In this document: positions 1-64,000 of the stretch, piece after piece
Layout: each line of letters begins with the position of its first letter
Position numbering within the stretch: the first letter of the stretch is position 1
DNA from: an uncultured Fidelibacterota bacterium
GTDB lineage: Bacteria; Fidelibacterota; Marinisomatia; Marinisomatales; Marinisomataceae
Length of the DNA: 64,000 bases
Direction of reading: 5' to 3'
Assembly (NCBI GenBank): GCA_902578385.1
Contig: CACHCR010000001.1
Span: 146,371 to 210,370 of the forward strand
Program-made: the position numbers and the translations under genes
The notes under the pieces: generated by a model
What the model was told of the DNA's origin: nothing
Seen by the model: only the letters and a program-made list of their open reading frames with translations
The model's database searches: none

Positions 1-1542
1 AGTTTTATTTTTTTTCACCACATATTCTTTTTGTGATAATTTTTCAATAATAGCAGAGTAGGTAGAGGGCCTTCCAATTCCTCTCGTTTCCATTTCCTTT
101 ACTAACATAGCTTCAGAAAATCTTCTGGGTGGAGATGTTGATTTTTCTTCAATTAATACTTCTTTGCTTTCAATTTTCGATTGTTTATCTAAAGCCGGCA
201 GGCTATCAGGTCTACCTTTATCTTTTCTAGTCAAAGCTTGCTCATAAGCTAAAGTATAACCTTTAAACACTGTAACATTCCCACTTGCTTTAAAGATAGA
301 TATTCCATTGTGAATTTCAACGTTTGTTCGAATATATTGCGCTGGTTTCATTTGAGAAGCAACTGTTCTATTTAAAATTAGTTCATAAAGTTTTGCTTCA
401 TCAGCACCAATTTTTTGAACATCTTCAACTTTCCTGAATGTTGTACCTGCTGGGCGAATAGCTTCATGAGCTTCCTGGGCATTGGCAACTTTATTTTTAT
501 AGATATTCGTTTTTTCTGATAAAAAATCATTCCCAAAACTGCTTTCTATAAATTTTCTAGAAGCATTCAATGCTTCAGATGAAAGAAGAGTAGAGTCAGT
601 TCTCATATAAGTAATAAATCCCTGTTCATAGAGTTTCTGTGCAACAACCATTGTTCTTTTTGGAGAAAACCCGAATCTTCTTGAAGCATCTTGTTGCAAT
701 GTGCTTGTGGTAAATGGCGGTGCTGGTGAGCTAGAGGTTGGTTTACTTTCAATATTATTAATTAGCCAATCATTAGCATCGCACTCTTCTTTAATTTTTT
801 TTGCTAATTTTTGATCAACTTGAATAATATTATTATCTTTTAATCCAACATCAAATTTTCCAAAGTCGTCGCTCTTAGCAACTGGTTTTCCGTCATAAGA
901 AATTAATGATGCCTTAAAAATTTCACCGCTTTTATCATCTAAAATACTTGCATCAATTGAATAAAATTTATTTTCTATAAACTTATTTCTAAGCTTTTCA
1001 CGATCAACCAATAGTTTTAGAGCAACTGACTGAACACGACCGGCTGATAAACCCTTATTTTTTAAAGATCTCAATGTTTTCCAAAGTACTGGAGAAAATG
1101 AGAATCCAACTATACGGTCAATAGCTCTTCTGGCACGTTGAGCGTCTACTAAATCATAATTTATTTTTCGAGAATTACTTACAGCTTCTAAGACTGCTTG
1201 CTTTGTTATTTCAGTGAATTCAACTCTTTCAATATCTCCTTTGATTTCAGATGCGATATCCGCTGCAATTGCTTCACCTTCACGGTCGGGGTCTGTAGCA
1301 ATTAAAATACGATCAGCTATTTTAACCTCCTTTTTTAATTGAGATAGAAATTTTTTTTTCTCAGGCATGCTCTCTATTTGCATTGCAAAATCATTATCAA
1401 TATCTATTCCCATATCTTTTTTTGGGAGATCTTTAAAATGACCTACACTAGCAATCACTGACGCATTGTCTACATATTTTGATATTGTTTTGGTCTTTGA
1501 CGGAGACTCAACAATAATTAATAGTTTTTCATTTTTTGACAT
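1..1542 (-). CDS. topA: DNA topoisomerase I, N-terminal part (C-terminus lies outside the window)
   Basis: Own translation of the minus strand from ATG at 1542..1540 gives MSKNEKLLIIVESPSKTKTISKY... (TOPRIM ESPSK motif). Further in it reads ...ILIATDPDREGEAIAA..., a type IA topoisomerase signature. The frame stays open to base 1, so it is absent from the ORF track. Confidence 0.85.
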   Translation of the reverse strand, partial: MSKNEKLLIIVESPSKTKTISKYVDNASVIASVGHFKDLPKKDMGIDIDNDFAMQIESMPEKKKFLSQLKKEVKIADRILIATDPDREGEAIAADIASEIKGDIERVEFTEITKQAVLEAVSNSRKINYDLVDAQRARRAIDRIVGFSFSPVLWKTLRSLKNKGLSAGRVQSVALKLLVDREKLRNKFIENKFYSIDASILDDKSGEIFKASLISYDGKPVAKSDDFGKFDVGLKDNNIIQVDQKLAKKIKEECDANDWLINNIESKPTSSSPAPPFTTSTLQQDASRRFGFSPKRTMVVAQKLYEQGFITYMRTDSTLLSSEALNASRKFIESSFGNDFLSEKTNIYKNKVANAQEAHEAIRPAGTTFRKVEDVQKIGADEAKLYELILNRTVASQMKPAQYIRTNVEIHNGISIFKASGNVTVFKGYTLAYEQALTRKDKGRPDSLPALDKQSKIESKEVLIEEKSTSPPRRFSEAMLVKEMETRGIGRPSTYSAIIEKLSQKEYVVKKNKT

Positions 1543-1583
1543 ATTGGTTGGCAACTTACGCACATCGATTAGTATTTGTCAAA

Positions 1584-1611
1584 AATTTATATTTATATAT
1601 AAATATAAATT
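1584..1611. repeat. 28-bp perfect all-A/T palindrome (aatttatatttatatataaatataaatt) between the hisS stop and the topA start
   Basis: Read directly from the sequence; the two halves are exact reverse complements. Confidence 0.8.
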
Positions 1612-1617
1612 ATTGGT

Positions 1618-2841
1618 TTATGATTTTATGAATTTTTTTAGATCTGTGATATTATTTATAACACATTCTTCTTTTGAACTAAGGTTTTTTAGCTCAATTA
1701 ATTCATTACATCTTAAGTAGAAACTAGCATTCATCTTAATTGCATTTTTTAACTGATTTTTTTCAGATTTTTTTAATGTATCTATGTGGATAGAATAACC
1801 CTCATCAATTAACTGATTTGCAATCCTGATTGCCTTTTCAGCATGAGAATCAAAACCGATGAAAAAGTCTATTTCTTCATTTTTATCATGCATTGATGAT
1901 TCAATTAAGAGCCTTTCAATTCCTGCAGCAAAGCCGACAGCTGGAGTTGATGGTCCTCCCATACTCTCCACTAGATAGTCATATCTTCCACCGCCAAGTA
2001 GAGCATTTTGTGATCTTGATGACATATTTGAAATTTCGAATGTAGTTCCATTATAGTAATCAAGACCTCTCACTAGATGACCACTCTCTTTATAAGAAAT
2101 CTCTAATGCATCTAAGTGTGATAAAAGTGTTTTAAAATTATTTAGCTCATCTTTTGTTAGAAATTCATTAATCAATGGAGCATTTTTAATAATTTCTAAA
2201 TCTTCCTTTTCTTTACTGTCAAGAATGCGTAAAGAATTATTTTCTAATCTATTTTGAGATAATTTTGATAGTTTAGATTTGTAATCAGAAAAGTACCCAT
2301 TCAATTTTTCTTCATATTTTTTTCTAGTTTCATGATTACCAATATTATTTATTTGAAGAGTTGTATTAGTAATGCCCAAATGACATAATACTTTTGTAGC
2401 TAATAGGATTACCTCGACATCTTGTTCAACCTCTGAAGATCCTAATGCCTCTATTCCAAACTGATGAAATTGTCTTTGTCTACCTTTTTGCGGTTTTTCC
2501 CTTCTAAATAAAGCGTCAATATAAAATAGTTTACATAAAGGTTTACTTCTGAAAAACCCTGATTCAATATACGCTCTAACAACTGGAGCAGTCATTTCAG
2601 GTTTTAAAACTAATTGATTACTTGAAGAATCTTCCCAAGAAAACATTTCTTTTGAAACATCAGTTTCATATCCAATATTTTGCTTAAATAAATCAATATT
2701 TTCAATTATTGGAGTTTTAATTTCTTCATATCCAAATTGACTACTTATTGATTGAAGAATTGAAATAGCTTCATTCCATTTTTTACTTTCTGGTGGAAGT
2801 ATATCATAAGTTCCTTTAATTTTCTGGAATTTTGATTTCAT
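1618..2841 (-). CDS. hisS: Histidine--tRNA ligase
   Basis: 407 aa. The N-terminus KGTYDILPPES..W and LKPEMTAPVVRAY, plus the class II aaRS motif layout, are typical of HisRS. Confidence 0.9.
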   Translation of the reverse strand: MKSKFQKIKGTYDILPPESKKWNEAISILQSISSQFGYEEIKTPIIENIDLFKQNIGYETDVSKEMFSWEDSSSNQLVLKPEMTAPVVRAYIESGFFRSKPLCKLFYIDALFRREKPQKGRQRQFHQFGIEALGSSEVEQDVEVILLATKVLCHLGITNTTLQINNIGNHETRKKYEEKLNGYFSDYKSKLSKLSQNRLENNSLRILDSKEKEDLEIIKNAPLINEFLTKDELNNFKTLLSHLDALEISYKESGHLVRGLDYYNGTTFEISNMSSRSQNALLGGGRYDYLVESMGGPSTPAVGFAAGIERLLIESSMHDKNEEIDFFIGFDSHAEKAIRIANQLIDEGYSIHIDTLKKSEKNQLKNAIKMNASFYLRCNELIELKNLSSKEECVINNITDLKKFIKS

Positions 2842-2876
2842 AAAACAACTTTAATAATTTTTTTAAGTAATAACAC

Positions 2877-5800
2877 CTAAAAACTTGGCCTAGTAGTATA
2901 GATTCCAGTTTTTTGTTCAACTTTAAGATCTTGTAGAATATCTGATTTTAAGTTTAATCTAAAATATAGTCCTCTAGCATATCCATTAGGAGTCCAATCA
3001 ACAAATAATTCCCAACAATCAATTTCTCGATAAAGTGTCAAATTGTGACGAACAATATTATTATCTATAAGATTAAATCTAGCATTATAGTTTAATTTCC
3101 AATTATTTGTAACATTTATACTTGTATTAGAATTAAGCCAAAAGTTCTCAATTTTATTTCCTGGATTAATTTTGTTTACCGTATAACTTAATCCTATCCT
3201 GCTTTGCCAAACATTCGATGAAAAATCATTTAGGAAATTTTTTGTTTCTTCAGATAATTCATTTTCGGTTTGAGTCTCTTTATTTTTACCCTTTAACCTA
3301 AAATTTGTTGAAAGCCTAATACCAGTAAGCCTTGGGATTGATCGAAGTTCATTCATTCTTATATTTTCTTCTTTGTCAAACTCATAAAAATCATGAGTAA
3401 AATTCATATCAATATTTGTTCCGTTTTTTAGGCTACTTCTTAAAGAAGTACTTAAATTAGATAGCTTGAATTCTTCCTTGTTCACATCATATCCAGTATT
3501 CATACGCAATGAAAAAAGATCGATTTTCTCTTCATCATCATTTTTATTTCTTTTTGCTTGGAATACATTTCCGAGTGATAAATTAATTTTTTTACTACCT
3601 GTCCTTGGCGTCGATCCAAGAAGAGTCCCAGAGAAATAATCATAGTATTCATCATTAAATTCTTGAAAATAATTATCATTTTTTAGATAATCTGGAGAAA
3701 ATGAAAATCCAATCCTTGGCGTCATTACGTGTCTTATAGATTGAAAACTTCCAATTTTAAATGGTAAAATACCATACACTTTGGTAGATATTGATAAAGC
3801 TAAATTTGAAGTAGTTCTATTTTTAAAACGATCAATTGTATTCAATTCTACTTCATTCTGTTCATTAATAGATGCTTCCTGAAATCTGTTTACAAAGTCA
3901 GAACTAATATTAATATTTGGGTTAATTGCTACATACTTAAAAACAGTAAATGGAGCATTAATGCTAAACTTATTTCTTAACATCATATCGCTTTGATTAA
4001 AAGTAATAGCATTTCCATCATCATCTTGTTCCCATTGAAGGCTACTTATTCCTTCTTCGTCAATTAATTCTTGAACACGATAATAGTTTTTAGAATTATT
4101 TAAAATTCTTGAATTAAAATCCCATTGAATATTATTTAAAAAAGATTCGTTTGAGTTACGAAATAAGCTTCTTCTTCCAACTCGAAAATTTAAGGATGGA
4201 AGTGTGCTTGTGTTCTCCGTGATTGAGGAAGAAAGACTAGTAGGGTTTTGATAAAAGGAAGATGAGCTACTGACTTTATTTTTAGACATCAAATCCTGTT
4301 TATTGGATACATTTACACTTATTGAAAGATTTTTATCTTTCCACCTTTTAGAATATGTAGCATTAGAAATTGCTTGCTGATTTAATCTTTTAATTGGATC
4401 AATGCTAGTCTCACGATTGTATTCGCCATTACTGTAATAGCTTACATTTGATCTCAATGTTTGGTCATTTCTAAGAATTTGATTATGATTCCAATTTAAA
4501 GAAAAATCTGTCTTATTATTTTCGTTTAGTTTTGCAATATCTTGTTCCGTTGAGCTTAAATGTTTTCGAATTTCAAAGTTAAAACCTCCACTAAATTTGT
4601 AACGATTTTTATATTGGTTTTTGGACTTTAGAATCAATCCCTGTCTATCAGCAAATATGATTGAATTTTCTGATCCAAAATAATCACTTGGAGCAAAATA
4701 GTAGCCTAAGCCATCTAAGTAATTACCTCTATTATCCGAGGAACCAAATGATGGCATAATCCAACCAGATTTTCGTTCTTTGTTTGAATGGGGGAAAATT
4801 GCTTTTGGAATACCAAAAATAGGAACTCCACCAACTACAATACTCAAAGGTTTAAGAATGATTTTATCTCCATAAATTATTTTAGCCTGTTTGCTCCCTA
4901 TGTAAAACTTTGCGGGATCGCATGAAGTAAATATGCAATCATCAATGTAAAATGTACTATCAGAAACTGTAGTAATTTGTGATCCGGTGTACATATTATT
5001 TTGTACTTTTGTTGTACCTGCAATTACTTTACCTTTTCTAGATTTAATGTTGTAAACCATAGATTTACCTGAAACAGGTTCCCGACCTTTTTCTATTAAA
5101 GTAGGTTCAAGATTTTCTTCTTTATTATAGATATTATTTTCAAATGCTTCGAGAATATTGCTTTTCCAATCAATATTAATTTGTGCAGCTGATAAATCCA
5201 TTCCAGTCTGGATTATATTAGCGTTACCATACATTTTAGAAGATCTTGAATTTGTATCAAATTCAACTCTTGCTCCTTTATAATTAACTTTTTCTTGTCC
5301 TGATGTATTTGAAGAAGACGGAATAAATTGACCAATAACACCACCAGTTGAAACTAGTTCAGTAGCATTATTATCAATTAGTTTTAAGATTATTTTATCT
5401 CCCGATATTTCATTTGTGCCTTGATATAATGAATCTTCGTATAAGTGAATAAAACTTGAAGCCATTCCAATTAATTCAATTTCAGATACATCACTTTCAT
5501 CAATTTTTAAGTCTATAACTTGCGCTTTTAGAATATCTTGATTGGCAATGAATTGATTTTGATTATTTACGTCTTTTTCATATCCAGAATTTTCTGAAAA
5601 AATGATACCATTTTCTAAAACTTTAAATGATTCAATTTGATTTTCTTTAAAAAATATTTCAATCAAATCTCCCTCAACCGTTTGATTTTTACTTAAGAGC
5701 TTTCCGTTTTCTAATAATTTAATTTTTCCATCAATATTATTTATCAGTCCTTTATCAGCAGTTATTAGTTGATTTTCATTTTTAATAGTAACTGATCCGA

Positions 5801-6137
5801 AAAGTTCTATTTGGTCTTTCTCAGTATCAAAGAACAGTGAATCACAAAATACAGTTTTATTTTTATCATTTACCTTAACATCGTCATATAATTTTACTAG
5901 GCTATTTTTATTAGATTGAATGGCTTTATTGCCATAGAGAAAAGTATCCCCTTTTTGGAAAATTATATTGCCACTTAGAATGGTAGTAGTTTCACTATTT
6001 AGTTCTTTTGAGGATAATGAATCTGCTTGCTTCAGCTCAAGCTTGTCTTGAGATAAAACAAAATTAAGTAAAAAAAATAAAACACATACTTTTTTAATCA
6101 CATTACTATTAACGTTTTTTGTTGATTTATGTTTCAT
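2877..6137 (-). CDS. LptD/OstA-family outer-membrane protein (large FCB-type LPS-assembly protein homolog)
   Basis: Long ORF. I prefer the start at M22 (MKHKSTKN..., ATG 6137), followed by the signal peptide ...FFLLNFVLS/QDK. The N-terminal region has repeated OstA-like beta-jellyroll segments and the C-terminus is beta-rich and ends in an aromatic residue (..TRPSF). The family assignment comes from pattern recall, not a search. Confidence 0.55.
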   Translation of the reverse strand: MKHKSTKNVNSNVIKKVCVLFFLLNFVLSQDKLELKQADSLSSKELNSETTTILSGNIIFQKGDTFLYGNKAIQSNKNSLVKLYDDVKVNDKNKTVFCDSLFFDTEKDQIELFGSVTIKNENQLITADKGLINNIDGKIKLLENGKLLSKNQTVEGDLIEIFFKENQIESFKVLENGIIFSENSGYEKDVNNQNQFIANQDILKAQVIDLKIDESDVSEIELIGMASSFIHLYEDSLYQGTNEISGDKIILKLIDNNATELVSTGGVIGQFIPSSSNTSGQEKVNYKGARVEFDTNSRSSKMYGNANIIQTGMDLSAAQINIDWKSNILEAFENNIYNKEENLEPTLIEKGREPVSGKSMVYNIKSRKGKVIAGTTKVQNNMYTGSQITTVSDSTFYIDDCIFTSCDPAKFYIGSKQAKIIYGDKIILKPLSIVVGGVPIFGIPKAIFPHSNKERKSGWIMPSFGSSDNRGNYLDGLGYYFAPSDYFGSENSIIFADRQGLILKSKNQYKNRYKFSGGFNFEIRKHLSSTEQDIAKLNENNKTDFSLNWNHNQILRNDQTLRSNVSYYSNGEYNRETSIDPIKRLNQQAISNATYSKRWKDKNLSISVNVSNKQDLMSKNKVSSSSSFYQNPTSLSSSITENTSTLPSLNFRVGRRSLFRNSNESFLNNIQWDFNSRILNNSKNYYRVQELIDEEGISSLQWEQDDDGNAITFNQSDMMLRNKFSINAPFTVFKYVAINPNINISSDFVNRFQEASINEQNEVELNTIDRFKNRTTSNLALSISTKVYGILPFKIGSFQSIRHVMTPRIGFSFSPDYLKNDNYFQEFNDEYYDYFSGTLLGSTPRTGSKKINLSLGNVFQAKRNKNDDEEKIDLFSLRMNTGYDVNKEEFKLSNLSTSLRSSLKNGTNIDMNFTHDFYEFDKEENIRMNELRSIPRLTGIRLSTNFRLKGKNKETQTENELSEETKNFLNDFSSNVWQSRIGLSYTVNKINPGNKIENFWLNSNTSINVTNNWKLNYNARFNLIDNNIVRHNLTLYREIDCWELFVDWTPNGYARGLYFRLNLKSDILQDLKVEQKTGIYTTRPSF

Positions 6138-6174
6138 CTTTGTAAAGTAGAAATGTAATGTATAAATTGATATA

Positions 6175-6486
6175 ATGTTAGAAAATCTGTTAAATAGCAT
6201 TTCAGATAATCCAGCTTACCTTGCTGTAGCGATTGTTTTAATTACAATGATTACTTTTAGTGTCATTAAAAAACTATTTAAAATTGTTACACTTGGTATC
6301 ACATTATTTATTTTATATTGTGCTTACTTGTTGTTTACAAATCAACCATTGCCCAATATGGATGAACTAAAAGTACAGCTTGAAAATAGTGAGGAAAAAA
6401 TAAGTGATGTTATTGAGGACTCAGTCTTAGATCCTTTAAAAGAAAAAACAGAAACTATTAAAAATAATTTAGACGCCTTACAATAA
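6175..6486 (+). CDS. Small membrane protein, unknown function
   Basis: 103 aa with two hydrophobic helices followed by an acidic tail. It is tightly followed by the SDR gene. Confidence 0.45.
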   Translation: MLENLLNSISDNPAYLAVAIVLITMITFSVIKKLFKIVTLGITLFILYCAYLLFTNQPLPNMDELKVQLENSEEKISDVIEDSVLDPLKEKTETIKNNLDALQ

Positions 6487-6502
6487 AAGGGGAGAAATAA
6501 AT

Positions 6503-7351
6503 ATGTTTGAAAATAATCTATTAGAAAACAAAACTATTATAATAACTGGTGGAGGAACTGGTTTAGGTAAAAGCATGGCCAGAAGATTTGGTGAACTAGG
6601 CGCCAATTTGGTTATTAGCGGAAGACGAAAAGAGGTCCTTGAAGAGACTGCTCATGAATTTTCGGGGAAAAATATTGATGTATTAACATGTCCTGGAGAC
6701 GTAAGAAAAGTAGAAGATGTTGAGGATATGTTAAAACAAACTTTAGATAAGTTTGGTAAGGTAGATGCATTATTAAATAATGCTGCAGGTAATTTTATTT
6801 CACCAACAGAGATGCTGAGTCAAAACGCTTTTAAAGCGGTTATAGATATTGTTTTGATGGGAACATGGAACTGTACTAGCGTGATTGGCAAAGAAATGAT
6901 TAGTAATAAAAAAGGTAATATCTTAAGTATTGTAACCACATATGCTTGGACGGGATCACCATTTGTTGTTCCTTCTGCTGCTGCAAAGGCTGGCGTATTA
7001 GCAATGACAAGATCCTTGGCAGTTGAATGGGGTAAACACAATATCCGATTTAATGCTATTGCTCCTGGACCTTTTCCAACTAAAGGAGCATGGTCTAGAT
7101 TAATGCCTCCAGGATTTGAAGACTTTGAAGATACCATGAAAAATAAAATTCCTATGAAGAGATTTGGTGAAAGACATGAATTAGAAAATTTAGCATCTTA
7201 TCTAATGAGTGATGGCTCTGCTTATATAAATGGTGAAGTGATTACTATTGATGGTGGTGAATGGTTGGCTGGTGCAGGTGAGTTTTCTGATTTAACAAAA
7301 TTACCTGATTCAATGTGGAAAGCAATGGCTGAAAGAAGAAAGAAAAAATGA
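6503..7351 (+). CDS. SDR-family oxidoreductase, 2,4-dienoyl-CoA reductase-like
   Basis: Rossmann motif ITGGGTGLGK, an NNAAG motif, and the SDR fold pattern. A GGAG-type RBS (aaaggggag) lies upstream. Confidence 0.8.
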   Translation: MFENNLLENKTIIITGGGTGLGKSMARRFGELGANLVISGRRKEVLEETAHEFSGKNIDVLTCPGDVRKVEDVEDMLKQTLDKFGKVDALLNNAAGNFISPTEMLSQNAFKAVIDIVLMGTWNCTSVIGKEMISNKKGNILSIVTTYAWTGSPFVVPSAAAKAGVLAMTRSLAVEWGKHNIRFNAIAPGPFPTKGAWSRLMPPGFEDFEDTMKNKIPMKRFGERHELENLASYLMSDGSAYINGEVITIDGGEWLAGAGEFSDLTKLPDSMWKAMAERRKKK

Positions 7352-8104
7352 ATGTTTAGGTTAAATAAAAAAACTGCTATTGTTTCTGGAGGTTCAAAGG
7401 GTATAGGTAAGGCTATTGCTTTAAAATATGCCCAAGCAGGTGCAGATGTTGTCATTTGTAGTAGAAGAAAAGAAAATTTAGAAGCCGCTGTGATCGAGGC
7501 AGAATCCAATGGTTTTTCTTTGATTCCTTTTGAGTGCAATACAAGTAATTTTGATTCTATTCAATCAGTAGTTGATCTTACAATGGATAAGTTTGGCAAA
7601 GTTGATATTCTAGTAAACAATGCAGCAACGAATCCTTATTATGGACCAATTTTAAATTCTGAAGATTCTCATTGGGATAAAATATTTGATGTAAATGTAA
7701 AGGGATATTTTAACTTTGCAAAAGCCTGTAGTATTTCTATGATTAAAAATAACTACGGAAAGATAATTAATGTAGCATCTATTGCAGCTAAAACACCGCT
7801 TGAAGGATTAGGAGTTTATAATATTAGTAAAGCTGCTGTGGTGATGCTTACAAAAGTATTAGCTAAAGAACTCGGACAGCATAATATTCAAATAAATACA
7901 TTAGCTCCTGGATTAATCAAAACTGACTTTAGTAAGGCATTATGGGAAGATGAGGATACTTATAATAAAATTGTTAAATCTATTCCACAGGGGAAAATGG
8001 GAACTCCTGAAGATATTTCAGGAATGGCACTTTACTTAGCATCAGATGCATCTGATTTTATAACAGGCTCAATCTTTACTGTTGATGGTGGAATCACTAC
8101 TTGA
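7352..8104 (+). CDS. SDR-family oxidoreductase (3-oxoacyl-ACP reductase-like)
   Basis: VSGGSKGIGKAIA, NNAA, and YNISKAAV (catalytic YxxxK). The start abuts the previous stop (tgaATG). Confidence 0.8.
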   Translation: MFRLNKKTAIVSGGSKGIGKAIALKYAQAGADVVICSRRKENLEAAVIEAESNGFSLIPFECNTSNFDSIQSVVDLTMDKFGKVDILVNNAATNPYYGPILNSEDSHWDKIFDVNVKGYFNFAKACSISMIKNNYGKIINVASIAAKTPLEGLGVYNISKAAVVMLTKVLAKELGQHNIQINTLAPGLIKTDFSKALWEDEDTYNKIVKSIPQGKMGTPEDISGMALYLASDASDFITGSIFTVDGGITT

Positions 8105-8108
8105 AAGT

Positions 8109-8753
8109 CTATTGAATAATCCATTTAGATAAAGATTCAATATTAGAAAATGTTTTAGATCCTGTGGCAGCTAACCTTTCCATACTATTATGGCCGTTAT
8201 ATACCAGACCACAATCAATATTTAGTGCATTAGAAACAGAGTAGTCTAACATGCTATCTCCGATAATAATCGTTTCTTTTTTTGAAATATCAACTGAAGA
8301 TAATAATTCCTTGCCTTCAAATTCTTTCCCAAATCCAGACGGAGTATTACTTAGTCCTACAATATTATCTAAATAAATATCTAAACCAAAAAACTTAACT
8401 TGCTCATCTAACTTAGCTTGCATCGTTGCAGATAATATACTTTGGGTTATTCCTTTACTATTCAATTTTTTAATTGTTGAAAATGCATGAGGTTGGAGTG
8501 CTAATTTTTTGAAATTTTTTTCAAAACCATCATGAAACTCCTTATTGGTAATTTCAAAAGCTTCATTTGAAAAGTCAAAACCAACTGATTCATAAAAAGT
8601 TTTGATAGGAAATAAAAACTTTTTCCTATAATCATCTATTGAAATTTTTTCTAACCCTCTTTTGTCTAAAGAGTTATTAAGCATTTTAACACAGAGCGCT
8701 GTGTCATTCAACAAAGTTCCATTCCAATCCCAAATTATGTGCTTATATTTCAT
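8109..8753 (-). CDS. HAD-superfamily hydrolase (phosphoglycolate phosphatase-like)
   Basis: HAD motif I variant IIWDWNGTLLND and motif IV GDSMLD. I prefer the ATG at 8753 (MKYKHII...) over the TTG at 8771 used by the ORF track. Confidence 0.7.
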   Translation of the reverse strand: MKYKHIIWDWNGTLLNDTALCVKMLNNSLDKRGLEKISIDDYRKKFLFPIKTFYESVGFDFSNEAFEITNKEFHDGFEKNFKKLALQPHAFSTIKKLNSKGITQSILSATMQAKLDEQVKFFGLDIYLDNIVGLSNTPSGFGKEFEGKELLSSVDISKKETIIIGDSMLDYSVSNALNIDCGLVYNGHNSMERLAATGSKTFSNIESLSKWIIQ

Positions 8754-9402
8754 GGATTTGAAAGTAGACAAAATAATTACATTAATAAAGGAAAGAGTTG
8801 CTGATAAAGCTCAGCTACCAGGTTGGAACAGTCATAAAAAAATGGCTGTAATTCCCATCAATATTATAACTGAGAAAGCATTCATTGCTCCTAAAGATGC
8901 TAAACAAGCTAGTGTAAGTATCATTCTATTTGAAGAAAACGCAAAATTATTTTTTATTTTAACTAAAAGAACAAGCAATGTTGAACATCACAAAGGTCAA
9001 GTTTCTTTACCCGGTGGAGCAATTGATAACAACGAATCGGCATTAGATGCATCAACAAGAGAAGCTCAAGAAGAGATTGGCGTAGATCCATCAACTTTAA
9101 AATTTTTAGGAAATTTAACGAGCTTGTATACACCGGTATCACATTTTAACATTCATACTTTCTTATGGCATTCAAAAAACAAACCAAAAATTGAAATAAA
9201 TAAGAACGAAGTCGAAGAAGTTTATCTAATTAGTTTTAATGAATTAATTAATAATGATTTGGTATCTCATACTCCAATTTATAAATCTGGAATGAAAATA
9301 AATGTTCCTGCTTACCATTTTAATGAATGCATTTGCTGGGGGGCAACTGCTATGATTCTAACTGAACTAAAAGACTTGTTAAATGAAGTATCAAACAGGT
9401 AA
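8752..9402 (+). CDS. NUDIX hydrolase, CoA pyrophosphatase-like
   Basis: Nudix box GGAIDNNESALDASTREAQEEIGV. I prefer the start at M31 (MDLKVDK..., ATG 8752), because the upstream part of the ORF is antisense to the HAD gene. Confidence 0.7.
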   Translation: MDLKVDKIITLIKERVADKAQLPGWNSHKKMAVIPINIITEKAFIAPKDAKQASVSIILFEENAKLFFILTKRTSNVEHHKGQVSLPGGAIDNNESALDASTREAQEEIGVDPSTLKFLGNLTSLYTPVSHFNIHTFLWHSKNKPKIEINKNEVEEVYLISFNELINNDLVSHTPIYKSGMKINVPAYHFNECICWGATAMILTELKDLLNEVSNR

Positions 9403-9405
9403 GAG

Positions 9406-10263
9406 TTAAGTAGTTTTAGAAGCTCTTTTCCAAAAATAAGTCACTAAACTAAGAGTTAGAAACCAGCTAATAAGTTCTGTTGAAGTCGGATTACCATTGT
9501 ATCCAAAGAATCCTTTAAACAGTTGTCCTATTGCACCTTTATCACTCAGTAATGGTTTTGGTGTACCGTTATTATCAATATTAAATCCAAAAACAGGACC
9601 CTTATCATTGACATTCCATACTTCCATTTGTTTCATTTCTTCCTTGGTATAGAAGGCTTCTTCAAATTCGTGAACACCATAAGCAACTAAGCCTGCACAT
9701 ACAAAAATTAAAAGAATAGATGTTACATTAAAAAATTGTTTTAAAGGCACCCTTTTACCTTGCACAAATATTGAATATCCAATCATAAGAGCTACCAATG
9801 ATCCAATAATAGATCCACTTATAGAAAGACCATCAGATTGAATGACAATAGCATACATAAATAGCACTACTTCTACACCTTCTCTAAAAATTGCAAAAAA
9901 GGTTAGGGCAAAAAGACCTAATGATACATTTTTATCTTTTTCGATAATATCGGAAGCTTCTTTTTCAAGGCTAGCAGCAACATTCTTATTTCTTCCCATC
10001 CAAATAATCATTGTAGAAAGAAGAAATGCAGCTATAAGCATTGTTGTTCCTTCAAATAGTGCTGCCTGCCTTCCCTCAAATCCACCATAAGCTATTTGAA
10101 ATATTACTGCGAATATTCCAGTAGCAATAAAGGAAGCAATTACTCCATTAATAATACTTTTCTTAAGGTGTTCTCTACCAGTTTTTACAATGAAGGTATA
10201 TAGAATTCCAACAACAAGAACTCCTTCAAGCACTTCTCTAAACATAATTAAAAATTCACTCAT
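9406..10263 (-). CDS. FTR1-family high-affinity iron permease
   Basis: Two REXXE-type motifs (FREVLEG and FREGVEV) in a polytopic membrane protein, the hallmark of the FTR1/EfeU family. Confidence 0.8.
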   Translation of the reverse strand: MSEFLIMFREVLEGVLVVGILYTFIVKTGREHLKKSIINGVIASFIATGIFAVIFQIAYGGFEGRQAALFEGTTMLIAAFLLSTMIIWMGRNKNVAASLEKEASDIIEKDKNVSLGLFALTFFAIFREGVEVVLFMYAIVIQSDGLSISGSIIGSLVALMIGYSIFVQGKRVPLKQFFNVTSILLIFVCAGLVAYGVHEFEEAFYTKEEMKQMEVWNVNDKGPVFGFNIDNNGTPKPLLSDKGAIGQLFKGFFGYNGNPTSTELISWFLTLSLVTYFWKRASKTT

Positions 10264-10274
10264 AATTTCCCCTT

Positions 10275-10332
10275 TTGAGATTTAGTCTCAATATTAGGAG
10301 TGTAATATATACAGAATTTTTAATTCATTCAA
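10275..10332 (-). promoter_or_regulatory. Candidate sigma70-like promoter (TTGAAT-17 nt-TATATT) followed by the 17-bp palindrome TTGAGActaaaTCTCAA, just upstream of the FTR1 gene
   Basis: Read on the minus strand: -35 at 10332..10327, -10 at 10309..10304, palindrome at 10291..10275. This is a motif match only. Confidence 0.3.
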
Positions 10333-10357
10333 GTTGAGTTGATGTAATAAAAAAGAA

Positions 10358-10801
10358 TTATTCAACAATCATGTAGCCACGCATTGAACCTGCATGCGCA
10401 ATGTATGTACATACATACAAATATTTACCAGGTTTTTTAGGTGCTTCAAACTCAATGGTTGTTTCTTCTTGTTTATCTATCAATATAGATTTTACTAAAA
10501 TACGACTATCGTCGTAAGGATCTCCACCATTACCTTCAGCAAGTTGAATTATTTGTGGAGCAGCTGACTCATCTTTAAAAATCACAATGTTATGCTGCAT
10601 TTCTCCCATAAAGTCTAAAGGTGAATTGTTTTTTAGAACAATTTTTACTTTTGAACCCGCTTTTACAGTGAATTCTTCAACATCGTATTTCATCTCAGAA
10701 CCTAATGATCCAATATTTACTACCTGTGCTTCTTGTGGAGCTCCACCACCGCATGCAATAAATATGAATACTGAAAGTATTAACAATAATTTGTTATACA
10801 T
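10358..10801 (-). CDS. Azurin-like type 1 copper (cupredoxin) lipoprotein
   Basis: Lipobox ...FIFIAC/GGG. MQHNIVIF resembles azurin MGHNWVL. The C-terminal YVCTYIAHAGSMRGYM gives Cys-His-Met copper-ligand spacing like azurin FFCTFPGHSALMKG. Confidence 0.7.
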   Translation of the reverse strand: MYNKLLLILSVFIFIACGGGAPQEAQVVNIGSLGSEMKYDVEEFTVKAGSKVKIVLKNNSPLDFMGEMQHNIVIFKDESAAPQIIQLAEGNGGDPYDDSRILVKSILIDKQEETTIEFEAPKKPGKYLYVCTYIAHAGSMRGYMIVE

Positions 10802-10814
10802 TATTTCCCCTCTT

Positions 10815-11678
10815 TCATTTTAATTTTGGAATCAGTGAATTACTATTTTCCATATATTTTTTATAATCTGGCCTACTTTGCATCATTGCTTGATCCATTA
10901 TAGGGCCAGTAATATAATAAAAAATTGACCCCATAATCAATGGACTTAAAAATGCGCCAGAAATGAGCAGTAAATTTTCGCTCGAAATACTAAAAGTAAA
11001 AATACTAATCCAAACAACAAGGTCTCCAAAATAGTTTGGATGTCTTGAATATTTCCACAAACCTTTTTTACAAATTTTACCTTTATTTTCTGGATTTTTC
11101 TTAAAAGCTTTTAATTGTAAATCACTAATTGATTCCCATGCCAATCCAACAAAAAAAATGGACGAAGAAATCATAGTTTCCACAAATGATAAAGGTTTTT
11201 CATTTAGGTATCCAAAATAAATTGATACTCCTACCAAGGTACATAAGCCTCCTTGGAGTAAAAAGACTCTAAAAAAACTCAACAACCAATAGTTTTTTCC
11301 ACCTTCATTTCTCCACTCTATATATCTAAAATCTTCGCCATGACCAATATTTCTAAATCCAATATGTGATGCAAGTCTTATCGCCCAAAGTGATACTAAG
11401 AAAAGGATAAACAATGATCTTTCGGAATAAATTTGATCCATTGATATTATTAAAGATGAACCAAGAACTACAAAAGCTGGACCCCAAAATATATCAACAA
11501 TGCTTGCGTCTTTTACAATTAAGCTAATGATCCATAACACCGTCATAAATGCAACGACTGAACTGAATCCAACTAGCAGGTGGTGATTAGATAAGATTTG
11601 ATTGTTTGGTGTTGATATGTATGACAAGATTACAATAAGTAAAATAGTAATACAGTTCATGATGATAATTCTTTTCAT
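10815..11678 (-). CDS. DUF1295 / steroid 5-alpha-reductase-like membrane protein
   Basis: Polytopic membrane protein with the C-terminal motif YSRHPNYFGD typical of this family. Confidence 0.6.
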   Translation of the reverse strand: MKRIIIMNCITILLIVILSYISTPNNQILSNHHLLVGFSSVVAFMTVLWIISLIVKDASIVDIFWGPAFVVLGSSLIISMDQIYSERSLFILFLVSLWAIRLASHIGFRNIGHGEDFRYIEWRNEGGKNYWLLSFFRVFLLQGGLCTLVGVSIYFGYLNEKPLSFVETMISSSIFFVGLAWESISDLQLKAFKKNPENKGKICKKGLWKYSRHPNYFGDLVVWISIFTFSISSENLLLISGAFLSPLIMGSIFYYITGPIMDQAMMQSRPDYKKYMENSNSLIPKLK

Positions 11679-11679
11679 T

Positions 11680-11976
11680 TTAATACCTTAAAATTTCTAT
11701 GTTATTTCCCGATCTATCTTTTATATATACAGATACAGAACCATCTCGGTGTGTTACAGGTTCTCCATAATCTTCTACATTATCTTTAAGAATAGCAAAA
11801 TGAAATGGATGTTGATCTGGCAATACTAACGCAAGTTTTACATTTTCGAATTCAAGCATTGCCCATGTTTCATCCTGATATAAAATGTCACATTTAAAAT
11901 TCTCAGTATACCAAATAACAGATTTTTCAATACTGTCTGTACAAATTGCAACATGATCTAAAATATCTCTTTTCAT
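11680..11976 (-). CDS. Small VOC (glyoxalase/bleomycin-resistance) family protein
   Basis: 98 aa. LDHVAI.. at the N-terminus and a beta-alpha-beta-beta-beta pattern ending in ..GNNIEI. Confidence 0.55.
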   Translation of the reverse strand: MKRDILDHVAICTDSIEKSVIWYTENFKCDILYQDETWAMLEFENVKLALVLPDQHPFHFAILKDNVEDYGEPVTHRDGSVSVYIKDRSGNNIEILRY

Positions 11977-12032
11977 TTTACCTCTTTTTAATTGAAATAT
12001 AAAATTTTGATAGTGAAAATTAATAAAACAAT

Positions 12033-12665
12033 ATGTATTTTGATAATACTATGAATGATAAAATTCCAATTTTTCCACTACCTCTAGTTTTACTACCTGG
12101 CGAAAAGCTACCTCTACATATCTTTGAAGCAAAATATAAAAAGATGATAGAATATTGTTTAAAGCATAACCAAAAATTCGGTATCGTTAATTCCAGAAAC
12201 AATGATACCCTTTCAATAGGATGTACAGCTGAAATCACTCAAATTACTGCTGCAGAAGGGGATACTGGAGAGTATGACATATTAGTTACTGGCGTTGAAC
12301 GATTCATTGTTAAAAGTTATAACTATTCAAAAGATTATAAGCAAGCATATGTTAAAACTTGGCAAGACATAGATGATTCAATCGATGAAACTTTACTTCA
12401 AGAAACCAATGTATTTTTATATGAAGTTCTGATGAAGCTGGGAGCTTCTGCAAAAATTTCTCAAATAAATATGCCTAACGCTGCATTTGAAATAGCATCA
12501 ATGCTTGATATAGACAAACGTGCAAAAAAAATGTTATTAAAAAGTCAATCTGAAAAAGATAGACTTATCATTCTTAAAAGAATTTTAAAAAAAGCGATTG
12601 TTAAAATTGATTATGATGATCCAGCTAAAGTTGGGTATCATAATTATTCTCAGTTTGAAGCTTAA
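12033..12665 (+). CDS. LON N-terminal substrate-binding domain protein
   Basis: IPIFPLPLVLLPGEKLPLHIFEAKYKKMI matches the LON-domain N-terminal signature. The real start may be M7 (12051). Confidence 0.7.
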   Translation: MYFDNTMNDKIPIFPLPLVLLPGEKLPLHIFEAKYKKMIEYCLKHNQKFGIVNSRNNDTLSIGCTAEITQITAAEGDTGEYDILVTGVERFIVKSYNYSKDYKQAYVKTWQDIDDSIDETLLQETNVFLYEVLMKLGASAKISQINMPNAAFEIASMLDIDKRAKKMLLKSQSEKDRLIILKRILKKAIVKIDYDDPAKVGYHNYSQFEA

Positions 12666-15600
12666 GCTCGTTTCTTTTTATTGCTTGATATCAAATTAAT
12701 AAAGTCGTCAATTACAACATAAGATACTGGCACAAGAAGTAAAATTACAAATGTAGCAAATAGAATCCCAATTCCTAACGAAATTGCCATAGGTTTAAGG
12801 AATAGTACCTGTGTTGACTGATTAAATAGTAAAGGAGCAATTCCTAAAAATGTTGTTAGAGATGTCAATATTACTGGTCTAAATCTTGATCGAACAGCAT
12901 CAATTACTGCTTTTAAAGTACTATCCCCTTTTTCTTTAGCTCGATTAACAAATACAACTAATAATAAGCTGTCATTAACTACAACTCCTGAAAGTGCGAC
13001 TACTCCCAAAATTGATAAAACAGACATTGGTTGAAAGAGCATTAGATGTCCTAAGATAGCACCTACCATACCAAACGGTATAGCTGAAAGAATAATTAAT
13101 GGCTTAAAATATGATTTCAGTGGAATAGCCAACAAAACAAAAATGGTGAAAATTGCTAAACCAAATTTTACAAATATATCTTGAAGTTGCTCAGCTTGTT
13201 CAGCTGCTTCTCCTGCCAGAGCAAAAGATACATTAGGCTCTTTATTTAAAATATTTTTAAAGTCTTTGATAGGATCTCCTTCAGGTCCAAGCATTGAAGA
13301 TAAAATCATTGTCGATGTATTTTTACTAATATCTACATCCGAAGTGATTTCAACAACTCTCTTTCCATCAATTCTTTGAATCGCTGATTTTCCAGGAATT
13401 TCTTTTACTTTTGCAACTGCATACAATGGAATTTTAATACCTGTATTGGTCCTAATTCTTAAATTTTCAAGCGTCCTAGCATTATCTCGTTCACTTTTAG
13501 TTAGTTTGAGCATTACTTTTATATCATCATCTTGACGTTGAATTCTTTGGACTTCTTCACCATAGAAGGCTTGCCTGACTTGTTTTGCAATCATTGCAGT
13601 AGTTAGTCCATATGATTCTGCTGCTGGTAAAAGTTCAATTTGAAGTTCACTTTTACCAATTTTATCTGAATCGGTTAAATCATATATACCAGCATAATTA
13701 TTTAATAAAGATTTAGTTTGACTAACGACTCGATTCAAGTCATCAAAGTTATTACCAGAAAATTCAAAATGAATTGGTTTACCAGCACTAAAGATGTTTG
13801 CACTAAAGTTCAATCTTTCAACACCAGGTATAATACCAATTCTATCTCTTAAAATATTAATAATATCATATGCTCCAGTTAGGCCCCATCTACTATCAGC
13901 TGGTGTTAAAATGATAACTATTTCTCCTAAGTGAGGTGTTGAGCTTGCTTGGACTGTAGGCCCTGTTGGGCTATTTTCAGCTTCCTGAGCACTAAAGTAT
14001 TGATCTCCCACAGTTGTCAAAACATGAGAGATAATTTTTTTATTGTTTTCCGAATTTAATTCATTTTTAAGCTTAAGAGCTTCGCTTTCAACCATTCTTG
14101 TTACTTTTTCGGTAGTACTAATTGGTGTTCCTTCAGGAAGGTCTAGAACAATTGCAATTTCTTCAGCCTCTAAAACAGGAAAAAATTGCCATTTCACCCA
14201 ACCGCCAGCAAGCAAAGAAAAGGAAACTAGAAGCACTCCAACAAAAATTGAAATAGTTTGATAACGATTTATAATAGATTTTTTAACTAATGGAAGCCAC
14301 CTATTATCTATAAATTGATATAATTTTTCTGAAAAATAATTTCTTAGAATACTTAGCATTTTCCCAAACTTCACAAATCTATATTGGAACCATTCGCCAG
14401 CATGATTTAAGTGGGCTGGCAAAATCGTTGTTGATTCAATTAAAGAAAATACCAGAATTGGTATAGCAGTTAAAGGAAATGTTCTCCAAATTGGGCCTGT
14501 ATCTCCAGCTAAATCAAGCATAGGCGCAAAAACTACTATTGTAGTTAGAATACCAAAAAATACAGGAAGCATAACTTCCATTGTACCTTTTATTGTTGAA
14601 GTGAAGTTATCCTCATTAAGTTTTATTCTTCTCCTAAAAACGTTTTCACCAACAATAATCGCATCATCAACTACAATTCCAAGAACCACAATAAACATAA
14701 ATGTTGATAATACATTAATTGTAACCCCTAACATTGGTAGTAATAATAATGCCCCGCCAAATGAAATTGGAATTCCCATGGCAACCCAAAATGCAACAGA
14801 TGGTCTTAAAAACATTGTCAATAGAATAAGTACCAAACACATCCCTATTGCAAAATTTTTATATAGAATATTAATTCTATCTTCTAAAAATCTTGCCTGA
14901 TCATACCAATAATCAATCTGAATATTTTCAGGCATATCATTTTTCTTATTTTTTACAAAATTTCTCAGCTGATTTGCTGCGGTCAAAACATCTTGATTCC
15001 CAACAAGATTTGCACTTATAAACATTGCACTAGTACCATTCCATTTAAAAAATTTATCAACTTCTTCAAATGTATCCTTTATTATGGCGATATCTTTTAA
15101 AAGAAGAGTACTCCCGTTAGCATTGGTTCTAATTACAATATTCTCAAATTCGTTACCTTTATATGATTGACCAACAGTGCGAATTAATAAATCACCTTTT
15201 GTGCTTGAAATCACACCTCCAGGCAAATCTATTGAACCCATATTGATAGCAAAGGCAATTTCATCAAATGTTAGATTATATTTTTCAAGGTTATTTTCAG
15301 AAATTTCAATTGAAATTTCTCTATTTCTATTACCATAGATCTCAGTGAATGAAACTTCGCTAAGATTTTTTATTTCCTCATTAATGCTTTTTGTCACACT
15401 CAATAAAACATTTTCATCAACATCACCATGAACTACTACATCTAATACTTTTTCAGTGATTTCTAGTTTTTTGACAATTGGTTCTTCGCTATTCTCCGGG
15501 AAAGTTGTAATTCCATCAATAATAGTTTTTATTTCTTCAAATGTATTATCGAAATCTGCACTTGCAAAAATTCTAACACCTACAACACCTCTGCCTTCTA

Positions 15601-15859
15601 GTGAATTTGAACTTATTTTTTTAATTCCAGAAACACCTTCTAGCCTATCCTCAATTTTAGAAGAAATTGAAGCTTCAACTTCCGATGCAGATGCTCCAGG
15701 ATAAGGTACAACAATAGTTATAACTTTAGGGTCAGGTGTCGGGAAAAATTCAGCTTTAATTGAAGGGTAAGATATAAAAAATCCTCCAACTATTAGAAAA
15801 AACATAAATAGGTTTGCTGGAACACTATTATTAACGAACCAAGTAACTATACCACGCAT
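12662..15859 (-). CDS. RND efflux transporter, inner-membrane permease (AcrB/HAE family)
   Basis: 1065 aa with 12-TM/two-large-loop architecture and a typical N-terminus (..FVNNSVPANL.MFFLIVGG). Confidence 0.85.
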   Translation of the reverse strand: MRGIVTWFVNNSVPANLFMFFLIVGGFFISYPSIKAEFFPTPDPKVITIVVPYPGASASEVEASISSKIEDRLEGVSGIKKISSNSLEGRGVVGVRIFASADFDNTFEEIKTIIDGITTFPENSEEPIVKKLEITEKVLDVVVHGDVDENVLLSVTKSINEEIKNLSEVSFTEIYGNRNREISIEISENNLEKYNLTFDEIAFAINMGSIDLPGGVISSTKGDLLIRTVGQSYKGNEFENIVIRTNANGSTLLLKDIAIIKDTFEEVDKFFKWNGTSAMFISANLVGNQDVLTAANQLRNFVKNKKNDMPENIQIDYWYDQARFLEDRINILYKNFAIGMCLVLILLTMFLRPSVAFWVAMGIPISFGGALLLLPMLGVTINVLSTFMFIVVLGIVVDDAIIVGENVFRRRIKLNEDNFTSTIKGTMEVMLPVFFGILTTIVVFAPMLDLAGDTGPIWRTFPLTAIPILVFSLIESTTILPAHLNHAGEWFQYRFVKFGKMLSILRNYFSEKLYQFIDNRWLPLVKKSIINRYQTISIFVGVLLVSFSLLAGGWVKWQFFPVLEAEEIAIVLDLPEGTPISTTEKVTRMVESEALKLKNELNSENNKKIISHVLTTVGDQYFSAQEAENSPTGPTVQASSTPHLGEIVIILTPADSRWGLTGAYDIINILRDRIGIIPGVERLNFSANIFSAGKPIHFEFSGNNFDDLNRVVSQTKSLLNNYAGIYDLTDSDKIGKSELQIELLPAAESYGLTTAMIAKQVRQAFYGEEVQRIQRQDDDIKVMLKLTKSERDNARTLENLRIRTNTGIKIPLYAVAKVKEIPGKSAIQRIDGKRVVEITSDVDISKNTSTMILSSMLGPEGDPIKDFKNILNKEPNVSFALAGEAAEQAEQLQDIFVKFGLAIFTIFVLLAIPLKSYFKPLIILSAIPFGMVGAILGHLMLFQPMSVLSILGVVALSGVVVNDSLLLVVFVNRAKEKGDSTLKAVIDAVRSRFRPVILTSLTTFLGIAPLLFNQSTQVLFLKPMAISLGIGILFATFVILLLVPVSYVVIDDFINLISSNKKKRA

Positions 15860-17002
15860 TTATTTATAAACTGGGTTAACTTTTATTCCATTAGAAGCCG
15901 TAGAAAGTTTAGATGTCACAATTCTTTCACCTGCTCTGATACCTTCTTTGACAATTACAAAGTCACTATATTTTTTTAAAATAGATAATTCCCTTAATTC
16001 TAATTCATTATTGCTATCAACAATATATACTACATTATTTTCTGAAATAGCAGTAACAGGAATTTGAAAAACATCATTTAGCTTTATCCCATCAATTTTT
16101 GCTTCTACAAATAAACCAATTGGAAGATTAGATTGATTTGTCTCAATAAAATCATTTTCAAAAACTGCGATTAGATTTATCATTCTTGTTATGGGATCAA
16201 TAACTCCATCAACTCGTTCAAGCTTGCCTTGCCATGATTGAATTTTGCCTTTATAAAAACTTTCTATTTCAACCAATGCTTGTTCACTAGAATCTAGTTT
16301 TCTTCCATCCATCGGTATACTTAAGAATTGTAAATCATTATCTTTTATAGCTAATGTAATTTCAATTTCACTAGATGTATACATTGCGCCAACAGGTTGA
16401 CCAGGAATAATAGTAGTACCTAAGTCAATATTAACATTTTGAATTCTTCCAGCATATGGAGCAACAATTTCAGTTTTATTTAATTTTTTTTCTGCAGAGC
16501 TAACTTGCGCTTTAGCAACTTCTAGCAATGCTTCAGCTTGTTTCAGTTGAGGTTTTTTAAGCATCAAATCACTAGCTATCCCATCGCCCATTTTTTCCCA
16601 GGCTTCTTTTGCAACTTCAGCTTCAGCTAATTGTAGAGAATACTGCACTTCTGCATTTGCTAATTGTAATAAAGCATTTTTGTATTGGAGTTGTAAATCT
16701 GTATCATCAATTTTTGCAAGAATTTCACCCTCAATAACTGAAGAACCCTCCGAAAACTTTTTAGAACGATAAATTACTTCTCCACCAACTTCTGCATTGA
16801 GAATTGTTTGTGTTAGAGGGGTAGTGGTACCGCTAGATATAATTTTTACTTGAAAATCTTTCGGTGTCAAAATTTCAACGATTACATCAGGAGCTGGAGA
16901 TTCTTCTACGGGATCAGGTTGAACTTGTCCTAAAAACCAAAGTATATAAGACAAAAGCATTGCTCCTAATAAAATAAATAGTGGTTTTAATTTTTTAATC
17001 AT
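15860..17002 (-). CDS. RND efflux periplasmic adaptor (membrane fusion protein)
   Basis: 380 aa with an N-terminal anchor, a coiled-coil hairpin (LQLANAEVQYSLQLAEAEVAK...), and lipoyl/beta-barrel segments. The gene abuts the RND permease. Confidence 0.8.
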   Translation of the reverse strand: MIKKLKPLFILLGAMLLSYILWFLGQVQPDPVEESPAPDVIVEILTPKDFQVKIISSGTTTPLTQTILNAEVGGEVIYRSKKFSEGSSVIEGEILAKIDDTDLQLQYKNALLQLANAEVQYSLQLAEAEVAKEAWEKMGDGIASDLMLKKPQLKQAEALLEVAKAQVSSAEKKLNKTEIVAPYAGRIQNVNIDLGTTIIPGQPVGAMYTSSEIEITLAIKDNDLQFLSIPMDGRKLDSSEQALVEIESFYKGKIQSWQGKLERVDGVIDPITRMINLIAVFENDFIETNQSNLPIGLFVEAKIDGIKLNDVFQIPVTAISENNVVYIVDSNNELELRELSILKKYSDFVIVKEGIRAGERIVTSKLSTASNGIKVNPVYK

Positions 17003-18420
17003 TTTTTATATTTAAATCCTCCGCCAAGAGCTAAAATTAAATTGATTCTCTGTTCTATGCGAATCTTTTCTATTCTTGCTTTCAAATCCAGATTATCATA
17101 AAGCGCGTTATTTGCATTTATTGCATCCTCGAATGTAGAAGATCCTTTTATAAATCCTTCAAGTGTAGTTGTATAAATACTTTCAGATAATAAAATATTC
17201 TGATTTATGATATCTAGAGATTCGTTTGAGGTTAAATCTGAATCTAATCCACTTTCAACCTCTTTGTAAGCAGTTAATAAGGCATTTATAAAGTCAAGCA
17301 TAGCAATTTCTTTGTTAGATTTTGCAAGTTTTTTATTAGCTATAAGTTTACCAGCATTAAAAACAGGTATAAAAACGTTGAGTCCTTTATTCCAAACTGC
17401 AAAATCTTCATTAGTTAAGTCTTGTAGGTCATTTGAAGATCCTCCATAACCTCCTGTTAAATTAAATGTTGGAAATAATGTTAGTAGAGCCTGCTTATCT
17501 AAAGCATTTGTAGCAAGCAAATTATATTGTTGAGCAATTAGATCAGGCCTTCTTTTAACGATATCCGCTGGAACAGTATTTGGAATATTTGGTATTTTTT
17601 TAGGGAAATTACTACTAACTAAAAATTGAGTTGAGGGATAATCTTTTACAAGCAACTTAGCTTCTCGTTTAAGCATATTTACCGCTAAACGTTTATTATT
17701 ATAATCGGATTTAGTAGCATTGAAAATAATTTCAGATTGCTGGTAAGCTTCAATAGAAATACTTCCTTTATTATAGCGCAAAGAATATAATTCAAAGATT
17801 GTTTCAGCATTTTTAAGTTTTTTTGACGCATTGTTTAATACTTGTTCTGCTTCAATAATTGAAAAGTAGAGTTTGGCTGCTTCAGCACTAAGAGAGAGCT
17901 TAAGAAATTCTTCATAGTGTTTAGCTGATAAGTATTGTTGTTTTGTTGCAATTCTACCTTGACGAAGTTTACCCCATAAATCAATTTCCCATTGAGTACC
18001 AAGAGATAAGTTATAATTTTCTTGAGTAAATACAGTTACTTCATCTGATGATTGACCTAATAAGGTTGAAAATATTGTGGGGATACCAGCAGTATTCTGT
18101 TCTGATTCAACGACACCACTACTTATAGAAATTGAAGGCAATAAGCTACCTGTTGCTATAACTGAAGCTTGCTTGGCTTTTCTTGTATTAAGCATTGCTT
18201 TTTCAAGATTTATATTTTCATCCATGAATTCATTCATATATAAACTAAGATTATCGTCATCAAAATTATTCCACCAATTTTCGCTGAAATTTATACTTTC
18301 AGAAACACTTAATTCCCATTCTAGGGGTATTTTAATATCAATAATATTTTCAGGATTTAGAGGGTTTTTTGAAGCGCAACTAAAAAAAATGAGAGCAGAA
18401 AAGAAAATTTTTTCTCTCAT
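16999..18420 (-). CDS. TolC/NodT-family outer-membrane efflux lipoprotein
   Basis: 473 aa with lipobox FFSC/ASK and a duplicated OEP repeat structure. It overlaps the MFP gene by 4 nt. Confidence 0.75.
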   Translation of the reverse strand: MREKIFFSALIFFSCASKNPLNPENIIDIKIPLEWELSVSESINFSENWWNNFDDDNLSLYMNEFMDENINLEKAMLNTRKAKQASVIATGSLLPSISISSGVVESEQNTAGIPTIFSTLLGQSSDEVTVFTQENYNLSLGTQWEIDLWGKLRQGRIATKQQYLSAKHYEEFLKLSLSAEAAKLYFSIIEAEQVLNNASKKLKNAETIFELYSLRYNKGSISIEAYQQSEIIFNATKSDYNNKRLAVNMLKREAKLLVKDYPSTQFLVSSNFPKKIPNIPNTVPADIVKRRPDLIAQQYNLLATNALDKQALLTLFPTFNLTGGYGGSSNDLQDLTNEDFAVWNKGLNVFIPVFNAGKLIANKKLAKSNKEIAMLDFINALLTAYKEVESGLDSDLTSNESLDIINQNILLSESIYTTTLEGFIKGSSTFEDAINANNALYDNLDLKARIEKIRIEQRINLILALGGGFKYKK

Positions 18421-18421
18421 C

Positions 18422-18958
18422 TTATTTACTCATTAAGTATTCTGAAATTTTAAAAAGCGATAATAAGCTAATTGCCCATGCTATGCTTATAAATCCATAA
18501 GAAAAATATGTATTTGTTACTTCAGCAGCTCCAATACCTTCGCCTGCTAAATATGCTAAAGGAGCAAGAAGACCATAAAAACAAATTAGAGGATATCTTC
18601 CGATTAAGAATTTCATAACGTGATTTATTTGAGCTGTGAACCCTGCCCACATACAAACAATCCACAAGGGAGCAAGATTAGGAGCAAATTCTAATGTCCC
18701 ATTGTATTTAACAATTCCTAATAATGAAAAGCTTGAATCAACAATTAATCCAAAAATTATTGAAATTAGAATCAACTGTATTTCTTCTTTTAGATGGTCG
18801 GTGACAATTAAAAAATGTAAAAATAAAAAAATAAAGGTTGGGATTATTGCAATAATTGGGTCTCCTTTAGCACCACTATATACACAGGAAAACCACACAA
18901 TAGTGAAACCTACATAATTAATCATTATGTTTGACTTAGAAAGAATGTAATTAATCAT
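18422..18958 (-). CDS. Polytopic membrane protein, unknown function (possibly DUF2878-like)
   Basis: 178 aa with about 5 hydrophobic helices, tightly packed between the SRPBCC gene and the efflux genes. The family guess is from memory only. Confidence 0.4.
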   Translation of the reverse strand: MINYILSKSNIMINYVGFTIVWFSCVYSGAKGDPIIAIIPTFIFLFLHFLIVTDHLKEEIQLILISIIFGLIVDSSFSLLGIVKYNGTLEFAPNLAPLWIVCMWAGFTAQINHVMKFLIGRYPLICFYGLLAPLAYLAGEGIGAAEVTNTYFSYGFISIAWAISLLSLFKISEYLMSK

Positions 18959-19491
18959 TACTTGAATTTATCTTTAATAGTTTGAAATCTGAAATTAAAG
19001 ATTTGATTTAATTGAGGTTTAATTAAAACAGGATGTACTATTAATCTAAAAGCTTGAATTGGTAATGCATAAGTAATTTCATCAATAATAAGTACACCCC
19101 CTTCAACCTCTTTAAATGTGTGTTTATGGTGCCAATAACTATAAGGCCCTTTTAGCTGTTCATCCACAAAATATTCATTTTTTTTATAACTAGTAATCAT
19201 TGTTCTCCAACGCATAGGAACACCCATTATTTTTACAGTGTAATCAATTATTGCACCTTCTTTCATATCAATTGGAGTAGGAGTAATAATATTAAATCCC
19301 ATAGATGATGGGGTAATCTTTTCAAGATTCTCTGGTCTAGAAAAAAATTCGAATACTGTATCAAGATCACTTGGAACAAATTGTTCCTTATAAAACGTAT
19401 AAATTTTGGGTTGTCTTAAAAAAGAAACAATTAGAACTATAAATAGAATAGCTAATACTGAAACTAATATATTTTTTTTATTGATTTTCAT
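18958..19491 (-). CDS. Membrane-anchored SRPBCC (START/Bet v1-like) ligand-binding protein
   Basis: Conserved stretch FEFFSRPENLEKITP...MGVPMRWRTMITSY...FVDEQLKGPYSYWHHKHTF is typical of the SRPBCC family. I trimmed the start to M15 (ATG 19491) because the longer ORF runs into tRNA-Phe. Confidence 0.65.
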   Translation of the reverse strand: MKINKKNILVSVLAILFIVLIVSFLRQPKIYTFYKEQFVPSDLDTVFEFFSRPENLEKITPSSMGFNIITPTPIDMKEGAIIDYTVKIMGVPMRWRTMITSYKKNEYFVDEQLKGPYSYWHHKHTFKEVEGGVLIIDEITYALPIQAFRLIVHPVLIKPQLNQIFNFRFQTIKDKFK

Positions 19492-19501
19492 AATTAAGAA
19501 G

Positions 19502-19574
<73 letters not shown>

Positions 19575-19645
19575 AACAAAAATGTTCGAAAAGCTAAGCA
19601 ATATTAGTTATTTAAAAAACACATAAATATTTCTTAGTTTAAGAA

Positions 19646-20236
19646 ATGAAAAAAATTGTTATTGCTTCTTCAAATAATCACAAAGTATCTGAAATTTCTG
19701 TAAAGATTCAACCATTTTTTGATAAGATATTATCTTTGTCAGATTTTCCAGAAATTGGAGAAATAATTGAAGATGGAAACACTATTGAAGAAAATTCGTT
19801 TAAAAAATCAAGGGCTTCATTTGAACATACTAATATAGCTTCCATTGCAGACGATACTACTTTGGAAGTAGACGCTTTAAATGGAGATCCTGGATTGTTT
19901 ACAGCTAGATACGCTGGAGAGAAAGCAACCTATGAAGAAAATATGACAAAACTGTTAGATAATTTAGATGGCATTGAAGATAGTTTACGTACTGCAAGAT
20001 TCCGTACTATTATATCATTTGTGGATGGTAAAAATGATTTTCATGTTGAAGGAAGATTAGAAGGAAGAATTTTAAACAAAAAAATTGGAAATAATGGATT
20101 TGGATACGATCCAATTTTCCAATCCACTGAATTCAAAATGTCTTTAGCTGAAATGGATTCAAAATTAAAAAACGAAGTTAGCCATAGAGGATTAGCAATA
20201 AAAAATTTCATTTCTAAAATTCGCGAGATTAAATAA
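19646..20236 (+). CDS. rdgB: Non-canonical purine NTP pyrophosphatase (RdgB/HAM1 family)
   Basis: 196 aa. IASSNNHKVSE, ADDTTLEVDALNGDPG and GFGYDPIF are Ham1 signatures. Confidence 0.85.
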   Translation: MKKIVIASSNNHKVSEISVKIQPFFDKILSLSDFPEIGEIIEDGNTIEENSFKKSRASFEHTNIASIADDTTLEVDALNGDPGLFTARYAGEKATYEENMTKLLDNLDGIEDSLRTARFRTIISFVDGKNDFHVEGRLEGRILNKKIGNNGFGYDPIFQSTEFKMSLAEMDSKLKNEVSHRGLAIKNFISKIREIK

Positions 20237-23200
20237 ATGAAAAAGATTTTAATATTTTTTCTATTCTTAGGAGGATTATTTAGTAATGATTCTTTAGAAA
20301 AAATTACGTTTAATCCATTTAAAAATTCTCAAAAAGCTAATTACTCTTTAAATGATATATCAAATTATCCAATTGGAATTTTCCAATTTGATAGAAAGTA
20401 TCTTGATTATCAAGTTTCGTTTAATTCTACATTTGATAATATAGTTATTAGTGAAAAAATTTTGAGTTCTAATAGTTTAATTCCATACATATCTACATTT
20501 GATGACTATATAAGTAATTTATATTCCTCTAATCAGAGATTTAATCTTTTGCAACCTTTTACTCTTTCAGCGTCCGATACAACAATAAATAAAAAATCAG
20601 ATAGATTTATGCAAATTGCAGATATTGATTTGGGTGCACTAGGAAGAGCTTCATTGAGAGTTCAAGGTAATATTAATTTATCAGGAAAACTGGTAAATCA
20701 GGATCAGGAATTAGTTCGTTCATCTTTTAGAGAGCAAGAAAAAACAAACTTTAAATTTGATCAAAAACAGCAATTAAATGTTCAAGGTAAAGTTGGTGAA
20801 CGAATCACTGTATCACTCGACCAAAACTCTGAACGTGATTTTGATTGGGAAAATACTATTAGAGTAGACTATAAAGGTGAAGAAGATGACATATTACAAA
20901 AATTAGAACTTGGTAATATATCACTATCGCTCCCTTCTACCGAGTTTGTTACATTTTCAGGCCAAAACAAAGGTCTATTTGGAGTAAAAGCCCTTTCAAA
21001 ACTTGGTCCAGTAAATATTACTAGCATCGCATCATTAGAAAAAACTAAAAAACAGTCACAAAGGTACAAGGGTACTTCAGAATTAAAAGAGAACCAGATT
21101 CAGGATTATGATTATAGAAAGAATTTATACTTCTTCATCCATGATTGGTTTAGAAATGGCTCTACAGATACTATTGATGAGAGCGGATATACACTTTCTA
21201 TTCCATCATATTACCCTCTTGTTAATGGCCTTCATCCTATTGGTAATGTTGTTGTTAAAAATTTTGAATTGTATAAAATTGATGCATCAAATAATCCGCA
21301 GGCCGATCCAGGAATTGCCCATATTAATCCTAATGATACATCTCAATTTGCTGACAAAAGTAAAGAAGGTGCTTTTATTAGGCTGGAAAGAGGAACTGAT
21401 TATAGTATAAATGAAGATTTAGGTTTTATACGAATGCAGAGTTCATTACAAAATGAAATTATTGCTGCACATTATCAGCTTGTTGATAGATCTACAGGTC
21501 AATTAATTATTCAAATTGGTCAAGGAATAACTAGCGATAATACAAGCCTTATTTTAAAAATGATCAAGGCACAATCTTCGCACCCAAATCATCCTGTATG
21601 GGATTTGATGTTTAAAAACGTTTATTCAATGGGTTCTACAAATGTAGATGCTCAAAGTCTTGAGGTGCAAATTATAGATAATTTTTCAACTCCAGTAAGT
21701 GATAGAGCAAATAACGGGACAACCTTTTTAAATCTTTTTGGATTAGATAATTTTAATCAATCTGGAGCTCAATCACCTGACGAAGTAATTGATTATAATA
21801 ACCCAAATATTGTTAATTTAGTAACAGGTGAAATTCATTTACCTGCACTACTACCTTTTGTATCAGCTGATGTTATTCAAGGCGGAAATGACAATTCAGA
21901 TCTGTCTGATTTTTTACAGCAAGGGAAAATGTATACAACTTCTAATAGGACAGAATATACTGGCGATGCAAGATTTACAATAAATGCAAATTATACAAAT
22001 CCTAAGTCAACAATTAGTCTAGGATTTACGCTGGTTGAGGGTAGTGAAGAGATTTTATCAAATGGCGAGAAGCTTGAAAGAGGAACAGACTACCAAATTG
22101 ATTATTTCTCAGGAATTATTATGCTTACTGGTAATATAGATCCAAATAGTGATTTAGAAATATCTTATGATAAACATGACCTAGTTACTTTTGATAGGAA
22201 GATTATGGTTGGATCTCGTGCACAAATTGATTTTGATGAAAAATCCTTTTTAGGACTTACTGCGCTTTATTATAATCAAGATATTGTTAATAAAAAAGTT
22301 GAAGTAGGATATGAACCAATTCAAAATTTTATTTGGGATATAAATGGTAGGTTTGAAAAAGACCTCGATAATTTCTCAGCAAGGCTAAACCAGCTTAGCT
22401 TTCTTAATGCAGACAAAATATCAAACTTTTCCATTGAGGGTGAAATTGCTCAAGTTCTACCAAATCCTAATTCAATATCTAATCCTCGTACCGGAGATGG
22501 GAATGGAGTAGCATTTATAGATGATTTTGAGGGTTCAAAAAGAGTAACTAACCCTTCAATTTTAAGAAGATTTTGGAATATTTCATCTGCGCCAGTTGAT
22601 ATTGATACTAATCAAGAATATGAACAAAGAAATAGATTAAAGATGTTTTGGTATAACCCTTATTCTCAAGTATTGACCAATAATATTTGGCCAAATGTTT
22701 CAACCTCGCAAAGAGCGCAAAATCTTACTACAGATGTGCTAGTATTAAAATATAAACCACAAGAATTTCAATCATCAGTAGAACCCGACTCACTATGGGC
22801 AGGTATTATCACACCTATGTTCATTGGGGATTATGATCAAACAAGGACTAGATTTTTTGAAATTTGGCTTAGAGGGGATGAAGGAAATTTAACTATAGAC
22901 CTTGGTAAGATAAGTGAAGACTATAACGGGAATGGTGTATTAAATACAGAAGATGTGCCAGATGCTGGACTTGCATTAGGTAATGGATTTTTAGAAGATA
23001 GTGAAGATACTGGGCTAGATGGTTGTTTCAATGAATATGAAGATGGATTTGGTGGTTGTTTGGAGCCAACTGGACTTACATACCTTGAATACTTAGCTAA
23101 TGGAGAGACTCAATTGATTAATGCTTCATCGGATGTAGATCCAAATGATCCCAATAGTGATGACTGGAGTTATTCCGAAGGAAGTTCAGATTATGAGAAA

Positions 23201-26200
23201 GTCAATGGTACAGAAGGAAATGGTACTGGAGATAGAATCCAAACAGGTGGTAAATATCCTGATACAGAAGATTTAGATAAATCAGGATTTTTAGATAGAA
23301 CTAATGATTATTTTACTAAGACCATTTCTTTAGATGATAGTACTTATGTTGCTGGTTCAACAGAAGTAGATGGTATTAAAACTGGTTGGAAATTAATTAG
23401 AGTCCCTTTAAGTCATTTTGATAAAATCCAAGACATATCCCTCAGTGAAATAAAATCCGTAAGATTGGTTGTATCTGGAGTAACCGAAGAGACACAACTA
23501 GAAATAGCAAAAATTGAGTTAGTTGGTAACGCATGGCAAGAGCTTGGAACCTCATTAGTTAATACCGATTCATATGCTGTTGAAGATAGCACTTTTATTG
23601 TATCAGTCATTAATGATGAAGATAACCCAAATTATGTTCCTCCAAAGGGAGTGTTTGGCGAATATGATCAAATCAATCAGATTAGATCAAAAGAACAATC
23701 ACTAGTTTTACAATTTGAAAATCTTGATCCTAACTATAAAGGAGCTGCGAAAAAAATTCTAGCAATGGATGAGAAAAAAGGACAGAGTTTTTTAATGTAT
23801 GATAGAATGAAGATGTTTGTTTATGGAAATAGTGATTTTGCTTCAAGCGAAGAAACTGATTTAAGATTCTTTATTCAATTCGGCAATGGAGATGAATATT
23901 ATAAAGTTACAAAACCTGTTTATGATACTTGGGATGAAGATTTAAAAAGAAACGAAATTAATTTAGACTTGAATTGGCTTACTGCACTAAAAAATGAAAC
24001 CAATGATTCCATCAGTCTTATTGGAACAAATGATTCTTTTACTGATTCTACTGATTATAAAGAATACAGCTTTGTCGATGAATCAAGTAAAATTTATAAG
24101 AATGTCGAGATTGTAGGTAATCCATCCCTTTCAAGATTGCAATATTTCATTGTTGGGGTAGAAAATGACTCGGATCATCCTATTAGCGGAGAAATATGGC
24201 TAGACGAACTTAGATTAAGTGGAGTAAAAAAAGAAACGGGAACTGCTGTGAGGTTAAAATCAAAATTTAATTTATCAGATTTAAGTAATAGTACATTTTC
24301 TTATAGCAGGAAAGATGCAGATTTTCATGTCCTCCAAGAACGAATTGGTACCAATCAAACTGTAGAAAATTTTACATTTAACAATAATATCCAGTTGGGG
24401 AATTTTTTCCCAAGCAAGTTTGGAATTGCTTTCCCAATAAATACTAGCTACAATGTGATTAATAACTCTCCAAAATTTTTCCCTGGTACTGATATAAGAA
24501 CAAACGGAACTCCGCCAGATTCTGTTATGGTTAAATCTTCAACAATAAATGTAACTGGTAAAATTTCAAAAAGAGTTAAGTCCGAAAACCCATTTATTAA
24601 ATACTCAATTGATAATTTAAGTGCAGGGTTTAATGTATCTTCACAGAAAAAGTCAGATTCAATCATGGAATCTATAGATGCTAGCAAGTTAAGCACTAAT
24701 GTCGATTATAATTTAAGATTCCCTAGCGATAATTATATTGAGGCATTTAAGTGGGCTGAAAATGTTCCACTAATCGGCGAAAAATTAAGTGAAACTAGAT
24801 TTTTCTATACACCATCTACATTTACTAGCGGGATTAGAGTTAATAGAAATTTGACAGAGAAAGTATCTAGAAAAAATTCTGAATTAATTGAAGATTTTAA
24901 TCTTGGTTTGGAAAGAAGATTTTCTTTTAATTACAAAGTTTTTGATAACACCCAATTAAATTATACTAAAAATATTAGAAGTGATATGTCTGATTATAGA
25001 GATGAAGTTTTATCAAAATTAAAAATTGGTTCTCTTACAAATTTAACTGAAACATTTAACTATACATCCAGTCCACAATGGCTAAATTGGTTTAAACCAA
25101 ATTTCTCTTATAATACAAACTATTCGTGGAATAAACCCCGCAATGGTGTAGTTGATGCAGCTAATTTGAACTTGGTAAAGAATACCGGTTTAAATTTTTC
25201 GATCTCTCCTACAGAAATTATAGAAATATTTTATACACCAGTGTCAAAAAGAGAAAGTAATTCTGCTCCACCTCGAACAAGATCGAGAGGATTAGCTAGT
25301 TTTAATCCTGAAGAAGAAGATAAAGATGAAGAAGAAAAAACACCAAAAAACAATAATAGAAAAACTTTAGAAAATAACTTTGCACTTGAAAGAATATATA
25401 ATGAATCTAAAAAAATTGAACCTCTTACGATCACTATTTCGAATATTACTACACAAGTTTCAAATGGTATAGATGGAGATATTCCATTATCATATCGTTT
25501 AGGATTTAAAGATAATCTTAATGTAGAATCTGTACCTGAAGTAGGGTTGAATACAGGAAATGAAGATATCAAGAAATCATTTTCAGCCCGAACTGGTGTA
25601 CGATTTAATCCACAATCTTCTTTGATGATTTCATTTAACGAAAGTATCTCTTCAAATATAAATGGATATAATATAGATATTCGCTCTACTACAAGAGATT
25701 ATATTGCATTTGGTAGTTATTTATCTGAGGGATTGCCATTCTCAAACTGGTCTTTGAGAGTTGGTGGACTTGAAAATATCAATTTTATTAAACCATATGT
25801 TTCTTCAATGTCAATCGAGCATGCTTTTAATGGAAAACAAAATTTATCATGGAAATTTAATGAAGGGGGAGTCACACCAATAAATCTTTTAAGCATTTCA
25901 TCATTTGAAAATAATAATAATGACAATCTTCAGTTCTCAAGAATTTCAAGATCATTCTCTCCTTTAATTGGAATAAGTTCAACTTTTAACAACGGAATTT
26001 CAACAAATGTAAGAAGCAATATCACCCACACCCTAGATGAAGTAGCTAATGGCTTAACATATATCTCAGATAACAGCATTCTTGCAACTATTACATATAA
26101 TTTTTCAAAAGGTATAAGATTTTCTCTGCCATTTTCTGAAAGAAATATATATTTAAGAAATAATATGAATATTAGCTTAAACTTAGACTTTTCCAATAAA

Positions 26201-26407
26201 ACAGAAGAAGGATCAAAGGATAAGATAAATTTTGTTGAACAAAATTTCACAAATACTCAAAAAAGTATTTTGAGAATTACTTATACTTTAACGGATGATA
26301 TTACTGGTAGTTTATTTTATGAATATAGAGAAACTGATACACGTTTGACTGGACGAAGAATTGATAGAGATTTTGGAATAAATTTAAATGTCGCAATAAG
26401 GGGATAA
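20237..26407 (+). CDS. sprA: T9SS outer-membrane translocon SprA/Sov
   Basis: 2056 aa. The N-terminal conserved block ...VDYKGEEDDILQKLELGNISLSLP...GQNKGLFGVKALSKLGPVNITSIASLEK matches my recollection of the SprA family signature. Giant beta-barrel-like composition throughout. The start immediately follows the rdgB stop. Confidence 0.75.
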   Translation: MKKILIFFLFLGGLFSNDSLEKITFNPFKNSQKANYSLNDISNYPIGIFQFDRKYLDYQVSFNSTFDNIVISEKILSSNSLIPYISTFDDYISNLYSSNQRFNLLQPFTLSASDTTINKKSDRFMQIADIDLGALGRASLRVQGNINLSGKLVNQDQELVRSSFREQEKTNFKFDQKQQLNVQGKVGERITVSLDQNSERDFDWENTIRVDYKGEEDDILQKLELGNISLSLPSTEFVTFSGQNKGLFGVKALSKLGPVNITSIASLEKTKKQSQRYKGTSELKENQIQDYDYRKNLYFFIHDWFRNGSTDTIDESGYTLSIPSYYPLVNGLHPIGNVVVKNFELYKIDASNNPQADPGIAHINPNDTSQFADKSKEGAFIRLERGTDYSINEDLGFIRMQSSLQNEIIAAHYQLVDRSTGQLIIQIGQGITSDNTSLILKMIKAQSSHPNHPVWDLMFKNVYSMGSTNVDAQSLEVQIIDNFSTPVSDRANNGTTFLNLFGLDNFNQSGAQSPDEVIDYNNPNIVNLVTGEIHLPALLPFVSADVIQGGNDNSDLSDFLQQGKMYTTSNRTEYTGDARFTINANYTNPKSTISLGFTLVEGSEEILSNGEKLERGTDYQIDYFSGIIMLTGNIDPNSDLEISYDKHDLVTFDRKIMVGSRAQIDFDEKSFLGLTALYYNQDIVNKKVEVGYEPIQNFIWDINGRFEKDLDNFSARLNQLSFLNADKISNFSIEGEIAQVLPNPNSISNPRTGDGNGVAFIDDFEGSKRVTNPSILRRFWNISSAPVDIDTNQEYEQRNRLKMFWYNPYSQVLTNNIWPNVSTSQRAQNLTTDVLVLKYKPQEFQSSVEPDSLWAGIITPMFIGDYDQTRTRFFEIWLRGDEGNLTIDLGKISEDYNGNGVLNTEDVPDAGLALGNGFLEDSEDTGLDGCFNEYEDGFGGCLEPTGLTYLEYLANGETQLINASSDVDPNDPNSDDWSYSEGSSDYEKVNGTEGNGTGDRIQTGGKYPDTEDLDKSGFLDRTNDYFTKTISLDDSTYVAGSTEVDGIKTGWKLIRVPLSHFDKIQDISLSEIKSVRLVVSGVTEETQLEIAKIELVGNAWQELGTSLVNTDSYAVEDSTFIVSVINDEDNPNYVPPKGVFGEYDQINQIRSKEQSLVLQFENLDPNYKGAAKKILAMDEKKGQSFLMYDRMKMFVYGNSDFASSEETDLRFFIQFGNGDEYYKVTKPVYDTWDEDLKRNEINLDLNWLTALKNETNDSISLIGTNDSFTDSTDYKEYSFVDESSKIYKNVEIVGNPSLSRLQYFIVGVENDSDHPISGEIWLDELRLSGVKKETGTAVRLKSKFNLSDLSNSTFSYSRKDADFHVLQERIGTNQTVENFTFNNNIQLGNFFPSKFGIAFPINTSYNVINNSPKFFPGTDIRTNGTPPDSVMVKSSTINVTGKISKRVKSENPFIKYSIDNLSAGFNVSSQKKSDSIMESIDASKLSTNVDYNLRFPSDNYIEAFKWAENVPLIGEKLSETRFFYTPSTFTSGIRVNRNLTEKVSRKNSELIEDFNLGLERRFSFNYKVFDNTQLNYTKNIRSDMSDYRDEVLSKLKIGSLTNLTETFNYTSSPQWLNWFKPNFSYNTNYSWNKPRNGVVDAANLNLVKNTGLNFSISPTEIIEIFYTPVSKRESNSAPPRTRSRGLASFNPEEEDKDEEEKTPKNNNRKTLENNFALERIYNESKKIEPLTITISNITTQVSNGIDGDIPLSYRLGFKDNLNVESVPEVGLNTGNEDIKKSFSARTGVRFNPQSSLMISFNESISSNINGYNIDIRSTTRDYIAFGSYLSEGLPFSNWSLRVGGLENINFIKPYVSSMSIEHAFNGKQNLSWKFNEGGVTPINLLSISSFENNNNDNLQFSRISRSFSPLIGISSTFNNGISTNVRSNITHTLDEVANGLTYISDNSILATITYNFSKGIRFSLPFSERNIYLRNNMNISLNLDFSNKTEEGSKDKINFVEQNFTNTQKSILRITYTLTDDITGSLFYEYRETDTRLTGRRIDRDFGINLNVAIRG

Positions 26408-27330
26408 TGAAAAAAATTATTATAATAATATTGTTTTTAGTTGGGTGTTCATCCAATAGTTCAGAAAAAAATATTCCAAGTTTTGATGAGAATAGCGCAT
26501 TTCAACATTTATTAGACCAATGCAGTTTTGGTCCAAGGAATCCTGGGTCAGAAGGACATGAAAGGTTTAGTGAATATCTTGAGTCATATTTATTATCATT
26601 GTCTCCAAATGTTATAGTTCAAGAGTTTTCTTATCTAGAACATTTGACTGAAACTCAAAGAGAGGGTAAAAACTTAATTGCTCAATTTAATTTAGAATCA
26701 AATGAAAGATTATTATTGGGTGCGCATTGGGATACACGATCTTTATCAGATGAAGATCCAGATGAAGAAAAAAAATCTTTACCAGTTTTAGGAGCGAACG
26801 ATGGTGCAAGTGGTACTGCAGTTCTAATGGAATTGGCTTCAATTTTTTCAAAAAATACACCTCCCATTGGAATAGATTTAGTTTTTTTTGACGCTGAAGA
26901 TGTGGGTATTAATGGTAAACCATATACTTTTGCAATGGGTTCTGAATATTTTTCAAAAAATCTTCCTATTGAAAAACCAAAATCTGCAATAATTATTGAT
27001 ATGATTGGAGATAAATATTTGAAAATACCCATTGAACGATTTTCTTATCGAATTAACCCTGAAATGGTAAAAGAAATTTGGAGCTTAGCAAATGAATTAG
27101 ATTTAAATGCATTTGAATATAAAGTTGGTTATGAAATATATGATGATCATGTTCCTCTTTGGGAGAATGCTCAAATTCCTGCTATTGATATTATTGATTT
27201 TGATTATCCTAATTTATTTTATAATCATTGGCATACCCAAAATGATACTCCTGAAAATTGTTCTCCACAAAGCTTGCAACAAGTTGGAACTTTATTATTA
27301 AATTATGTGTATGGTAAAGTCACTAAATAA
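26407..27330 (+). CDS. Glutaminyl-peptide cyclotransferase (type II QC, M28 fold) lipoprotein
   Basis: Lipobox LVGC/SSN. GAHWDTRS, GANDGASGTAVLMELA and NHWHTQNDTPEN resemble animal/Bacteroidetes type II QC (WHTMDDNEEN). The start overlaps the sprA stop (TAATG). Confidence 0.65.
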   Translation: MKKIIIIILFLVGCSSNSSEKNIPSFDENSAFQHLLDQCSFGPRNPGSEGHERFSEYLESYLLSLSPNVIVQEFSYLEHLTETQREGKNLIAQFNLESNERLLLGAHWDTRSLSDEDPDEEKKSLPVLGANDGASGTAVLMELASIFSKNTPPIGIDLVFFDAEDVGINGKPYTFAMGSEYFSKNLPIEKPKSAIIIDMIGDKYLKIPIERFSYRINPEMVKEIWSLANELDLNAFEYKVGYEIYDDHVPLWENAQIPAIDIIDFDYPNLFYNHWHTQNDTPENCSPQSLQQVGTLLLNYVYGKVTK

Positions 27331-28333
27331 ATATTTTATATTATTTATTATTATTATTGCTTGCTCTGGAGGAGGTGAATCTCCGACGGACAGTGGCGAT
27401 GATAATGGAGGAGATAACACTAACCCATATGAACTTCCTAATGCAGTAGATTATGGTTTAAGCAACCAAGTAGAGATAGTTACTTGGAATATTAGACAAT
27501 TTCCACAGCATTCATCAACCAAAGATTATGTTAAAAATTTAATGCAAAAATGGAATGCTGATATTTATTTCTTCCAAGAAATGAGATCAGAGTCAGAGCT
27601 AATTAGTATGGTAGATACTATGCCTAATTATTCTTATGTGTTTGATGAAGAATCTGGAAATTTAGGATTTGCTTTGGTATACAAGAACCAATATGTGACT
27701 TTTAATTCTAAAAATGAATTATGGGCTGATACTCCAAACAATGATGATGGTGATTCTGATTATGCAAACAATGCTTCATATCAATTTGCAGATAGGCCGC
27801 CTATGGAGAACTACGTTACATGGTCAGATGGAACTAAGACAATTAATCTTTATTTAATTGGTATTCATTATAAATGCTGTGGTGACGACTCGTATAATGC
27901 CAACGATACTGGCGATGAAACAACTAGAAGGCACCATGCAAGCTTATTGCTTACAGACTATATTTTAAATAATAGAGCAAATGACAATGTTATTGTACTA
28001 GGAGATTTTAATAATGTTGGTTCTCAATCGATTACTAATCCTACACTAAGCCCATTTACTGATCAGGATAATTTTGATTCAGCTTCCAATTTTAAATTGA
28101 CTGATTTAAGTGTTCTGCAAGGGCCTGCAAGTGGTTACTCTTGGCAGGGATGGTCAAGTTCGTACTCAGCAGCTCATTTGGATCACATTATTATTAATCA
28201 GACAATGTTTACATTGGATGCTACATCGACATCAAGTGTTATTTCTTTACCGAACGAGACTGGAATTTCAAATAATAATGTTGATGGGAAAATTTCTGAT
28301 CATCAGCCAGTAATGTATCGATTTTATCCTTGA
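27305..28333 (+). CDS. Endonuclease/exonuclease/phosphatase (EEP) family lipoprotein
   Basis: Lipobox IIIAC/SGG. EEP motifs VTWNIRQF, FFQEM, LGDFN, SDHQPV. The start may instead be M3 (27311). Confidence 0.7.
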   Translation: MCMVKSLNKYFILFIIIIACSGGGESPTDSGDDNGGDNTNPYELPNAVDYGLSNQVEIVTWNIRQFPQHSSTKDYVKNLMQKWNADIYFFQEMRSESELISMVDTMPNYSYVFDEESGNLGFALVYKNQYVTFNSKNELWADTPNNDDGDSDYANNASYQFADRPPMENYVTWSDGTKTINLYLIGIHYKCCGDDSYNANDTGDETTRRHHASLLLTDYILNNRANDNVIVLGDFNNVGSQSITNPTLSPFTDQDNFDSASNFKLTDLSVLQGPASGYSWQGWSSSYSAAHLDHIIINQTMFTLDATSTSSVISLPNETGISNNNVDGKISDHQPVMYRFYP

Positions 28334-29070
28334 TTATTTCTTTTAAAAATCTAATTATACTTATTACTATATCTTCACTTATTGTTAGTCAAGACTTTGA
28401 AGATATTGATATTAGGCTTAGTAATCTTGAGTTTGAAAAAGTTCAATTACCCTTGGAGCAACTCCATAGTAAATATCCTCAAAATACTGATATTCTTTTA
28501 AGATTGACGATTACTCATCATTATTTATCTGAGTCAGCAATGAAAAAAAGCTTAGATAAGAAGAATGCCTCAAAGGCATTTGAGTATATTGAAAAAGCAT
28601 ACGATATTGAACCTAATAATCCTAATATACTAAAATGGTATGTTATCACTTTAGGTAAAACAGTTGAGGAGGATACTATTCGTAATCAAATTGAGCAGTC
28701 AAAAAATATTCAAAGTATTGCTTTAAAAGTTATAGACCTGTTACCTGATGATGAGTTTTGTTACAGTATTATGGGTCAGTGGCACTATAAGTTGGCAGAT
28801 TTAGGTAGAGCGTCAAGACGATTAGCTTCAATTTTATTTTCAGAACCTCCAAAAGGATCTTTTGAAGAAGCACAATATTTTTTTGAAAAAAGTTTAGAGT
28901 ACAATTCTGATTATATTGGTACTTACTACTGGCTTGGTAAAACCTATTTAAAGCTCAATAAAGAACAAAAAGCGATTGATTTATTTAAAGTCGGGGTAAC
29001 ATTAGATAGACCATTTAAGCGAGAAGAAAGAGCATATCAAGGGATGAAAAGCTATTTAGATAAGCTATAG
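28330..29070 (+). CDS. Secreted TPR-like helical repeat protein
   Basis: Signal peptide ...SSLIVS/QDF, with TPR-like helices toward the C-terminus (YYWLGKTYLKLNKEQKAIDLF). It overlaps the EEP stop by 4 nt. Confidence 0.5.
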   Translation: MIISFKNLIILITISSLIVSQDFEDIDIRLSNLEFEKVQLPLEQLHSKYPQNTDILLRLTITHHYLSESAMKKSLDKKNASKAFEYIEKAYDIEPNNPNILKWYVITLGKTVEEDTIRNQIEQSKNIQSIALKVIDLLPDDEFCYSIMGQWHYKLADLGRASRRLASILFSEPPKGSFEEAQYFFEKSLEYNSDYIGTYYWLGKTYLKLNKEQKAIDLFKVGVTLDRPFKREERAYQGMKSYLDKL

Positions 29071-29850
29071 TTTTTTTACCTTTTTATACTTTTCAGAAAT
29101 TTTAAATATTTCTGGCAATAAGTTTTGCTCCAAATATCCTAATAAGTTGTAAGTAAATGTCCCATTTTCACTAACTGCTTCAAATTTAATTGTTAATGCA
29201 TTGGTATTAATATCATATTCATCATAGGGTATATCCATTGCATTCATCCCCAAATTAGGAGGTATTGATCCGTTAAACATTTCCTTTAATTTTTTGTTAA
29301 TTATTAATTCTGTTTGAGATTTCAACGTTGTTTCAGAGAACCAAATAAATAAACCAGATTCTTCTTCATCATTCATAATAATTTCAGCTTTTCTAGTTTT
29401 AAAGTCATTTAAGATTTCTATTTCTTTGCTGATATTTATTGTCACATCTTCTTCGTCACTATTTGATTCATCATCCTCTTCTTTATCTTCCTGAGGAGGA
29501 CCACCTTGTGGATTATTTTTACTTTCTTCAAGAAATTCATTAAAAGTATAAATAGCAAATCTTTTTTTCTTATGATTGATTTTTGTAACTGTTGAATCAC
29601 TGAATGATATAATATATCCCTCATCTCTTTTAATATTAAATAATCTTAAAATTTTAACATTAAAATTACTTCTTAAATAATATGTGTCTTGTGTAAAAAA
29701 CTTATTAACAGATCCTTCCATCTTTCCTTGTGAAAAAGATCCATTTAAACTTTCATTTATAAGAAGGTTAGATTGGGGATATGCATTATCGATGATGCAC
29801 AAAAATAGAATAAAAAATAATTTAAACGGATTATTATAAACCAGTTTCAC
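29065..29850 (-). CDS. Secreted hypothetical protein with an acidic central linker
   Basis: Signal peptide ...IIDNAYP/QSN. The central stretch is PQEDKEEDDESNSDEED. I recognise no family. Confidence 0.45.
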   Translation of the reverse strand: MKLVYNNPFKLFFILFLCIIDNAYPQSNLLINESLNGSFSQGKMEGSVNKFFTQDTYYLRSNFNVKILRLFNIKRDEGYIISFSDSTVTKINHKKKRFAIYTFNEFLEESKNNPQGGPPQEDKEEDDESNSDEEDVTINISKEIEILNDFKTRKAEIIMNDEEESGLFIWFSETTLKSQTELIINKKLKEMFNGSIPPNLGMNAMDIPYDEYDINTNALTIKFEAVSENGTFTYNLLGYLEQNLLPEIFKISEKYKKVKKL

Positions 29851-30769
29851 TAACCGTTTTTTTTACCTCAATAAGTGTATTGCTTAAAGCTATTTTTTCA
29901 TCTTTATCAAGATCAAAAGTAAGTATTTTTTCAACACCTCCTGAACCAATGACTGTTGGGACTCCAATGAAATAACCTTCTACATCAAATTCGCCTTCAC
30001 ATAATGAGGCACAGGGTATAACTCTTTTTTTATCTCTTATAAAACTTTCAATCATTTCTACAGCAGATTGAGCAGGAGCATAAAATGCAGAACCTTTCCC
30101 AAAAAGTTTAACAATTTCTCCACCACCAACACGCGTTCTATTTTCTATTGCAATAATTTCTTCACTTCTTAATAAAGATGATAATGGTACACCGCCTACT
30201 GTTGCCAACCTACTAACAGGAACCATTGTATCTCCATGGCCCCCAAGAACCATACAGTTAACATCTTGTGATGATAAATTTGTAGCTTCTGCAATAAAAG
30301 CTCTAAATCTTGCGCTATCAAGAGCTCCAGCCATTCCAACAACTTTGTTTTTTGGAAACCCAGAAATTTTATGAAAAGCATATACCATGGCATCTAGTGG
30401 GTTTGAAACAACAATAACAAATGCTTCAGGTGCATATTTTTTAACCTGATTTGCAACATTTGTCATAATATCAAGGTTTTTTTGAAGAAGATCTTCTCTA
30501 TTCATGCCAGGTTGTCTAGGAAATCCAGCAGTAATTACAATAACATCTGAATCTTGAATATCTTCAAAATTAGAAGTACCAGATAATTTAGAATCAAAAC
30601 CATCATGAGGAAGTAATTGAGATATATCCAAAGCCTTACCTTTCATAAAGTTTTCAGCTTCTGGAATATCAACTATAACTATATCACCAAGTTCTTTTTG
30701 AGCCGAAAGAAGGGCAATATTACCCCCTACCTGGCCACCACCAATTAATGCTATCTTAGGTCTAGACAT
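29834..30769 (-). CDS. mdh: Malate dehydrogenase (LDH-like, NAD-dependent)
   Basis: KIALIGGGQVGG, ITAGFPRQPGMNREDL and LGGHGDTMVP are MDH type 3 signatures. Confidence 0.9.
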   Translation of the reverse strand: MSRPKIALIGGGQVGGNIALLSAQKELGDIVIVDIPEAENFMKGKALDISQLLPHDGFDSKLSGTSNFEDIQDSDVIVITAGFPRQPGMNREDLLQKNLDIMTNVANQVKKYAPEAFVIVVSNPLDAMVYAFHKISGFPKNKVVGMAGALDSARFRAFIAEATNLSSQDVNCMVLGGHGDTMVPVSRLATVGGVPLSSLLRSEEIIAIENRTRVGGGEIVKLFGKGSAFYAPAQSAVEMIESFIRDKKRVIPCASLCEGEFDVEGYFIGVPTVIGSGGVEKILTFDLDKDEKIALSNTLIEVKKTVSETGL

Positions 30770-30772
30770 ACC

Positions 30773-31027
30773 TTAATTTAATTCTTGAACACTTACAAAG
30801 GTAGTACCACCTTTTTTACTAAACTTGACTAAGCCATGAGATGTAGCAAAAAGAGTGTCATCATTTCCTTTTTTAACATTTCTTCCAGGATGATATTTAG
30901 TACCTCTTTGTTTAATAATTATTCCACCTGCTAAAATTGACTGTCCATCTGAAACTTTTACCCCTAATCTTTTAGCATTTGAATCTCTACCGTTTCTTGA
31001 ACTACCTTGTCCTTTCTTATGAGCCAT
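30773..31027 (-). CDS. rpmA: 50S ribosomal protein L27
   Basis: [24 protein letters not shown]... is the canonical L27 N-terminus. Confidence 0.95.
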
Positions 31028-31039
31028 AATAAATACCTT

Positions 31040-31414
31040 TTATTTTTTAACTTTAGCTTTTTTCGCAGCTGGTTTTTTCGCAGCTGGTTTTTTTGTTTTT
31101 GCTGCTGAAATAGATTGAATTTGCAATAAAGTAAGATCTTGACGATGACCACGTTTTCTTTGATAGCCTTTTCGTCTTTTTTTCTTGATAACAGTTACTT
31201 TTGCATCCCTTGAATGTTCAAGAACTTTAGCACTTACGTTATACTTTGCTAAATCTTTTGCATCAAAAAGATTCTTATCTTTATCAGATACAGCTTTTAC
31301 ATTATCAAACTTTATAGTTTTACCTTCAGCAACATCAATCTTAGAATTAACTAAAACGGTGTCGCCTTTAGCGACCTTATACTGTTTTCCATATATTTCA
31401 ACAATTGCAAACAT
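31040..31414 (-). CDS. rplU: 50S ribosomal protein L21 with a Lys/Ala-rich C-terminal extension
   Basis: MFAIVEIYGKQYKV... is the canonical L21 start. The tail ...AAKTKKPAAKKPAAKKAKVKK is encoded by a short tandem DNA repeat. Confidence 0.9.
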   Translation of the reverse strand: MFAIVEIYGKQYKVAKGDTVLVNSKIDVAEGKTIKFDNVKAVSDKDKNLFDAKDLAKYNVSAKVLEHSRDAKVTVIKKKRRKGYQRKRGHRQDLTLLQIQSISAAKTKKPAAKKPAAKKAKVKK

Positions 31415-31447
31415 AGCGTGGGAACTTAATAGCTAATTTCTTCCTTT

Positions 31448-32950
31448 TCAAGTACCTATTTCATTTGTTATATCTTTTAAATCTGACATTTTAGTAAATC
31501 TAAATTCATTTTTATTCATTGTATCATCTTTTATAACTTTTAAATAAATAAAGTTTTTCCACATCAAGCTTATATAATCCTTCATTTTTTCTTTTTTTAG
31601 ATATTCAGCTACTTCAGGGTGAAGAAAGAGTTTTAACCTAAGATCTTTATTTTGTTTTTTATAATCTCTAAGCCAATAGTCTATTCTAGTAAGCAAGGTA
31701 TCCTTGGAAATGATTCTACCACTACCATTACAGACTTCGCAACATTCTGTTAAAGAGTCAATAATGCTTAATCCAGTTCTTTCTCTGGTCATTTCAAGAA
31801 TGCCAAATTCTGAAATCTCAGATACAGCAACCTTTGCTCGATCTTTTCGAAGTTCTTTTTTCATTTCTAAAAATACTTTCTTTCTATTTTCATGCTTAAC
31901 CATATCAATAAAATCAATTAGAATTAAACCTGACAAGTGTCTTAATCTGAGTTGAGAACAAATTTCTTTTGCAGCCTCAAGATTAATTTTTAATGAATTT
32001 TCTTCGTGCCCTTTTTTACCAACAAATTTTCCACTATTTACGTCTACAACAACCATTGCTTCTGTTCTTTCAATTATCAGATAAGCACCACTTTTAAGCC
32101 AGGCTTTCTTCCTCAAAAGTTTCATCATTGAATTATCGATTCCACTTTCTTTAAATAGCGGTTCCCTTTTTCTATAATGTTCTAGGGCGTTTCCTATTTC
32201 TAAAGCATCTTCTTTTACCATTTTTTGAATGTTTTTGTAATCTTCTTTTGAATCAACAACGATTTTTTCGACTTTTTCACTAATCAAATCACGTAAAACG
32301 CTAGAAGTAACTTTTAAATCATTATGAACTAGTTTTGGAGCTTGATTTTTTTCTGCTTTATACAGTAAATCATTATATTTTTTAATTAAAGTTTTATAGT
32401 CATTTTCAATTTGTGAATCAGTTTTTCCTTCTGCAACAGTTCTAATGATCATTCCTAACCCAGGCTGCTTAATTTCCATCGCGATTTTTTTTAGACGTCT
32501 TCTTTCATATTTATCTCTCATTTTTTTTGAGACACCAATGTATTTTGATTTTGGAATTAAAACTATAAATCTCCCAGCAATAGATAAATCAGTAGTAACT
32601 CGTGCCCCTTTTTTGTCAAATGGCTCTTTAATGACCTGAACAATAATTTCTTGTCCTGGCTGAAGTAGCACATCAACTTCTTTGGAGTTTTGGGTCTTAT
32701 TATTTTTTTCAACAATTAGTTCAGAATCCGATATTTCTGAAAAAGGTAAAAATGCATTTACATCTTGGCCTATATTTACAAATGCAGCCTGCATACCAGG
32801 AATTACATTTTCGACAACACCTTTATAAATGTTTCCTACAGTTTTAACCTGTGATTGATTGTCAACATGGAGTTCAGCTAATTTACCATTTTCCTTGACG
32901 GCAATGCGTGTTTCACCTACTCCTTTGCTGATGTAGATTTCTTTCTTCAT
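31448..32950 (-). CDS. rng: Ribonuclease G/E family endoribonuclease
   Basis: 500 aa with an S1 domain (GNIYKGVVENVIPGMQAAFVNIG), VVVDVNSG, and the zinc-link CxxC (CEVCNGSG). Confidence 0.85.
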   Translation of the reverse strand: MKKEIYISKGVGETRIAVKENGKLAELHVDNQSQVKTVGNIYKGVVENVIPGMQAAFVNIGQDVNAFLPFSEISDSELIVEKNNKTQNSKEVDVLLQPGQEIIVQVIKEPFDKKGARVTTDLSIAGRFIVLIPKSKYIGVSKKMRDKYERRRLKKIAMEIKQPGLGMIIRTVAEGKTDSQIENDYKTLIKKYNDLLYKAEKNQAPKLVHNDLKVTSSVLRDLISEKVEKIVVDSKEDYKNIQKMVKEDALEIGNALEHYRKREPLFKESGIDNSMMKLLRKKAWLKSGAYLIIERTEAMVVVDVNSGKFVGKKGHEENSLKINLEAAKEICSQLRLRHLSGLILIDFIDMVKHENRKKVFLEMKKELRKDRAKVAVSEISEFGILEMTRERTGLSIIDSLTECCEVCNGSGRIISKDTLLTRIDYWLRDYKKQNKDLRLKLFLHPEVAEYLKKEKMKDYISLMWKNFIYLKVIKDDTMNKNEFRFTKMSDLKDITNEIGT

Positions 32951-32969
32951 CTTTATATACCTCGTTTAG

Positions 32970-32989
32970 CCAGAAATAAAATATTCTGG
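32970..32989 (-). other. Stem-loop (CCAGAA-8 nt-TTCTGG) in the probable rng 5-prime leader
   Basis: Inverted repeat read directly, 20-40 nt upstream of the rng start. Flanked by an A/T run. Confidence 0.3.
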
Positions 32990-33138
32990 TTTTATTTTTT
33001 GAATTGAGGAGAGAAGAATTTTATAAGAAAATTACTTTTGATAAAAAAAAATTATTAAAAAACTGTTTTTAAGCTTCTAGCCTCAAATTCACATTAATTT
33101 AACGAAATTTACATTTAAAATACATATAATCAAGTCTT

Positions 33139-33918
33139 ATGTTTAATGAAGAATTAATATCAGCAAAAGTTGCTGCTCGGAACGCAGGTAAAATTCTAAT
33201 GAAGTATTATGAATCTTCAGATAAAGAAATTAAGATGAAAGGTGCCAATAACCCTGTTACCATAGCAGATCAGGAGGCAGATAAGTATTTATTTAATTTT
33301 TTAACTAATGAATTTCCCGAATACGGTTGGCTTTCTGAAGAAACATTAGATACTCAAGAAAGACTAGAAAAAAATAGAGTATGGGTTGTAGATCCTTTAG
33401 ATGGCACAAAAGAGTTTATTGAAGGGGTCCCCCATTTTAGTGTAAGCATTGGTTTAGTTGAGAATGGTGAGCCAGTCATCGGTGTCATTTATAATCCTGC
33501 TACTGAAGAGATGTTTTCATGTGAAAAAGGTAAAGGGGTTTATATGAATGGAGAAAAAGTGTCTGTCAGCAATAAGAAAAACTTAATCAATTCAACTATT
33601 GTAGTTAGTAGATCAGAACTTAAAAGAGGTGAATGGGAGCCATTCAAAAAACAATTTAAATCTATAAAACCAATAGGAAGTGTAGCATATAAGCTAGCGC
33701 TTGTTAGTGCAGGGAGATATGAAATTTTTGCAACCATTGCCCCTAAAAATGAATGGGATGTTTGTGCAGGTGATTGCTTGATTTCAGAATCAAATGGTAC
33801 ATTTAAAACTATTAATGATAAAAAAATTATTTATAATCAAAAGAAAACACTTGTTACAGATACAATTATTGCTACAAATTCAATATTATTTGAGGGGGTT
33901 TCAGATTTGCTTTTTTAA
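33139..33918 (+). CDS. cysQ: 3'(2'),5'-bisphosphate nucleotidase / inositol monophosphatase family
   Basis: WLSEE and WVVDPLDGTKEF (the CysQ-like variant of the IMPase motif), plus WDVCAG. Confidence 0.65.
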   Translation: MFNEELISAKVAARNAGKILMKYYESSDKEIKMKGANNPVTIADQEADKYLFNFLTNEFPEYGWLSEETLDTQERLEKNRVWVVDPLDGTKEFIEGVPHFSVSIGLVENGEPVIGVIYNPATEEMFSCEKGKGVYMNGEKVSVSNKKNLINSTIVVSRSELKRGEWEPFKKQFKSIKPIGSVAYKLALVSAGRYEIFATIAPKNEWDVCAGDCLISESNGTFKTINDKKIIYNQKKTLVTDTIIATNSILFEGVSDLLF

Positions 33919-33951
33919 TCAAATTTGATATAAAATTCAGATTATAAAATT

Positions 33952-35121
33952 ATGAAATATATTGGTCCAGATTTTTGCAACATTACATCTCTTTTATCAG
34001 ATGAAGAGCTATTAATTCAAAAAACTGCAAATGAGTTTGTAGCAAAAGAATTTTTACCTATAGTAAACGAGTATTATGAAAAAGGATCCTTTCCTACAGA
34101 ATTAATTTCAAAAATGGGTGAATTAGGATTTTTTGGTGCTACTCTTCCAAAAAAATATGGAGGTAGTGAAATCAGTAATACTGCATATGGACTTATTATG
34201 CAGGAACTAGAAAAAGGTGATTCTGGACTAAGATCAGTATGTAGTGTCCAGGGAGGTCTTGTAATGTATCCTATTTTTGAATATGGCTCACAAGAGCAAA
34301 AAGATAAATGGCTTTCAAAACTTGCTTCAGGCCGAGCTGTGGGATGTTTTGGCTTAACAGAATCTAATCATGGCTCAGATCCAAGCGGTATGAAAACTAG
34401 AGCAGTAAGAGATGGAGATGATTGGATTATTAATGGTTCTAAAATGTGGATTACAAACGGATCAATAGCTGACGTTGCTGTGGTTTGGGCAAAAGACGAA
34501 GATGGTATTGTAAGAGGTTTTCTACTAGAAAAAGGAATGGAAGGTTTTTCTTCATCAGATATTCACGGGAAAATGAGTTTAAGAGCATCTATTACATCAG
34601 AATTATTGATGAAAGATGTGAGAGTTTCAGATAAAAATCGTTTACCAGGGGTTGAAGGACTTAAAGGACCATTATCTTGCTTGACACAAGCTAGATATTC
34701 AATCGTTTGGGGTACCATTGGAGCTGCAATTGACTGCTATGAAGTTGCTTTAGATTATAGTAAGGATAGAAAGCAATTTTCAAAACCAATTGCAGGTTTT
34801 CAATTAACTCAACAAAAGCTTGTTAATATGATGCAGGAAATAACTAAAGCTCAATTATTAGCAATTCAGCTTGGGAAACTTAAAGATTCTAATAAATTAG
34901 AATTTTCACATATTTCTTTAGGAAAGAAAAATAATGTTGCCATCGCAAGAGATTGTGCCAGAAGTGCTAGAGAGATTTTAGGCGCAAACGGTATTATGGA
35001 TGATTATTCAGTAATGAGACATATGATGAATCTTGAAACTGTTTATACATACGAAGGTACACATGAAATACACACCCTTATTCTTGGTCAAAAAATTACT
35101 GATTTACCAGCCTTTGAATAA
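33952..35121 (+). CDS. gcdH: Acyl-CoA dehydrogenase, glutaryl-CoA dehydrogenase-like
   Basis: GLTESNHGSDPSGMKTRA, MWITNG, and the C-terminal YEGTHEIHTLILG are typical of the GCDH subgroup. Confidence 0.75.
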   Translation: MKYIGPDFCNITSLLSDEELLIQKTANEFVAKEFLPIVNEYYEKGSFPTELISKMGELGFFGATLPKKYGGSEISNTAYGLIMQELEKGDSGLRSVCSVQGGLVMYPIFEYGSQEQKDKWLSKLASGRAVGCFGLTESNHGSDPSGMKTRAVRDGDDWIINGSKMWITNGSIADVAVVWAKDEDGIVRGFLLEKGMEGFSSSDIHGKMSLRASITSELLMKDVRVSDKNRLPGVEGLKGPLSCLTQARYSIVWGTIGAAIDCYEVALDYSKDRKQFSKPIAGFQLTQQKLVNMMQEITKAQLLAIQLGKLKDSNKLEFSHISLGKKNNVAIARDCARSAREILGANGIMDDYSVMRHMMNLETVYTYEGTHEIHTLILGQKITDLPAFE

Positions 35122-35695
35122 CTCCATCAATTGATTCCAATATTTCAACTAAAACTTCCTCTCTTTTTGTCTCAATTTTTAATTCTTTAAAAAACGATGT
35201 ATTGTTTACCTTTGCATTTTTATCAATTTTTTTTAAATCAAAATCTGAATTTATATTTATTCCAATACTAAGTGCTTGGTATGGATTATTTAGTTTAGTC
35301 TGTACGTTTGATAGTAGAACACCTGCAATTTTCTTATTGTTTACATAAATATCGTTCGGTTTTTTTTGGTATCCTTTGATATTTCTTTTTTTTAGGATAT
35401 TTATGATAGCTTCACATGAACCATCAATTAAATTTTGTTGAAAATTATTTTCTGATCCAAGAATTATGCTAAATGTTAAATCTTTATAAGGTTCACTATA
35501 CCAGGATTTATTGTAAGTTCCTTTACCTTCTAACTGTTTATCGGAAATAACAATTTGCCCAATGTAATTGTTCTGATTATGCTCATTTAAGGCAATGTTT
35601 AAAGTGGAATCAATTACTTCCTCATAGATAAAAGATTTATTTCCGGATTTTATCCAACTAGTTTTTAAATCAATTTCTTTTAAGGCTAATTGCAA
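35096..35695 (-). CDS. Biotin--protein ligase-like catalytic domain protein (short form)
   Basis: GKGTYNKSWYSEP resembles GRGRxGRxW, and KKPNDIYVNNKKIAGVL resembles KWPNDL..KLAGIL. Only 199 aa. The 3-prime end overlaps the convergent gcdH by 26 nt. Confidence 0.5.
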   Translation of the reverse strand: MQLALKEIDLKTSWIKSGNKSFIYEEVIDSTLNIALNEHNQNNYIGQIVISDKQLEGKGTYNKSWYSEPYKDLTFSIILGSENNFQQNLIDGSCEAIINILKKRNIKGYQKKPNDIYVNNKKIAGVLLSNVQTKLNNPYQALSIGININSDFDLKKIDKNAKVNNTSFFKELKIETKREEVLVEILESIDGVIQRLVNQ

Positions 35696-36258
35696 GGATC
35701 AAGTTTTTTTCTCATCTTAAAAGTTGATCCAGGCTGAAGTATTCCATCTGTTGATTTAATAAGGTTTGCATTATCAACATAGATAATCACCCACGCCAAT
35801 TCATCACCGTAAACTCTCTGAGCAAGATTCCATGCTGTATCACCAGATTGAATTGTATAATCAAAAAATTCTGGTTCGCAATCTCTGACATTATTTGATT
35901 CTCTTTTAAGTGAAAGAAAGTTATACGGATACAAACGATCAGGATTATCACCTATCTCATCTTTATTCCAAGAATATATATCCTGCCACATAGAAGCATC
36001 ACCATATTCTCTAAGTGCAATTTTTGTTAGAAAATCGCCTCTTTTAATCATGTAAGGTTCAAAAACAGTTACAGGCAACGGTGGTGATTCAGGTTCTTGT
36101 ACTGTAAAAGTTTCAACTGAAACTTCTTGTTGTTTTGCAACTTCCTTATTGTCTTCTGTTGTTTGGACAGCAACTTCATCTCCAATGCTTGGAACAGTTC
36201 CTGAACAACTAATTATTACAAATGACATAAAAACCAAAATTAACTTTATATATTTCAT
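35686..36258 (-). CDS. LysM-domain lipoprotein
   Basis: Lipobox VIISC/SGT. Two LysM-like modules (YMIKRGDFLTKIA..., YTIQSGDTAWNLAQRVYG). Confidence 0.65.
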   Translation of the reverse strand: MKYIKLILVFMSFVIISCSGTVPSIGDEVAVQTTEDNKEVAKQQEVSVETFTVQEPESPPLPVTVFEPYMIKRGDFLTKIALREYGDASMWQDIYSWNKDEIGDNPDRLYPYNFLSLKRESNNVRDCEPEFFDYTIQSGDTAWNLAQRVYGDELAWVIIYVDNANLIKSTDGILQPGSTFKMRKKLDPCN

Positions 36259-36309
36259 AGTTTCCTCCTACAATTAAAACTTATTTTATAAAAAATTGTT
36301 CCAAATAAT

Positions 36310-37797
36310 TTACTCTAAATATTCTCCAAAAACATTTTTTAAAGCAAATATTATTTCTCCAAGAGTACAATTTTTTTCGACACAATTTATTATTTTGGGC
36401 ATCAAGTTTTCGCCACTTTTGGCAGTATAAACTAATTTTTCAAGTGCTTCTTCAACACCTTTAGAATCTCTATTTCTCTTAAATGTTTCTAACAATTTTA
36501 ATCTATCTTTAGATTTATCTTCGAAGGATGTGCCAGAATCAATATCTTTTTTTTCGTCTATAAATTCATTTACACCAACAAGAATAGTTTTTTTTGAATC
36601 AATATTTTCTTGAAATTTAAATGCTGAATCTTCGATTTCTTTTTGAATTTCTCCATTTTCGATTAATGTTTTCATTCCGCCATTTTTAAAAATATTATCA
36701 ATTTTTAAATTTACTTCTTCAATCATTTTTTGGGTTAAATCTTTGATTAGGGTGCTATCACCAATTGGATCAATATAATTTGCTACACCACTTTCATGTG
36801 CAATTATTTGTTGTATCCTTAAAGCGGTTGTAGCATTTTTTTCGGATGGCAAACTTACTGCTTCGTCTTTTCCATTAGTGTGTATTGATTGAGCTCCTCC
36901 CAAAACAGCTGATAAACTTTCTAGCGTAGTTCTCGTAATATTATTATCTATTTGCTGCGCAGTTAGTGTTGATCCACCTGTTTGAACATGAAATCTACAT
37001 AATTGCGATTTTACATTTGTTATTTTGTAACGATCTTTAATTATTTGTGCCCATATTACTCTAGCTGCTCTAAACTTTGCTATCTCTTCAAAAAAATCTC
37101 TATGAGCATTAAAAAAGAATGATACTTGCTCAGTTAATTTTACAATATCTAAACCATCATCTTTTGCTTTGTCTAGATATGTAATTGCGTTTGCAAATGT
37201 AAAAGCTAATTCTTCAACAGCTGTGCTTCCAGCTTCCCTAATATGATAACCAGAAATAGATATGCTATTCCATTTTGGAATATTTTTTTGGCAAAATTCA
37301 AAAACATTTGAGGTAAGTCTTAGAGAATGTTCTATCGGAAAAATGTAAGTACCTCTAGCAATATATTCTTTTAAAATATCATTTTGTAATGTTCCACGAA
37401 GCTTTTTAAAATTATAACCTCTTTTTTTAGCTACCGCAAAATAAAATGCTAATAATATAGCTGCGGTAGAATTTATTGTCATTGAGACGGAAATTTTTTC
37501 TAAATCTATATTTTTAAAAAGATTTTCCATGTCTTCAATAGTTGAAATTGGAACGCCAGACTTTCCAATTTCACCAAAAGACATATCGTCATCAGAATCA
37601 TATCCAATTTGTGTTGGCAAATCAAATGCTATTGATAATCCACTAACTCCACTTTCTATTAACTTTAAGTACCTCTTATTGGATTCGCTTACCGATGAAA
37701 ACCCTGCATACTGTCTCATGGTCCACAGTCTATCTTTGTACATATTTTTATATATACCTTTTTCGAATGGGAACTCACCAAGTTTGTTTTTTGACAT
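36310..37797 (-). CDS. Methylmalonyl-CoA mutase family, catalytic (TIM-barrel) chain without a B12-binding domain
   Basis: WTMRQYAGFSS, SIAFDLPTQIGYDSD, ISGYHIREAG and HVQTGGSTLTAQQ are MCM large-subunit signatures. The protein ends before the cobalamin-binding module. Confidence 0.8.
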   Translation of the reverse strand: MSKNKLGEFPFEKGIYKNMYKDRLWTMRQYAGFSSVSESNKRYLKLIESGVSGLSIAFDLPTQIGYDSDDDMSFGEIGKSGVPISTIEDMENLFKNIDLEKISVSMTINSTAAILLAFYFAVAKKRGYNFKKLRGTLQNDILKEYIARGTYIFPIEHSLRLTSNVFEFCQKNIPKWNSISISGYHIREAGSTAVEELAFTFANAITYLDKAKDDGLDIVKLTEQVSFFFNAHRDFFEEIAKFRAARVIWAQIIKDRYKITNVKSQLCRFHVQTGGSTLTAQQIDNNITRTTLESLSAVLGGAQSIHTNGKDEAVSLPSEKNATTALRIQQIIAHESGVANYIDPIGDSTLIKDLTQKMIEEVNLKIDNIFKNGGMKTLIENGEIQKEIEDSAFKFQENIDSKKTILVGVNEFIDEKKDIDSGTSFEDKSKDRLKLLETFKRNRDSKGVEEALEKLVYTAKSGENLMPKIINCVEKNCTLGEIIFALKNVFGEYLE

Positions 37798-37859
37798 ATT
37801 AAAAATTAAGCCTTTAAAAAATTAATTATTCTATTTATTGATTAAATTAACATAAGGAA

Positions 37860-38363
37860 ATGGAATTCACATTAAAAGAAAAATTAATAATTGCTTCAAA
37901 ATACCATAAATATAAATTGTCTATTGAAACCAAATCTACATTCAATGGTGAAACTTTGGTCATTCTCCCAGATGGAGATATTGCTTTTGAAATGGCACAA
38001 CTTTTTTATGAAAAGAGTACAAAAAAAGTAACATTTTTAATCAAGGATTCAATTTGTAGTTTTTATTCTAATGATATTATCCAAAAATCAATTAAGTATA
38101 CCTATAATGACATGAATACTTTAGGTTTACCTAGAGAAATTTTCATTAAAAAAATAATAAGCTATAATTTTGAAAATATTATTGATTTAAATGCAAATTT
38201 TAGCAGATTCGGAGCTTTTTTAACTTTTTATTGCAACCCTAAAGTTAGAATGGGTTTTAATTATGATAATTCTAAAAAATATTATAATGTTATATTAGAT
38301 TCCAACTATCAACAAGATTTGGAGGGAACTTTTAAAATGGTAAAGCAGTTCATAAAAATATGA
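37860..38363 (+). CDS. Hypothetical protein (faint resemblance to the N-terminal half of GT9 glycosyltransferases)
   Basis: 167 aa with no clear motif. The segment FENIIDLNANFSRFGAFLTFYCNPKVRMGF recalls the GT9 'yD.viDl...riG' region. Weak. Confidence 0.3.
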   Translation: MEFTLKEKLIIASKYHKYKLSIETKSTFNGETLVILPDGDIAFEMAQLFYEKSTKKVTFLIKDSICSFYSNDIIQKSIKYTYNDMNTLGLPREIFIKKIISYNFENIIDLNANFSRFGAFLTFYCNPKVRMGFNYDNSKKYYNVILDSNYQQDLEGTFKMVKQFIKI

Positions 38364-39121
38364 AAAAAATTATATCCAGTAATATTTATCTTCTTGGGGA
38401 TGCTTCAAATAGTATAGATCATATTCTGCCATGGAAACTAATTGAAGATATTCCAAAGTTATTTGAAGATAAAAACTTGGCTAAAATAAAAAACCCAGCT
38501 ATTAAAGATGTGGTGATCAATCAGGAAAATGGACCAGTTGTAATTGATATTTCAGCAACTATTGAGCCTTACACTATTCTTAATGGACCAGTCTATATTG
38601 GAAGCAATGTTTTAATAAAATCTCACTCTAACATTTCTAATTCGATAATAGAGGACAATTGCAAGATTAAAGGAGAGGTCCATTCTTGTATTTTTCAACC
38701 ATTTAGCAATAAAGCTCATGGTGGGTTTATAGGTCATAGCTTCATTGGAAGTTGGGTCAATCTTGGAGCAGGCACAACAACAAGCAACCTTAAGAATAAC
38801 TATTCTAATGTGTTTGTAAAATGGAATGGAGATTTAATCGACACAAAATCAATATTTTTTGGCGCTGTAATTGGCGAACATGTTAAAACCTCAATAGGAA
38901 CTAATTTAAATACAGGTACAGTTATAGAAATGGGCTCTAATGTTGTATCACAATCTTTTCCTCCCCGTTATATACCTAGTTTCTCATTTTATTATAAAGG
39001 TAAAATTTCAAAAATTAGTTTTGAAGATTTTAAAGATACTGCTACAATAGCAATGTCAAGAAGAAATCGTGATTTCTCGAGGGATGAACACACCTTTTTA
39101 GATCTTTACAAAAAAGATTGA
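38360..39121 (+). CDS. Left-handed beta-helix (hexapeptide-repeat) protein, alt-GlmU/sugar nucleotidyltransferase C-terminal-like
   Basis: Hexapeptide repeats. SNKAHGGFIGHSFIGSWVNLGAGTTTSNLKNNY and the IP.F.F tail match my recollection of the Bacteroidetes 'putative sugar nucleotidyl transferase' family. Confidence 0.5.
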   Translation: MKKIISSNIYLLGDASNSIDHILPWKLIEDIPKLFEDKNLAKIKNPAIKDVVINQENGPVVIDISATIEPYTILNGPVYIGSNVLIKSHSNISNSIIEDNCKIKGEVHSCIFQPFSNKAHGGFIGHSFIGSWVNLGAGTTTSNLKNNYSNVFVKWNGDLIDTKSIFFGAVIGEHVKTSIGTNLNTGTVIEMGSNVVSQSFPPRYIPSFSFYYKGKISKISFEDFKDTATIAMSRRNRDFSRDEHTFLDLYKKD

Positions 39122-39155
39122 CACAATACTAAACTAATAATATCTTCGACATGTT

Positions 39156-39572
39156 ATGTCAGTCAAAGAACTAAATAAAATAGATGAAGTTATATGTCCT
39201 TGTGATAAGCAAGAAGAAATAATTGCATCTGAGATTGGTGAAAATCTTAAATGCCCGAAATGTAATGCACATTTAAAGCAAAGGGCTTACTTACCTTTTC
39301 TCGAGTATTTGATGGAAAATGGATTTGTCCAAAATCTAGATTTTTTTGATTTAGATCTCTACAGTCAAGATAAAGAGTCGCTTTATAGTACGGATGAAGA
39401 ATTAGATTTAGATAAATATGAAGTTAGAAAAGATAGCTTAAATATTTATGAAGATGATGCAAAGTATGGTGGCAATAGCACTGTTGCAGCTGAAACCGAA
39501 ACATCTATAGATGAATCAGCAGTTTCCAGTGACTGGACTAAATTTGCGACAGAAGACGAAGAATCTGAATAA
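39156..39572 (+). CDS. Hypothetical zinc-ribbon protein with a long acidic tail
   Basis: CPCD...18 aa...CPKC, then a D/E-rich C-terminal half. No family recognised. Confidence 0.4.
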   Translation: MSVKELNKIDEVICPCDKQEEIIASEIGENLKCPKCNAHLKQRAYLPFLEYLMENGFVQNLDFFDLDLYSQDKESLYSTDEELDLDKYEVRKDSLNIYEDDAKYGGNSTVAAETETSIDESAVSSDWTKFATEDEESE

Positions 39573-39626
39573 AATTTCTTTTAATAGCTTGATAAAAATA
39601 CTAAATTGATTGAACTAAAGATTTTT

Positions 39627-39699
39627 CAGGCTATAAAAAATATGAAAGATTGGAAGACTTTCCCCCGCTTATCAACTTTCTTTTATAGCCTGTTTTTTT
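39627..39699 (+). terminator. Long hairpin (12-bp perfect stem CAGGCTATAAAA / TTTTATAGCCTG, 42-nt loop) followed by a T-run; candidate terminator or small structured RNA
   Basis: Inverted repeat at 39627-39638 and 39681-39692, with T7 at 39693-39699. Read directly. Confidence 0.4.
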
Positions 39700-39712
39700 A
39701 TAAATTTAAGTA

Positions 39713-39728
39713 CCGACTAACTAGTCGG
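39713..39728 (+). promoter_or_regulatory. Short hairpin/dyad CCGACT-aact-AGTCGG followed by a T-rich tract, 44 nt upstream of etfB (second terminator or operator)
   Basis: Read directly. Function undetermined. Confidence 0.3.
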
Positions 39729-39771
39729 ATTTTATTTGTTTGATAGCAAAATATCATTATATTGGTCAACT

Positions 39772-40536
39772 ATGAAAATAGCAGTACTTACAAAAGCAAT
39801 ACCAAGTTATGAGTCTAGTATAAGAGTTGATAGCTCTGGAAAGTGGATTGATGAATCTGTAGTTAACTACGTAGTAAATGAAAGTGATTCATATGCTTTA
39901 GAAGAAGCATTACAAATCAAAGAAAGTGTTGGAGGAGAATCTGAAGTTGTTGTAGTTACTTTAGGATCTGAAGCAAACACCTCAAAAGTAATTAAAGATG
40001 GTCTGGCTAAAGGTGCAGACCGTGGTATATTTATTAAAAATGAATCAACTACTACTGATCCTCTATCAATTGCAAAACTATTTGCTGAGAACTTAAAATC
40101 AGAAAACTTTGACTTAATTTTTTCTGGGTTGCAGTCAGATGATATGGGTTCTGGTCAAACAGGTGTTTTAATTGGTGAAATGCTTGGAATGTCAACTGCG
40201 ACTTTAGCCATTGAAACACAGGTTGAGGGTGATAGTATAAAGGTTAAAAGGGAGCTAGAATCTGGATGGTTTCAATGGGTTACTCTTCCTTTTCCATCAA
40301 GCATCTCAATCCAATCTGGTATTAATGAACCTCGATATCCTTCTTTGAAAGGTATAATGGGAGCTAAAAGAAAAGAATTAAATACTCTTGAATCATCTCC
40401 AGAATCTCAAAATCAAAGTTTTTTAAATTTATATGTTCCAAAAACTGAAAAGGTTACAGAAAAAATTGAAGGTGATACAGATACAATAGTGGTTAAGATA
40501 ATGGATATTTTAAAAAATAAATTAAAGGTTATATAA
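39772..40536 (+). CDS. etfB: Electron transfer flavoprotein beta subunit
   Basis: MKIAVLTKAIPS... and NESDSYALEEALQIKE, typical EtfB. I trimmed the start to the ATG at 39772; the ORF track starts at an upstream TTG. Confidence 0.85.
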   Translation: MKIAVLTKAIPSYESSIRVDSSGKWIDESVVNYVVNESDSYALEEALQIKESVGGESEVVVVTLGSEANTSKVIKDGLAKGADRGIFIKNESTTTDPLSIAKLFAENLKSENFDLIFSGLQSDDMGSGQTGVLIGEMLGMSTATLAIETQVEGDSIKVKRELESGWFQWVTLPFPSSISIQSGINEPRYPSLKGIMGAKRKELNTLESSPESQNQSFLNLYVPKTEKVTEKIEGDTDTIVVKIMDILKNKLKVI

Positions 40537-41507
40537 TGGTATTAGTAGTTCTAGAAAATCAAAGAGGGAATATACACCCTTTTAGTCTAGAGGCTGTTGC
40601 TGCAGGGCAAAAGTTTGCTCAAGAATTAAATTGTGAACTCTCTATTTTATGTATTGGAGAAAAAGTTGATGAATTAAGAACTCAAGCTCAAAATTTTAAG
40701 TCTAATAAGCTTATTACTGCTCAAAATTCTTTGATTGATATGTACTCAGCTGATGGATATTCTAAAGTTTTATCTGATGTTATTAGTTCTATGGCTCCAA
40801 AATATGTTTTAATGGGGCATTCATACATGGTTAGAGATTTTGTGCCAAGAGTTAGTGCAAAACTTAGTATACCATTTGTTAGCGATATTATTTCCGTTGA
40901 TTTTAACAATGGTTCACCACTTTTTTCTAAACAAGTTTTTAATGCTAAGCTTGCAACTAATATTGAGGTTTCTTCTAATCAAGCTTTATTAAGTTTTCAA
41001 TCTGCTGCTTTTTCAAGTGATGATATTCAGGAAGGTGGACCAGATTCTGAAGAAGTTTTTGATGTTCAATTAACAGAACAAGATATTAGAACTCAAAGTG
41101 AACCTGAATTTCAAGAATCAGCCAGCGGTGTTGATTTAACTGCAGCAGAATTAATTGTTTCTGTAGGAAGAGGTGTTGAGAGTGAAGATAACCTTCCAAC
41201 TATGCAATCTTTGGCTGATGCAATGGGAGCTGAAGTTGCATCATCAAGGCCAGTTGTAGATATGGGTTGGCTACCACCTTACAGGCAGGTTGGTAGTTCT
41301 GGTCAAGTTGTATCTCCAAAACTATACTTTTCATTAGGAATATCTGGAGCGATTCAACATGTTGTCGGAATGAAAGGATCTAAAAATATTCTAGCTATTA
41401 ATAAAGATGAAGATGCCCCAATTTTTGAAATTGCTGATTATGCTGTTATTGGTGATTTGCTTGAAATTGTACCAAAACTAACTGAGGAAATTAACAATAG
41501 TAAGTAA
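40536..41507 (+). CDS. etfA: Electron transfer flavoprotein alpha subunit
   Basis: The C-terminal FAD-binding signature SRPVVDMGWLPPYRQVGSSGQVVSPKLYFSLGISGAIQH is canonical EtfA. The start overlaps the etfB stop by 1 nt. Confidence 0.9.
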   Translation: MVLVVLENQRGNIHPFSLEAVAAGQKFAQELNCELSILCIGEKVDELRTQAQNFKSNKLITAQNSLIDMYSADGYSKVLSDVISSMAPKYVLMGHSYMVRDFVPRVSAKLSIPFVSDIISVDFNNGSPLFSKQVFNAKLATNIEVSSNQALLSFQSAAFSSDDIQEGGPDSEEVFDVQLTEQDIRTQSEPEFQESASGVDLTAAELIVSVGRGVESEDNLPTMQSLADAMGAEVASSRPVVDMGWLPPYRQVGSSGQVVSPKLYFSLGISGAIQHVVGMKGSKNILAINKDEDAPIFEIADYAVIGDLLEIVPKLTEEINNSK

Positions 41508-41516
41508 GAGCTTATT

Positions 41517-43367
41517 ATGTTAAAATTTTCAATCTTAGAACAAATAGCATTAGCTATTTTCTTATTATCTGGTATTTCTTTTTTTCTTTACCATTTATTA
41601 CTAAGACTTAAAATTATATTAAAAGGTAAATCAAATTTTTCTGTTGATGAACTACCAAAAAGACTCAAAAGAGTATTTGATGAGGTAATCCTTCACAAAA
41701 AAGTAGCGAGTGCAGGAAGAAAGTCTGCTGGTATTTTACATGCTTTTGTAATGTATGGTTTTATTTTCTTTGGTTTAATTACAATTAACCACTTTGGAAT
41801 GGCATTTGGTTTACCAATCTTCAATGATTCCATAAGACATTACTACTTTTTATTTATTGGAGGACCTTGGGCTTTATTATGTTCTTTAGGTATTCTAGGT
41901 TTAGCATATAGAAGATTTGTTATTAAGCCAAAAGCTTTAGGAAAATTTTCCAGCACTTCTGCTCTTGTTTCAGTTTTTATTGTAACATTAATGACAACAT
42001 ACTTTATTGATGAATTACATATTTTATCTGGGGCTGCTGAAAAATTTAATTGGTGGCTTCATTCAGGAGTTATTGGAGGATTTTTATTTCTAATTCCTCA
42101 ATCTAAACACATGCACTTAGTATTATCTCCTTTTAATATATTTTTGAGACCATCTGAAATTCCAAATCACGGCGCAATACCGATTGATATGGAAGCATCG
42201 GAAGAGGAATTAGATAATTTATTACTTGATTTATCAAGGTTAAGTAAGGATCAAGCTCTTGATATTTTTACATGTGTTGAATGTGGAAGATGTACAGACG
42301 TATGTCCAGCAAATAGAGGTGGTGGAATTTTAGATCCAAAGTATCATTTTATTTTAGACCTCAAAAATCCAATGCTAGAAAGCGGTGATGTTAATGTTAT
42401 AGATAAGATTAATGTTGAAGCTGGTTGGGAGTGTACTACTTGCCAGGCATGTACAGAAGTTTGTCCTGTAGGAAATCATGTTGAGAAAGCTGATGAAATA
42501 AGAAGCTTCCAAGTATTGGCAGAAGGCGATGTTCCTCAAGAATACCAAAAGCTTTTAAGAAATCTTCAAGAAACAGGAAATACTGAAGGATCATCATCTA
42601 GCGAACTATTAAATGAGTTACCAGTATACACAGCAGATAAAGAGTTAGTACTTTGGCTTGGTTGTTTTGCTAAGCATGCAATGGACCCAAATTTTGTAAG
42701 TTCAGTTAGAAATTTTGTAAAAATTCTCGAATCAGCTGGTGTCACTTATGGTGTACTCAGTAATGAACAATGCTCAGGTGATCCAGCAAACAAATTGGGA
42801 GATAAATTAACTTACCAATTATTAATGGATCAAAATGTCGAAGAATTAAATAAAGTTAAAAATGTGACAACAATGTGCCCACATTGTGTTGTGAACCTTC
42901 AAAAAGAATACAAAAAATATCATGAAATAAAATATGAGGTTAAACATCATACTCAAGTAATTTCTGAGTTATTAGAAGAGGGAAGAATTAATATCAATCC
43001 GGGTTCATTAGAGAAAGTAACATATCATGATCCTTGCAACCTTTCAAGAACGCTGGATGAAGTATCTGCCCCTCGAAATGCTATTAAAGCTGCTGCTCCT
43101 GAATTCTTTGAATTAGATGAAAGTGGTAAAGAGACTTTATGTTGTGGAGCAGGTGGTGCTTTATGGTGGAAAAAAGATAGCGGAGAAGGTAGGACACATC
43201 TTTTAAGAGCAGAGCAGGTAATTGAATCAAAAACTGATACAGTAGTTACTGGATGTAATTTCTGTTATGGTATGATGAATCAAGGTATTGGGCCCTTAAC
43301 TCCAGCGGGACAGGAAGAAATTAAAGTCAAAGATGTTGCAGATATTGTAGCAGAAAATCTTTCTTAA
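41517..43367 (+). CDS. Membrane-bound Fe-S oxidoreductase (N-terminal multi-TM domain + 2x[4Fe-4S] + two CCG domains); EtfD/HdrD-GlpC-like candidate ETF:quinone oxidoreductase
   Basis: About 5 N-terminal TM helices. Ferredoxin motifs CVECGRCTDVCP and CTTCQACTEVCP. CCG-type Cys motifs (LGC...CSG...CPHC and DPC...CCGAGG...CNFC). Confidence 0.65.
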   Translation: MLKFSILEQIALAIFLLSGISFFLYHLLLRLKIILKGKSNFSVDELPKRLKRVFDEVILHKKVASAGRKSAGILHAFVMYGFIFFGLITINHFGMAFGLPIFNDSIRHYYFLFIGGPWALLCSLGILGLAYRRFVIKPKALGKFSSTSALVSVFIVTLMTTYFIDELHILSGAAEKFNWWLHSGVIGGFLFLIPQSKHMHLVLSPFNIFLRPSEIPNHGAIPIDMEASEEELDNLLLDLSRLSKDQALDIFTCVECGRCTDVCPANRGGGILDPKYHFILDLKNPMLESGDVNVIDKINVEAGWECTTCQACTEVCPVGNHVEKADEIRSFQVLAEGDVPQEYQKLLRNLQETGNTEGSSSSELLNELPVYTADKELVLWLGCFAKHAMDPNFVSSVRNFVKILESAGVTYGVLSNEQCSGDPANKLGDKLTYQLLMDQNVEELNKVKNVTTMCPHCVVNLQKEYKKYHEIKYEVKHHTQVISELLEEGRININPGSLEKVTYHDPCNLSRTLDEVSAPRNAIKAAAPEFFELDESGKETLCCGAGGALWWKKDSGEGRTHLLRAEQVIESKTDTVVTGCNFCYGMMNQGIGPLTPAGQEEIKVKDVADIVAENLS

Positions 43368-43609
43368 GAATTTTTAAAGATATCAATTGCTGAACAAGGC
43401 TCACCAAAATAAATACGTTTAGCATATTTAGTTAAATTCGCAGTGATAATTAAGTATGCCCATGTGGGAACCGTTGCTTTTGAACATCCTTTAATAATAA
43501 CTTTTTGATCTTGATATTTTGTCCAGTCAATCAAGGATACTTTTTCTCTAAAATCTTTTTCTTTAATAATGCCTTCAGTCAAAAAGTCATCTAGATTAAT
43601 ATTTTGCAT
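43364..43609 (-). CDS. Short DUF2480-like protein (suf-associated in Bacteroidetes)
   Basis: EGIIKEKDFREKV..DWTKYQDQKVIIKGCS..VPTWAYLII resembles my recollection of DUF2480 proteins. Only 81 aa. Confidence 0.4.
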   Translation of the reverse strand: MQNINLDDFLTEGIIKEKDFREKVSLIDWTKYQDQKVIIKGCSKATVPTWAYLIITANLTKYAKRIYFGEPCSAIDIFKNS

Positions 43610-44802
43610 TATTTAATAACCTGTATAGCTTTGTTTATTTTTTCTACAAGGAAATCAACTTCTTCAGCATTGTTATAGAAATAAAAACTGACTCTTGCAC
43701 ATGCTGTGATATCAAGAGCTTTCATTAGTGGTTGACAGCAATGATGACCAGATCGAATAGTAATTCCTTCATAATCTAAAAAGTGTGCTAAATCTAGAGA
43801 ATGAATTCCTTCGATATTGAAACTTATAATTGGAGTTCTTTCAGAAGCACTTCCGTAAATAGATATTCCATTAATCGATTGCATTTTTTCGAGAGAATAC
43901 TCATTTAAAGAATTATCGTGTTTTTCTAAGCATATATCTAAATAATTTACTGCTTCAGCAAGTGCAATCACTTGAGCTGCCATAGGAGAACCAGGTTCAA
44001 ATCTATGTGGAATATTTGTCCAAGTAGAATCAGTCATAGTAACTGTTTCAATAATCCCCCCACCAGTTTGATATGGAGGCATTTTTTCCAAAATTTCTTC
44101 TTTACCATACAAAACACCAACTCCAGTAGGCCCAAACATTTTATGTCCAGAAAAAGCATAGAAGTCACAATCTAAATCTATAACATCTACTTTCATGTGA
44201 GGAATGCTTTGACACCCATCAATCATTATTTTTGAACCATTTTTTTTAACAATATCAGTAATCTCTTTAATTGGATTTATTGTACCAAAAACATTAGATG
44301 CGTGAGTTATGCTTACCATCTTAACATTATTATCTAAAGAACTTCTTAAATCATCTAAATTGATAGTTCCTTGTTCTGTTGATTTTAAGTATTTGATTTC
44401 AGCGCCTGTTTTTTTGCAAATTATTTGCCAAGGAATAATATTAGAGTGGTGCTCCATATCAGTAAGTAAAATAACGTCACCAGATTTTAAATTATCATAC
44501 CCCCATGATTCAGCTACAAGATTGATACTTTCCGTAGCACTTTTAGTAAAAACTATTGAATTTTTTGATGCTCCAATAAAATCAGCTATCCTTTTTCGAC
44601 TATTTTCAAAAGCATTAGTGGCTATTTCACCTAATTCATAGACACTTCTATGGATGCTTCCTCCAAATTTCTCATAATATTCTGATTCAGAATTAATTAC
44701 TTGCTTAGGAGTTAGGCTAGTTGCAGCACTATCAAGATAAACTAAAGTTTTACCTCGATTTTTCTCTTTAAGATTTGGAAAGTCTTTTCTGATATCTAAC
44801 AT
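43609..44802 (-). CDS. sufS: Cysteine desulfurase, SufS type
   Basis: PLP-Lys motif FSGHKMFGPTGVGVLYG and active-site RSGHHCCQP. Confidence 0.9.
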   Translation of the reverse strand: MLDIRKDFPNLKEKNRGKTLVYLDSAATSLTPKQVINSESEYYEKFGGSIHRSVYELGEIATNAFENSRKRIADFIGASKNSIVFTKSATESINLVAESWGYDNLKSGDVILLTDMEHHSNIIPWQIICKKTGAEIKYLKSTEQGTINLDDLRSSLDNNVKMVSITHASNVFGTINPIKEITDIVKKNGSKIMIDGCQSIPHMKVDVIDLDCDFYAFSGHKMFGPTGVGVLYGKEEILEKMPPYQTGGGIIETVTMTDSTWTNIPHRFEPGSPMAAQVIALAEAVNYLDICLEKHDNSLNEYSLEKMQSINGISIYGSASERTPIISFNIEGIHSLDLAHFLDYEGITIRSGHHCCQPLMKALDITACARVSFYFYNNAEEVDFLVEKINKAIQVIK

Positions 44803-44808
44803 AATTTT

Positions 44809-45333
44809 TTAATAGAGGCCAAGTTGTAATTTTGCTGCATCGCTCATCATATCTTGATTCCACTGTGGTTCCCATACGAGTTCAACTTCCACTGCTTTTG
44901 CACCACTAAGTGACAATAATTTTTGTTTTACTTCATCAGCAATTACAGGACCCATCCCACAGCCTGGAGCAGTAAGTGTCATTTGAATTATAATATTGAC
45001 TCCACCTTCTTCTTCCTTAATCTCACAATTATAAACAAGTCCAAGATCAACAATATTTACAGGAATTTCAGGATCATAGCACGTATGTAAAACATTCCAT
45101 ACCTCTTCTTCGTTAGCAAAGTTATTAGAACTTAGTTCTCTTTTTTCTTCACCAATTTTCTCACCATCTATACCATTTAATTGATACATATTTCCTTCTA
45201 CCACTATAGTATAATTGTCACCTAAAGATTGAGAAATAATACCTTTTTTACCTTTTTCTAATGTTGTTCTAATTCCATCAGGAACACTATGAACTATTAT
45301 GTCTTCTAATATTGTAAACTCTTTATGCATCAT
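44809..45333 (-). CDS. sufT: SufT-like long-form DUF59 Fe-S assembly protein
   Basis: The C-terminal DUF59 core (CYDPEIPVNIVDLGLVY...TLTAPGCGMG) is preceded by an N-terminal domain of about 70 aa, as in the long SufT family. Confidence 0.6.
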   Translation of the reverse strand: MMHKEFTILEDIIVHSVPDGIRTTLEKGKKGIISQSLGDNYTIVVEGNMYQLNGIDGEKIGEEKRELSSNNFANEEEVWNVLHTCYDPEIPVNIVDLGLVYNCEIKEEEGGVNIIIQMTLTAPGCGMGPVIADEVKQKLLSLSGAKAVEVELVWEPQWNQDMMSDAAKLQLGLY

Positions 45334-45748
45334 TCAATTCCTTCTTAATGTAATCAAGCGACCCTAGAAACCCATTTTGTCTTTGACTAGATATTGCAGG
45401 ACCAAGATTTAGCCATTCAAATAGACTGCTACAATCATCAAAACTATCTATAAAATTAATTATACTCTTTTTTTCTGAATTATTAAAAGCAATTTGAAGA
45501 ATTCGAAGCAACCCTTTAACAATTGTACTTTCAGAAAAAGCTTTCAGTGTTACAAGATCATTTTGATAACTGAGTTGTAACCATGTTTGTGAGGTGCAAG
45601 CATGAATTTTTCTATTTTCAGTGCGATCAGACTCATTGATATGATCAAGCTTTTTGCCTAAATCAATCAAATATACCAATTTGTCTTGTCCATCTAAAAT
45701 AGAAAAGCCATCACGAATATTTGCGAGATTATTTTTTATGTTATCCAT
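45323..45748 (-). CDS. sufE: Cysteine desulfuration (sulfur acceptor) protein SufE
   Basis: KIHACTSQTWLQ corresponds to the SufE active-site GC.S.VWL motif. I trimmed the start to M27 (ATG 45748), giving an 8-nt overlap with sufD. Confidence 0.7.
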   Translation of the reverse strand: MDNIKNNLANIRDGFSILDGQDKLVYLIDLGKKLDHINESDRTENRKIHACTSQTWLQLSYQNDLVTLKAFSESTIVKGLLRILQIAFNNSEKKSIINFIDSFDDCSSLFEWLNLGPAISSQRQNGFLGSLDYIKKELNDA

Positions 45749-46925
45749 CAATCCAGCTATCCAAAGCAATTTCGGATATATCTTGGAGCGATGAAAGAGA
45801 AAAGTCATCAATGACTTCTTTTGCAAAAGCTTTAATTAATATTTTCTGAGCACTTGAATAGTTGATACCCCTAGCACGTAAGTAAAAAATGCTATTTTCG
45901 TCCAAAGCACCTGTAGTTGAACCGTGCCCACATGATACATCATCAGCATAGATTTCTAGTTGAGGATTTGAAAATGCATTTGATTCAAGTGAAAGAAGGA
46001 GATTCTTATTTGATTGATTTGAATCAGTTTGTTGCGCTCCTTCAGCAACAATAACTTTCCCATTAAAAACTGCTGTAGACTTATGATTTAATACATTTCT
46101 GACATGTTGAAAGCTTGTACAATGTTCAGCATTATGATTGATTAAGATATTGTTATCTAAATGTTGCTCTTTTTTGCCAAGATTTAAAATATTAATCTTA
46201 GCGTCACTTCCAATGTTATTTAGGTCAACCTCAATAAACTCTTTATTAAAAAAGGAGCTCTTAACCATCGAATCAACACTTAATGCAACGTCTTTTTCGA
46301 TTTGATAATAGTTGTATGATAGTGAATGTGTTTGTGAGTCATCATTAAAAGATTTTCCATATTTGAAAATTGAAGAATTTTCACAAATAAATTTGTTTAG
46401 CTTCAAATTAAATATTGAATGATTTTCTTTAATATCTTCTTCAATTATAGAAATTTCTGATCCTTCATTGATATGAAAAATATTGAAGGAGGATATCCTT
46501 TTGTTTTCCTCATTTTCAAAAAAATAATTTTTAATGTTAATAACATCTTTAATAACTGAATTATTTTTGAAAGAAAGATAGCTACCATTTTCAAACTCAG
46601 ACATTCCAAGGTTGAACATAGTTTCATTAAAAAAATTTTTTGAGCAATGTAATAGTTTTTTGCTATTAAGCTCATTTAAATTTTTTACTTCAAGTAGATG
46701 AGAATATTTAAAGCTTTTTAATGAATCTTTATCAAGAGTTCCATTGACAAATACAATAGATAATTCATCTGATTTAATTTTTTGTATTTCATTAATAGAT
46801 GAGGATGATTTACTAAAATTTTTGAAATTTTTTGAAGAGGTAAATTTCCAATTTTCAAGTTTTTTGTTGGGTAAACCATTTGTGTTGAAAAATTCTAAAC
46901 TATTTTTTTTAATTGAGTCGATCAT
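45741..46925 (-). CDS. sufD: Fe-S cluster assembly protein SufD
   Basis: 394 aa. The C-terminal beta-helix region ...NPQLEIYADDVSCGHGSTTGALDENSIFYLRARGI is canonical. Confidence 0.85.
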   Translation of the reverse strand: MIDSIKKNSLEFFNTNGLPNKKLENWKFTSSKNFKNFSKSSSSINEIQKIKSDELSIVFVNGTLDKDSLKSFKYSHLLEVKNLNELNSKKLLHCSKNFFNETMFNLGMSEFENGSYLSFKNNSVIKDVINIKNYFFENEENKRISSFNIFHINEGSEISIIEEDIKENHSIFNLKLNKFICENSSIFKYGKSFNDDSQTHSLSYNYYQIEKDVALSVDSMVKSSFFNKEFIEVDLNNIGSDAKINILNLGKKEQHLDNNILINHNAEHCTSFQHVRNVLNHKSTAVFNGKVIVAEGAQQTDSNQSNKNLLLSLESNAFSNPQLEIYADDVSCGHGSTTGALDENSIFYLRARGINYSSAQKILIKAFAKEVIDDFSLSSLQDISEIALDSWIDG

Positions 46926-46926
46926 T

Positions 46927-47667
46927 TTATTTTTCTAACCAAGAATATCCATCTTTTTCAACTTTTTCTACTAGAGACATATCTCCAGATTCTACAATTT
47001 TTCCATCAATCATTAAATGAACAACATCAGGTTTAATATAGTTTAGCAAACGTTGATAGTGAGTGATAATCAATACAGAATTATCTTTATTTTTAAACTT
47101 ATTTACCCCTTTTGCTACCGTTCTTAAAGCATCAACATCTAATCCTGAATCAGTTTCGTCAAGAACTGCTAACTTTGGATTTATAGTCAATAGTTGGAGA
47201 ATTTCACTTTTCTTTTTTTCACCTCCAGAAAACCCATCATTTATAGATCTTTTCAAGAAAGAGTCGTCTAGTCCAAGTTCAGATAATATTCCTTTTGCAT
47301 TATTTAAAAATTCTAATGCATCCATTTCATCCTTACCTTGATGTTTTCTATGAGCATTTAATGCTGATCTCAAGAAATAAGCCATACCTACACCAGGAAT
47401 AGCAACTGGGTATTGAAAACATAAAAATATGCCTTCCAAAGCTCGATTTTCAATACTCATTTCAGTAATATCTGTATTATTCATTGAAATACTACCGCTA
47501 TCTAGTTCATAAGCTTCGTTACCAGCAATGACATTGGCTAATGTGCTCTTTCCAGAACCATTTCTACCCATAATTACATGCACTTCTCCAGCTGGTATTT
47601 CCAAATCAATACCTTTTAATATTGTTTTATCATCGATAGATGCTTCTAAATTCTTGATTTTAATCAT
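46927..47667 (-). CDS. sufC: Fe-S cluster assembly ATPase SufC
   Basis: Walker A GRNGSGKST, ABC signature FSGGEKKK, Walker B LAVLDE. Confidence 0.95.
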   Translation of the reverse strand: MIKIKNLEASIDDKTILKGIDLEIPAGEVHVIMGRNGSGKSTLANVIAGNEAYELDSGSISMNNTDITEMSIENRALEGIFLCFQYPVAIPGVGMAYFLRSALNAHRKHQGKDEMDALEFLNNAKGILSELGLDDSFLKRSINDGFSGGEKKKSEILQLLTINPKLAVLDETDSGLDVDALRTVAKGVNKFKNKDNSVLIITHYQRLLNYIKPDVVHLMIDGKIVESGDMSLVEKVEKDGYSWLEK

Positions 47668-47671
47668 TTTA

Positions 47672-49117
47672 TTATCCTACACTATTTTCAAGGGTTACTT
47701 CAATTAATTGTTTTGCTTCAACAGCAAATTCCATTGGCAATTCTTCAAAAACTTCTTTACAAAATCCATTAACAATCATTGACACAGCATCATCAAGCTT
47801 TATGCCTCTTTGATTGCAATAAAAAAGCTGATCTTCACCAATGCTAGAAGTTGTAGCTTCATGTTCCATTTTTGCTGATGGATTTTTTACATCTATGTAT
47901 GGAAAAGTGTGAGCTCCACATTTATCGCCAATCAATATAGAATCACACTGTGAGAAATTTTGAGCATTTTCTGCATTTTTTAAAATTTTAACTCCACCGC
48001 GATAAGTATTTTGACCTTCACCAGCTGATATACCTTTTGTTATGATAGTACTTTTTGTGTTTTTACCAATATGAATCATTTTAGTACCAGTATCTGCTTG
48101 TTGTTTATTTTTTGTTACTGCTACAGAATAAAACTCACCAACACTATTGTCTCCCTGCATAATAACACTAGGATATTTCCATGTTATTGCAGACCCTGTT
48201 TCGACTTGAGTCCACGAAATTTTTGAATTGTCTCCAAGACAATTCCCTCTTTTAGTTACAAAATTATAAATACCGCCTTTTCCTTCTTTATCTCCAGAAA
48301 ACCAATTTTGAATTGTTGAATATTTTATTGTGGCATCTTTATGTGCAACTAGTTCTACACAGGCAGCATGTAGTTGATTCTCATCTCTCATTGGTGCCGT
48401 GCAACCCTCTAAGTAACTTACATAACTACCTTCATCAGCTATAATCAACGTTCTTTCAAATTGACCCGTATTTGTAGCATTTATTCTGAAATAAGTTGAT
48501 AACTCCATTGGACAGCGTACACCTTTTGGGATATAAACAAATGATCCATCACTAAATACAGCTGAATTTAAAGCAGCAAAATAATTATCAGTTGCAGGTA
48601 TAACAGACCCTAAATATTTTTTTATTAATTCTGGGTGATCTTGAACTGCCTCTGAAAATGAACAAAAAACAATACCATGTTTAGCTAACTCTTCTTTGAA
48701 TGTTGTAGTAATTGATACACTATCGAAAACAGCATCTACAGCCACTCCTTCTAATCTTTTCTGCTCATCTAATGAAATGCCAAGTTTATTGTAAGTTTCA
48801 AGAATTTCAGGGTCTACATCATCAAGACTATCATTTTTCTTTTGTTTTGGCGCAGCATAATAGCTCAGTGATTGGTAGTCAATGGGTTCATATTTAATAT
48901 TAGCCCATGTAGGCTCACTCATTTTTTTCCATTTTTCAAAAGCCTTTAATCTCCAATCAAGCAACCATTGTGGTTCATTTTTAATCTTAGAAAGTTTCTT
49001 AATTACTTCTTCATCAAGACCCGGATCAAATTTTGTTTGATCTACGTCAGTTGTAAATCCATACTTATACTCTTGATCAAGGGTTTTATCAATTACTTGT
49101 TGATTTTTATCTACCAT
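47672..49117 (-). CDS. sufB: Fe-S cluster assembly scaffold SufB
   Basis: 481 aa. YKYGF near the N-terminus and [21 protein letters not shown] near the C-terminus are canonical SufB. Confidence 0.95.
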
Positions 49118-49464
49118 TATGCTGAAAAGCTAATACCACAACCACATGTTCTTGTAGCATTTGGATTATTAACTTTAAATCCTCCGTTAAGTAAATCTGA
49201 TGAAAAATCTATTTCGCAGCCTCTAACATAAATCCAGCTTTTAACATCGCAGAATATGGTTATTCCATGACTATCAAATACTTTATCAAATTCTTGCTTT
49301 TTATTTTCAAATGTTATTTGATAAGACATTCCTGAACATCCACCAGTATCAATTGTAACTCTAATACCTTTTGAACCTGATTCTTCGTTTTCAATTATAT
49401 TTTTTAATCTTGAAGCAGCTTTTTTAGAAATAGTAATTTTCTGATTTTTTAATTCGTCGTTCAT
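49117..49464 (-). CDS. sufA: A-type Fe-S carrier (IscA/SufA/HesB family)
   Basis: GCSGMSY and the C-terminal CGCGISF cysteine triad. Confidence 0.85.
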
Positions 49465-49465
49465 A

Positions 49466-49777
49466 TTAAAGACCTAATTTTACTTTACCTTCCTCTGTCA
49501 TCATTTCTGGATTCCATGGCGGATCAAAAGTTAGTTCAACATCAATTCTCGAAATATTATGAATTGAAGACATTTTATTTTTTATGTCATCAATCATATA
49601 TTGACCCATTGTACAACCTGGGGTAGTTAGAGACATAACAATATCTACTGTGTATTTTTCGTCCTCTTCATTGATTTTCAAGTCATAAATTAACCCAAGA
49701 TTCCAAAGATCAATTGGAAGCTCAGGGTCATTGCATTGCTTGAGCACTTCAATCACATTATTTTTTATATTTTTCAT
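49466..49777 (-). CDS. Short DUF59 SUF-associated Fe-S assembly protein
   Basis: CNDPELPIDLWNLGLIY...LTTPGCTMG is the DUF59 core. First gene of the suf operon. Confidence 0.7.
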   Translation of the reverse strand: MKNIKNNVIEVLKQCNDPELPIDLWNLGLIYDLKINEEDEKYTVDIVMSLTTPGCTMGQYMIDDIKNKMSSIHNISRIDVELTFDPPWNPEMMTEEGKVKLGL

Positions 49778-49899
49778 ATAAGGGAAGAAATTTAATTATC
49801 ATAATATTTATGTCCTATAGTTTTACAAAAATTTTAATTTTCATACTCATTGCTATGTTAAATTCAGTAATGTAAATTGTTTCTCATTTGGAGAAAAAA

Positions 49900-51747
49900 A
49901 TGGCTAAAAACGTAAGCAATAAAACCATCGACAATGTTACAATTCGATTTGCTGGTGACTCTGGTGATGGTATGCAGTTGAGTGGGGGTAGATTTACTCA
50001 AACTTCTGCTGTGGTTGGAAATGATTTAAGTACGCTTCCTGATTTTCCTGCTGAAATTCGTGCACCTGCTGGTTCTTTAGCGGGTGTTAGCTCTTTTCAA
50101 ATTCATTTTAGCTCTCAAGAAATTCATACACCAGGAGAAAAACCCGACGTACTTGTAGCAATGAATCCTGCAGCATTAAAAGTGCATTTAAAAGATTTAG
50201 TTCCAGGTGGAACACTTATTGTTAACAAAAATGCTTTTACAAAGAAAAATTTAACTTTAGCTGGGTATGAAGATGATCCAACTGAGGACGGATCTTTAGT
50301 TGATTATTACTCAACTCATTTTATTGAGATGGGTAAGCTTGTTACAAATGCTTGTGAAGGAATAGATATTCCATCTAAGATGGTTGATCGTACAAAAAAT
50401 TTATGTGCTCTTGGAGTTCTTTTTTGGATGTATGATAGGCCACTAAAACCAACTATTGATTGGTTAAATCAAAAATTTAAGTCAAAACCTGACATTGTTG
50501 AGGCAAATGTGAGAGCACTAAATGCTGGTTATAATTATGGAGATACTGCTGAAATTTTTACTACTAGGTATATCGTTGAAAAGGCAAAACTTCCCAAGGG
50601 TAAGTATAGAAATATGAATGGAACACTTGCATCGTGTTTAGGTATTTTAACTGCATCAGAAAAAAGTAATTTAGATATAACTTTTGCTGGTTATCCAATT
50701 ACTCCTGCGAGCAATATCCTTCATACATTATCAAATTGGAAAAAATTTGGAATTAAGACTTATCAGGCTGAGGATGAAATTGCTGGAATAGGTGCAGCCC
50801 TTGGTGCTTCATATGGAGGTTCTCTAGGAATAACTGCTTCTTCAGGGCCTGGGATTGCGTTAAAGTCTGAATTTTTAGGGCTTGCAGTAATGACAGAACT
50901 TCCTTTAGTGATTATTAATGTTCAAAGAGGGGGTCCAAGTACAGGTTTACCAACAAAGACAGAACAGTCAGATCTTTTCCAGGCTGTGTATGGAAGAAAT
51001 GGTGAAGCTCCAATACCTGTTATTGCTCCAAAAACTCCAGGAGATTGTTATTACGCAACTTATGAAGCATGTAGATTAGCTGTAAAATATATGACACCAA
51101 TTATGGTTTTATCAGATGGATATTTGGCAAATGGATCTGAGCCTTGGCTTATCCCTGATCCTTCAAAATTAGATGAATTCAGTGTTGAATTTGCAAAAGA
51201 AATAAAAAATGAAAAATTTCTTCCTTATAAAAGAGACAAAAAAACTTTAGCTAGAAATTGGGCTATTCCAGGTACAGTAGGTTTAGAACACAGAATTGGT
51301 GGATTAGAAAAGCAAGATGTTACAGGAAATGTAAACTATGACTCTGATAATCATGAGAAAATGGTTGAGATAAGAGCTCAAAAAGTTGCAAATATTGCCA
51401 ATGAACTTCCAAAAACAAAAATATTCGGCGAAAAAAATGGAGATGTTCTTATTCTTAGTTGGGGTAGTTCGCATGGTGCATGCAGAGCAGCTACAGAATC
51501 TCTATTATCTGAAAAATTAAAAGTTGGACATGTATCAATAAATTGGATTTCTCCCTTGCCTAAAGATTTAGGTAAAATTTTAGAAAATTATAAGAAGGTT
51601 TTAATTCCTGAAGTTAATACTGGTCAATTTAGACAAATTATTCGTGCGGAATTTTTAATTGATGCTATTGGTCTTAACGAAGTTCAAGGTAAGCCACTAG
51701 GTTCATCAAAAATTGAAGAAAAAGTAAAGGATTTGATTAATGGTTGA
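49900..51747 (+). CDS. korA: 2-oxoglutarate/2-oxoacid:ferredoxin oxidoreductase alpha subunit (fused alpha/gamma)
   Basis: IRFAGDSGDGMQLSG..., GYPITPAS and the overall length. ATG at 49900 is preceded by GGAGA; the ORF track starts at an upstream TTG. Confidence 0.85.
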   Translation: MAKNVSNKTIDNVTIRFAGDSGDGMQLSGGRFTQTSAVVGNDLSTLPDFPAEIRAPAGSLAGVSSFQIHFSSQEIHTPGEKPDVLVAMNPAALKVHLKDLVPGGTLIVNKNAFTKKNLTLAGYEDDPTEDGSLVDYYSTHFIEMGKLVTNACEGIDIPSKMVDRTKNLCALGVLFWMYDRPLKPTIDWLNQKFKSKPDIVEANVRALNAGYNYGDTAEIFTTRYIVEKAKLPKGKYRNMNGTLASCLGILTASEKSNLDITFAGYPITPASNILHTLSNWKKFGIKTYQAEDEIAGIGAALGASYGGSLGITASSGPGIALKSEFLGLAVMTELPLVIINVQRGGPSTGLPTKTEQSDLFQAVYGRNGEAPIPVIAPKTPGDCYYATYEACRLAVKYMTPIMVLSDGYLANGSEPWLIPDPSKLDEFSVEFAKEIKNEKFLPYKRDKKTLARNWAIPGTVGLEHRIGGLEKQDVTGNVNYDSDNHEKMVEIRAQKVANIANELPKTKIFGEKNGDVLILSWGSSHGACRAATESLLSEKLKVGHVSINWISPLPKDLGKILENYKKVLIPEVNTGQFRQIIRAEFLIDAIGLNEVQGKPLGSSKIEEKVKDLING

Positions 51748-52753
51748 TAAACCTATATTAAAGAAAGCTGATTTTGAATCAGATCAGGCAGTAAGGTGGT
51801 GTCCTGGCTGCGGTGATTATGCAATTCTTGCGCAGACGCAGAAAATTTTTCCTGAAATAACGACAGAAAAAGAAAAAGTTGTATTTATTTCAGGTATTGG
51901 ATGCTCAAGCAGATTCCCATATTATATGAATACTTATGGTTTTCATACAATTCATGGAAGAGCACCAACTGTTGCAAGTGGACTAAAAATTTCAAACCCG
52001 GATTTATCAGTATGGCTTGTCACAGGAGACGGCGATGGTTTTTCAATTGGAGGAAATCATTTGATTCATCTTCTCAGAAGAAATATTGATTTAAATGTAA
52101 TGCTTTTTAACAACCGTATTTATGGACTTACAAAAGGACAATACTCTCCAACTTCGGAGCAAGGAAAAGTTACTTATTCAACACCAATGGGCTCACTTGA
52201 TTATCCATTTAATCCTACAAAGCTTGCTTTGGGTGCTAAAGGGGCCTTTGTTGCTAAGACAATTGATAGAGATTTAAAACATTTGCAAAGTATGATTAAA
52301 AGATCAAGCGAGCATAAAGGAACTTCTTTTATTGAGATTTATCAAAACTGCAATATTTTTAATGATGGTGCTTTTTCAGAATTAACAGATAAAGAAACAA
52401 AATCAGATAGAGTTTTAAAAGTTGAGCATGGTGAACCAATGATTTTTGGTAAAGAGAGTAACAAAGGAATACATTTAGATGGGACCAAACCTCAAGTTGT
52501 TACTATTGGAGATAAATACTCGATTGATGACATATTAGTTCATGATGAAACGGATGCTTTTATTGCAGATATGCTTTCAAACTTTACTGCAAGTGATACT
52601 TTCCCAGAACCTTTAGGAGTATTATATTGTGTTGAGAGACCTACTTATGATGATATGATGGTAGATCAAATGAATGAAGCTAAGAAAAATACAAAAGGTC
52701 CAAAAAGTGTTAACGATTTACTTAATGCTGGAGATACCTGGGAGGTAAAATAA
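51740..52753 (+). CDS. korB: 2-oxoglutarate/2-oxoacid:ferredoxin oxidoreductase beta subunit (TPP-binding)
   Basis: WCPGCGDYAIL and the TPP motif GDGDGFSIGGNH. It overlaps korA by 8 nt. Confidence 0.85.
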   Translation: MVDKPILKKADFESDQAVRWCPGCGDYAILAQTQKIFPEITTEKEKVVFISGIGCSSRFPYYMNTYGFHTIHGRAPTVASGLKISNPDLSVWLVTGDGDGFSIGGNHLIHLLRRNIDLNVMLFNNRIYGLTKGQYSPTSEQGKVTYSTPMGSLDYPFNPTKLALGAKGAFVAKTIDRDLKHLQSMIKRSSEHKGTSFIEIYQNCNIFNDGAFSELTDKETKSDRVLKVEHGEPMIFGKESNKGIHLDGTKPQVVTIGDKYSIDDILVHDETDAFIADMLSNFTASDTFPEPLGVLYCVERPTYDDMMVDQMNEAKKNTKGPKSVNDLLNAGDTWEVK

Positions 52754-54150
52754 TGTCCTTCAGGATTGAACAAGACAGTATTGGTAAAATAAAAGTTCCT
52801 TCAAAGGCTTATTATGGGGCTCAAACTCAAAGAGCCGTTCAGAATTTTGAAATTGGGTGGCCAATGGAGTTTAGCCTAATTCTTCCATATATAATTATTA
52901 AAAAATGCGCAGCAAAAACAAATTATGCTCAAAAAAATCTTCCAAAAAAATTGTCTGATGCTATTACCAAAGCTTGTGATCATATAATAGATAATCCTGA
53001 TAAATATTTAAATGAGTTTCCTGTACCAGTATTTCAAACTGGTAGTGGAACTCAGACAAATATGAATGTAAACGAAGTTGTTGCTAATAAGGCTAATGAA
53101 ATTCTAGGAGCAAAGCTAGGTTCATATAAATTTGTTCATCCCAATGATCACGTTAATATGTCTCAATCTACTAATGATACATTTCCGACTGCAATACTAG
53201 TTGGATGTTTAATATCTGCAGAGGACAATTTGATGCCCTCACTTGCAATGCTTGAGAAGTCATTGATTTCTAAGTCAAAAGAATTCCACAAAATTATTAA
53301 AGTAGGAAGAACCCATTTACAGGATGCAACTCCAATTAGATTGGGTCAAGAATTTTCTGGATATGCTTCTATGATAAAAAATGATATATCAAGAATAAAG
53401 AGCGCTGTTGAAGAATGTAGTGATTTACCTATTGGTGGTACTGCAGTAGGAACTGGAATTAATACTGTTGCAGGATTTGACGAATTGATGTGCTCATTTA
53501 TTTCAGAGGAAACTGGATTATCTTTTAATGTTTGCAAAAATAAATTTGAATTGCTTTCATCTCAAAATGCAATCTCAAATCTATCTGCTCAAATAAGAAT
53601 TTGTGCTGGCTCTCTAAATAAAATAGCTAACGACATTCGCTGGCTAGCATGTGGACCAATGGCTGGAATAGGTGAACTTATTCTTCCATCAAATGAGCCT
53701 GGTAGTTCAATTATGCCTGGCAAAGTAAATCCAACTCAATGCGAAGCTGTAAATATGGTTTACGCTCAAATATTAGGAAATGATTCTACAATTAATTACG
53801 CAGGATCAAATGGTAATTTTGAATTGAATACTTACAGACCAATTATTGCCTCATCAATACATGAATCGATTACTTTATTATCTGAAGTAGCTGAATCTTT
53901 TACACTAAATGCATTAGACGGATTAAAAGCTAACGAGAAAAAAATAAAAGAAAATTTAGATAAGTCATTAATGTTGGTTACCGCACTTGCTCCAAAAATT
54001 GGTTATGAAAAATCAGCTGAGATCGCAAAAAAAGCATTAAAAGAAAATATATCATTGAAACACAGTGCTAAAGCTTTAGGGTATTTATCGGAACAAGAAT
54101 TTGATAAAATTGTTAAACCAGAATTAATGGTTACACCCAAAAAAGCATGA
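52753..54150 (+). CDS. fumC: Class II fumarate hydratase
   Basis: FQTGSGTQTNMNVNEV, and the signature GSSIMPGKVNPTQCEA. Confidence 0.95.
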   Translation: MSFRIEQDSIGKIKVPSKAYYGAQTQRAVQNFEIGWPMEFSLILPYIIIKKCAAKTNYAQKNLPKKLSDAITKACDHIIDNPDKYLNEFPVPVFQTGSGTQTNMNVNEVVANKANEILGAKLGSYKFVHPNDHVNMSQSTNDTFPTAILVGCLISAEDNLMPSLAMLEKSLISKSKEFHKIIKVGRTHLQDATPIRLGQEFSGYASMIKNDISRIKSAVEECSDLPIGGTAVGTGINTVAGFDELMCSFISEETGLSFNVCKNKFELLSSQNAISNLSAQIRICAGSLNKIANDIRWLACGPMAGIGELILPSNEPGSSIMPGKVNPTQCEAVNMVYAQILGNDSTINYAGSNGNFELNTYRPIIASSIHESITLLSEVAESFTLNALDGLKANEKKIKENLDKSLMLVTALAPKIGYEKSAEIAKKALKENISLKHSAKALGYLSEQEFDKIVKPELMVTPKKA

Positions 54151-56228
54151 TTAAAACATTTTTTTCATCATTAAGAATAATTTTTTATCTATTTATACTG
54201 GTCCTAGTATATGTTTTTTATTTATCTAGAGATTTACCTTCATTAGAGCGCTTGGAAACTTTTGATCCAGCAATGCTTTCTACTTTATACGATAGAAATG
54301 GAGAAGTGATTGGAGAATTTTATATTCAAAAAAGAGTTTTTGTGGATATTGAAGATATGCCTGACCATTTAAAAAATGCTGCCATCGCTTCGGAAGATAA
54401 AAGATTTTATACTCATTGGGGTGTAGATTTACAAAGTTTTATCAGGGCAGTTGTTGTTAATGTTTCATCTATGAGCTTTAGACAGGGTTTCAGTACTCTT
54501 TCACAGCAATTAGCTAGAAATTTATATAAAGAAGTTGGCTTCAAAGATAGTATTACTAGGAAACTCAAAGAGATGATTACAGCTATTCAAATTGAGAGAA
54601 CTTATACTAAAGATGAGATTCTTGAGATGTATTTGAATACAGTTCATTTTGGACATGGAACTTATGGGGCTGAGTCAGCTGCTAAAAGATTCTTTAATAA
54701 AACTGCATCTGAGCTAACAATTGGTGAATCAGCAATGTTAATTGGCTTACTTCCATCACCAGCTAATTATTCTCCATTGAGAAATTTAAATAAAGCCATT
54801 GGGAGAAGATCAATTGTTCTAAAATTAATGTATAACCAAGATTTTATTTCCTATCAAGAATACATGGAGAACAATAGTATAATTCCAGATAATATTTTTT
54901 ATGAAATACCTAAAGGCAAGGCCCCATACTTTGCTGAGCATGTAAGAAGAATTTTAGAACAACAAGATGAGCAACTTGGTATCAATATATATCAAGATGG
55001 ATTAAAAATATATACAACTTTAGACTTTAGACTCCAAAAAATTGCAGAAGAATCTGTTATGCAAACTTTAAAGAAGAATCAAGATGAGTTCAATCGACAA
55101 CTTTTTGCTGATCAAGATAAATTTTCTAGGCTTGGATATCTATCCATTTTCCCAGCAGACTCTGTAAAAATGATGTTGCAAGGTCAAACGGAATTATATG
55201 AAGAATTAAGGAAAGAGTTATTAGTTCAGTGTGCATTTATTGCTCTTGATACTAAAACAGGTGAAATACTTGCAATGATTGGCGGTAGATCTGATTATCT
55301 TGATGAATTTAATCGCTCTACACAAGCTTTGAGGCAACCAGGCTCTGTTTTTAAACCTTATATTTATACAGCTGCTATCGATAATAATTATCCTGTAACG
55401 ACACAACTTTTAAATCAGCCTGTAGCTTTATATAGAAATAATGCTAAAGGTGAAAGAGAAAAGTGGACTCCAAGCAATTATGATAAAAGCACCGGAGGTT
55501 TAACAACTTTAAGGGAGGGATTACAGAGATCTTTAAATTTGATTTCAGTAAGAATGGTTCAAGAGTTAGTTCCTCCAAGGCAAGTCAAAGATATTGCTCA
55601 AAGAATGCAAATTACTTCTCCGATAAGAGCTGTTGATTCAATTGCTCTAGGAACATCGGAAGTAAAACCAATCGAAATTGTTGCTTCATATGCAACTTTT
55701 GCTAATAAAGGTATTTATTCTAAACCAATCGCAATTACAAGAATTGAAGACAAATATGGAAGAATTATTAAAGAGTATTCTATTGATCAAAAAGAAGTAT
55801 TAAGCCCTGAAACTGCTTATATGGTCACCAATCTTCTACAGTCAGTTGTGGATAAGGGTACTGGAGGAAGCCTAAGATGGAGGCATAAGTTCAGACATCC
55901 GGCAGGTGGTAAAACTGGTACTACTCAAAATCTTAGTGATGCATGGTTTGTTGGGTTTACACCAAATATTACAGCCGGTGTTTGGTATGGAGTGGATGAA
56001 TACTCAATTAGTTTGGGTGATGGACAATATGGTGGTGTAGCGGCATTACCTGCGTGGGCATTATTTATGAAAAATGCTCATAAAGAACTGAATATTCCTA
56101 AGGACAAATTTGAAATTCCTGATGGTGTAGTTGAAGTTGAAATTGATTCCGATACAAAACAGCTTCCAACTAGTAGAACAAAAAATTTAGAAACAGAATA
56201 TTTCCTAAGATCTAACGTACCACAATAA
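54147..56228 (+). CDS. Bifunctional class A penicillin-binding protein (PBP1A type)
   Basis: GT51 motifs (ASEDKRFYTHWGVD, RKLKE) and transpeptidase SxxK (QPGSVFKP) and KTG(T). Confidence 0.9.
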   Translation: MIKTFFSSLRIIFYLFILVLVYVFYLSRDLPSLERLETFDPAMLSTLYDRNGEVIGEFYIQKRVFVDIEDMPDHLKNAAIASEDKRFYTHWGVDLQSFIRAVVVNVSSMSFRQGFSTLSQQLARNLYKEVGFKDSITRKLKEMITAIQIERTYTKDEILEMYLNTVHFGHGTYGAESAAKRFFNKTASELTIGESAMLIGLLPSPANYSPLRNLNKAIGRRSIVLKLMYNQDFISYQEYMENNSIIPDNIFYEIPKGKAPYFAEHVRRILEQQDEQLGINIYQDGLKIYTTLDFRLQKIAEESVMQTLKKNQDEFNRQLFADQDKFSRLGYLSIFPADSVKMMLQGQTELYEELRKELLVQCAFIALDTKTGEILAMIGGRSDYLDEFNRSTQALRQPGSVFKPYIYTAAIDNNYPVTTQLLNQPVALYRNNAKGEREKWTPSNYDKSTGGLTTLREGLQRSLNLISVRMVQELVPPRQVKDIAQRMQITSPIRAVDSIALGTSEVKPIEIVASYATFANKGIYSKPIAITRIEDKYGRIIKEYSIDQKEVLSPETAYMVTNLLQSVVDKGTGGSLRWRHKFRHPAGGKTGTTQNLSDAWFVGFTPNITAGVWYGVDEYSISLGDGQYGGVAALPAWALFMKNAHKELNIPKDKFEIPDGVVEVEIDSDTKQLPTSRTKNLETEYFLRSNVPQ

Positions 56229-56229
56229 T

Positions 56230-57579
56230 CTAATTTTTCTTATTTGAAAGTTTTAGAATAATCATCCCACTTACAAAAAGAATAATATTTGGAAGCCAAG
56301 AACCAAGCCCAGGATTTATAAGATTTCTATCAGCTAGCTGTTCTCCCCAAATTAATAAGATATAATATACTAAAAAGAATGCAATACTAAGTCCTGAAGC
56401 GATAGTCATCCCACCATTTCTAACGAGAATTCCAAGGGGAGCTCCTACCATTGTAAATAAAATACAGGCAAGAGCAAGTGTAAATTTTTTATGAATTTCA
56501 ACCTTAAATTTATTGTTAGTTTTTTCATAATTTTCTATCAAAGTAAATTCATTTTTAAACTGCCTAGCATTATTTGTTAAAGATAAAATATAGTCTTTAT
56601 TTTCAAATGCAGATACAGGAACATCTTCATTATAATCCCTATCTTCTTTAATTATATTTGCTTTCTTTTCTTTTAAAAGCTCAATTTCATCTTCTATAAT
56701 TTCTAATGTATTGGCATTGGGGTTCGTTATACCTATCTCTTTTTTAACATTTTCAATTCTATCGTATATTTGATTAATAAGAATTTTATTTTTCTCAATT
56801 TCTTGAATCATTTGTGGGACTCTCATTTCACGATCAGTTCTATTAGACTCACTGGTTCTGTTTAACATTAAGTCATCCATAGAAATTATAATTTGGTGCG
56901 TTTTAAACCTTATTTTTCTATAATAATCATAATCAGATAAATCAATTTCATGAATTTCGCCGTCTTGTAAATCTATAGTAATCATATTGCTATCAGATGA
57001 TAATGAACCCTGGTTAGCATAAATGGTAGTTTGTTCAGATTTTTGATTTTTGCTAAAAATTTTAACATCTTTAAAGTCTTTACCATCCATTTCTTTAACA
57101 ATCATAGTATATTGCGGAATCATATCTACAAAATATCCTGGTTCAATAGACAATTCTGGTTTTTTCTTATAAATATCTCTAGCTAAAAGTCTCGCATTGT
57201 AGTTCATTTCAGGTAATATGAAATTATTAAACAAGCATAACGCAATTGCAACCATAGCCCCAAACCACAAAGCAGGTTTGATGATATTATAAAGATTTAC
57301 TCCAGCTGATTTAAGTGCAGTTATTTCATTTTGCTGGGCCATTCTTCCAAAAGTCATCACACTTGATATTAATAATGACATTGGAACTGATAAGGCTATA
57401 ATCCATGCAAGATTTAGATACAGATATTCAAAAATAGTTAGTGCATCTAAACCTTTTCCGAGGAACCTATCAACTGCCCTAATTAAAAATTGAAGAAAAA
57501 GAACCGTTGTAATAACTGCAACTGACAATAAGAATGGAATTAATGATTGCTTAAAAAGATATTTGTTCAGTGTATTCAT
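56230..57579 (-). CDS. LptF/LptG-family LPS export permease
   Basis: N-terminus LNKYLFKQSLIPFLLS.., YjgP/YjgQ topology with a large periplasmic insert and three C-terminal TM helices. Confidence 0.7.
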   Translation of the reverse strand: MNTLNKYLFKQSLIPFLLSVAVITTVLFLQFLIRAVDRFLGKGLDALTIFEYLYLNLAWIIALSVPMSLLISSVMTFGRMAQQNEITALKSAGVNLYNIIKPALWFGAMVAIALCLFNNFILPEMNYNARLLARDIYKKKPELSIEPGYFVDMIPQYTMIVKEMDGKDFKDVKIFSKNQKSEQTTIYANQGSLSSDSNMITIDLQDGEIHEIDLSDYDYYRKIRFKTHQIIISMDDLMLNRTSESNRTDREMRVPQMIQEIEKNKILINQIYDRIENVKKEIGITNPNANTLEIIEDEIELLKEKKANIIKEDRDYNEDVPVSAFENKDYILSLTNNARQFKNEFTLIENYEKTNNKFKVEIHKKFTLALACILFTMVGAPLGILVRNGGMTIASGLSIAFFLVYYILLIWGEQLADRNLINPGLGSWLPNIILFVSGMIILKLSNKKN

Positions 57580-57659
57580 ATGAATTTTAAAATTTAACTC
57601 TACTTGTGTTAAAACCTAAACTATAATAAGTTCCCATGCTTAAATTTATTAAGCCTTAT

Positions 57660-57733
57660 GGTGACTGTAGCTCAGTTGGTAGAGCCATCGGTTGTGGTCC
57701 GATTGGTCGTCGGTTCGAGTCCGATCAGTCACC
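57660..57733 (+). tRNA. tRNA-His (anticodon GTG) with encoded G-1
   Basis: G GTGACTG TA GCTC AGTTGGTA GAGC C ATCGG TTGTGGT CCGAT TGGTC GTCGG TTCGAGT CCGAT CAGTCAC C. Confidence 0.9.
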
Positions 57734-57743
57734 CGAAAATTTT

Positions 57744-57818
57744 CGGGGTGTAGCGTAGTCCGGTTAGCGCACCTGCTTTGGGAGCAGGGGGTCGCAGGTT
57801 CAAATCCTGCCACCCCGA
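57744..57818 (+). tRNA. tRNA-Pro (anticodon TGG)
   Basis: CGGGGTG TA GCGT AGTCCGGTTA GCGC A CCTGC TTTGGGA GCAGG GGGTC GCAGG TTCAAAT CCTGC CACCCCG A. Confidence 0.9.
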
Positions 57819-57846
57819 CAAAATTTCTTATTTTAATCAAATCACC

Positions 57847-58059
57847 ATGAAACATTTAGAACACTCAAAATGGACAGCAATTAAAAAAGTGCAAAACTGG
57901 CGCCATTATGAAGTATTAAACATCAATAAAAAGAAGAAAATGGTTGAAATGTTTTCCGTGTGTGACAAAAAGATTAGAATTGAGGTATCTTTTAATGATC
58001 TTGTTGATAATTCTAAGTGGATGAGTGGTTGGATTGAAATTGTCGAAGAAAGTGCTTAA
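57847..58059 (+). CDS. Small Trp-rich protein (TIGR02450-like)
   Basis: 70 aa from the ATG at 57847 (the longer ORF overlaps tRNA-Pro). SKWTAIKKV...HYEV...W..GW resembles my recollection of the Trp-rich family. Confidence 0.45.
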   Translation: MKHLEHSKWTAIKKVQNWRHYEVLNINKKKKMVEMFSVCDKKIRIEVSFNDLVDNSKWMSGWIEIVEESA

Positions 58060-58067
58060 TTTTTAGC

Positions 58068-59138
58068 ATGTTATCGTATTTAAAATTTTTTTTAACGCCT
58101 TTATATCTTTTTTTAATGGCAACATCTTTAATGATTGATGGATGGATTGGTTTATTAATAGCTTTTTTAGTAGTAACATCAATTGTTATTGGTGAATTAT
58201 CATTTGGAGATGATATTTCTACTCCAAATTATCGATTCCCATTTTTATTAGATTTCTCACTCTTTATGAACGTGCCATTATTTTTAATTGTGCTTTATTT
58301 ATTTTTAGATAGAGTGTCTTCTGCATTTGAATGGTATTATTTATTATACATACCAATCTTGGGCTTATTGATGGCTCTTAGTTTGATAAACATTGGACAC
58401 GAACTAGTTCATAGGACTAGTAAAAAATTTGACTGTGAAGTTGGTAATTGGGCTTTAGCAACTGCATGGAACCCTGCTTTTGCCATTGAGCATGTTTATG
58501 GACATCACAAAAATATTGGTATTGTTGAAGAAGACCCCGTAACTGCTACCTATGGAGAGAACCCAATAACTTTTGCAGTAAAAGCCTTTTTTAAAGAACA
58601 CGTACATGCATGGGGCATTGAAACCAGACAATTAACTCGTAGAAAACAAAGTACCTTATCTTTCCATAATAGAATTTTAAATGGCTATTTAAGAACTCTC
58701 ATTGTTTTTGGTTTGATTGGATATTTTTTTAACTGGCAAGCAATGGTGATTTATATTTGTTTAGGGATTGTAGCAAATTACATTTTTCAATTAACAAATT
58801 TTATTGAGCATTATGGTCTAGTACGTATCAAAGGAAAACCAGTTCAGTATCACCACTCATGGAATTCTAATAATAGAATGACAAGCTATTTAACTTACAA
58901 TTTAACCAGACACTCCGATCATCATGTACATGCTCAAAAGGAATTTTGGGAATTAAACCCATGTGATAATACAGGGGTTGTTCTGCCATCTGGTTATTTA
59001 ACTTATATTCTTCTTTTTACGTTTTTTCCTCTTTATGCGAAATCTCAAATGGAGCCAAGATTAAAGAATTGGCATCAAAACTATGCTTCTGATGATGAAA
59101 AATCATTGACTGCCCATTACCTTAATTTTTCCAATTAG
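58068..59138 (+). CDS. alkB: Alkane 1-monooxygenase (AlkB-type integral-membrane di-iron hydroxylase)
   Basis: All four AlkB signature blocks are present: HELVHR, EHVYGHH, NFIEHYGL and LTRHSDHHVHA. Multiple TM helices. Confidence 0.8.
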   Translation: MLSYLKFFLTPLYLFLMATSLMIDGWIGLLIAFLVVTSIVIGELSFGDDISTPNYRFPFLLDFSLFMNVPLFLIVLYLFLDRVSSAFEWYYLLYIPILGLLMALSLINIGHELVHRTSKKFDCEVGNWALATAWNPAFAIEHVYGHHKNIGIVEEDPVTATYGENPITFAVKAFFKEHVHAWGIETRQLTRRKQSTLSFHNRILNGYLRTLIVFGLIGYFFNWQAMVIYICLGIVANYIFQLTNFIEHYGLVRIKGKPVQYHHSWNSNNRMTSYLTYNLTRHSDHHVHAQKEFWELNPCDNTGVVLPSGYLTYILLFTFFPLYAKSQMEPRLKNWHQNYASDDEKSLTAHYLNFSN

Positions 59139-59173
59139 GGTATAGAAAATATTTTGCATATATTTTCTGCTTT

Positions 59174-60202
59174 ATGTTATCATCACAATTTTTAATTGAT
59201 CAAAAACAATGTTGCGGAAATGGATGTATGATGTGTCCATATGAACCTCAACACATCCAAGGAAACCAACAATTACAAAAAAGATGGAATCAATCCGAAA
59301 AAAAATCGTATACTACTCATATGAATAAAATAAATATCCCGATGATTGGACTTGGAACATGGCTCATTCCTAATGATGAAGCTGAATCTATTACTAAAGA
59401 TGCCATAAACTTAGGTTATAAGCATATTGATACTGCTCAAGTATATCAAAATGAAGAAGGTATCGGAAACGCACTCAAATCTTTAGGTGTTCCAAGGAAT
59501 GAAATTTATATCACTACAAAAATGTGGCCTGGAATGTTCAATCAAGATGAACCATTTCAAACATTTGATGGTGCAATCAAAGCTTGTGAACAAAGTTTGA
59601 AATTTTTACAGGTTGATGAAATAGATTTATATCTTATTCATAACCCATTTGCAAAAGAAAATAGGTTAGAGCTATGGGAAGCTATGATAGAATTAAAAAA
59701 ACAAGGAAAAGCCAAACATATTGGTGTTTCAAATTATAATGTACATCACATTGAAGAAATTGAAGCAGCAGGAATCGAAATGCCATCAGCTAATCAAATT
59801 GAAATTCATCCATGGCATGTAGTTTCAAAGTTTTTAGCAGAATATATGGACAAGCATGAAATTCTTCCAATTGCCTACTCTACATTAGCTCCAATTCCTA
59901 ATTGGAGAGAAGGTTCAAGATGGAATGGGAAACCAGAGGATATGAAAAGTGGAGCAATGCCTTGCGAAGATATTGCAAATCAATATGGTGTTACAGTTCC
60001 ACAATTATTTTTAAAATGGGCGATTCAACTTGGATATCCTGTTTTACCAAAATCTGTAAAATATGATCGACTTAAAGAAAATTTAAACTTAGATCATTTC
60101 GAAATTTCACTTGATGATATGACTACCATTTCAAATATAGCAATTGATGAACAAAAATGTCTTGCTTGGTCAGGAGACTTTGATCCTCTTGATGTTAAAT
60201 AA
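59174..60202 (+). CDS. Aldo/keto reductase with an N-terminal extension of about 49 aa carrying a CCxxGCxxC motif
   Basis: AKR core from MNKINIPMIGLGTW.. with the catalytic residue context (IDTAQVYQNE, TKMW, LIHNP). The extension contains QCCGNGCMMCPYEP, resembling the Oxidored-like CC.sGC..C motif. An alternative start at M50 (59321) would drop the extension. Confidence 0.75.
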   Translation: MLSSQFLIDQKQCCGNGCMMCPYEPQHIQGNQQLQKRWNQSEKKSYTTHMNKINIPMIGLGTWLIPNDEAESITKDAINLGYKHIDTAQVYQNEEGIGNALKSLGVPRNEIYITTKMWPGMFNQDEPFQTFDGAIKACEQSLKFLQVDEIDLYLIHNPFAKENRLELWEAMIELKKQGKAKHIGVSNYNVHHIEEIEAAGIEMPSANQIEIHPWHVVSKFLAEYMDKHEILPIAYSTLAPIPNWREGSRWNGKPEDMKSGAMPCEDIANQYGVTVPQLFLKWAIQLGYPVLPKSVKYDRLKENLNLDHFEISLDDMTTISNIAIDEQKCLAWSGDFDPLDVK

Positions 60203-60214
60203 ATAAATTATTAT

Positions 60215-60646
60215 CTACTCATCAGCACTATCATTTTCAAAAACAATTATGGTACTTCCAAACGATCCATCTAAATATTCCCATCCTTCATCATTCAAAT
60301 AATGTTCACCACTCACAAAATTAAGCTCATATTCAAGTTCTTCTTTATCATAATTTGAATCTTCTGCCAATACTGCATTCCAAACACTTTTGCAATCGTC
60401 TAAAGACCACGTATATGTATTACTTATATAAGGACCATCATCATCAAATTCAAATGTTGAAGGATCGTCTTCACTCTGAGCATACATGAGTGCATCAAGC
60501 ACATTTTCATCATCAAGAGTAAATGTCCAGGTTCCTCCTGTCCAAACTCTATCTTCATATACACCATCATCTCCTTTTTTGAATGATACAGATTCTTCTG
60601 TGCTTACGTTTCTAAATGTATAAGTTTTTCCAATTTCAAATTTCAT
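60215..60646 (-). CDS. Small highly acidic cytosolic protein, unknown function (array member 7)
   Basis: 143 aa, D/E/W-rich, no signal peptide. The start overlaps the upstream stop (TAATG). Confidence 0.6.
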   Translation of the reverse strand: MKFEIGKTYTFRNVSTEESVSFKKGDDGVYEDRVWTGGTWTFTLDDENVLDALMYAQSEDDPSTFEFDDDGPYISNTYTWSLDDCKSVWNAVLAEDSNYDKEELEYELNFVSGEHYLNDEGWEYLDGSFGSTIIVFENDSADE

Positions 60647-61344
60647 TACTTTTCTCCTTCCTTAATTCTTTGAATCCAATCAGTTTCTTCACTAAAGTCA
60701 CTTTCTAAGTTATTTAAAAGAACTTCATTATATTCATCATCCCATAATTCTTCTTCCCACCATTCATAAACTTCTTTCATAACAGGCTTAACTTGATTCC
60801 ATAAAATTAGTCCTTGTTCATCATCTAATGATGGTACAGGATTCCACTTCCACTCAATTATTTTTCCACTTGAAGAATCAATTGTTGGACCATTCCAAAC
60901 ATTTCCATCCAATGAATCTAGAGCACGCTTTTGTGGACTTTCCCATAATCCATCATTGTCAAAATCATCATGAAGTAATTCCCAAGTTTTATCATAGCCT
61001 GCCTTTAAACATCTTGCTGACCACTCAAAATCTAATGCTTTTTCTGCTGCAATTTTTGCAATTTTAAAAAAGTTTTCTTCATGAATGGCAATTTTTTCAG
61101 CACGATGAAGCCATTTTATAGCTTTTTCTTTGTCGTAATCAAAAAGTAATTCTGCAAGTTCTGGTACTTCATTAAAATTTTCTTCATCATCTAAAATTGG
61201 TTCAGATCGTAATAAAAGCTCTAAACCCCAATCAGTTTCACCAGCTTTGAATACGTCTTTGATCAATGAAAGTACTCTATAAGCATGTAATTCAGATTTT
61301 TGAAATTCTTCTTGTTCTCTTTTTTTAAAATCTTCTAAACTCAT
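60646..61344 (-). CDS. Acidic Trp-rich cytosolic protein, unknown function (array member 6)
   Basis: 232 aa, helical N-terminal half, W/E/D-rich C-terminal half (EWKWNP..., YEWWEEELWDDEY). Confidence 0.6.
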   Translation of the reverse strand: MSLEDFKKREQEEFQKSELHAYRVLSLIKDVFKAGETDWGLELLLRSEPILDDEENFNEVPELAELLFDYDKEKAIKWLHRAEKIAIHEENFFKIAKIAAEKALDFEWSARCLKAGYDKTWELLHDDFDNDGLWESPQKRALDSLDGNVWNGPTIDSSSGKIIEWKWNPVPSLDDEQGLILWNQVKPVMKEVYEWWEEELWDDEYNEVLLNNLESDFSEETDWIQRIKEGEK

Positions 61345-61369
61345 ATCTCTCTCTTCAATTGATTCAAAA

Positions 61370-62092
61370 TTATCTTTTTATCCAACCCGCAAATTTACCT
61401 GCAATAAAATTAATTTCAGATGGCATGTCGTCTAAATTTTCTTTATTTGAAATTACAAATGTAAATTTATCAAATATAATTTCTGGAGAAACGTAGGTAG
61501 GGTTTTCAACAGTATATCCCTTTGATTTTAAAAAATCAACCCAGTCAGAAAATGCTACTTCCTTTTCATGCATTTCAATACAAACCTCTTTAATTTTTTC
61601 AATCTCTTCTAAGTGCTCTTTAGCAGGAACAACTTTTGGCTCTGATGATTCTTTTATTTCATAATCATCTTCATAATCATCTTCAGACTCTTGAATATCT
61701 GTTTCAAATAAATGGGTATTTTTCTCTTTATCAAAAACAATTTCTGCAGAAAGACTTTCAGTATCCCCTCCACAAGATAAGTACAATTCAAAAGTTAAAC
61801 TATCTTCAAATATCTCATATAAAACTTTTAATGTTTCATTGTTTAAAGCGCCTTCGCCCAATCCAATTGAACCTTCCGTAGAATCAGCAATCTGCATACA
61901 AAACTTGTTGTAGTTTTTATCGTACTCTCTACTGTAAACAGATACACCTGACTCATAAGCACTCTTACTTATTAAGTAAATCGACTTATCATCTTTTTCA
62001 AATGGAATATTATTTGATTCTAATTTTTGTATTTTTTCTTCTGATAAATTAGTAATTGCACTACTTTCTAATTCTAAAAAAACTTTCGCCAT
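61370..62092 (-). CDS. Acidic cytosolic protein, unknown function (array member 5)
   Basis: 240 aa, with the central linker ESEDDYEDDYEIKESSEP. Preceded by conserved junction element R1. Confidence 0.6.
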   Translation of the reverse strand: MAKVFLELESSAITNLSEEKIQKLESNNIPFEKDDKSIYLISKSAYESGVSVYSREYDKNYNKFCMQIADSTEGSIGLGEGALNNETLKVLYEIFEDSLTFELYLSCGGDTESLSAEIVFDKEKNTHLFETDIQESEDDYEDDYEIKESSEPKVVPAKEHLEEIEKIKEVCIEMHEKEVAFSDWVDFLKSKGYTVENPTYVSPEIIFDKFTFVISNKENLDDMPSEINFIAGKFAGWIKR

Positions 62093-62094
62093 CC

Positions 62095-62130
62095 CTCACT
62101 CCTTTATATTGATTCTAAATAAGTTTACCA
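62095..62130 (-). repeat. Conserved cassette-junction element, copy R1
   Basis: Minus-strand reading: tGGTAAACTTATtTAGAATCAATATAAAGGAGTGAGggATG. Near-identical to R2 and R3. Here GGT AAA CTT ATT TAG encodes the real C-terminus (GKLI*) of the 62115..62777 gene. Confidence 0.85.
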
Positions 62131-62777
62131 TCTTCATCGAAGTTTCTAACTGATCCAGTAATAAGATCATCATTTTCCCAATTAGATTCTTCTTTCAATT
62201 TTCCATTATCATGGTACAATTTTTTTAGACCATGAATTTTACCATTCTCATAATGCATATCAACTAATATATTTCCATTTTCATAGAACATCTTTCTTGT
62301 TCCATGCAGTTCACCGTCCTTATAAAAACCCTCTTCTTTAATATTGCCATTTTTATGATGTAACTGATATGGACCTTCGTTAAAATCATCGCTTAAGACC
62401 TCTTGTTTTTCAGTGCCAGGTTCTTCTACTTCTCTGTATTTCTTAATTATATCCCCAGCAGAATCAAAAGATGTTATTTCTCCATCAATATTAATAGAAA
62501 AATCTCCTTCAAAATAAAGATCAAAATCATGTCGCAATTCAGATAGAGTACGGACAATATCATATTCACTAATTTTTTGCTTTTCAATTACAATATCTGA
62601 ATCATGAGGAAATTCTCCATTAAACAATATATATCCATCATTGTCATGTTCAAAATTGTATCCTAAAGCAGCATAAACTGAATTGTCTTTACCATCATCA
62701 GTCCATTCAGCTATTTCTGTGGCTTTGCCCTCATTACATACGTCAATTGATTTCAAATTAAAAATATATTTTACCAT
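62115..62777 (-). CDS. MORN-variant repeat protein, YwqK antitoxin/immunity-like C-terminal half (array member 4)
   Basis: C-terminal repeats G.Y..HHKNGNIKEEGFYKDGELHGTRKMFYENGNILVDMHYENGKIHGLKKLYHDNGKLKEE, as in MORN_2/YwqK-family proteins. Confidence 0.6.
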   Translation of the reverse strand: MVKYIFNLKSIDVCNEGKATEIAEWTDDGKDNSVYAALGYNFEHDNDGYILFNGEFPHDSDIVIEKQKISEYDIVRTLSELRHDFDLYFEGDFSINIDGEITSFDSAGDIIKKYREVEEPGTEKQEVLSDDFNEGPYQLHHKNGNIKEEGFYKDGELHGTRKMFYENGNILVDMHYENGKIHGLKKLYHDNGKLKEESNWENDDLITGSVRNFDEDGKLI

Positions 62778-62786
62778 AAAAAATTT

Positions 62787-62820
62787 TCACTCCTTTATAT
62801 TGATTCTATATAAGTTTACG
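62787..62820 (-). repeat. Conserved cassette-junction element, copy R2
   Basis: Minus-strand reading: CGTAAACTTATATAGAATCAATATAAAGGAGTGAaaattttttATG. Confidence 0.85.
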
Positions 62821-62823
62821 ATA

Positions 62824-63384
62824 TTAATCAGAATAAATTTCTTCTTTACCCGTAATACTTAAGCTTGCTCTTTTAGCTTCGTCTTCACTGTAAACTGAAA
62901 TTGTTTCACCATCTAATACAAGATTTGGATCAATATCTTCTTCTGCATCCCATTCATAATCTTCTAAAATTTCTATATCACGAATTACAACTAAAGCTAA
63001 TAAGTCATATGCATCTGGATTTAATCTTTGACTGGTACAAATAAGATTTAAGTTTGTTAATTTATTGCACTTCGTTAAATCAGAAATACTGTCAAGTGAT
63101 TCACACCAACTTAAATCCAATTCTTCAAGGTCAGTGAGATTTGCTACACCATTGATATTTCCAAGATTTATACATTTAGAAAGATTGAGTGCATTGACTT
63201 TTGGGAAGAAAGATAAAAAATCAACATTTATTAAGGACTTTTGTCCAGAAAAATCTAATTCTGTAACATCTTTAAAATTAGTATTATCGATTTCTAAGCT
63301 GGCTAAAAAACTTTCTGCATCAGATGTTGTTTTTTCTAAACTTAAACTTAGTTGTTCTAACATTTCATTATAATGTTCACCCAT
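62824..63384 (-). CDS. Leucine-rich repeat protein, cytosolic (array member 3)
   Basis: Three to four ~23-aa LRRs with Cys at a conserved position (VNALNLSKCINLGNINGVANLTD / LEELDLSWCESLDSISDLTKCNK / LTNLNLI...), followed by an acidic tail. Confidence 0.6.
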   Translation of the reverse strand: MGEHYNEMLEQLSLSLEKTTSDAESFLASLEIDNTNFKDVTELDFSGQKSLINVDFLSFFPKVNALNLSKCINLGNINGVANLTDLEELDLSWCESLDSISDLTKCNKLTNLNLICTSQRLNPDAYDLLALVVIRDIEILEDYEWDAEEDIDPNLVLDGETISVYSEDEAKRASLSITGKEEIYSD

Positions 63385-63386
63385 CT

Positions 63387-63422
63387 CTCATTCCTTTATA
63401 TTGATTCTATATAAATTAACCA
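63387..63422 (-). repeat. Conserved cassette-junction element, copy R3
   Basis: Minus-strand reading: tGGTtAAtTTATATAGAATCAATATAAAGGAaTGAGagATG. Confidence 0.85.
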
Positions 63423-63427
63423 TATTT

Positions 63428-63655
63428 CTAAATTTCAGAAAATATCTCAACACTTAATACAAAATCTTCAGTTGAAATATCTTCCAAATGTGGCAACAAA
63501 TCTTCTAAAAGTTTATCGTCTGGATTTTTCGAACTTAAATCAGATATGAATTCGTATGCGTCGTCAGTCTCCCAACTATCTATTTCATCAAACTCTATTG
63601 AATATTCTTTCTCTAAATGCACTAAACCATTAACGATTATATTTGTAATGTCCAT
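63428..63655 (-). CDS. Very small acidic protein, unknown function (array member 2)
   Basis: 75 aa, D/E-rich, no hydrophobic segment. Confidence 0.5.
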   Translation of the reverse strand: MDITNIIVNGLVHLEKEYSIEFDEIDSWETDDAYEFISDLSSKNPDDKLLEDLLPHLEDISTEDFVLSVEIFSEI

Positions 63656-63676
63656 AGTAATCTCTACCCTAATAAT

Positions 63677-64000
63677 TTATGCCATTGGAAGTTTTGTTAC
63701 TGGCAATTTAATTTCTTTATCAAAAAAATCTTTTTTTAAAAAAGAAAATATTTTCTCTGAATTTGAGGAATCAATCTCTAAATCTTCATCAAGCAATGAA
63801 TTTTTAATATCACTCATTTGGAAGGCATATAAGTGAAATAAAGAGTTATCAATTTTGAAATATATTTCAAAGTCAATACTCCCATCCCATCCTTCATCGT
63901 CTCCATTTTGAAAAAATGATTGGTCACCATACTGGTAGGCAGTAACTAAATCATATTCACCTATTGCCTTAATTTTATTGGGGTCAAATTGTTCTGTTTC
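63677..64000 (-). CDS. Partial ORF (C-terminal 107 codons; start outside the window), acidic, unknown function (array member 1)
   Basis: Own translation of the minus strand is open from base 64000 to the TAA at 63679..63677: ...GDDEGWDGSIDFEIYFKIDNSLFHLYAFQMSDIKNSLLDEDLEIDSS...KEIKLPVTKLPMA*. Not in the ORF track because it runs off the edge. Confidence 0.5.
   Translation of the reverse strand, partial: ETEQFDPNKIKAIGEYDLVTAYQYGDQSFFQNGDDEGWDGSIDFEIYFKIDNSLFHLYAFQMSDIKNSLLDEDLEIDSSNSEKIFSFLKKDFFDKEIKLPVTKLPMA

Follow-up and report, generated by a model that had tools for sequence, protein, structure and literature searches.

The minus-strand genes at the end of the window (the whole stretch of 64,000 nucleotides analysed here) make up the end farthest from the promoter in an array of gene cassettes that varies between strains, a conclusion that is well supported, and a leader of ~46 nt lies directly 5' of several of them. 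As to what the array does, we favour, at a probability of roughly 45%, a set of cytosolic binders, of inhibitor or immunity type, that is reshuffled by recombination. The array would be assembled from exchangeable cassettes, many of them beginning with the leader, and recombination between leaders, probably homologous rather than site-specific, would delete, insert and move cassettes within arrays and also shift them between arrays at several chromosomal hot spots. Cassettes would come from a pool shared across the population, with at least 50 unrelated families that are overwhelmingly made up of small, strongly acidic, cytosolic proteins. These may bind or inhibit other proteins, acting as immunity or anti-effector factors; through negative surfaces or repeat scaffolds they would neutralise basic proteins that target nucleic acids, for instance nuclease or deaminase toxins, coming from competitors or mobile elements.

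A first-pass annotation of this DNA had described seven consecutive minus-strand ORFs, and so it proved, with six complete and one truncated. The last gene of the array, g1 (60215-60646; 143 aa, pI 4.05), is its constant anchor on the side of the aldo-keto reductase (AKR) gene, whose convergent stop at 60202 lies 12 nt from the g1 stop codon. Its start is overlapped by 1 nt by g2 (60646-61344; 232 aa), and further upstream lie g3 (61370-62092), a two-domain orphan of 240 aa; g4 (62115-62777; 220 aa), composed of an orphan N-terminal domain and C-terminal MORN_2 (YwqK-type) repeats; g5 (62824-63384; 186 aa), which is LRR-like at a sub-threshold level; g6 (63428-63655; 75 aa); and g7 (63677-64000), of which the C-terminal 107 aa fall in the window and the rest beyond its end, its full length being 233 aa (L001, 5458-6159). 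All seven are on the minus strand, with spacers from g1 to g7 of -1, 25, 22, 46, 43 and 21 nt. The complete co-directional array has nine genes (g9-g8-g7-g6-g5-g4-g3-g2-g1) and starts, in near-identical contigs, divergently from a TerC gene. The proteins of the seven genes have a pI of 4.05-4.57, 21-29% D+E and a net charge of -11.4 to -25.3 per 100 aa, with g6 the most acidic (-25), whereas nearly all remaining ORFs of the window with at least 120 aa lie between -7 and +4, the outliers being 39156-39572 (-15.9), 44809-45333 (-9.2) and the basic 31040-31414 (+17.7). The richness in D, E and W that had been claimed for all members holds for D and E, but for W only in g1 (3.5%) and g2 (5.6%), the others having ~1%. 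The reported lack of transmembrane helices was borne out by the absence of any hydrophobic segment: the maximal Kyte-Doolittle mean over 19 residues is at most 0.9 in the array proteins and 2.3-2.4 in two membrane-protein controls. No paralogy among the array proteins was found by all-against-all blastp (E >0.07).

The leader (…TATAGAATCAATATAAAGGAGTGAGAGATG) stands directly 5' of g3, g4 and g5, three copies in the window against none expected by chance, and ends in a consensus Shine-Dalgarno sequence placed six bases ahead of the ATG (AAATATCGTAAACTTATATAGAATCAATATAAAGGAGTGAGAGATG). The copies, all on the minus strand, occupy 62089-62134 upstream of g3 (repeat family D1), 62780-62825 upstream of g4 and 63381-63426 upstream of g5, and their shared 22-mer (62096-62117, 62787-62808 and 63388-63409) carries 0, 0 and 1 mismatches, respectively; the 5' half of the first copy also encodes the C-terminal end of g4, with its stop codon. 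A degenerate version (TTTTGAATCAATTGAAGAGAGAGAT; minus strand, 61345-61369, repeat family D16) precedes g2, and a leader-like stretch within the 3' end of g2 (minus strand, approximately 60647-60672) supplies the Shine-Dalgarno sequence of g1, while the canonical form is absent from g1, g6, g7, g8 and g9. The leader gave no fold signal (z-scores +0.7 to -0.6) and appears unstructured, attC-like imperfect inverted repeats are missing from it, and searches for promoter or terminator signals gave nothing significant. It may have a regulatory role, or could be simply a strong translation-initiation region that hitch-hikes with the cassettes. Neither the leader nor the cassette shuffling that it marks had been described in the first-pass annotation.

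Gene content varies between near-identical strains, as a comparison across related genomes had been expected to reveal. Two gene gains or losses were read at their junctions, and both fall inside leader or leader-like sequence: g4 is missing in L001, L003 and L005 through a leader-to-leader deletion that fuses the 5' part of one leader with the 3' part of the next, and g2 is missing in L006, L007 and L011, the junction lying in leader-like sequence, with one of the two breakpoints at the 3' end of g2 (in L007, GAATCAAT is joined to GAATTAAGGAAGGAG). Cassettes also move further afield. Variants of g5 in the same 90%-identity cluster are found beside galK/SSF (L108-110), beside obg (L112) and upstream of DUF2779 (L111), so that this LRR-type cassette occupies at least three chromosomal contexts, and it is leader-tagged even where it directly follows obg. 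Could the array then be a true integron, or a rAID-type system in which a tyrosine recombinase of its own, encoded at another place in the genome, acts on the leader? The shared orientation of the cassettes, the element repeated between them, gain and loss precise to the cassette, one cassette at several loci and a Phage_integrase gene 0.8 kb from a g2 homologue in L117 would fit. Chromosomal (super)integrons, too, have a large pool of orphan cassettes that lack promoters and all point the same way, a species-specific conserved repeat between cassettes, and presence or absence at the level of the cassette. We nonetheless regard an integron or rAID-type system as very improbable, given that no recombinase lies at either end of the array or within the complete island, intI and attC architecture are absent, the repeat sits 5' of the ORF and includes the ribosome-binding site, and the breakpoints fit plain homologous recombination.

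The pool behind this turnover was delineated in ~100 marine loci (L001-L022, L103-L112 and L122-L181), in which the leader was found ahead of genes for at least 50 unrelated families without detectable homology to one another. Of the leader-tagged families, 78% reach a net charge of -8 or below per 100 aa, compared with 4.9% of 411 background ORFs, so that strong acidity is enriched ~16-fold. With few exceptions the cassette proteins are orphans restricted to their lineage, in families of very narrow spread (6 to 22 clusters out of 5.8e9 proteins), and about 42 of 49 families have no Pfam match; the few recognisable members (MORN_2, LRR, TPR-like, Ank and PQQ beta-propeller) are protein-binding repeat scaffolds. 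Such narrowness, the lack of mutual homology and the near-neutral dN/dS of g1 (0.56-0.76) could also be expected of a hyperplastic region of lineage-specific orphans without common function, in which the leader would be a portable strong ribosome-binding site, perhaps with a promoter, allowing any captured or newly arisen ORF to be expressed, and acidity would be a filter for solubility or harmlessness rather than the mark of a shared target class. SAR406 genomes are streamlined, however, and are unlikely to keep kilobases of neutral genes. Purifying selection is clear on g5 and g8 (dN/dS 0.1-0.2, with 0.2 for g5), W, G and C columns are invariant across homologues sharing just 58% identity, the predicted fold of g2 is confident and well packed, and the acidity enrichment together with the recurrent repeat scaffolds argues for a shared mode of action, all of which makes the hyperplastic explanation unlikely, if less so than the other alternatives. 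Precedent for it comes from T4, whose hyperplastic regions hold orphan genes with conserved regulatory motifs beside them (PMC2839356, PMC4122927). The PeSLs of T4-type phages, composite promoter/terminator (stem-loop) motifs that act as mobile regulatory cassettes (PMC2839356, PMC4122927), likewise share with the present array the small orphan genes, the conserved motif ahead of each, and the indels and replacements between close relatives at the motifs, i.e. modular shuffling by homologous recombination; the array differs in its unstructured, Shine-Dalgarno-containing leader, its location on a bacterial chromosome and its lack of a significant promoter or terminator signal.

The array belongs to an island of ~13 kb on the chromosome of a marine Marinimicrobia (SAR406) bacterium, complete in L182, that extends from 60203, between the AKR gene (59174-60202, plus strand) and a DUF481 gene. 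AKR is a conserved core gene (orthologues in Marinimicrobia (SAR406) genomes are 70-95% identical), and in 25 other Marinimicrobia species genomes no island genes were found within 10 kb downstream of it, where conserved genes of 251, 224 and 882 aa follow instead; with the strain-variable content, this upholds the earlier view of an accessory locus. The suspected conflict-type setting was likewise corroborated by the neighbours of homologous loci, which include GmrSD, a KAP NTPase, a type II restriction-modification pair, an N6-methylase, Cas4-like and PD-(D/E)XK nucleases, DUF2779 and an ATP-dependent ligase. Might the cassettes themselves act in new anti-phage defence modules, as sensors, decoys or regulators, and be shuffled in a defence island together with its restriction-modification, GmrSD and KAP NTPase genes? 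Bona fide defence genes do sit in leader-flanked arrays in cassette orientation, namely a TdeIII endonuclease and an m5C methylase between two leaders in L137, the N6-methylase in L171, and GmrSD with the KAP NTPase in L145 and L186, and the spot downstream of AKR behaves as a hot spot, with other genes inserted in L023 and L029. Known defence systems, though, pair a sensor with an effector, unlike at least 50 unrelated single small proteins devoid of enzymatic domains; most cassettes are gained or lost one at a time rather than as fixed multi-gene modules, and PADLOC, like PHROGs, returned nothing for the window's own array proteins, which leaves this explanation doubtful.

A phage or mobile-element origin was weighed on the same island. 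The array proteins, as DNA mimics or anti-restriction proteins, could be the anti-defence cargo of a mobile element, either integrated or degraded, or of a phage-derived island, inhibiting host restriction or other defence enzymes during transfer. Ocr- and ArdA-type DNA mimics are small and extremely acidic, and the cassette proteins are, too, besides being cytosolic and near restriction systems; the island carries an ATP-dependent ligase and HAD-PNKP, GIY-YIG, BRCT and PD-(D/E)XK genes, of kinds frequent in phages; the 9-kb contig L021 holds exclusively genes of these kinds, on one strand; and the g1 N-terminus has a weak relative in two IMG/VR contigs. The likeness to Ocr and ArdA is nevertheless one of size and composition, and 0 of 49 cassette families match the Pfam ArdA, Ocr or anti-CRISPR models or those for Imm, SUKH or SMI1_KNR4. 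The complete island lacks structural, replication-initiation and conjugation genes, and no integrase was found in it or in the ~100 related loci. No relative of the ligase turned up in IMG/VR, and 50,697 phage records gave just two partial matches to it, at 27% identity; g3 is without a phage match, and the leader 19-mer has just two matches in viral contigs, both in phages otherwise unlike the island and read as chance. An array GC of 0.300, close to the 0.313 of the rest of the window, and a fixed chromosomal site in many strains also speak against mobile cargo, and we consider this origin improbable.

How, then, does the repertoire of binders compare with known immunity loci? Nuclease-toxin immunity proteins are typically acidic, and Zhang et al. 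reportedly described in 2012 poly-immunity loci of polymorphic toxin systems with YwqK/MORN_2 immunity proteins; such loci and the cassette pool have in common small cytosolic proteins that are unrelated and encoded in tandem, with MORN_2, LRR, Ank, TPR and beta-propeller scaffolds among them. In the pool, by contrast, ~42 of 49 families are Pfam-less. A toxin partner, which had been placed, if there was one, beyond 64000 or in trans, did not turn up: no toxin, toxin fragment, linked secretion system, secretion-marker domain or T6SS/Rhs/LXG/CdiA marker was found in the window, the complete ~13-kb island or the ~100 related loci. To our knowledge, contact-dependent antagonism is not established in dilute plankton such as SAR406, which counts against immunity. 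The label 'poly-immunity or anti-defence' thus stays conjectural, because it is based on acidity, repeat scaffolds and context. Among the closest parallels is rAID-1 (recombinase-associated acquired interbacterial defence) of Bacteroidales, in which orphan immunity genes stand in co-directional arrays and the sequences between them are repetitive (Ross et al., bioRxiv 10.1101/471110). Shared features are long co-directional arrays of small unrelated genes, the repetitive intergenic sequences, strain-variable content, an FCB superphylum host and some repeat or immunity-type members (here YwqK-type MORN_2). In the present array, by contrast, TerC rather than a XerD-like recombinase stands at the 5' end, MORN_2 is the only link to T6SS or polymorphic-toxin immunity families and the sole match to curated ones, toxin remnants are missing, GC is unskewed relative to the genome, the host lives freely in the oligotrophic ocean, the repeat is a 5' translation leader, and the cassettes are nearly uniformly acidic. 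If the favoured reading is right, the array would be a consolidated, quickly reshuffled protective repertoire analogous to rAID arrays.

Individual proteins add some detail. g1, which adjoins AKR in every one of L007-L014, is a fast-evolving orphan with 19 clusters of relatives among 5.8e9 proteins and 12 profile matches among 1.84e9 representatives, and its AF2 model (pLDDT 44) shows no confident fold. The g2 family comprises six clusters, and g2 is the sole orphan with a confident, albeit generic, fold: the AF2 model (pLDDT 83.8, pTM 0.83) consists of all-helical repeats and predicts a TPR/Sel1-like alpha-solenoid, Foldseek giving generic TPR/HEAT/Sel1 matches only, none at E<=0.001. Between the two domains of g3 lies an acidic linker of DDYE repeats that varies, the protein being 240 or 244 aa long; by eye, its C-terminal part looks similar to the one in another family that carries the leader. 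Of the two repeat proteins announced in the first-pass annotation, the MORN/YwqK-like one was recovered as g4 (MORN_2, PF07661, E 6.3e-18), while the LRR assignment of g5 rests on weak matches, all under the gathering score (best E 6e-4); g5 is 93% identical at the amino acid level to the L108 and L111 copies. g6 is kept in a short array version (207-134-75) of L103-L107, and g7 is missing from L005 and L103. A leader-tagged protein of 386 aa seems, by eye, to combine an N-terminal domain of the g7 type with MORN-type repeats.

The left boundary of the island is the aldo-keto reductase (AKR) gene (59174-60202, plus strand), and beside it lie seven minus-strand ORFs, g1 (60215-60646, 143 aa), g2 (60646-61344, 232 aa), g3 (61370-62092, 240 aa), g4 (62115-62777, 220 aa), g5 (62824-63384, 186 aa), g6 (63428-63655, 75 aa) and g7, which runs from 63677 to the window end, where it is truncated (233 aa in near-identical contigs). 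The first-pass annotation had described seven such ORFs packed at 0-45 nt and reaching to within 12 nt of the convergent AKR gene, and this description holds: the ORFs lie where it had placed them, the spacers measure -1 to 46 nt, and g1 ends 12 nt from AKR. Equally borne out are the extreme acidity of all seven products (pI 4.05-4.57; net charge -11 to -25 per 100 residues) and the lack of transmembrane segments, no hydrophobic stretch being present in any of them; the tryptophan richness ascribed to the entire set, by contrast, is confined to g1 and g2. Nearly all of the 48 other window ORFs of at least 120 aa fall between -7 and +4 net charges per 100 aa, and the only comparably acidic one (39156-39572, plus strand, 138 aa, -15.9 per 100 aa) lies outside the array, bears an N-terminal CxC…CPxC zinc-ribbon-like motif and has no Pfam match.

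No kinship was detected among the seven array proteins. The MORN repeats that had been proposed are unambiguous in g4 (PF07661 MORN_2, E 6.3e-18; its 63.2 bits exceed the 29.6 cut-off, and the three repeats span residues ~120-220), whereas the proposed leucine-rich repeat (LRR) appears in g5 at sub-threshold level only; the other five proteins, already noted as unrecognizable, have no match in Pfam, NCBIfam, PHROGs or PADLOC, the latter two giving nothing notable for any window array protein, and no curated family membership emerged beyond MORN_2. A confident AF2 model was obtained for g2 only (pLDDT 83.8, pTM 0.83); it is a predicted all-alpha TPR/Sel1-like solenoid that retrieved generic TPR/Sel1 matches alone from PDB and BFVD by Foldseek, and the g1 model reached a pLDDT of 44. 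Protein-binding repeat scaffolds thus account for three of the window's seven array proteins (g2, g4 and, on its sub-threshold LRR, g5), and the remaining ones are acidic orphans. Invariant W, G and C positions persist in alignments down to 58% identity, and dN/dS is 0.2 for g5 and 0.11 for g8, a member of the array beyond the window, as compared with 0.07-0.16 for AKR and the island's DNA ligase. For g1, dN/dS is far above that of its neighbours (0.56-0.76 against the related loci L021 and L015, with low dS), which reflects either diversifying selection or relaxed constraint.

Read from near-identical metagenome and single-cell genome (SAG) contigs, the locus beyond the window adds the complete g7 (233 aa), g8 (134 aa) and g9 (207 aa), making nine co-directional genes in all, with a divergent TerC gene at the array 5' end. 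The intergenic region between TerC and g9 (4266-4385 of contig L001) contains an 8-bp perfect inverted repeat, AGAGTCAA-N23-TTGACTCT, which could be an operator for the array promoter. The first-pass annotation had suggested comparing relatives for presence or absence of these genes, and contigs that are 98-100% nucleotide-identical to the window do differ by entire genes: g4 is absent from L001, L003 and L005, g2 from L006, L007 and L011, and g7 from L005 and L103; L009, L010 and L013 carry other cassettes before a constant g1, and L103-L107 contain g9-g8-g6 only. In SAG GCA_902568115.1 (L008, L001), contig 1 ends inside the array and a separate 7.9-kb contig carries the remainder, a break that could stem from the leader repeats described below or from heterogeneity within the population; such arrays may be under-assembled in MAGs.

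The intergenic regions 5' of g3, g4 and g5 have in common a 46-nt direct repeat, hereafter the leader, which on the coding strand reads …AAATATCGTAAACTTATATAGAATCAATATAAAGGAGTGAGAG-ATG and consists of an A/T-rich stretch followed by a consensus Shine-Dalgarno sequence six bases 5' of the start codon. The 64-kb window has three copies of its 22-mer core (0.00 expected), degenerate copies lie 5' of g2 and, upstream of g1, within the g2 3' end, and none of the Marinimicrobia reference loci yielded a copy in a fuzzy search that allowed up to four mismatches. Since Shine-Dalgarno-like motifs also precede some other window genes, the anomaly is the extended conservation of the leader and not the Shine-Dalgarno sequence alone. 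Folding of the leader RNA gave no significant signal (z-scores +0.73, +0.74 and -0.56), the element containing only a 6-bp A/T palindrome (TTATAT-N7-ATATAA) and no stable stem-loop, and Rfam returned no notable match. A scan for sigma-70-type promoters yielded 22 sites (22.4 expected), i.e. the level of shuffled sequence, and no terminator-like sites. The leader may serve as a translation-initiation region, and possibly as a promoter or operator too.

How do the cassettes move? The indel junctions of g4 and g2 between close relatives fall in this conserved intergenic motif: in genomes lacking g4, the junction combines the 5' part of the g5-to-g4 leader with the 3' part of the g4-to-g3 leader, and in the g2 deletion the degenerate leader upstream of g2 is joined to the leader-like sequence in its 3' end. 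Variants of the g5 cassette (93% amino acid identity to the copies compared) are also found elsewhere in the chromosome, with galK/SSF as neighbour, immediately behind obg, and 5' of a DUF2779 gene, and because the cassette retains its leader at each site, even as the first gene of an array, the leader belongs to the downstream ORF. Integrons are recognized by an intI gene adjacent to the array and by attC imperfect inverted repeats 3' of each ORF; here neither L001 nor the complete island L182 has intI, and the repeat lacks an attC-type fold and travels with the downstream ORF, so that membership among the integrons fails. Among known systems, the array comes closest to rAID-1, an orphan-immunity array of Bacteroidales, which its authors define by a 5' XerD-like recombinase (>44% identity to BF9343_RS08045), at least two co-directional downstream genes and low GC, and for which they also describe repetitive intergenic sequences and immunity homologues (10.1101/471110). 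The nine co-directional genes and the 46-nt repeat, present three times with additional degenerate copies, resemble it; in contrast, a divergent TerC gene takes the 5' position, the XerD-like recombinase is missing and no integrase domain occurs in L182, GC is not skewed (0.300 in the array vs 0.313 in the rest of the window), and immunity homology is absent. A true recombinase-driven integron or rAID system is a most improbable description of the array.

For the shuffling itself, the closest mechanism is that of PeSL, a promoter/terminator composite motif of T4-type phages (PMC2839356, PMC4122927). The g4 and g2 junctions within a conserved intergenic motif are shared with it; PeSL, however, unites an early promoter with a stem-loop terminator in a phage, whereas the leader stands in a chromosome, with promoter sites at chance and no terminators. 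Homologous recombination between leader copies would be the simplest explanation of cassette movement, and if shuffling indeed needs no dedicated recombinase, it would offer a minimal alternative to integrons for building adaptive gene arrays. We classify the array among hypervariable cassette arrays, a known kind; for the array itself, no description was found in the Marinimicrobia genomic-island literature as far as it could be searched.

An exact scan of a metagenome collection with the leader handle GAATCAATATAAAGGAGTGAG retrieved 60 marine contigs; the same scan of a viral collection gave two matches, in phages otherwise unlike the island, which we read as chance. When all loci bearing arrays or the leader were combined, 111 distinct complete ORFs directly 3' of a leader were counted, forming 50 BLAST-unrelated families with a median length of 177 aa and a median net charge of -12.3 per 100 aa; a charge of -8 or below per 100 aa characterizes 78% of this pool vs 4.9% of 411 background Marinimicrobia ORFs. 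Among 49 family representatives, the sole Pfam matches were MORN_2 (two families), a PQQ-type beta-propeller, LRR, ankyrin, HAD-PNKP and GIY-YIG. It is unlikely that the array is a functionally heterogeneous nursery of orphan genes. One superfamily unites at least six of the BLAST families (leave-one-out HMM E 1e-13 to 6e-6); its members (L013 225-755, L007 3-533, L129, L130, L154, L161 and L165) have 150-190 aa. They combine a MAxVxh strand at the N terminus with a GFG…FYxDL motif and an acidic C-terminal tail whose last residue is W or Y (…EDEYEDW), reminiscent of SSB or gp2.5-type acidic tails; other strains have a member of the superfamily in their AKR-site array. Its 22 clusters all come from unannotated marine sequences; among 5.8 billion proteins, g1 has 19 clusters of relatives and g2 six. 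A g1 profile retrieved 12 proteins from 1.84 billion representatives by HMMER, including a VCBS-like repeat protein that shares merely a 'GGxWTFTLD'-like motif and was judged uninformative, and it had no match in GTDB genomes, implying that the family is absent from species-representative genomes. The leader handle can pull the whole cassette pool out of metagenomes and metatranscriptomes, so that what a hypervariable island contains, and its turnover and expression, can be measured directly in natural populations.

The host is a member of Marinimicrobia (SAR406), which are among the ocean's most abundant uncultured lineages and of whose flexible genome and handling of phages and competitors almost nothing is, to our knowledge, known. 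Orthologues in SAGs and MAGs named Candidatus Marinimicrobia or Neomarinimicrobiota match the AKR protein at 94-95% identity, and a 2056-aa homologue of the type IX secretion translocon SprA (20237-26407, plus strand) indicates that the organism has such a system, consistent with the FCB superphylum; genes for an M28 peptidase, an Exo_endo_phos protein and a TPR protein follow SprA. AKR carries a Cys-rich N-terminal extension of ~50 aa (CCGNGCMMCPY; a weak DUF5522 match in related loci), kept in Marinimicrobia and missing from the homologues of Actinomarina, Poseidoniales and Paenibacillus. In the loci from representatives of Marinimicrobia species (L023-L046), a conserved block comes after AKR, encoding proteins of 251 aa (plus), 224 aa (minus), ~882 aa (plus), 158 aa and 282 aa, only a few bases away in most of them; L023 and L029 have insertions of unrelated genes in between, which makes the AKR site a hot spot. 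None of L023-L046 has an acidic array, and island proteins were not found within 10 kb of AKR in these genomes. Integration linked to tRNA was considered, as tRNA-His and tRNA-Pro, 10 nt apart (57661-57819, plus), lie 2.4 kb from the island; other Marinimicrobia retain the DUF2389, desaturase and AKR genes that stand in between, so the tRNAs are not the insertion point. A mechanically listed 93-aa ORF (57778-58059, plus) begins within tRNA-Pro, and the true gene there is probably that of the ~70-aa DUF2389 protein called in related loci.

Past the array, the island continues with a TerB-like 141-aa gene, a PDDEXK_3 nuclease or an 879-aa MORN protein, an ATP-dependent DNA ligase, four further acidic ORFs, a stand-alone BRCT protein, a DUF2779 nuclease-family protein and a Cas4-like PD-(D/E)XK protein, and is bordered by conserved DUF481, Peptidase_C92 and Peptidase_M1 genes, spanning ~13 kb in L182; variants contain GmrSD (L186) or a KAP NTPase (L183) in addition. 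Ter-family membrane modules recur with arrays, as seen from the TerC and TerB-like pair at the island head in L182 (1999-3192) and from an 813-aa protein fusing TerB to ankyrin repeats in a leader-bearing locus (L175 3996-6437). In L137, two leaders enclose, in the same orientation, a TdeIII endonuclease and an m5C methylase (1-3009), which together make up a complete type II restriction-modification unit, so that defence genes share leader-bounded arrays, and L171 has an N6-methylase, likewise co-oriented, in a leader-flanked array. The architecture is well supported: cassettes tagged by a leader and shuffled by recombination form an array, and the hot-spot island that holds it gathers restriction and nuclease genes as well. 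The same company might suggest that the acidic cassettes are themselves parts of novel defence modules, which, with PADLOC silent on the window proteins, strikes us as rather improbable.

What, then, do the cassettes do? Their function is inferred from uniform extreme acidity across unrelated folds, the cytosolic nature of the proteins, the recurrence of binding scaffolds, and a conflict-type genomic context together with the fast evolution of at least one member. These features fit binders neutralizing basic, nucleic-acid-directed enzymes; such binders could confer immunity to nuclease or deaminase toxins that are imported, or could inhibit the enzymes of phages or mobile elements. We rank such an immunity or inhibitor repertoire, the architecture included, first among the readings, at a probability of about 0.45. 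Imm*, SUKH, SMI1_KNR4, CdiI and Tsi families had no Pfam match among the seven window proteins and the 49 leader-tagged representatives, nor did NCBIfam immunity families match the window proteins. A toxin partner, if there is one, had been placed beyond position 64000 or in trans; the complete island L182 has no toxin domain, and neither do the window or the neighbour families scanned, no toxin or secretion-linked partner of the cassettes being found anywhere examined. As for the YwqK/MORN_2 immunity proteins, only g4 has the repeats, and it has no adjacent cognate LXG/polymorphic toxin gene. It is possible, if doubtful, that the whole amounts to a recombinase-independent cassette system maintained by SAR406 populations. 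Its pan-genomic pool would number dozens to hundreds of acidic orphan inhibitors, each with the portable 46-nt leader; recombination from leader to leader would shuffle them, alongside restriction systems, among several chromosomal hot spots, and the system would act much as an integron or rAID does, as an adaptive repertoire directed at phage enzymes or at toxins that target nucleic acids. Should the acidic cassettes inhibit nucleases or toxins, they would constitute a large untapped set of new inhibitor folds.

Alternatively, the acidic cassettes might be the anti-defence cargo of a degraded mobile element, a reading that their charge invites and that we nevertheless hold to be rather improbable: ArdA and Ocr have no Pfam match among the window proteins or the 49 representatives, nor have anti-CRISPR families among the latter, g3 has no tblastn match in 50,697 phage records, and the ligase, with two weak matches in phage records, is without an IMG/VR relative. 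The sole virus link of any array protein is provided by two IMG/VR contigs (L113 and L114, GC 38-40%), each coding at ~10001-10420 for an acidic protein (139-149 aa) that shares 34% identity with g1 over its N-terminal ~73 residues.
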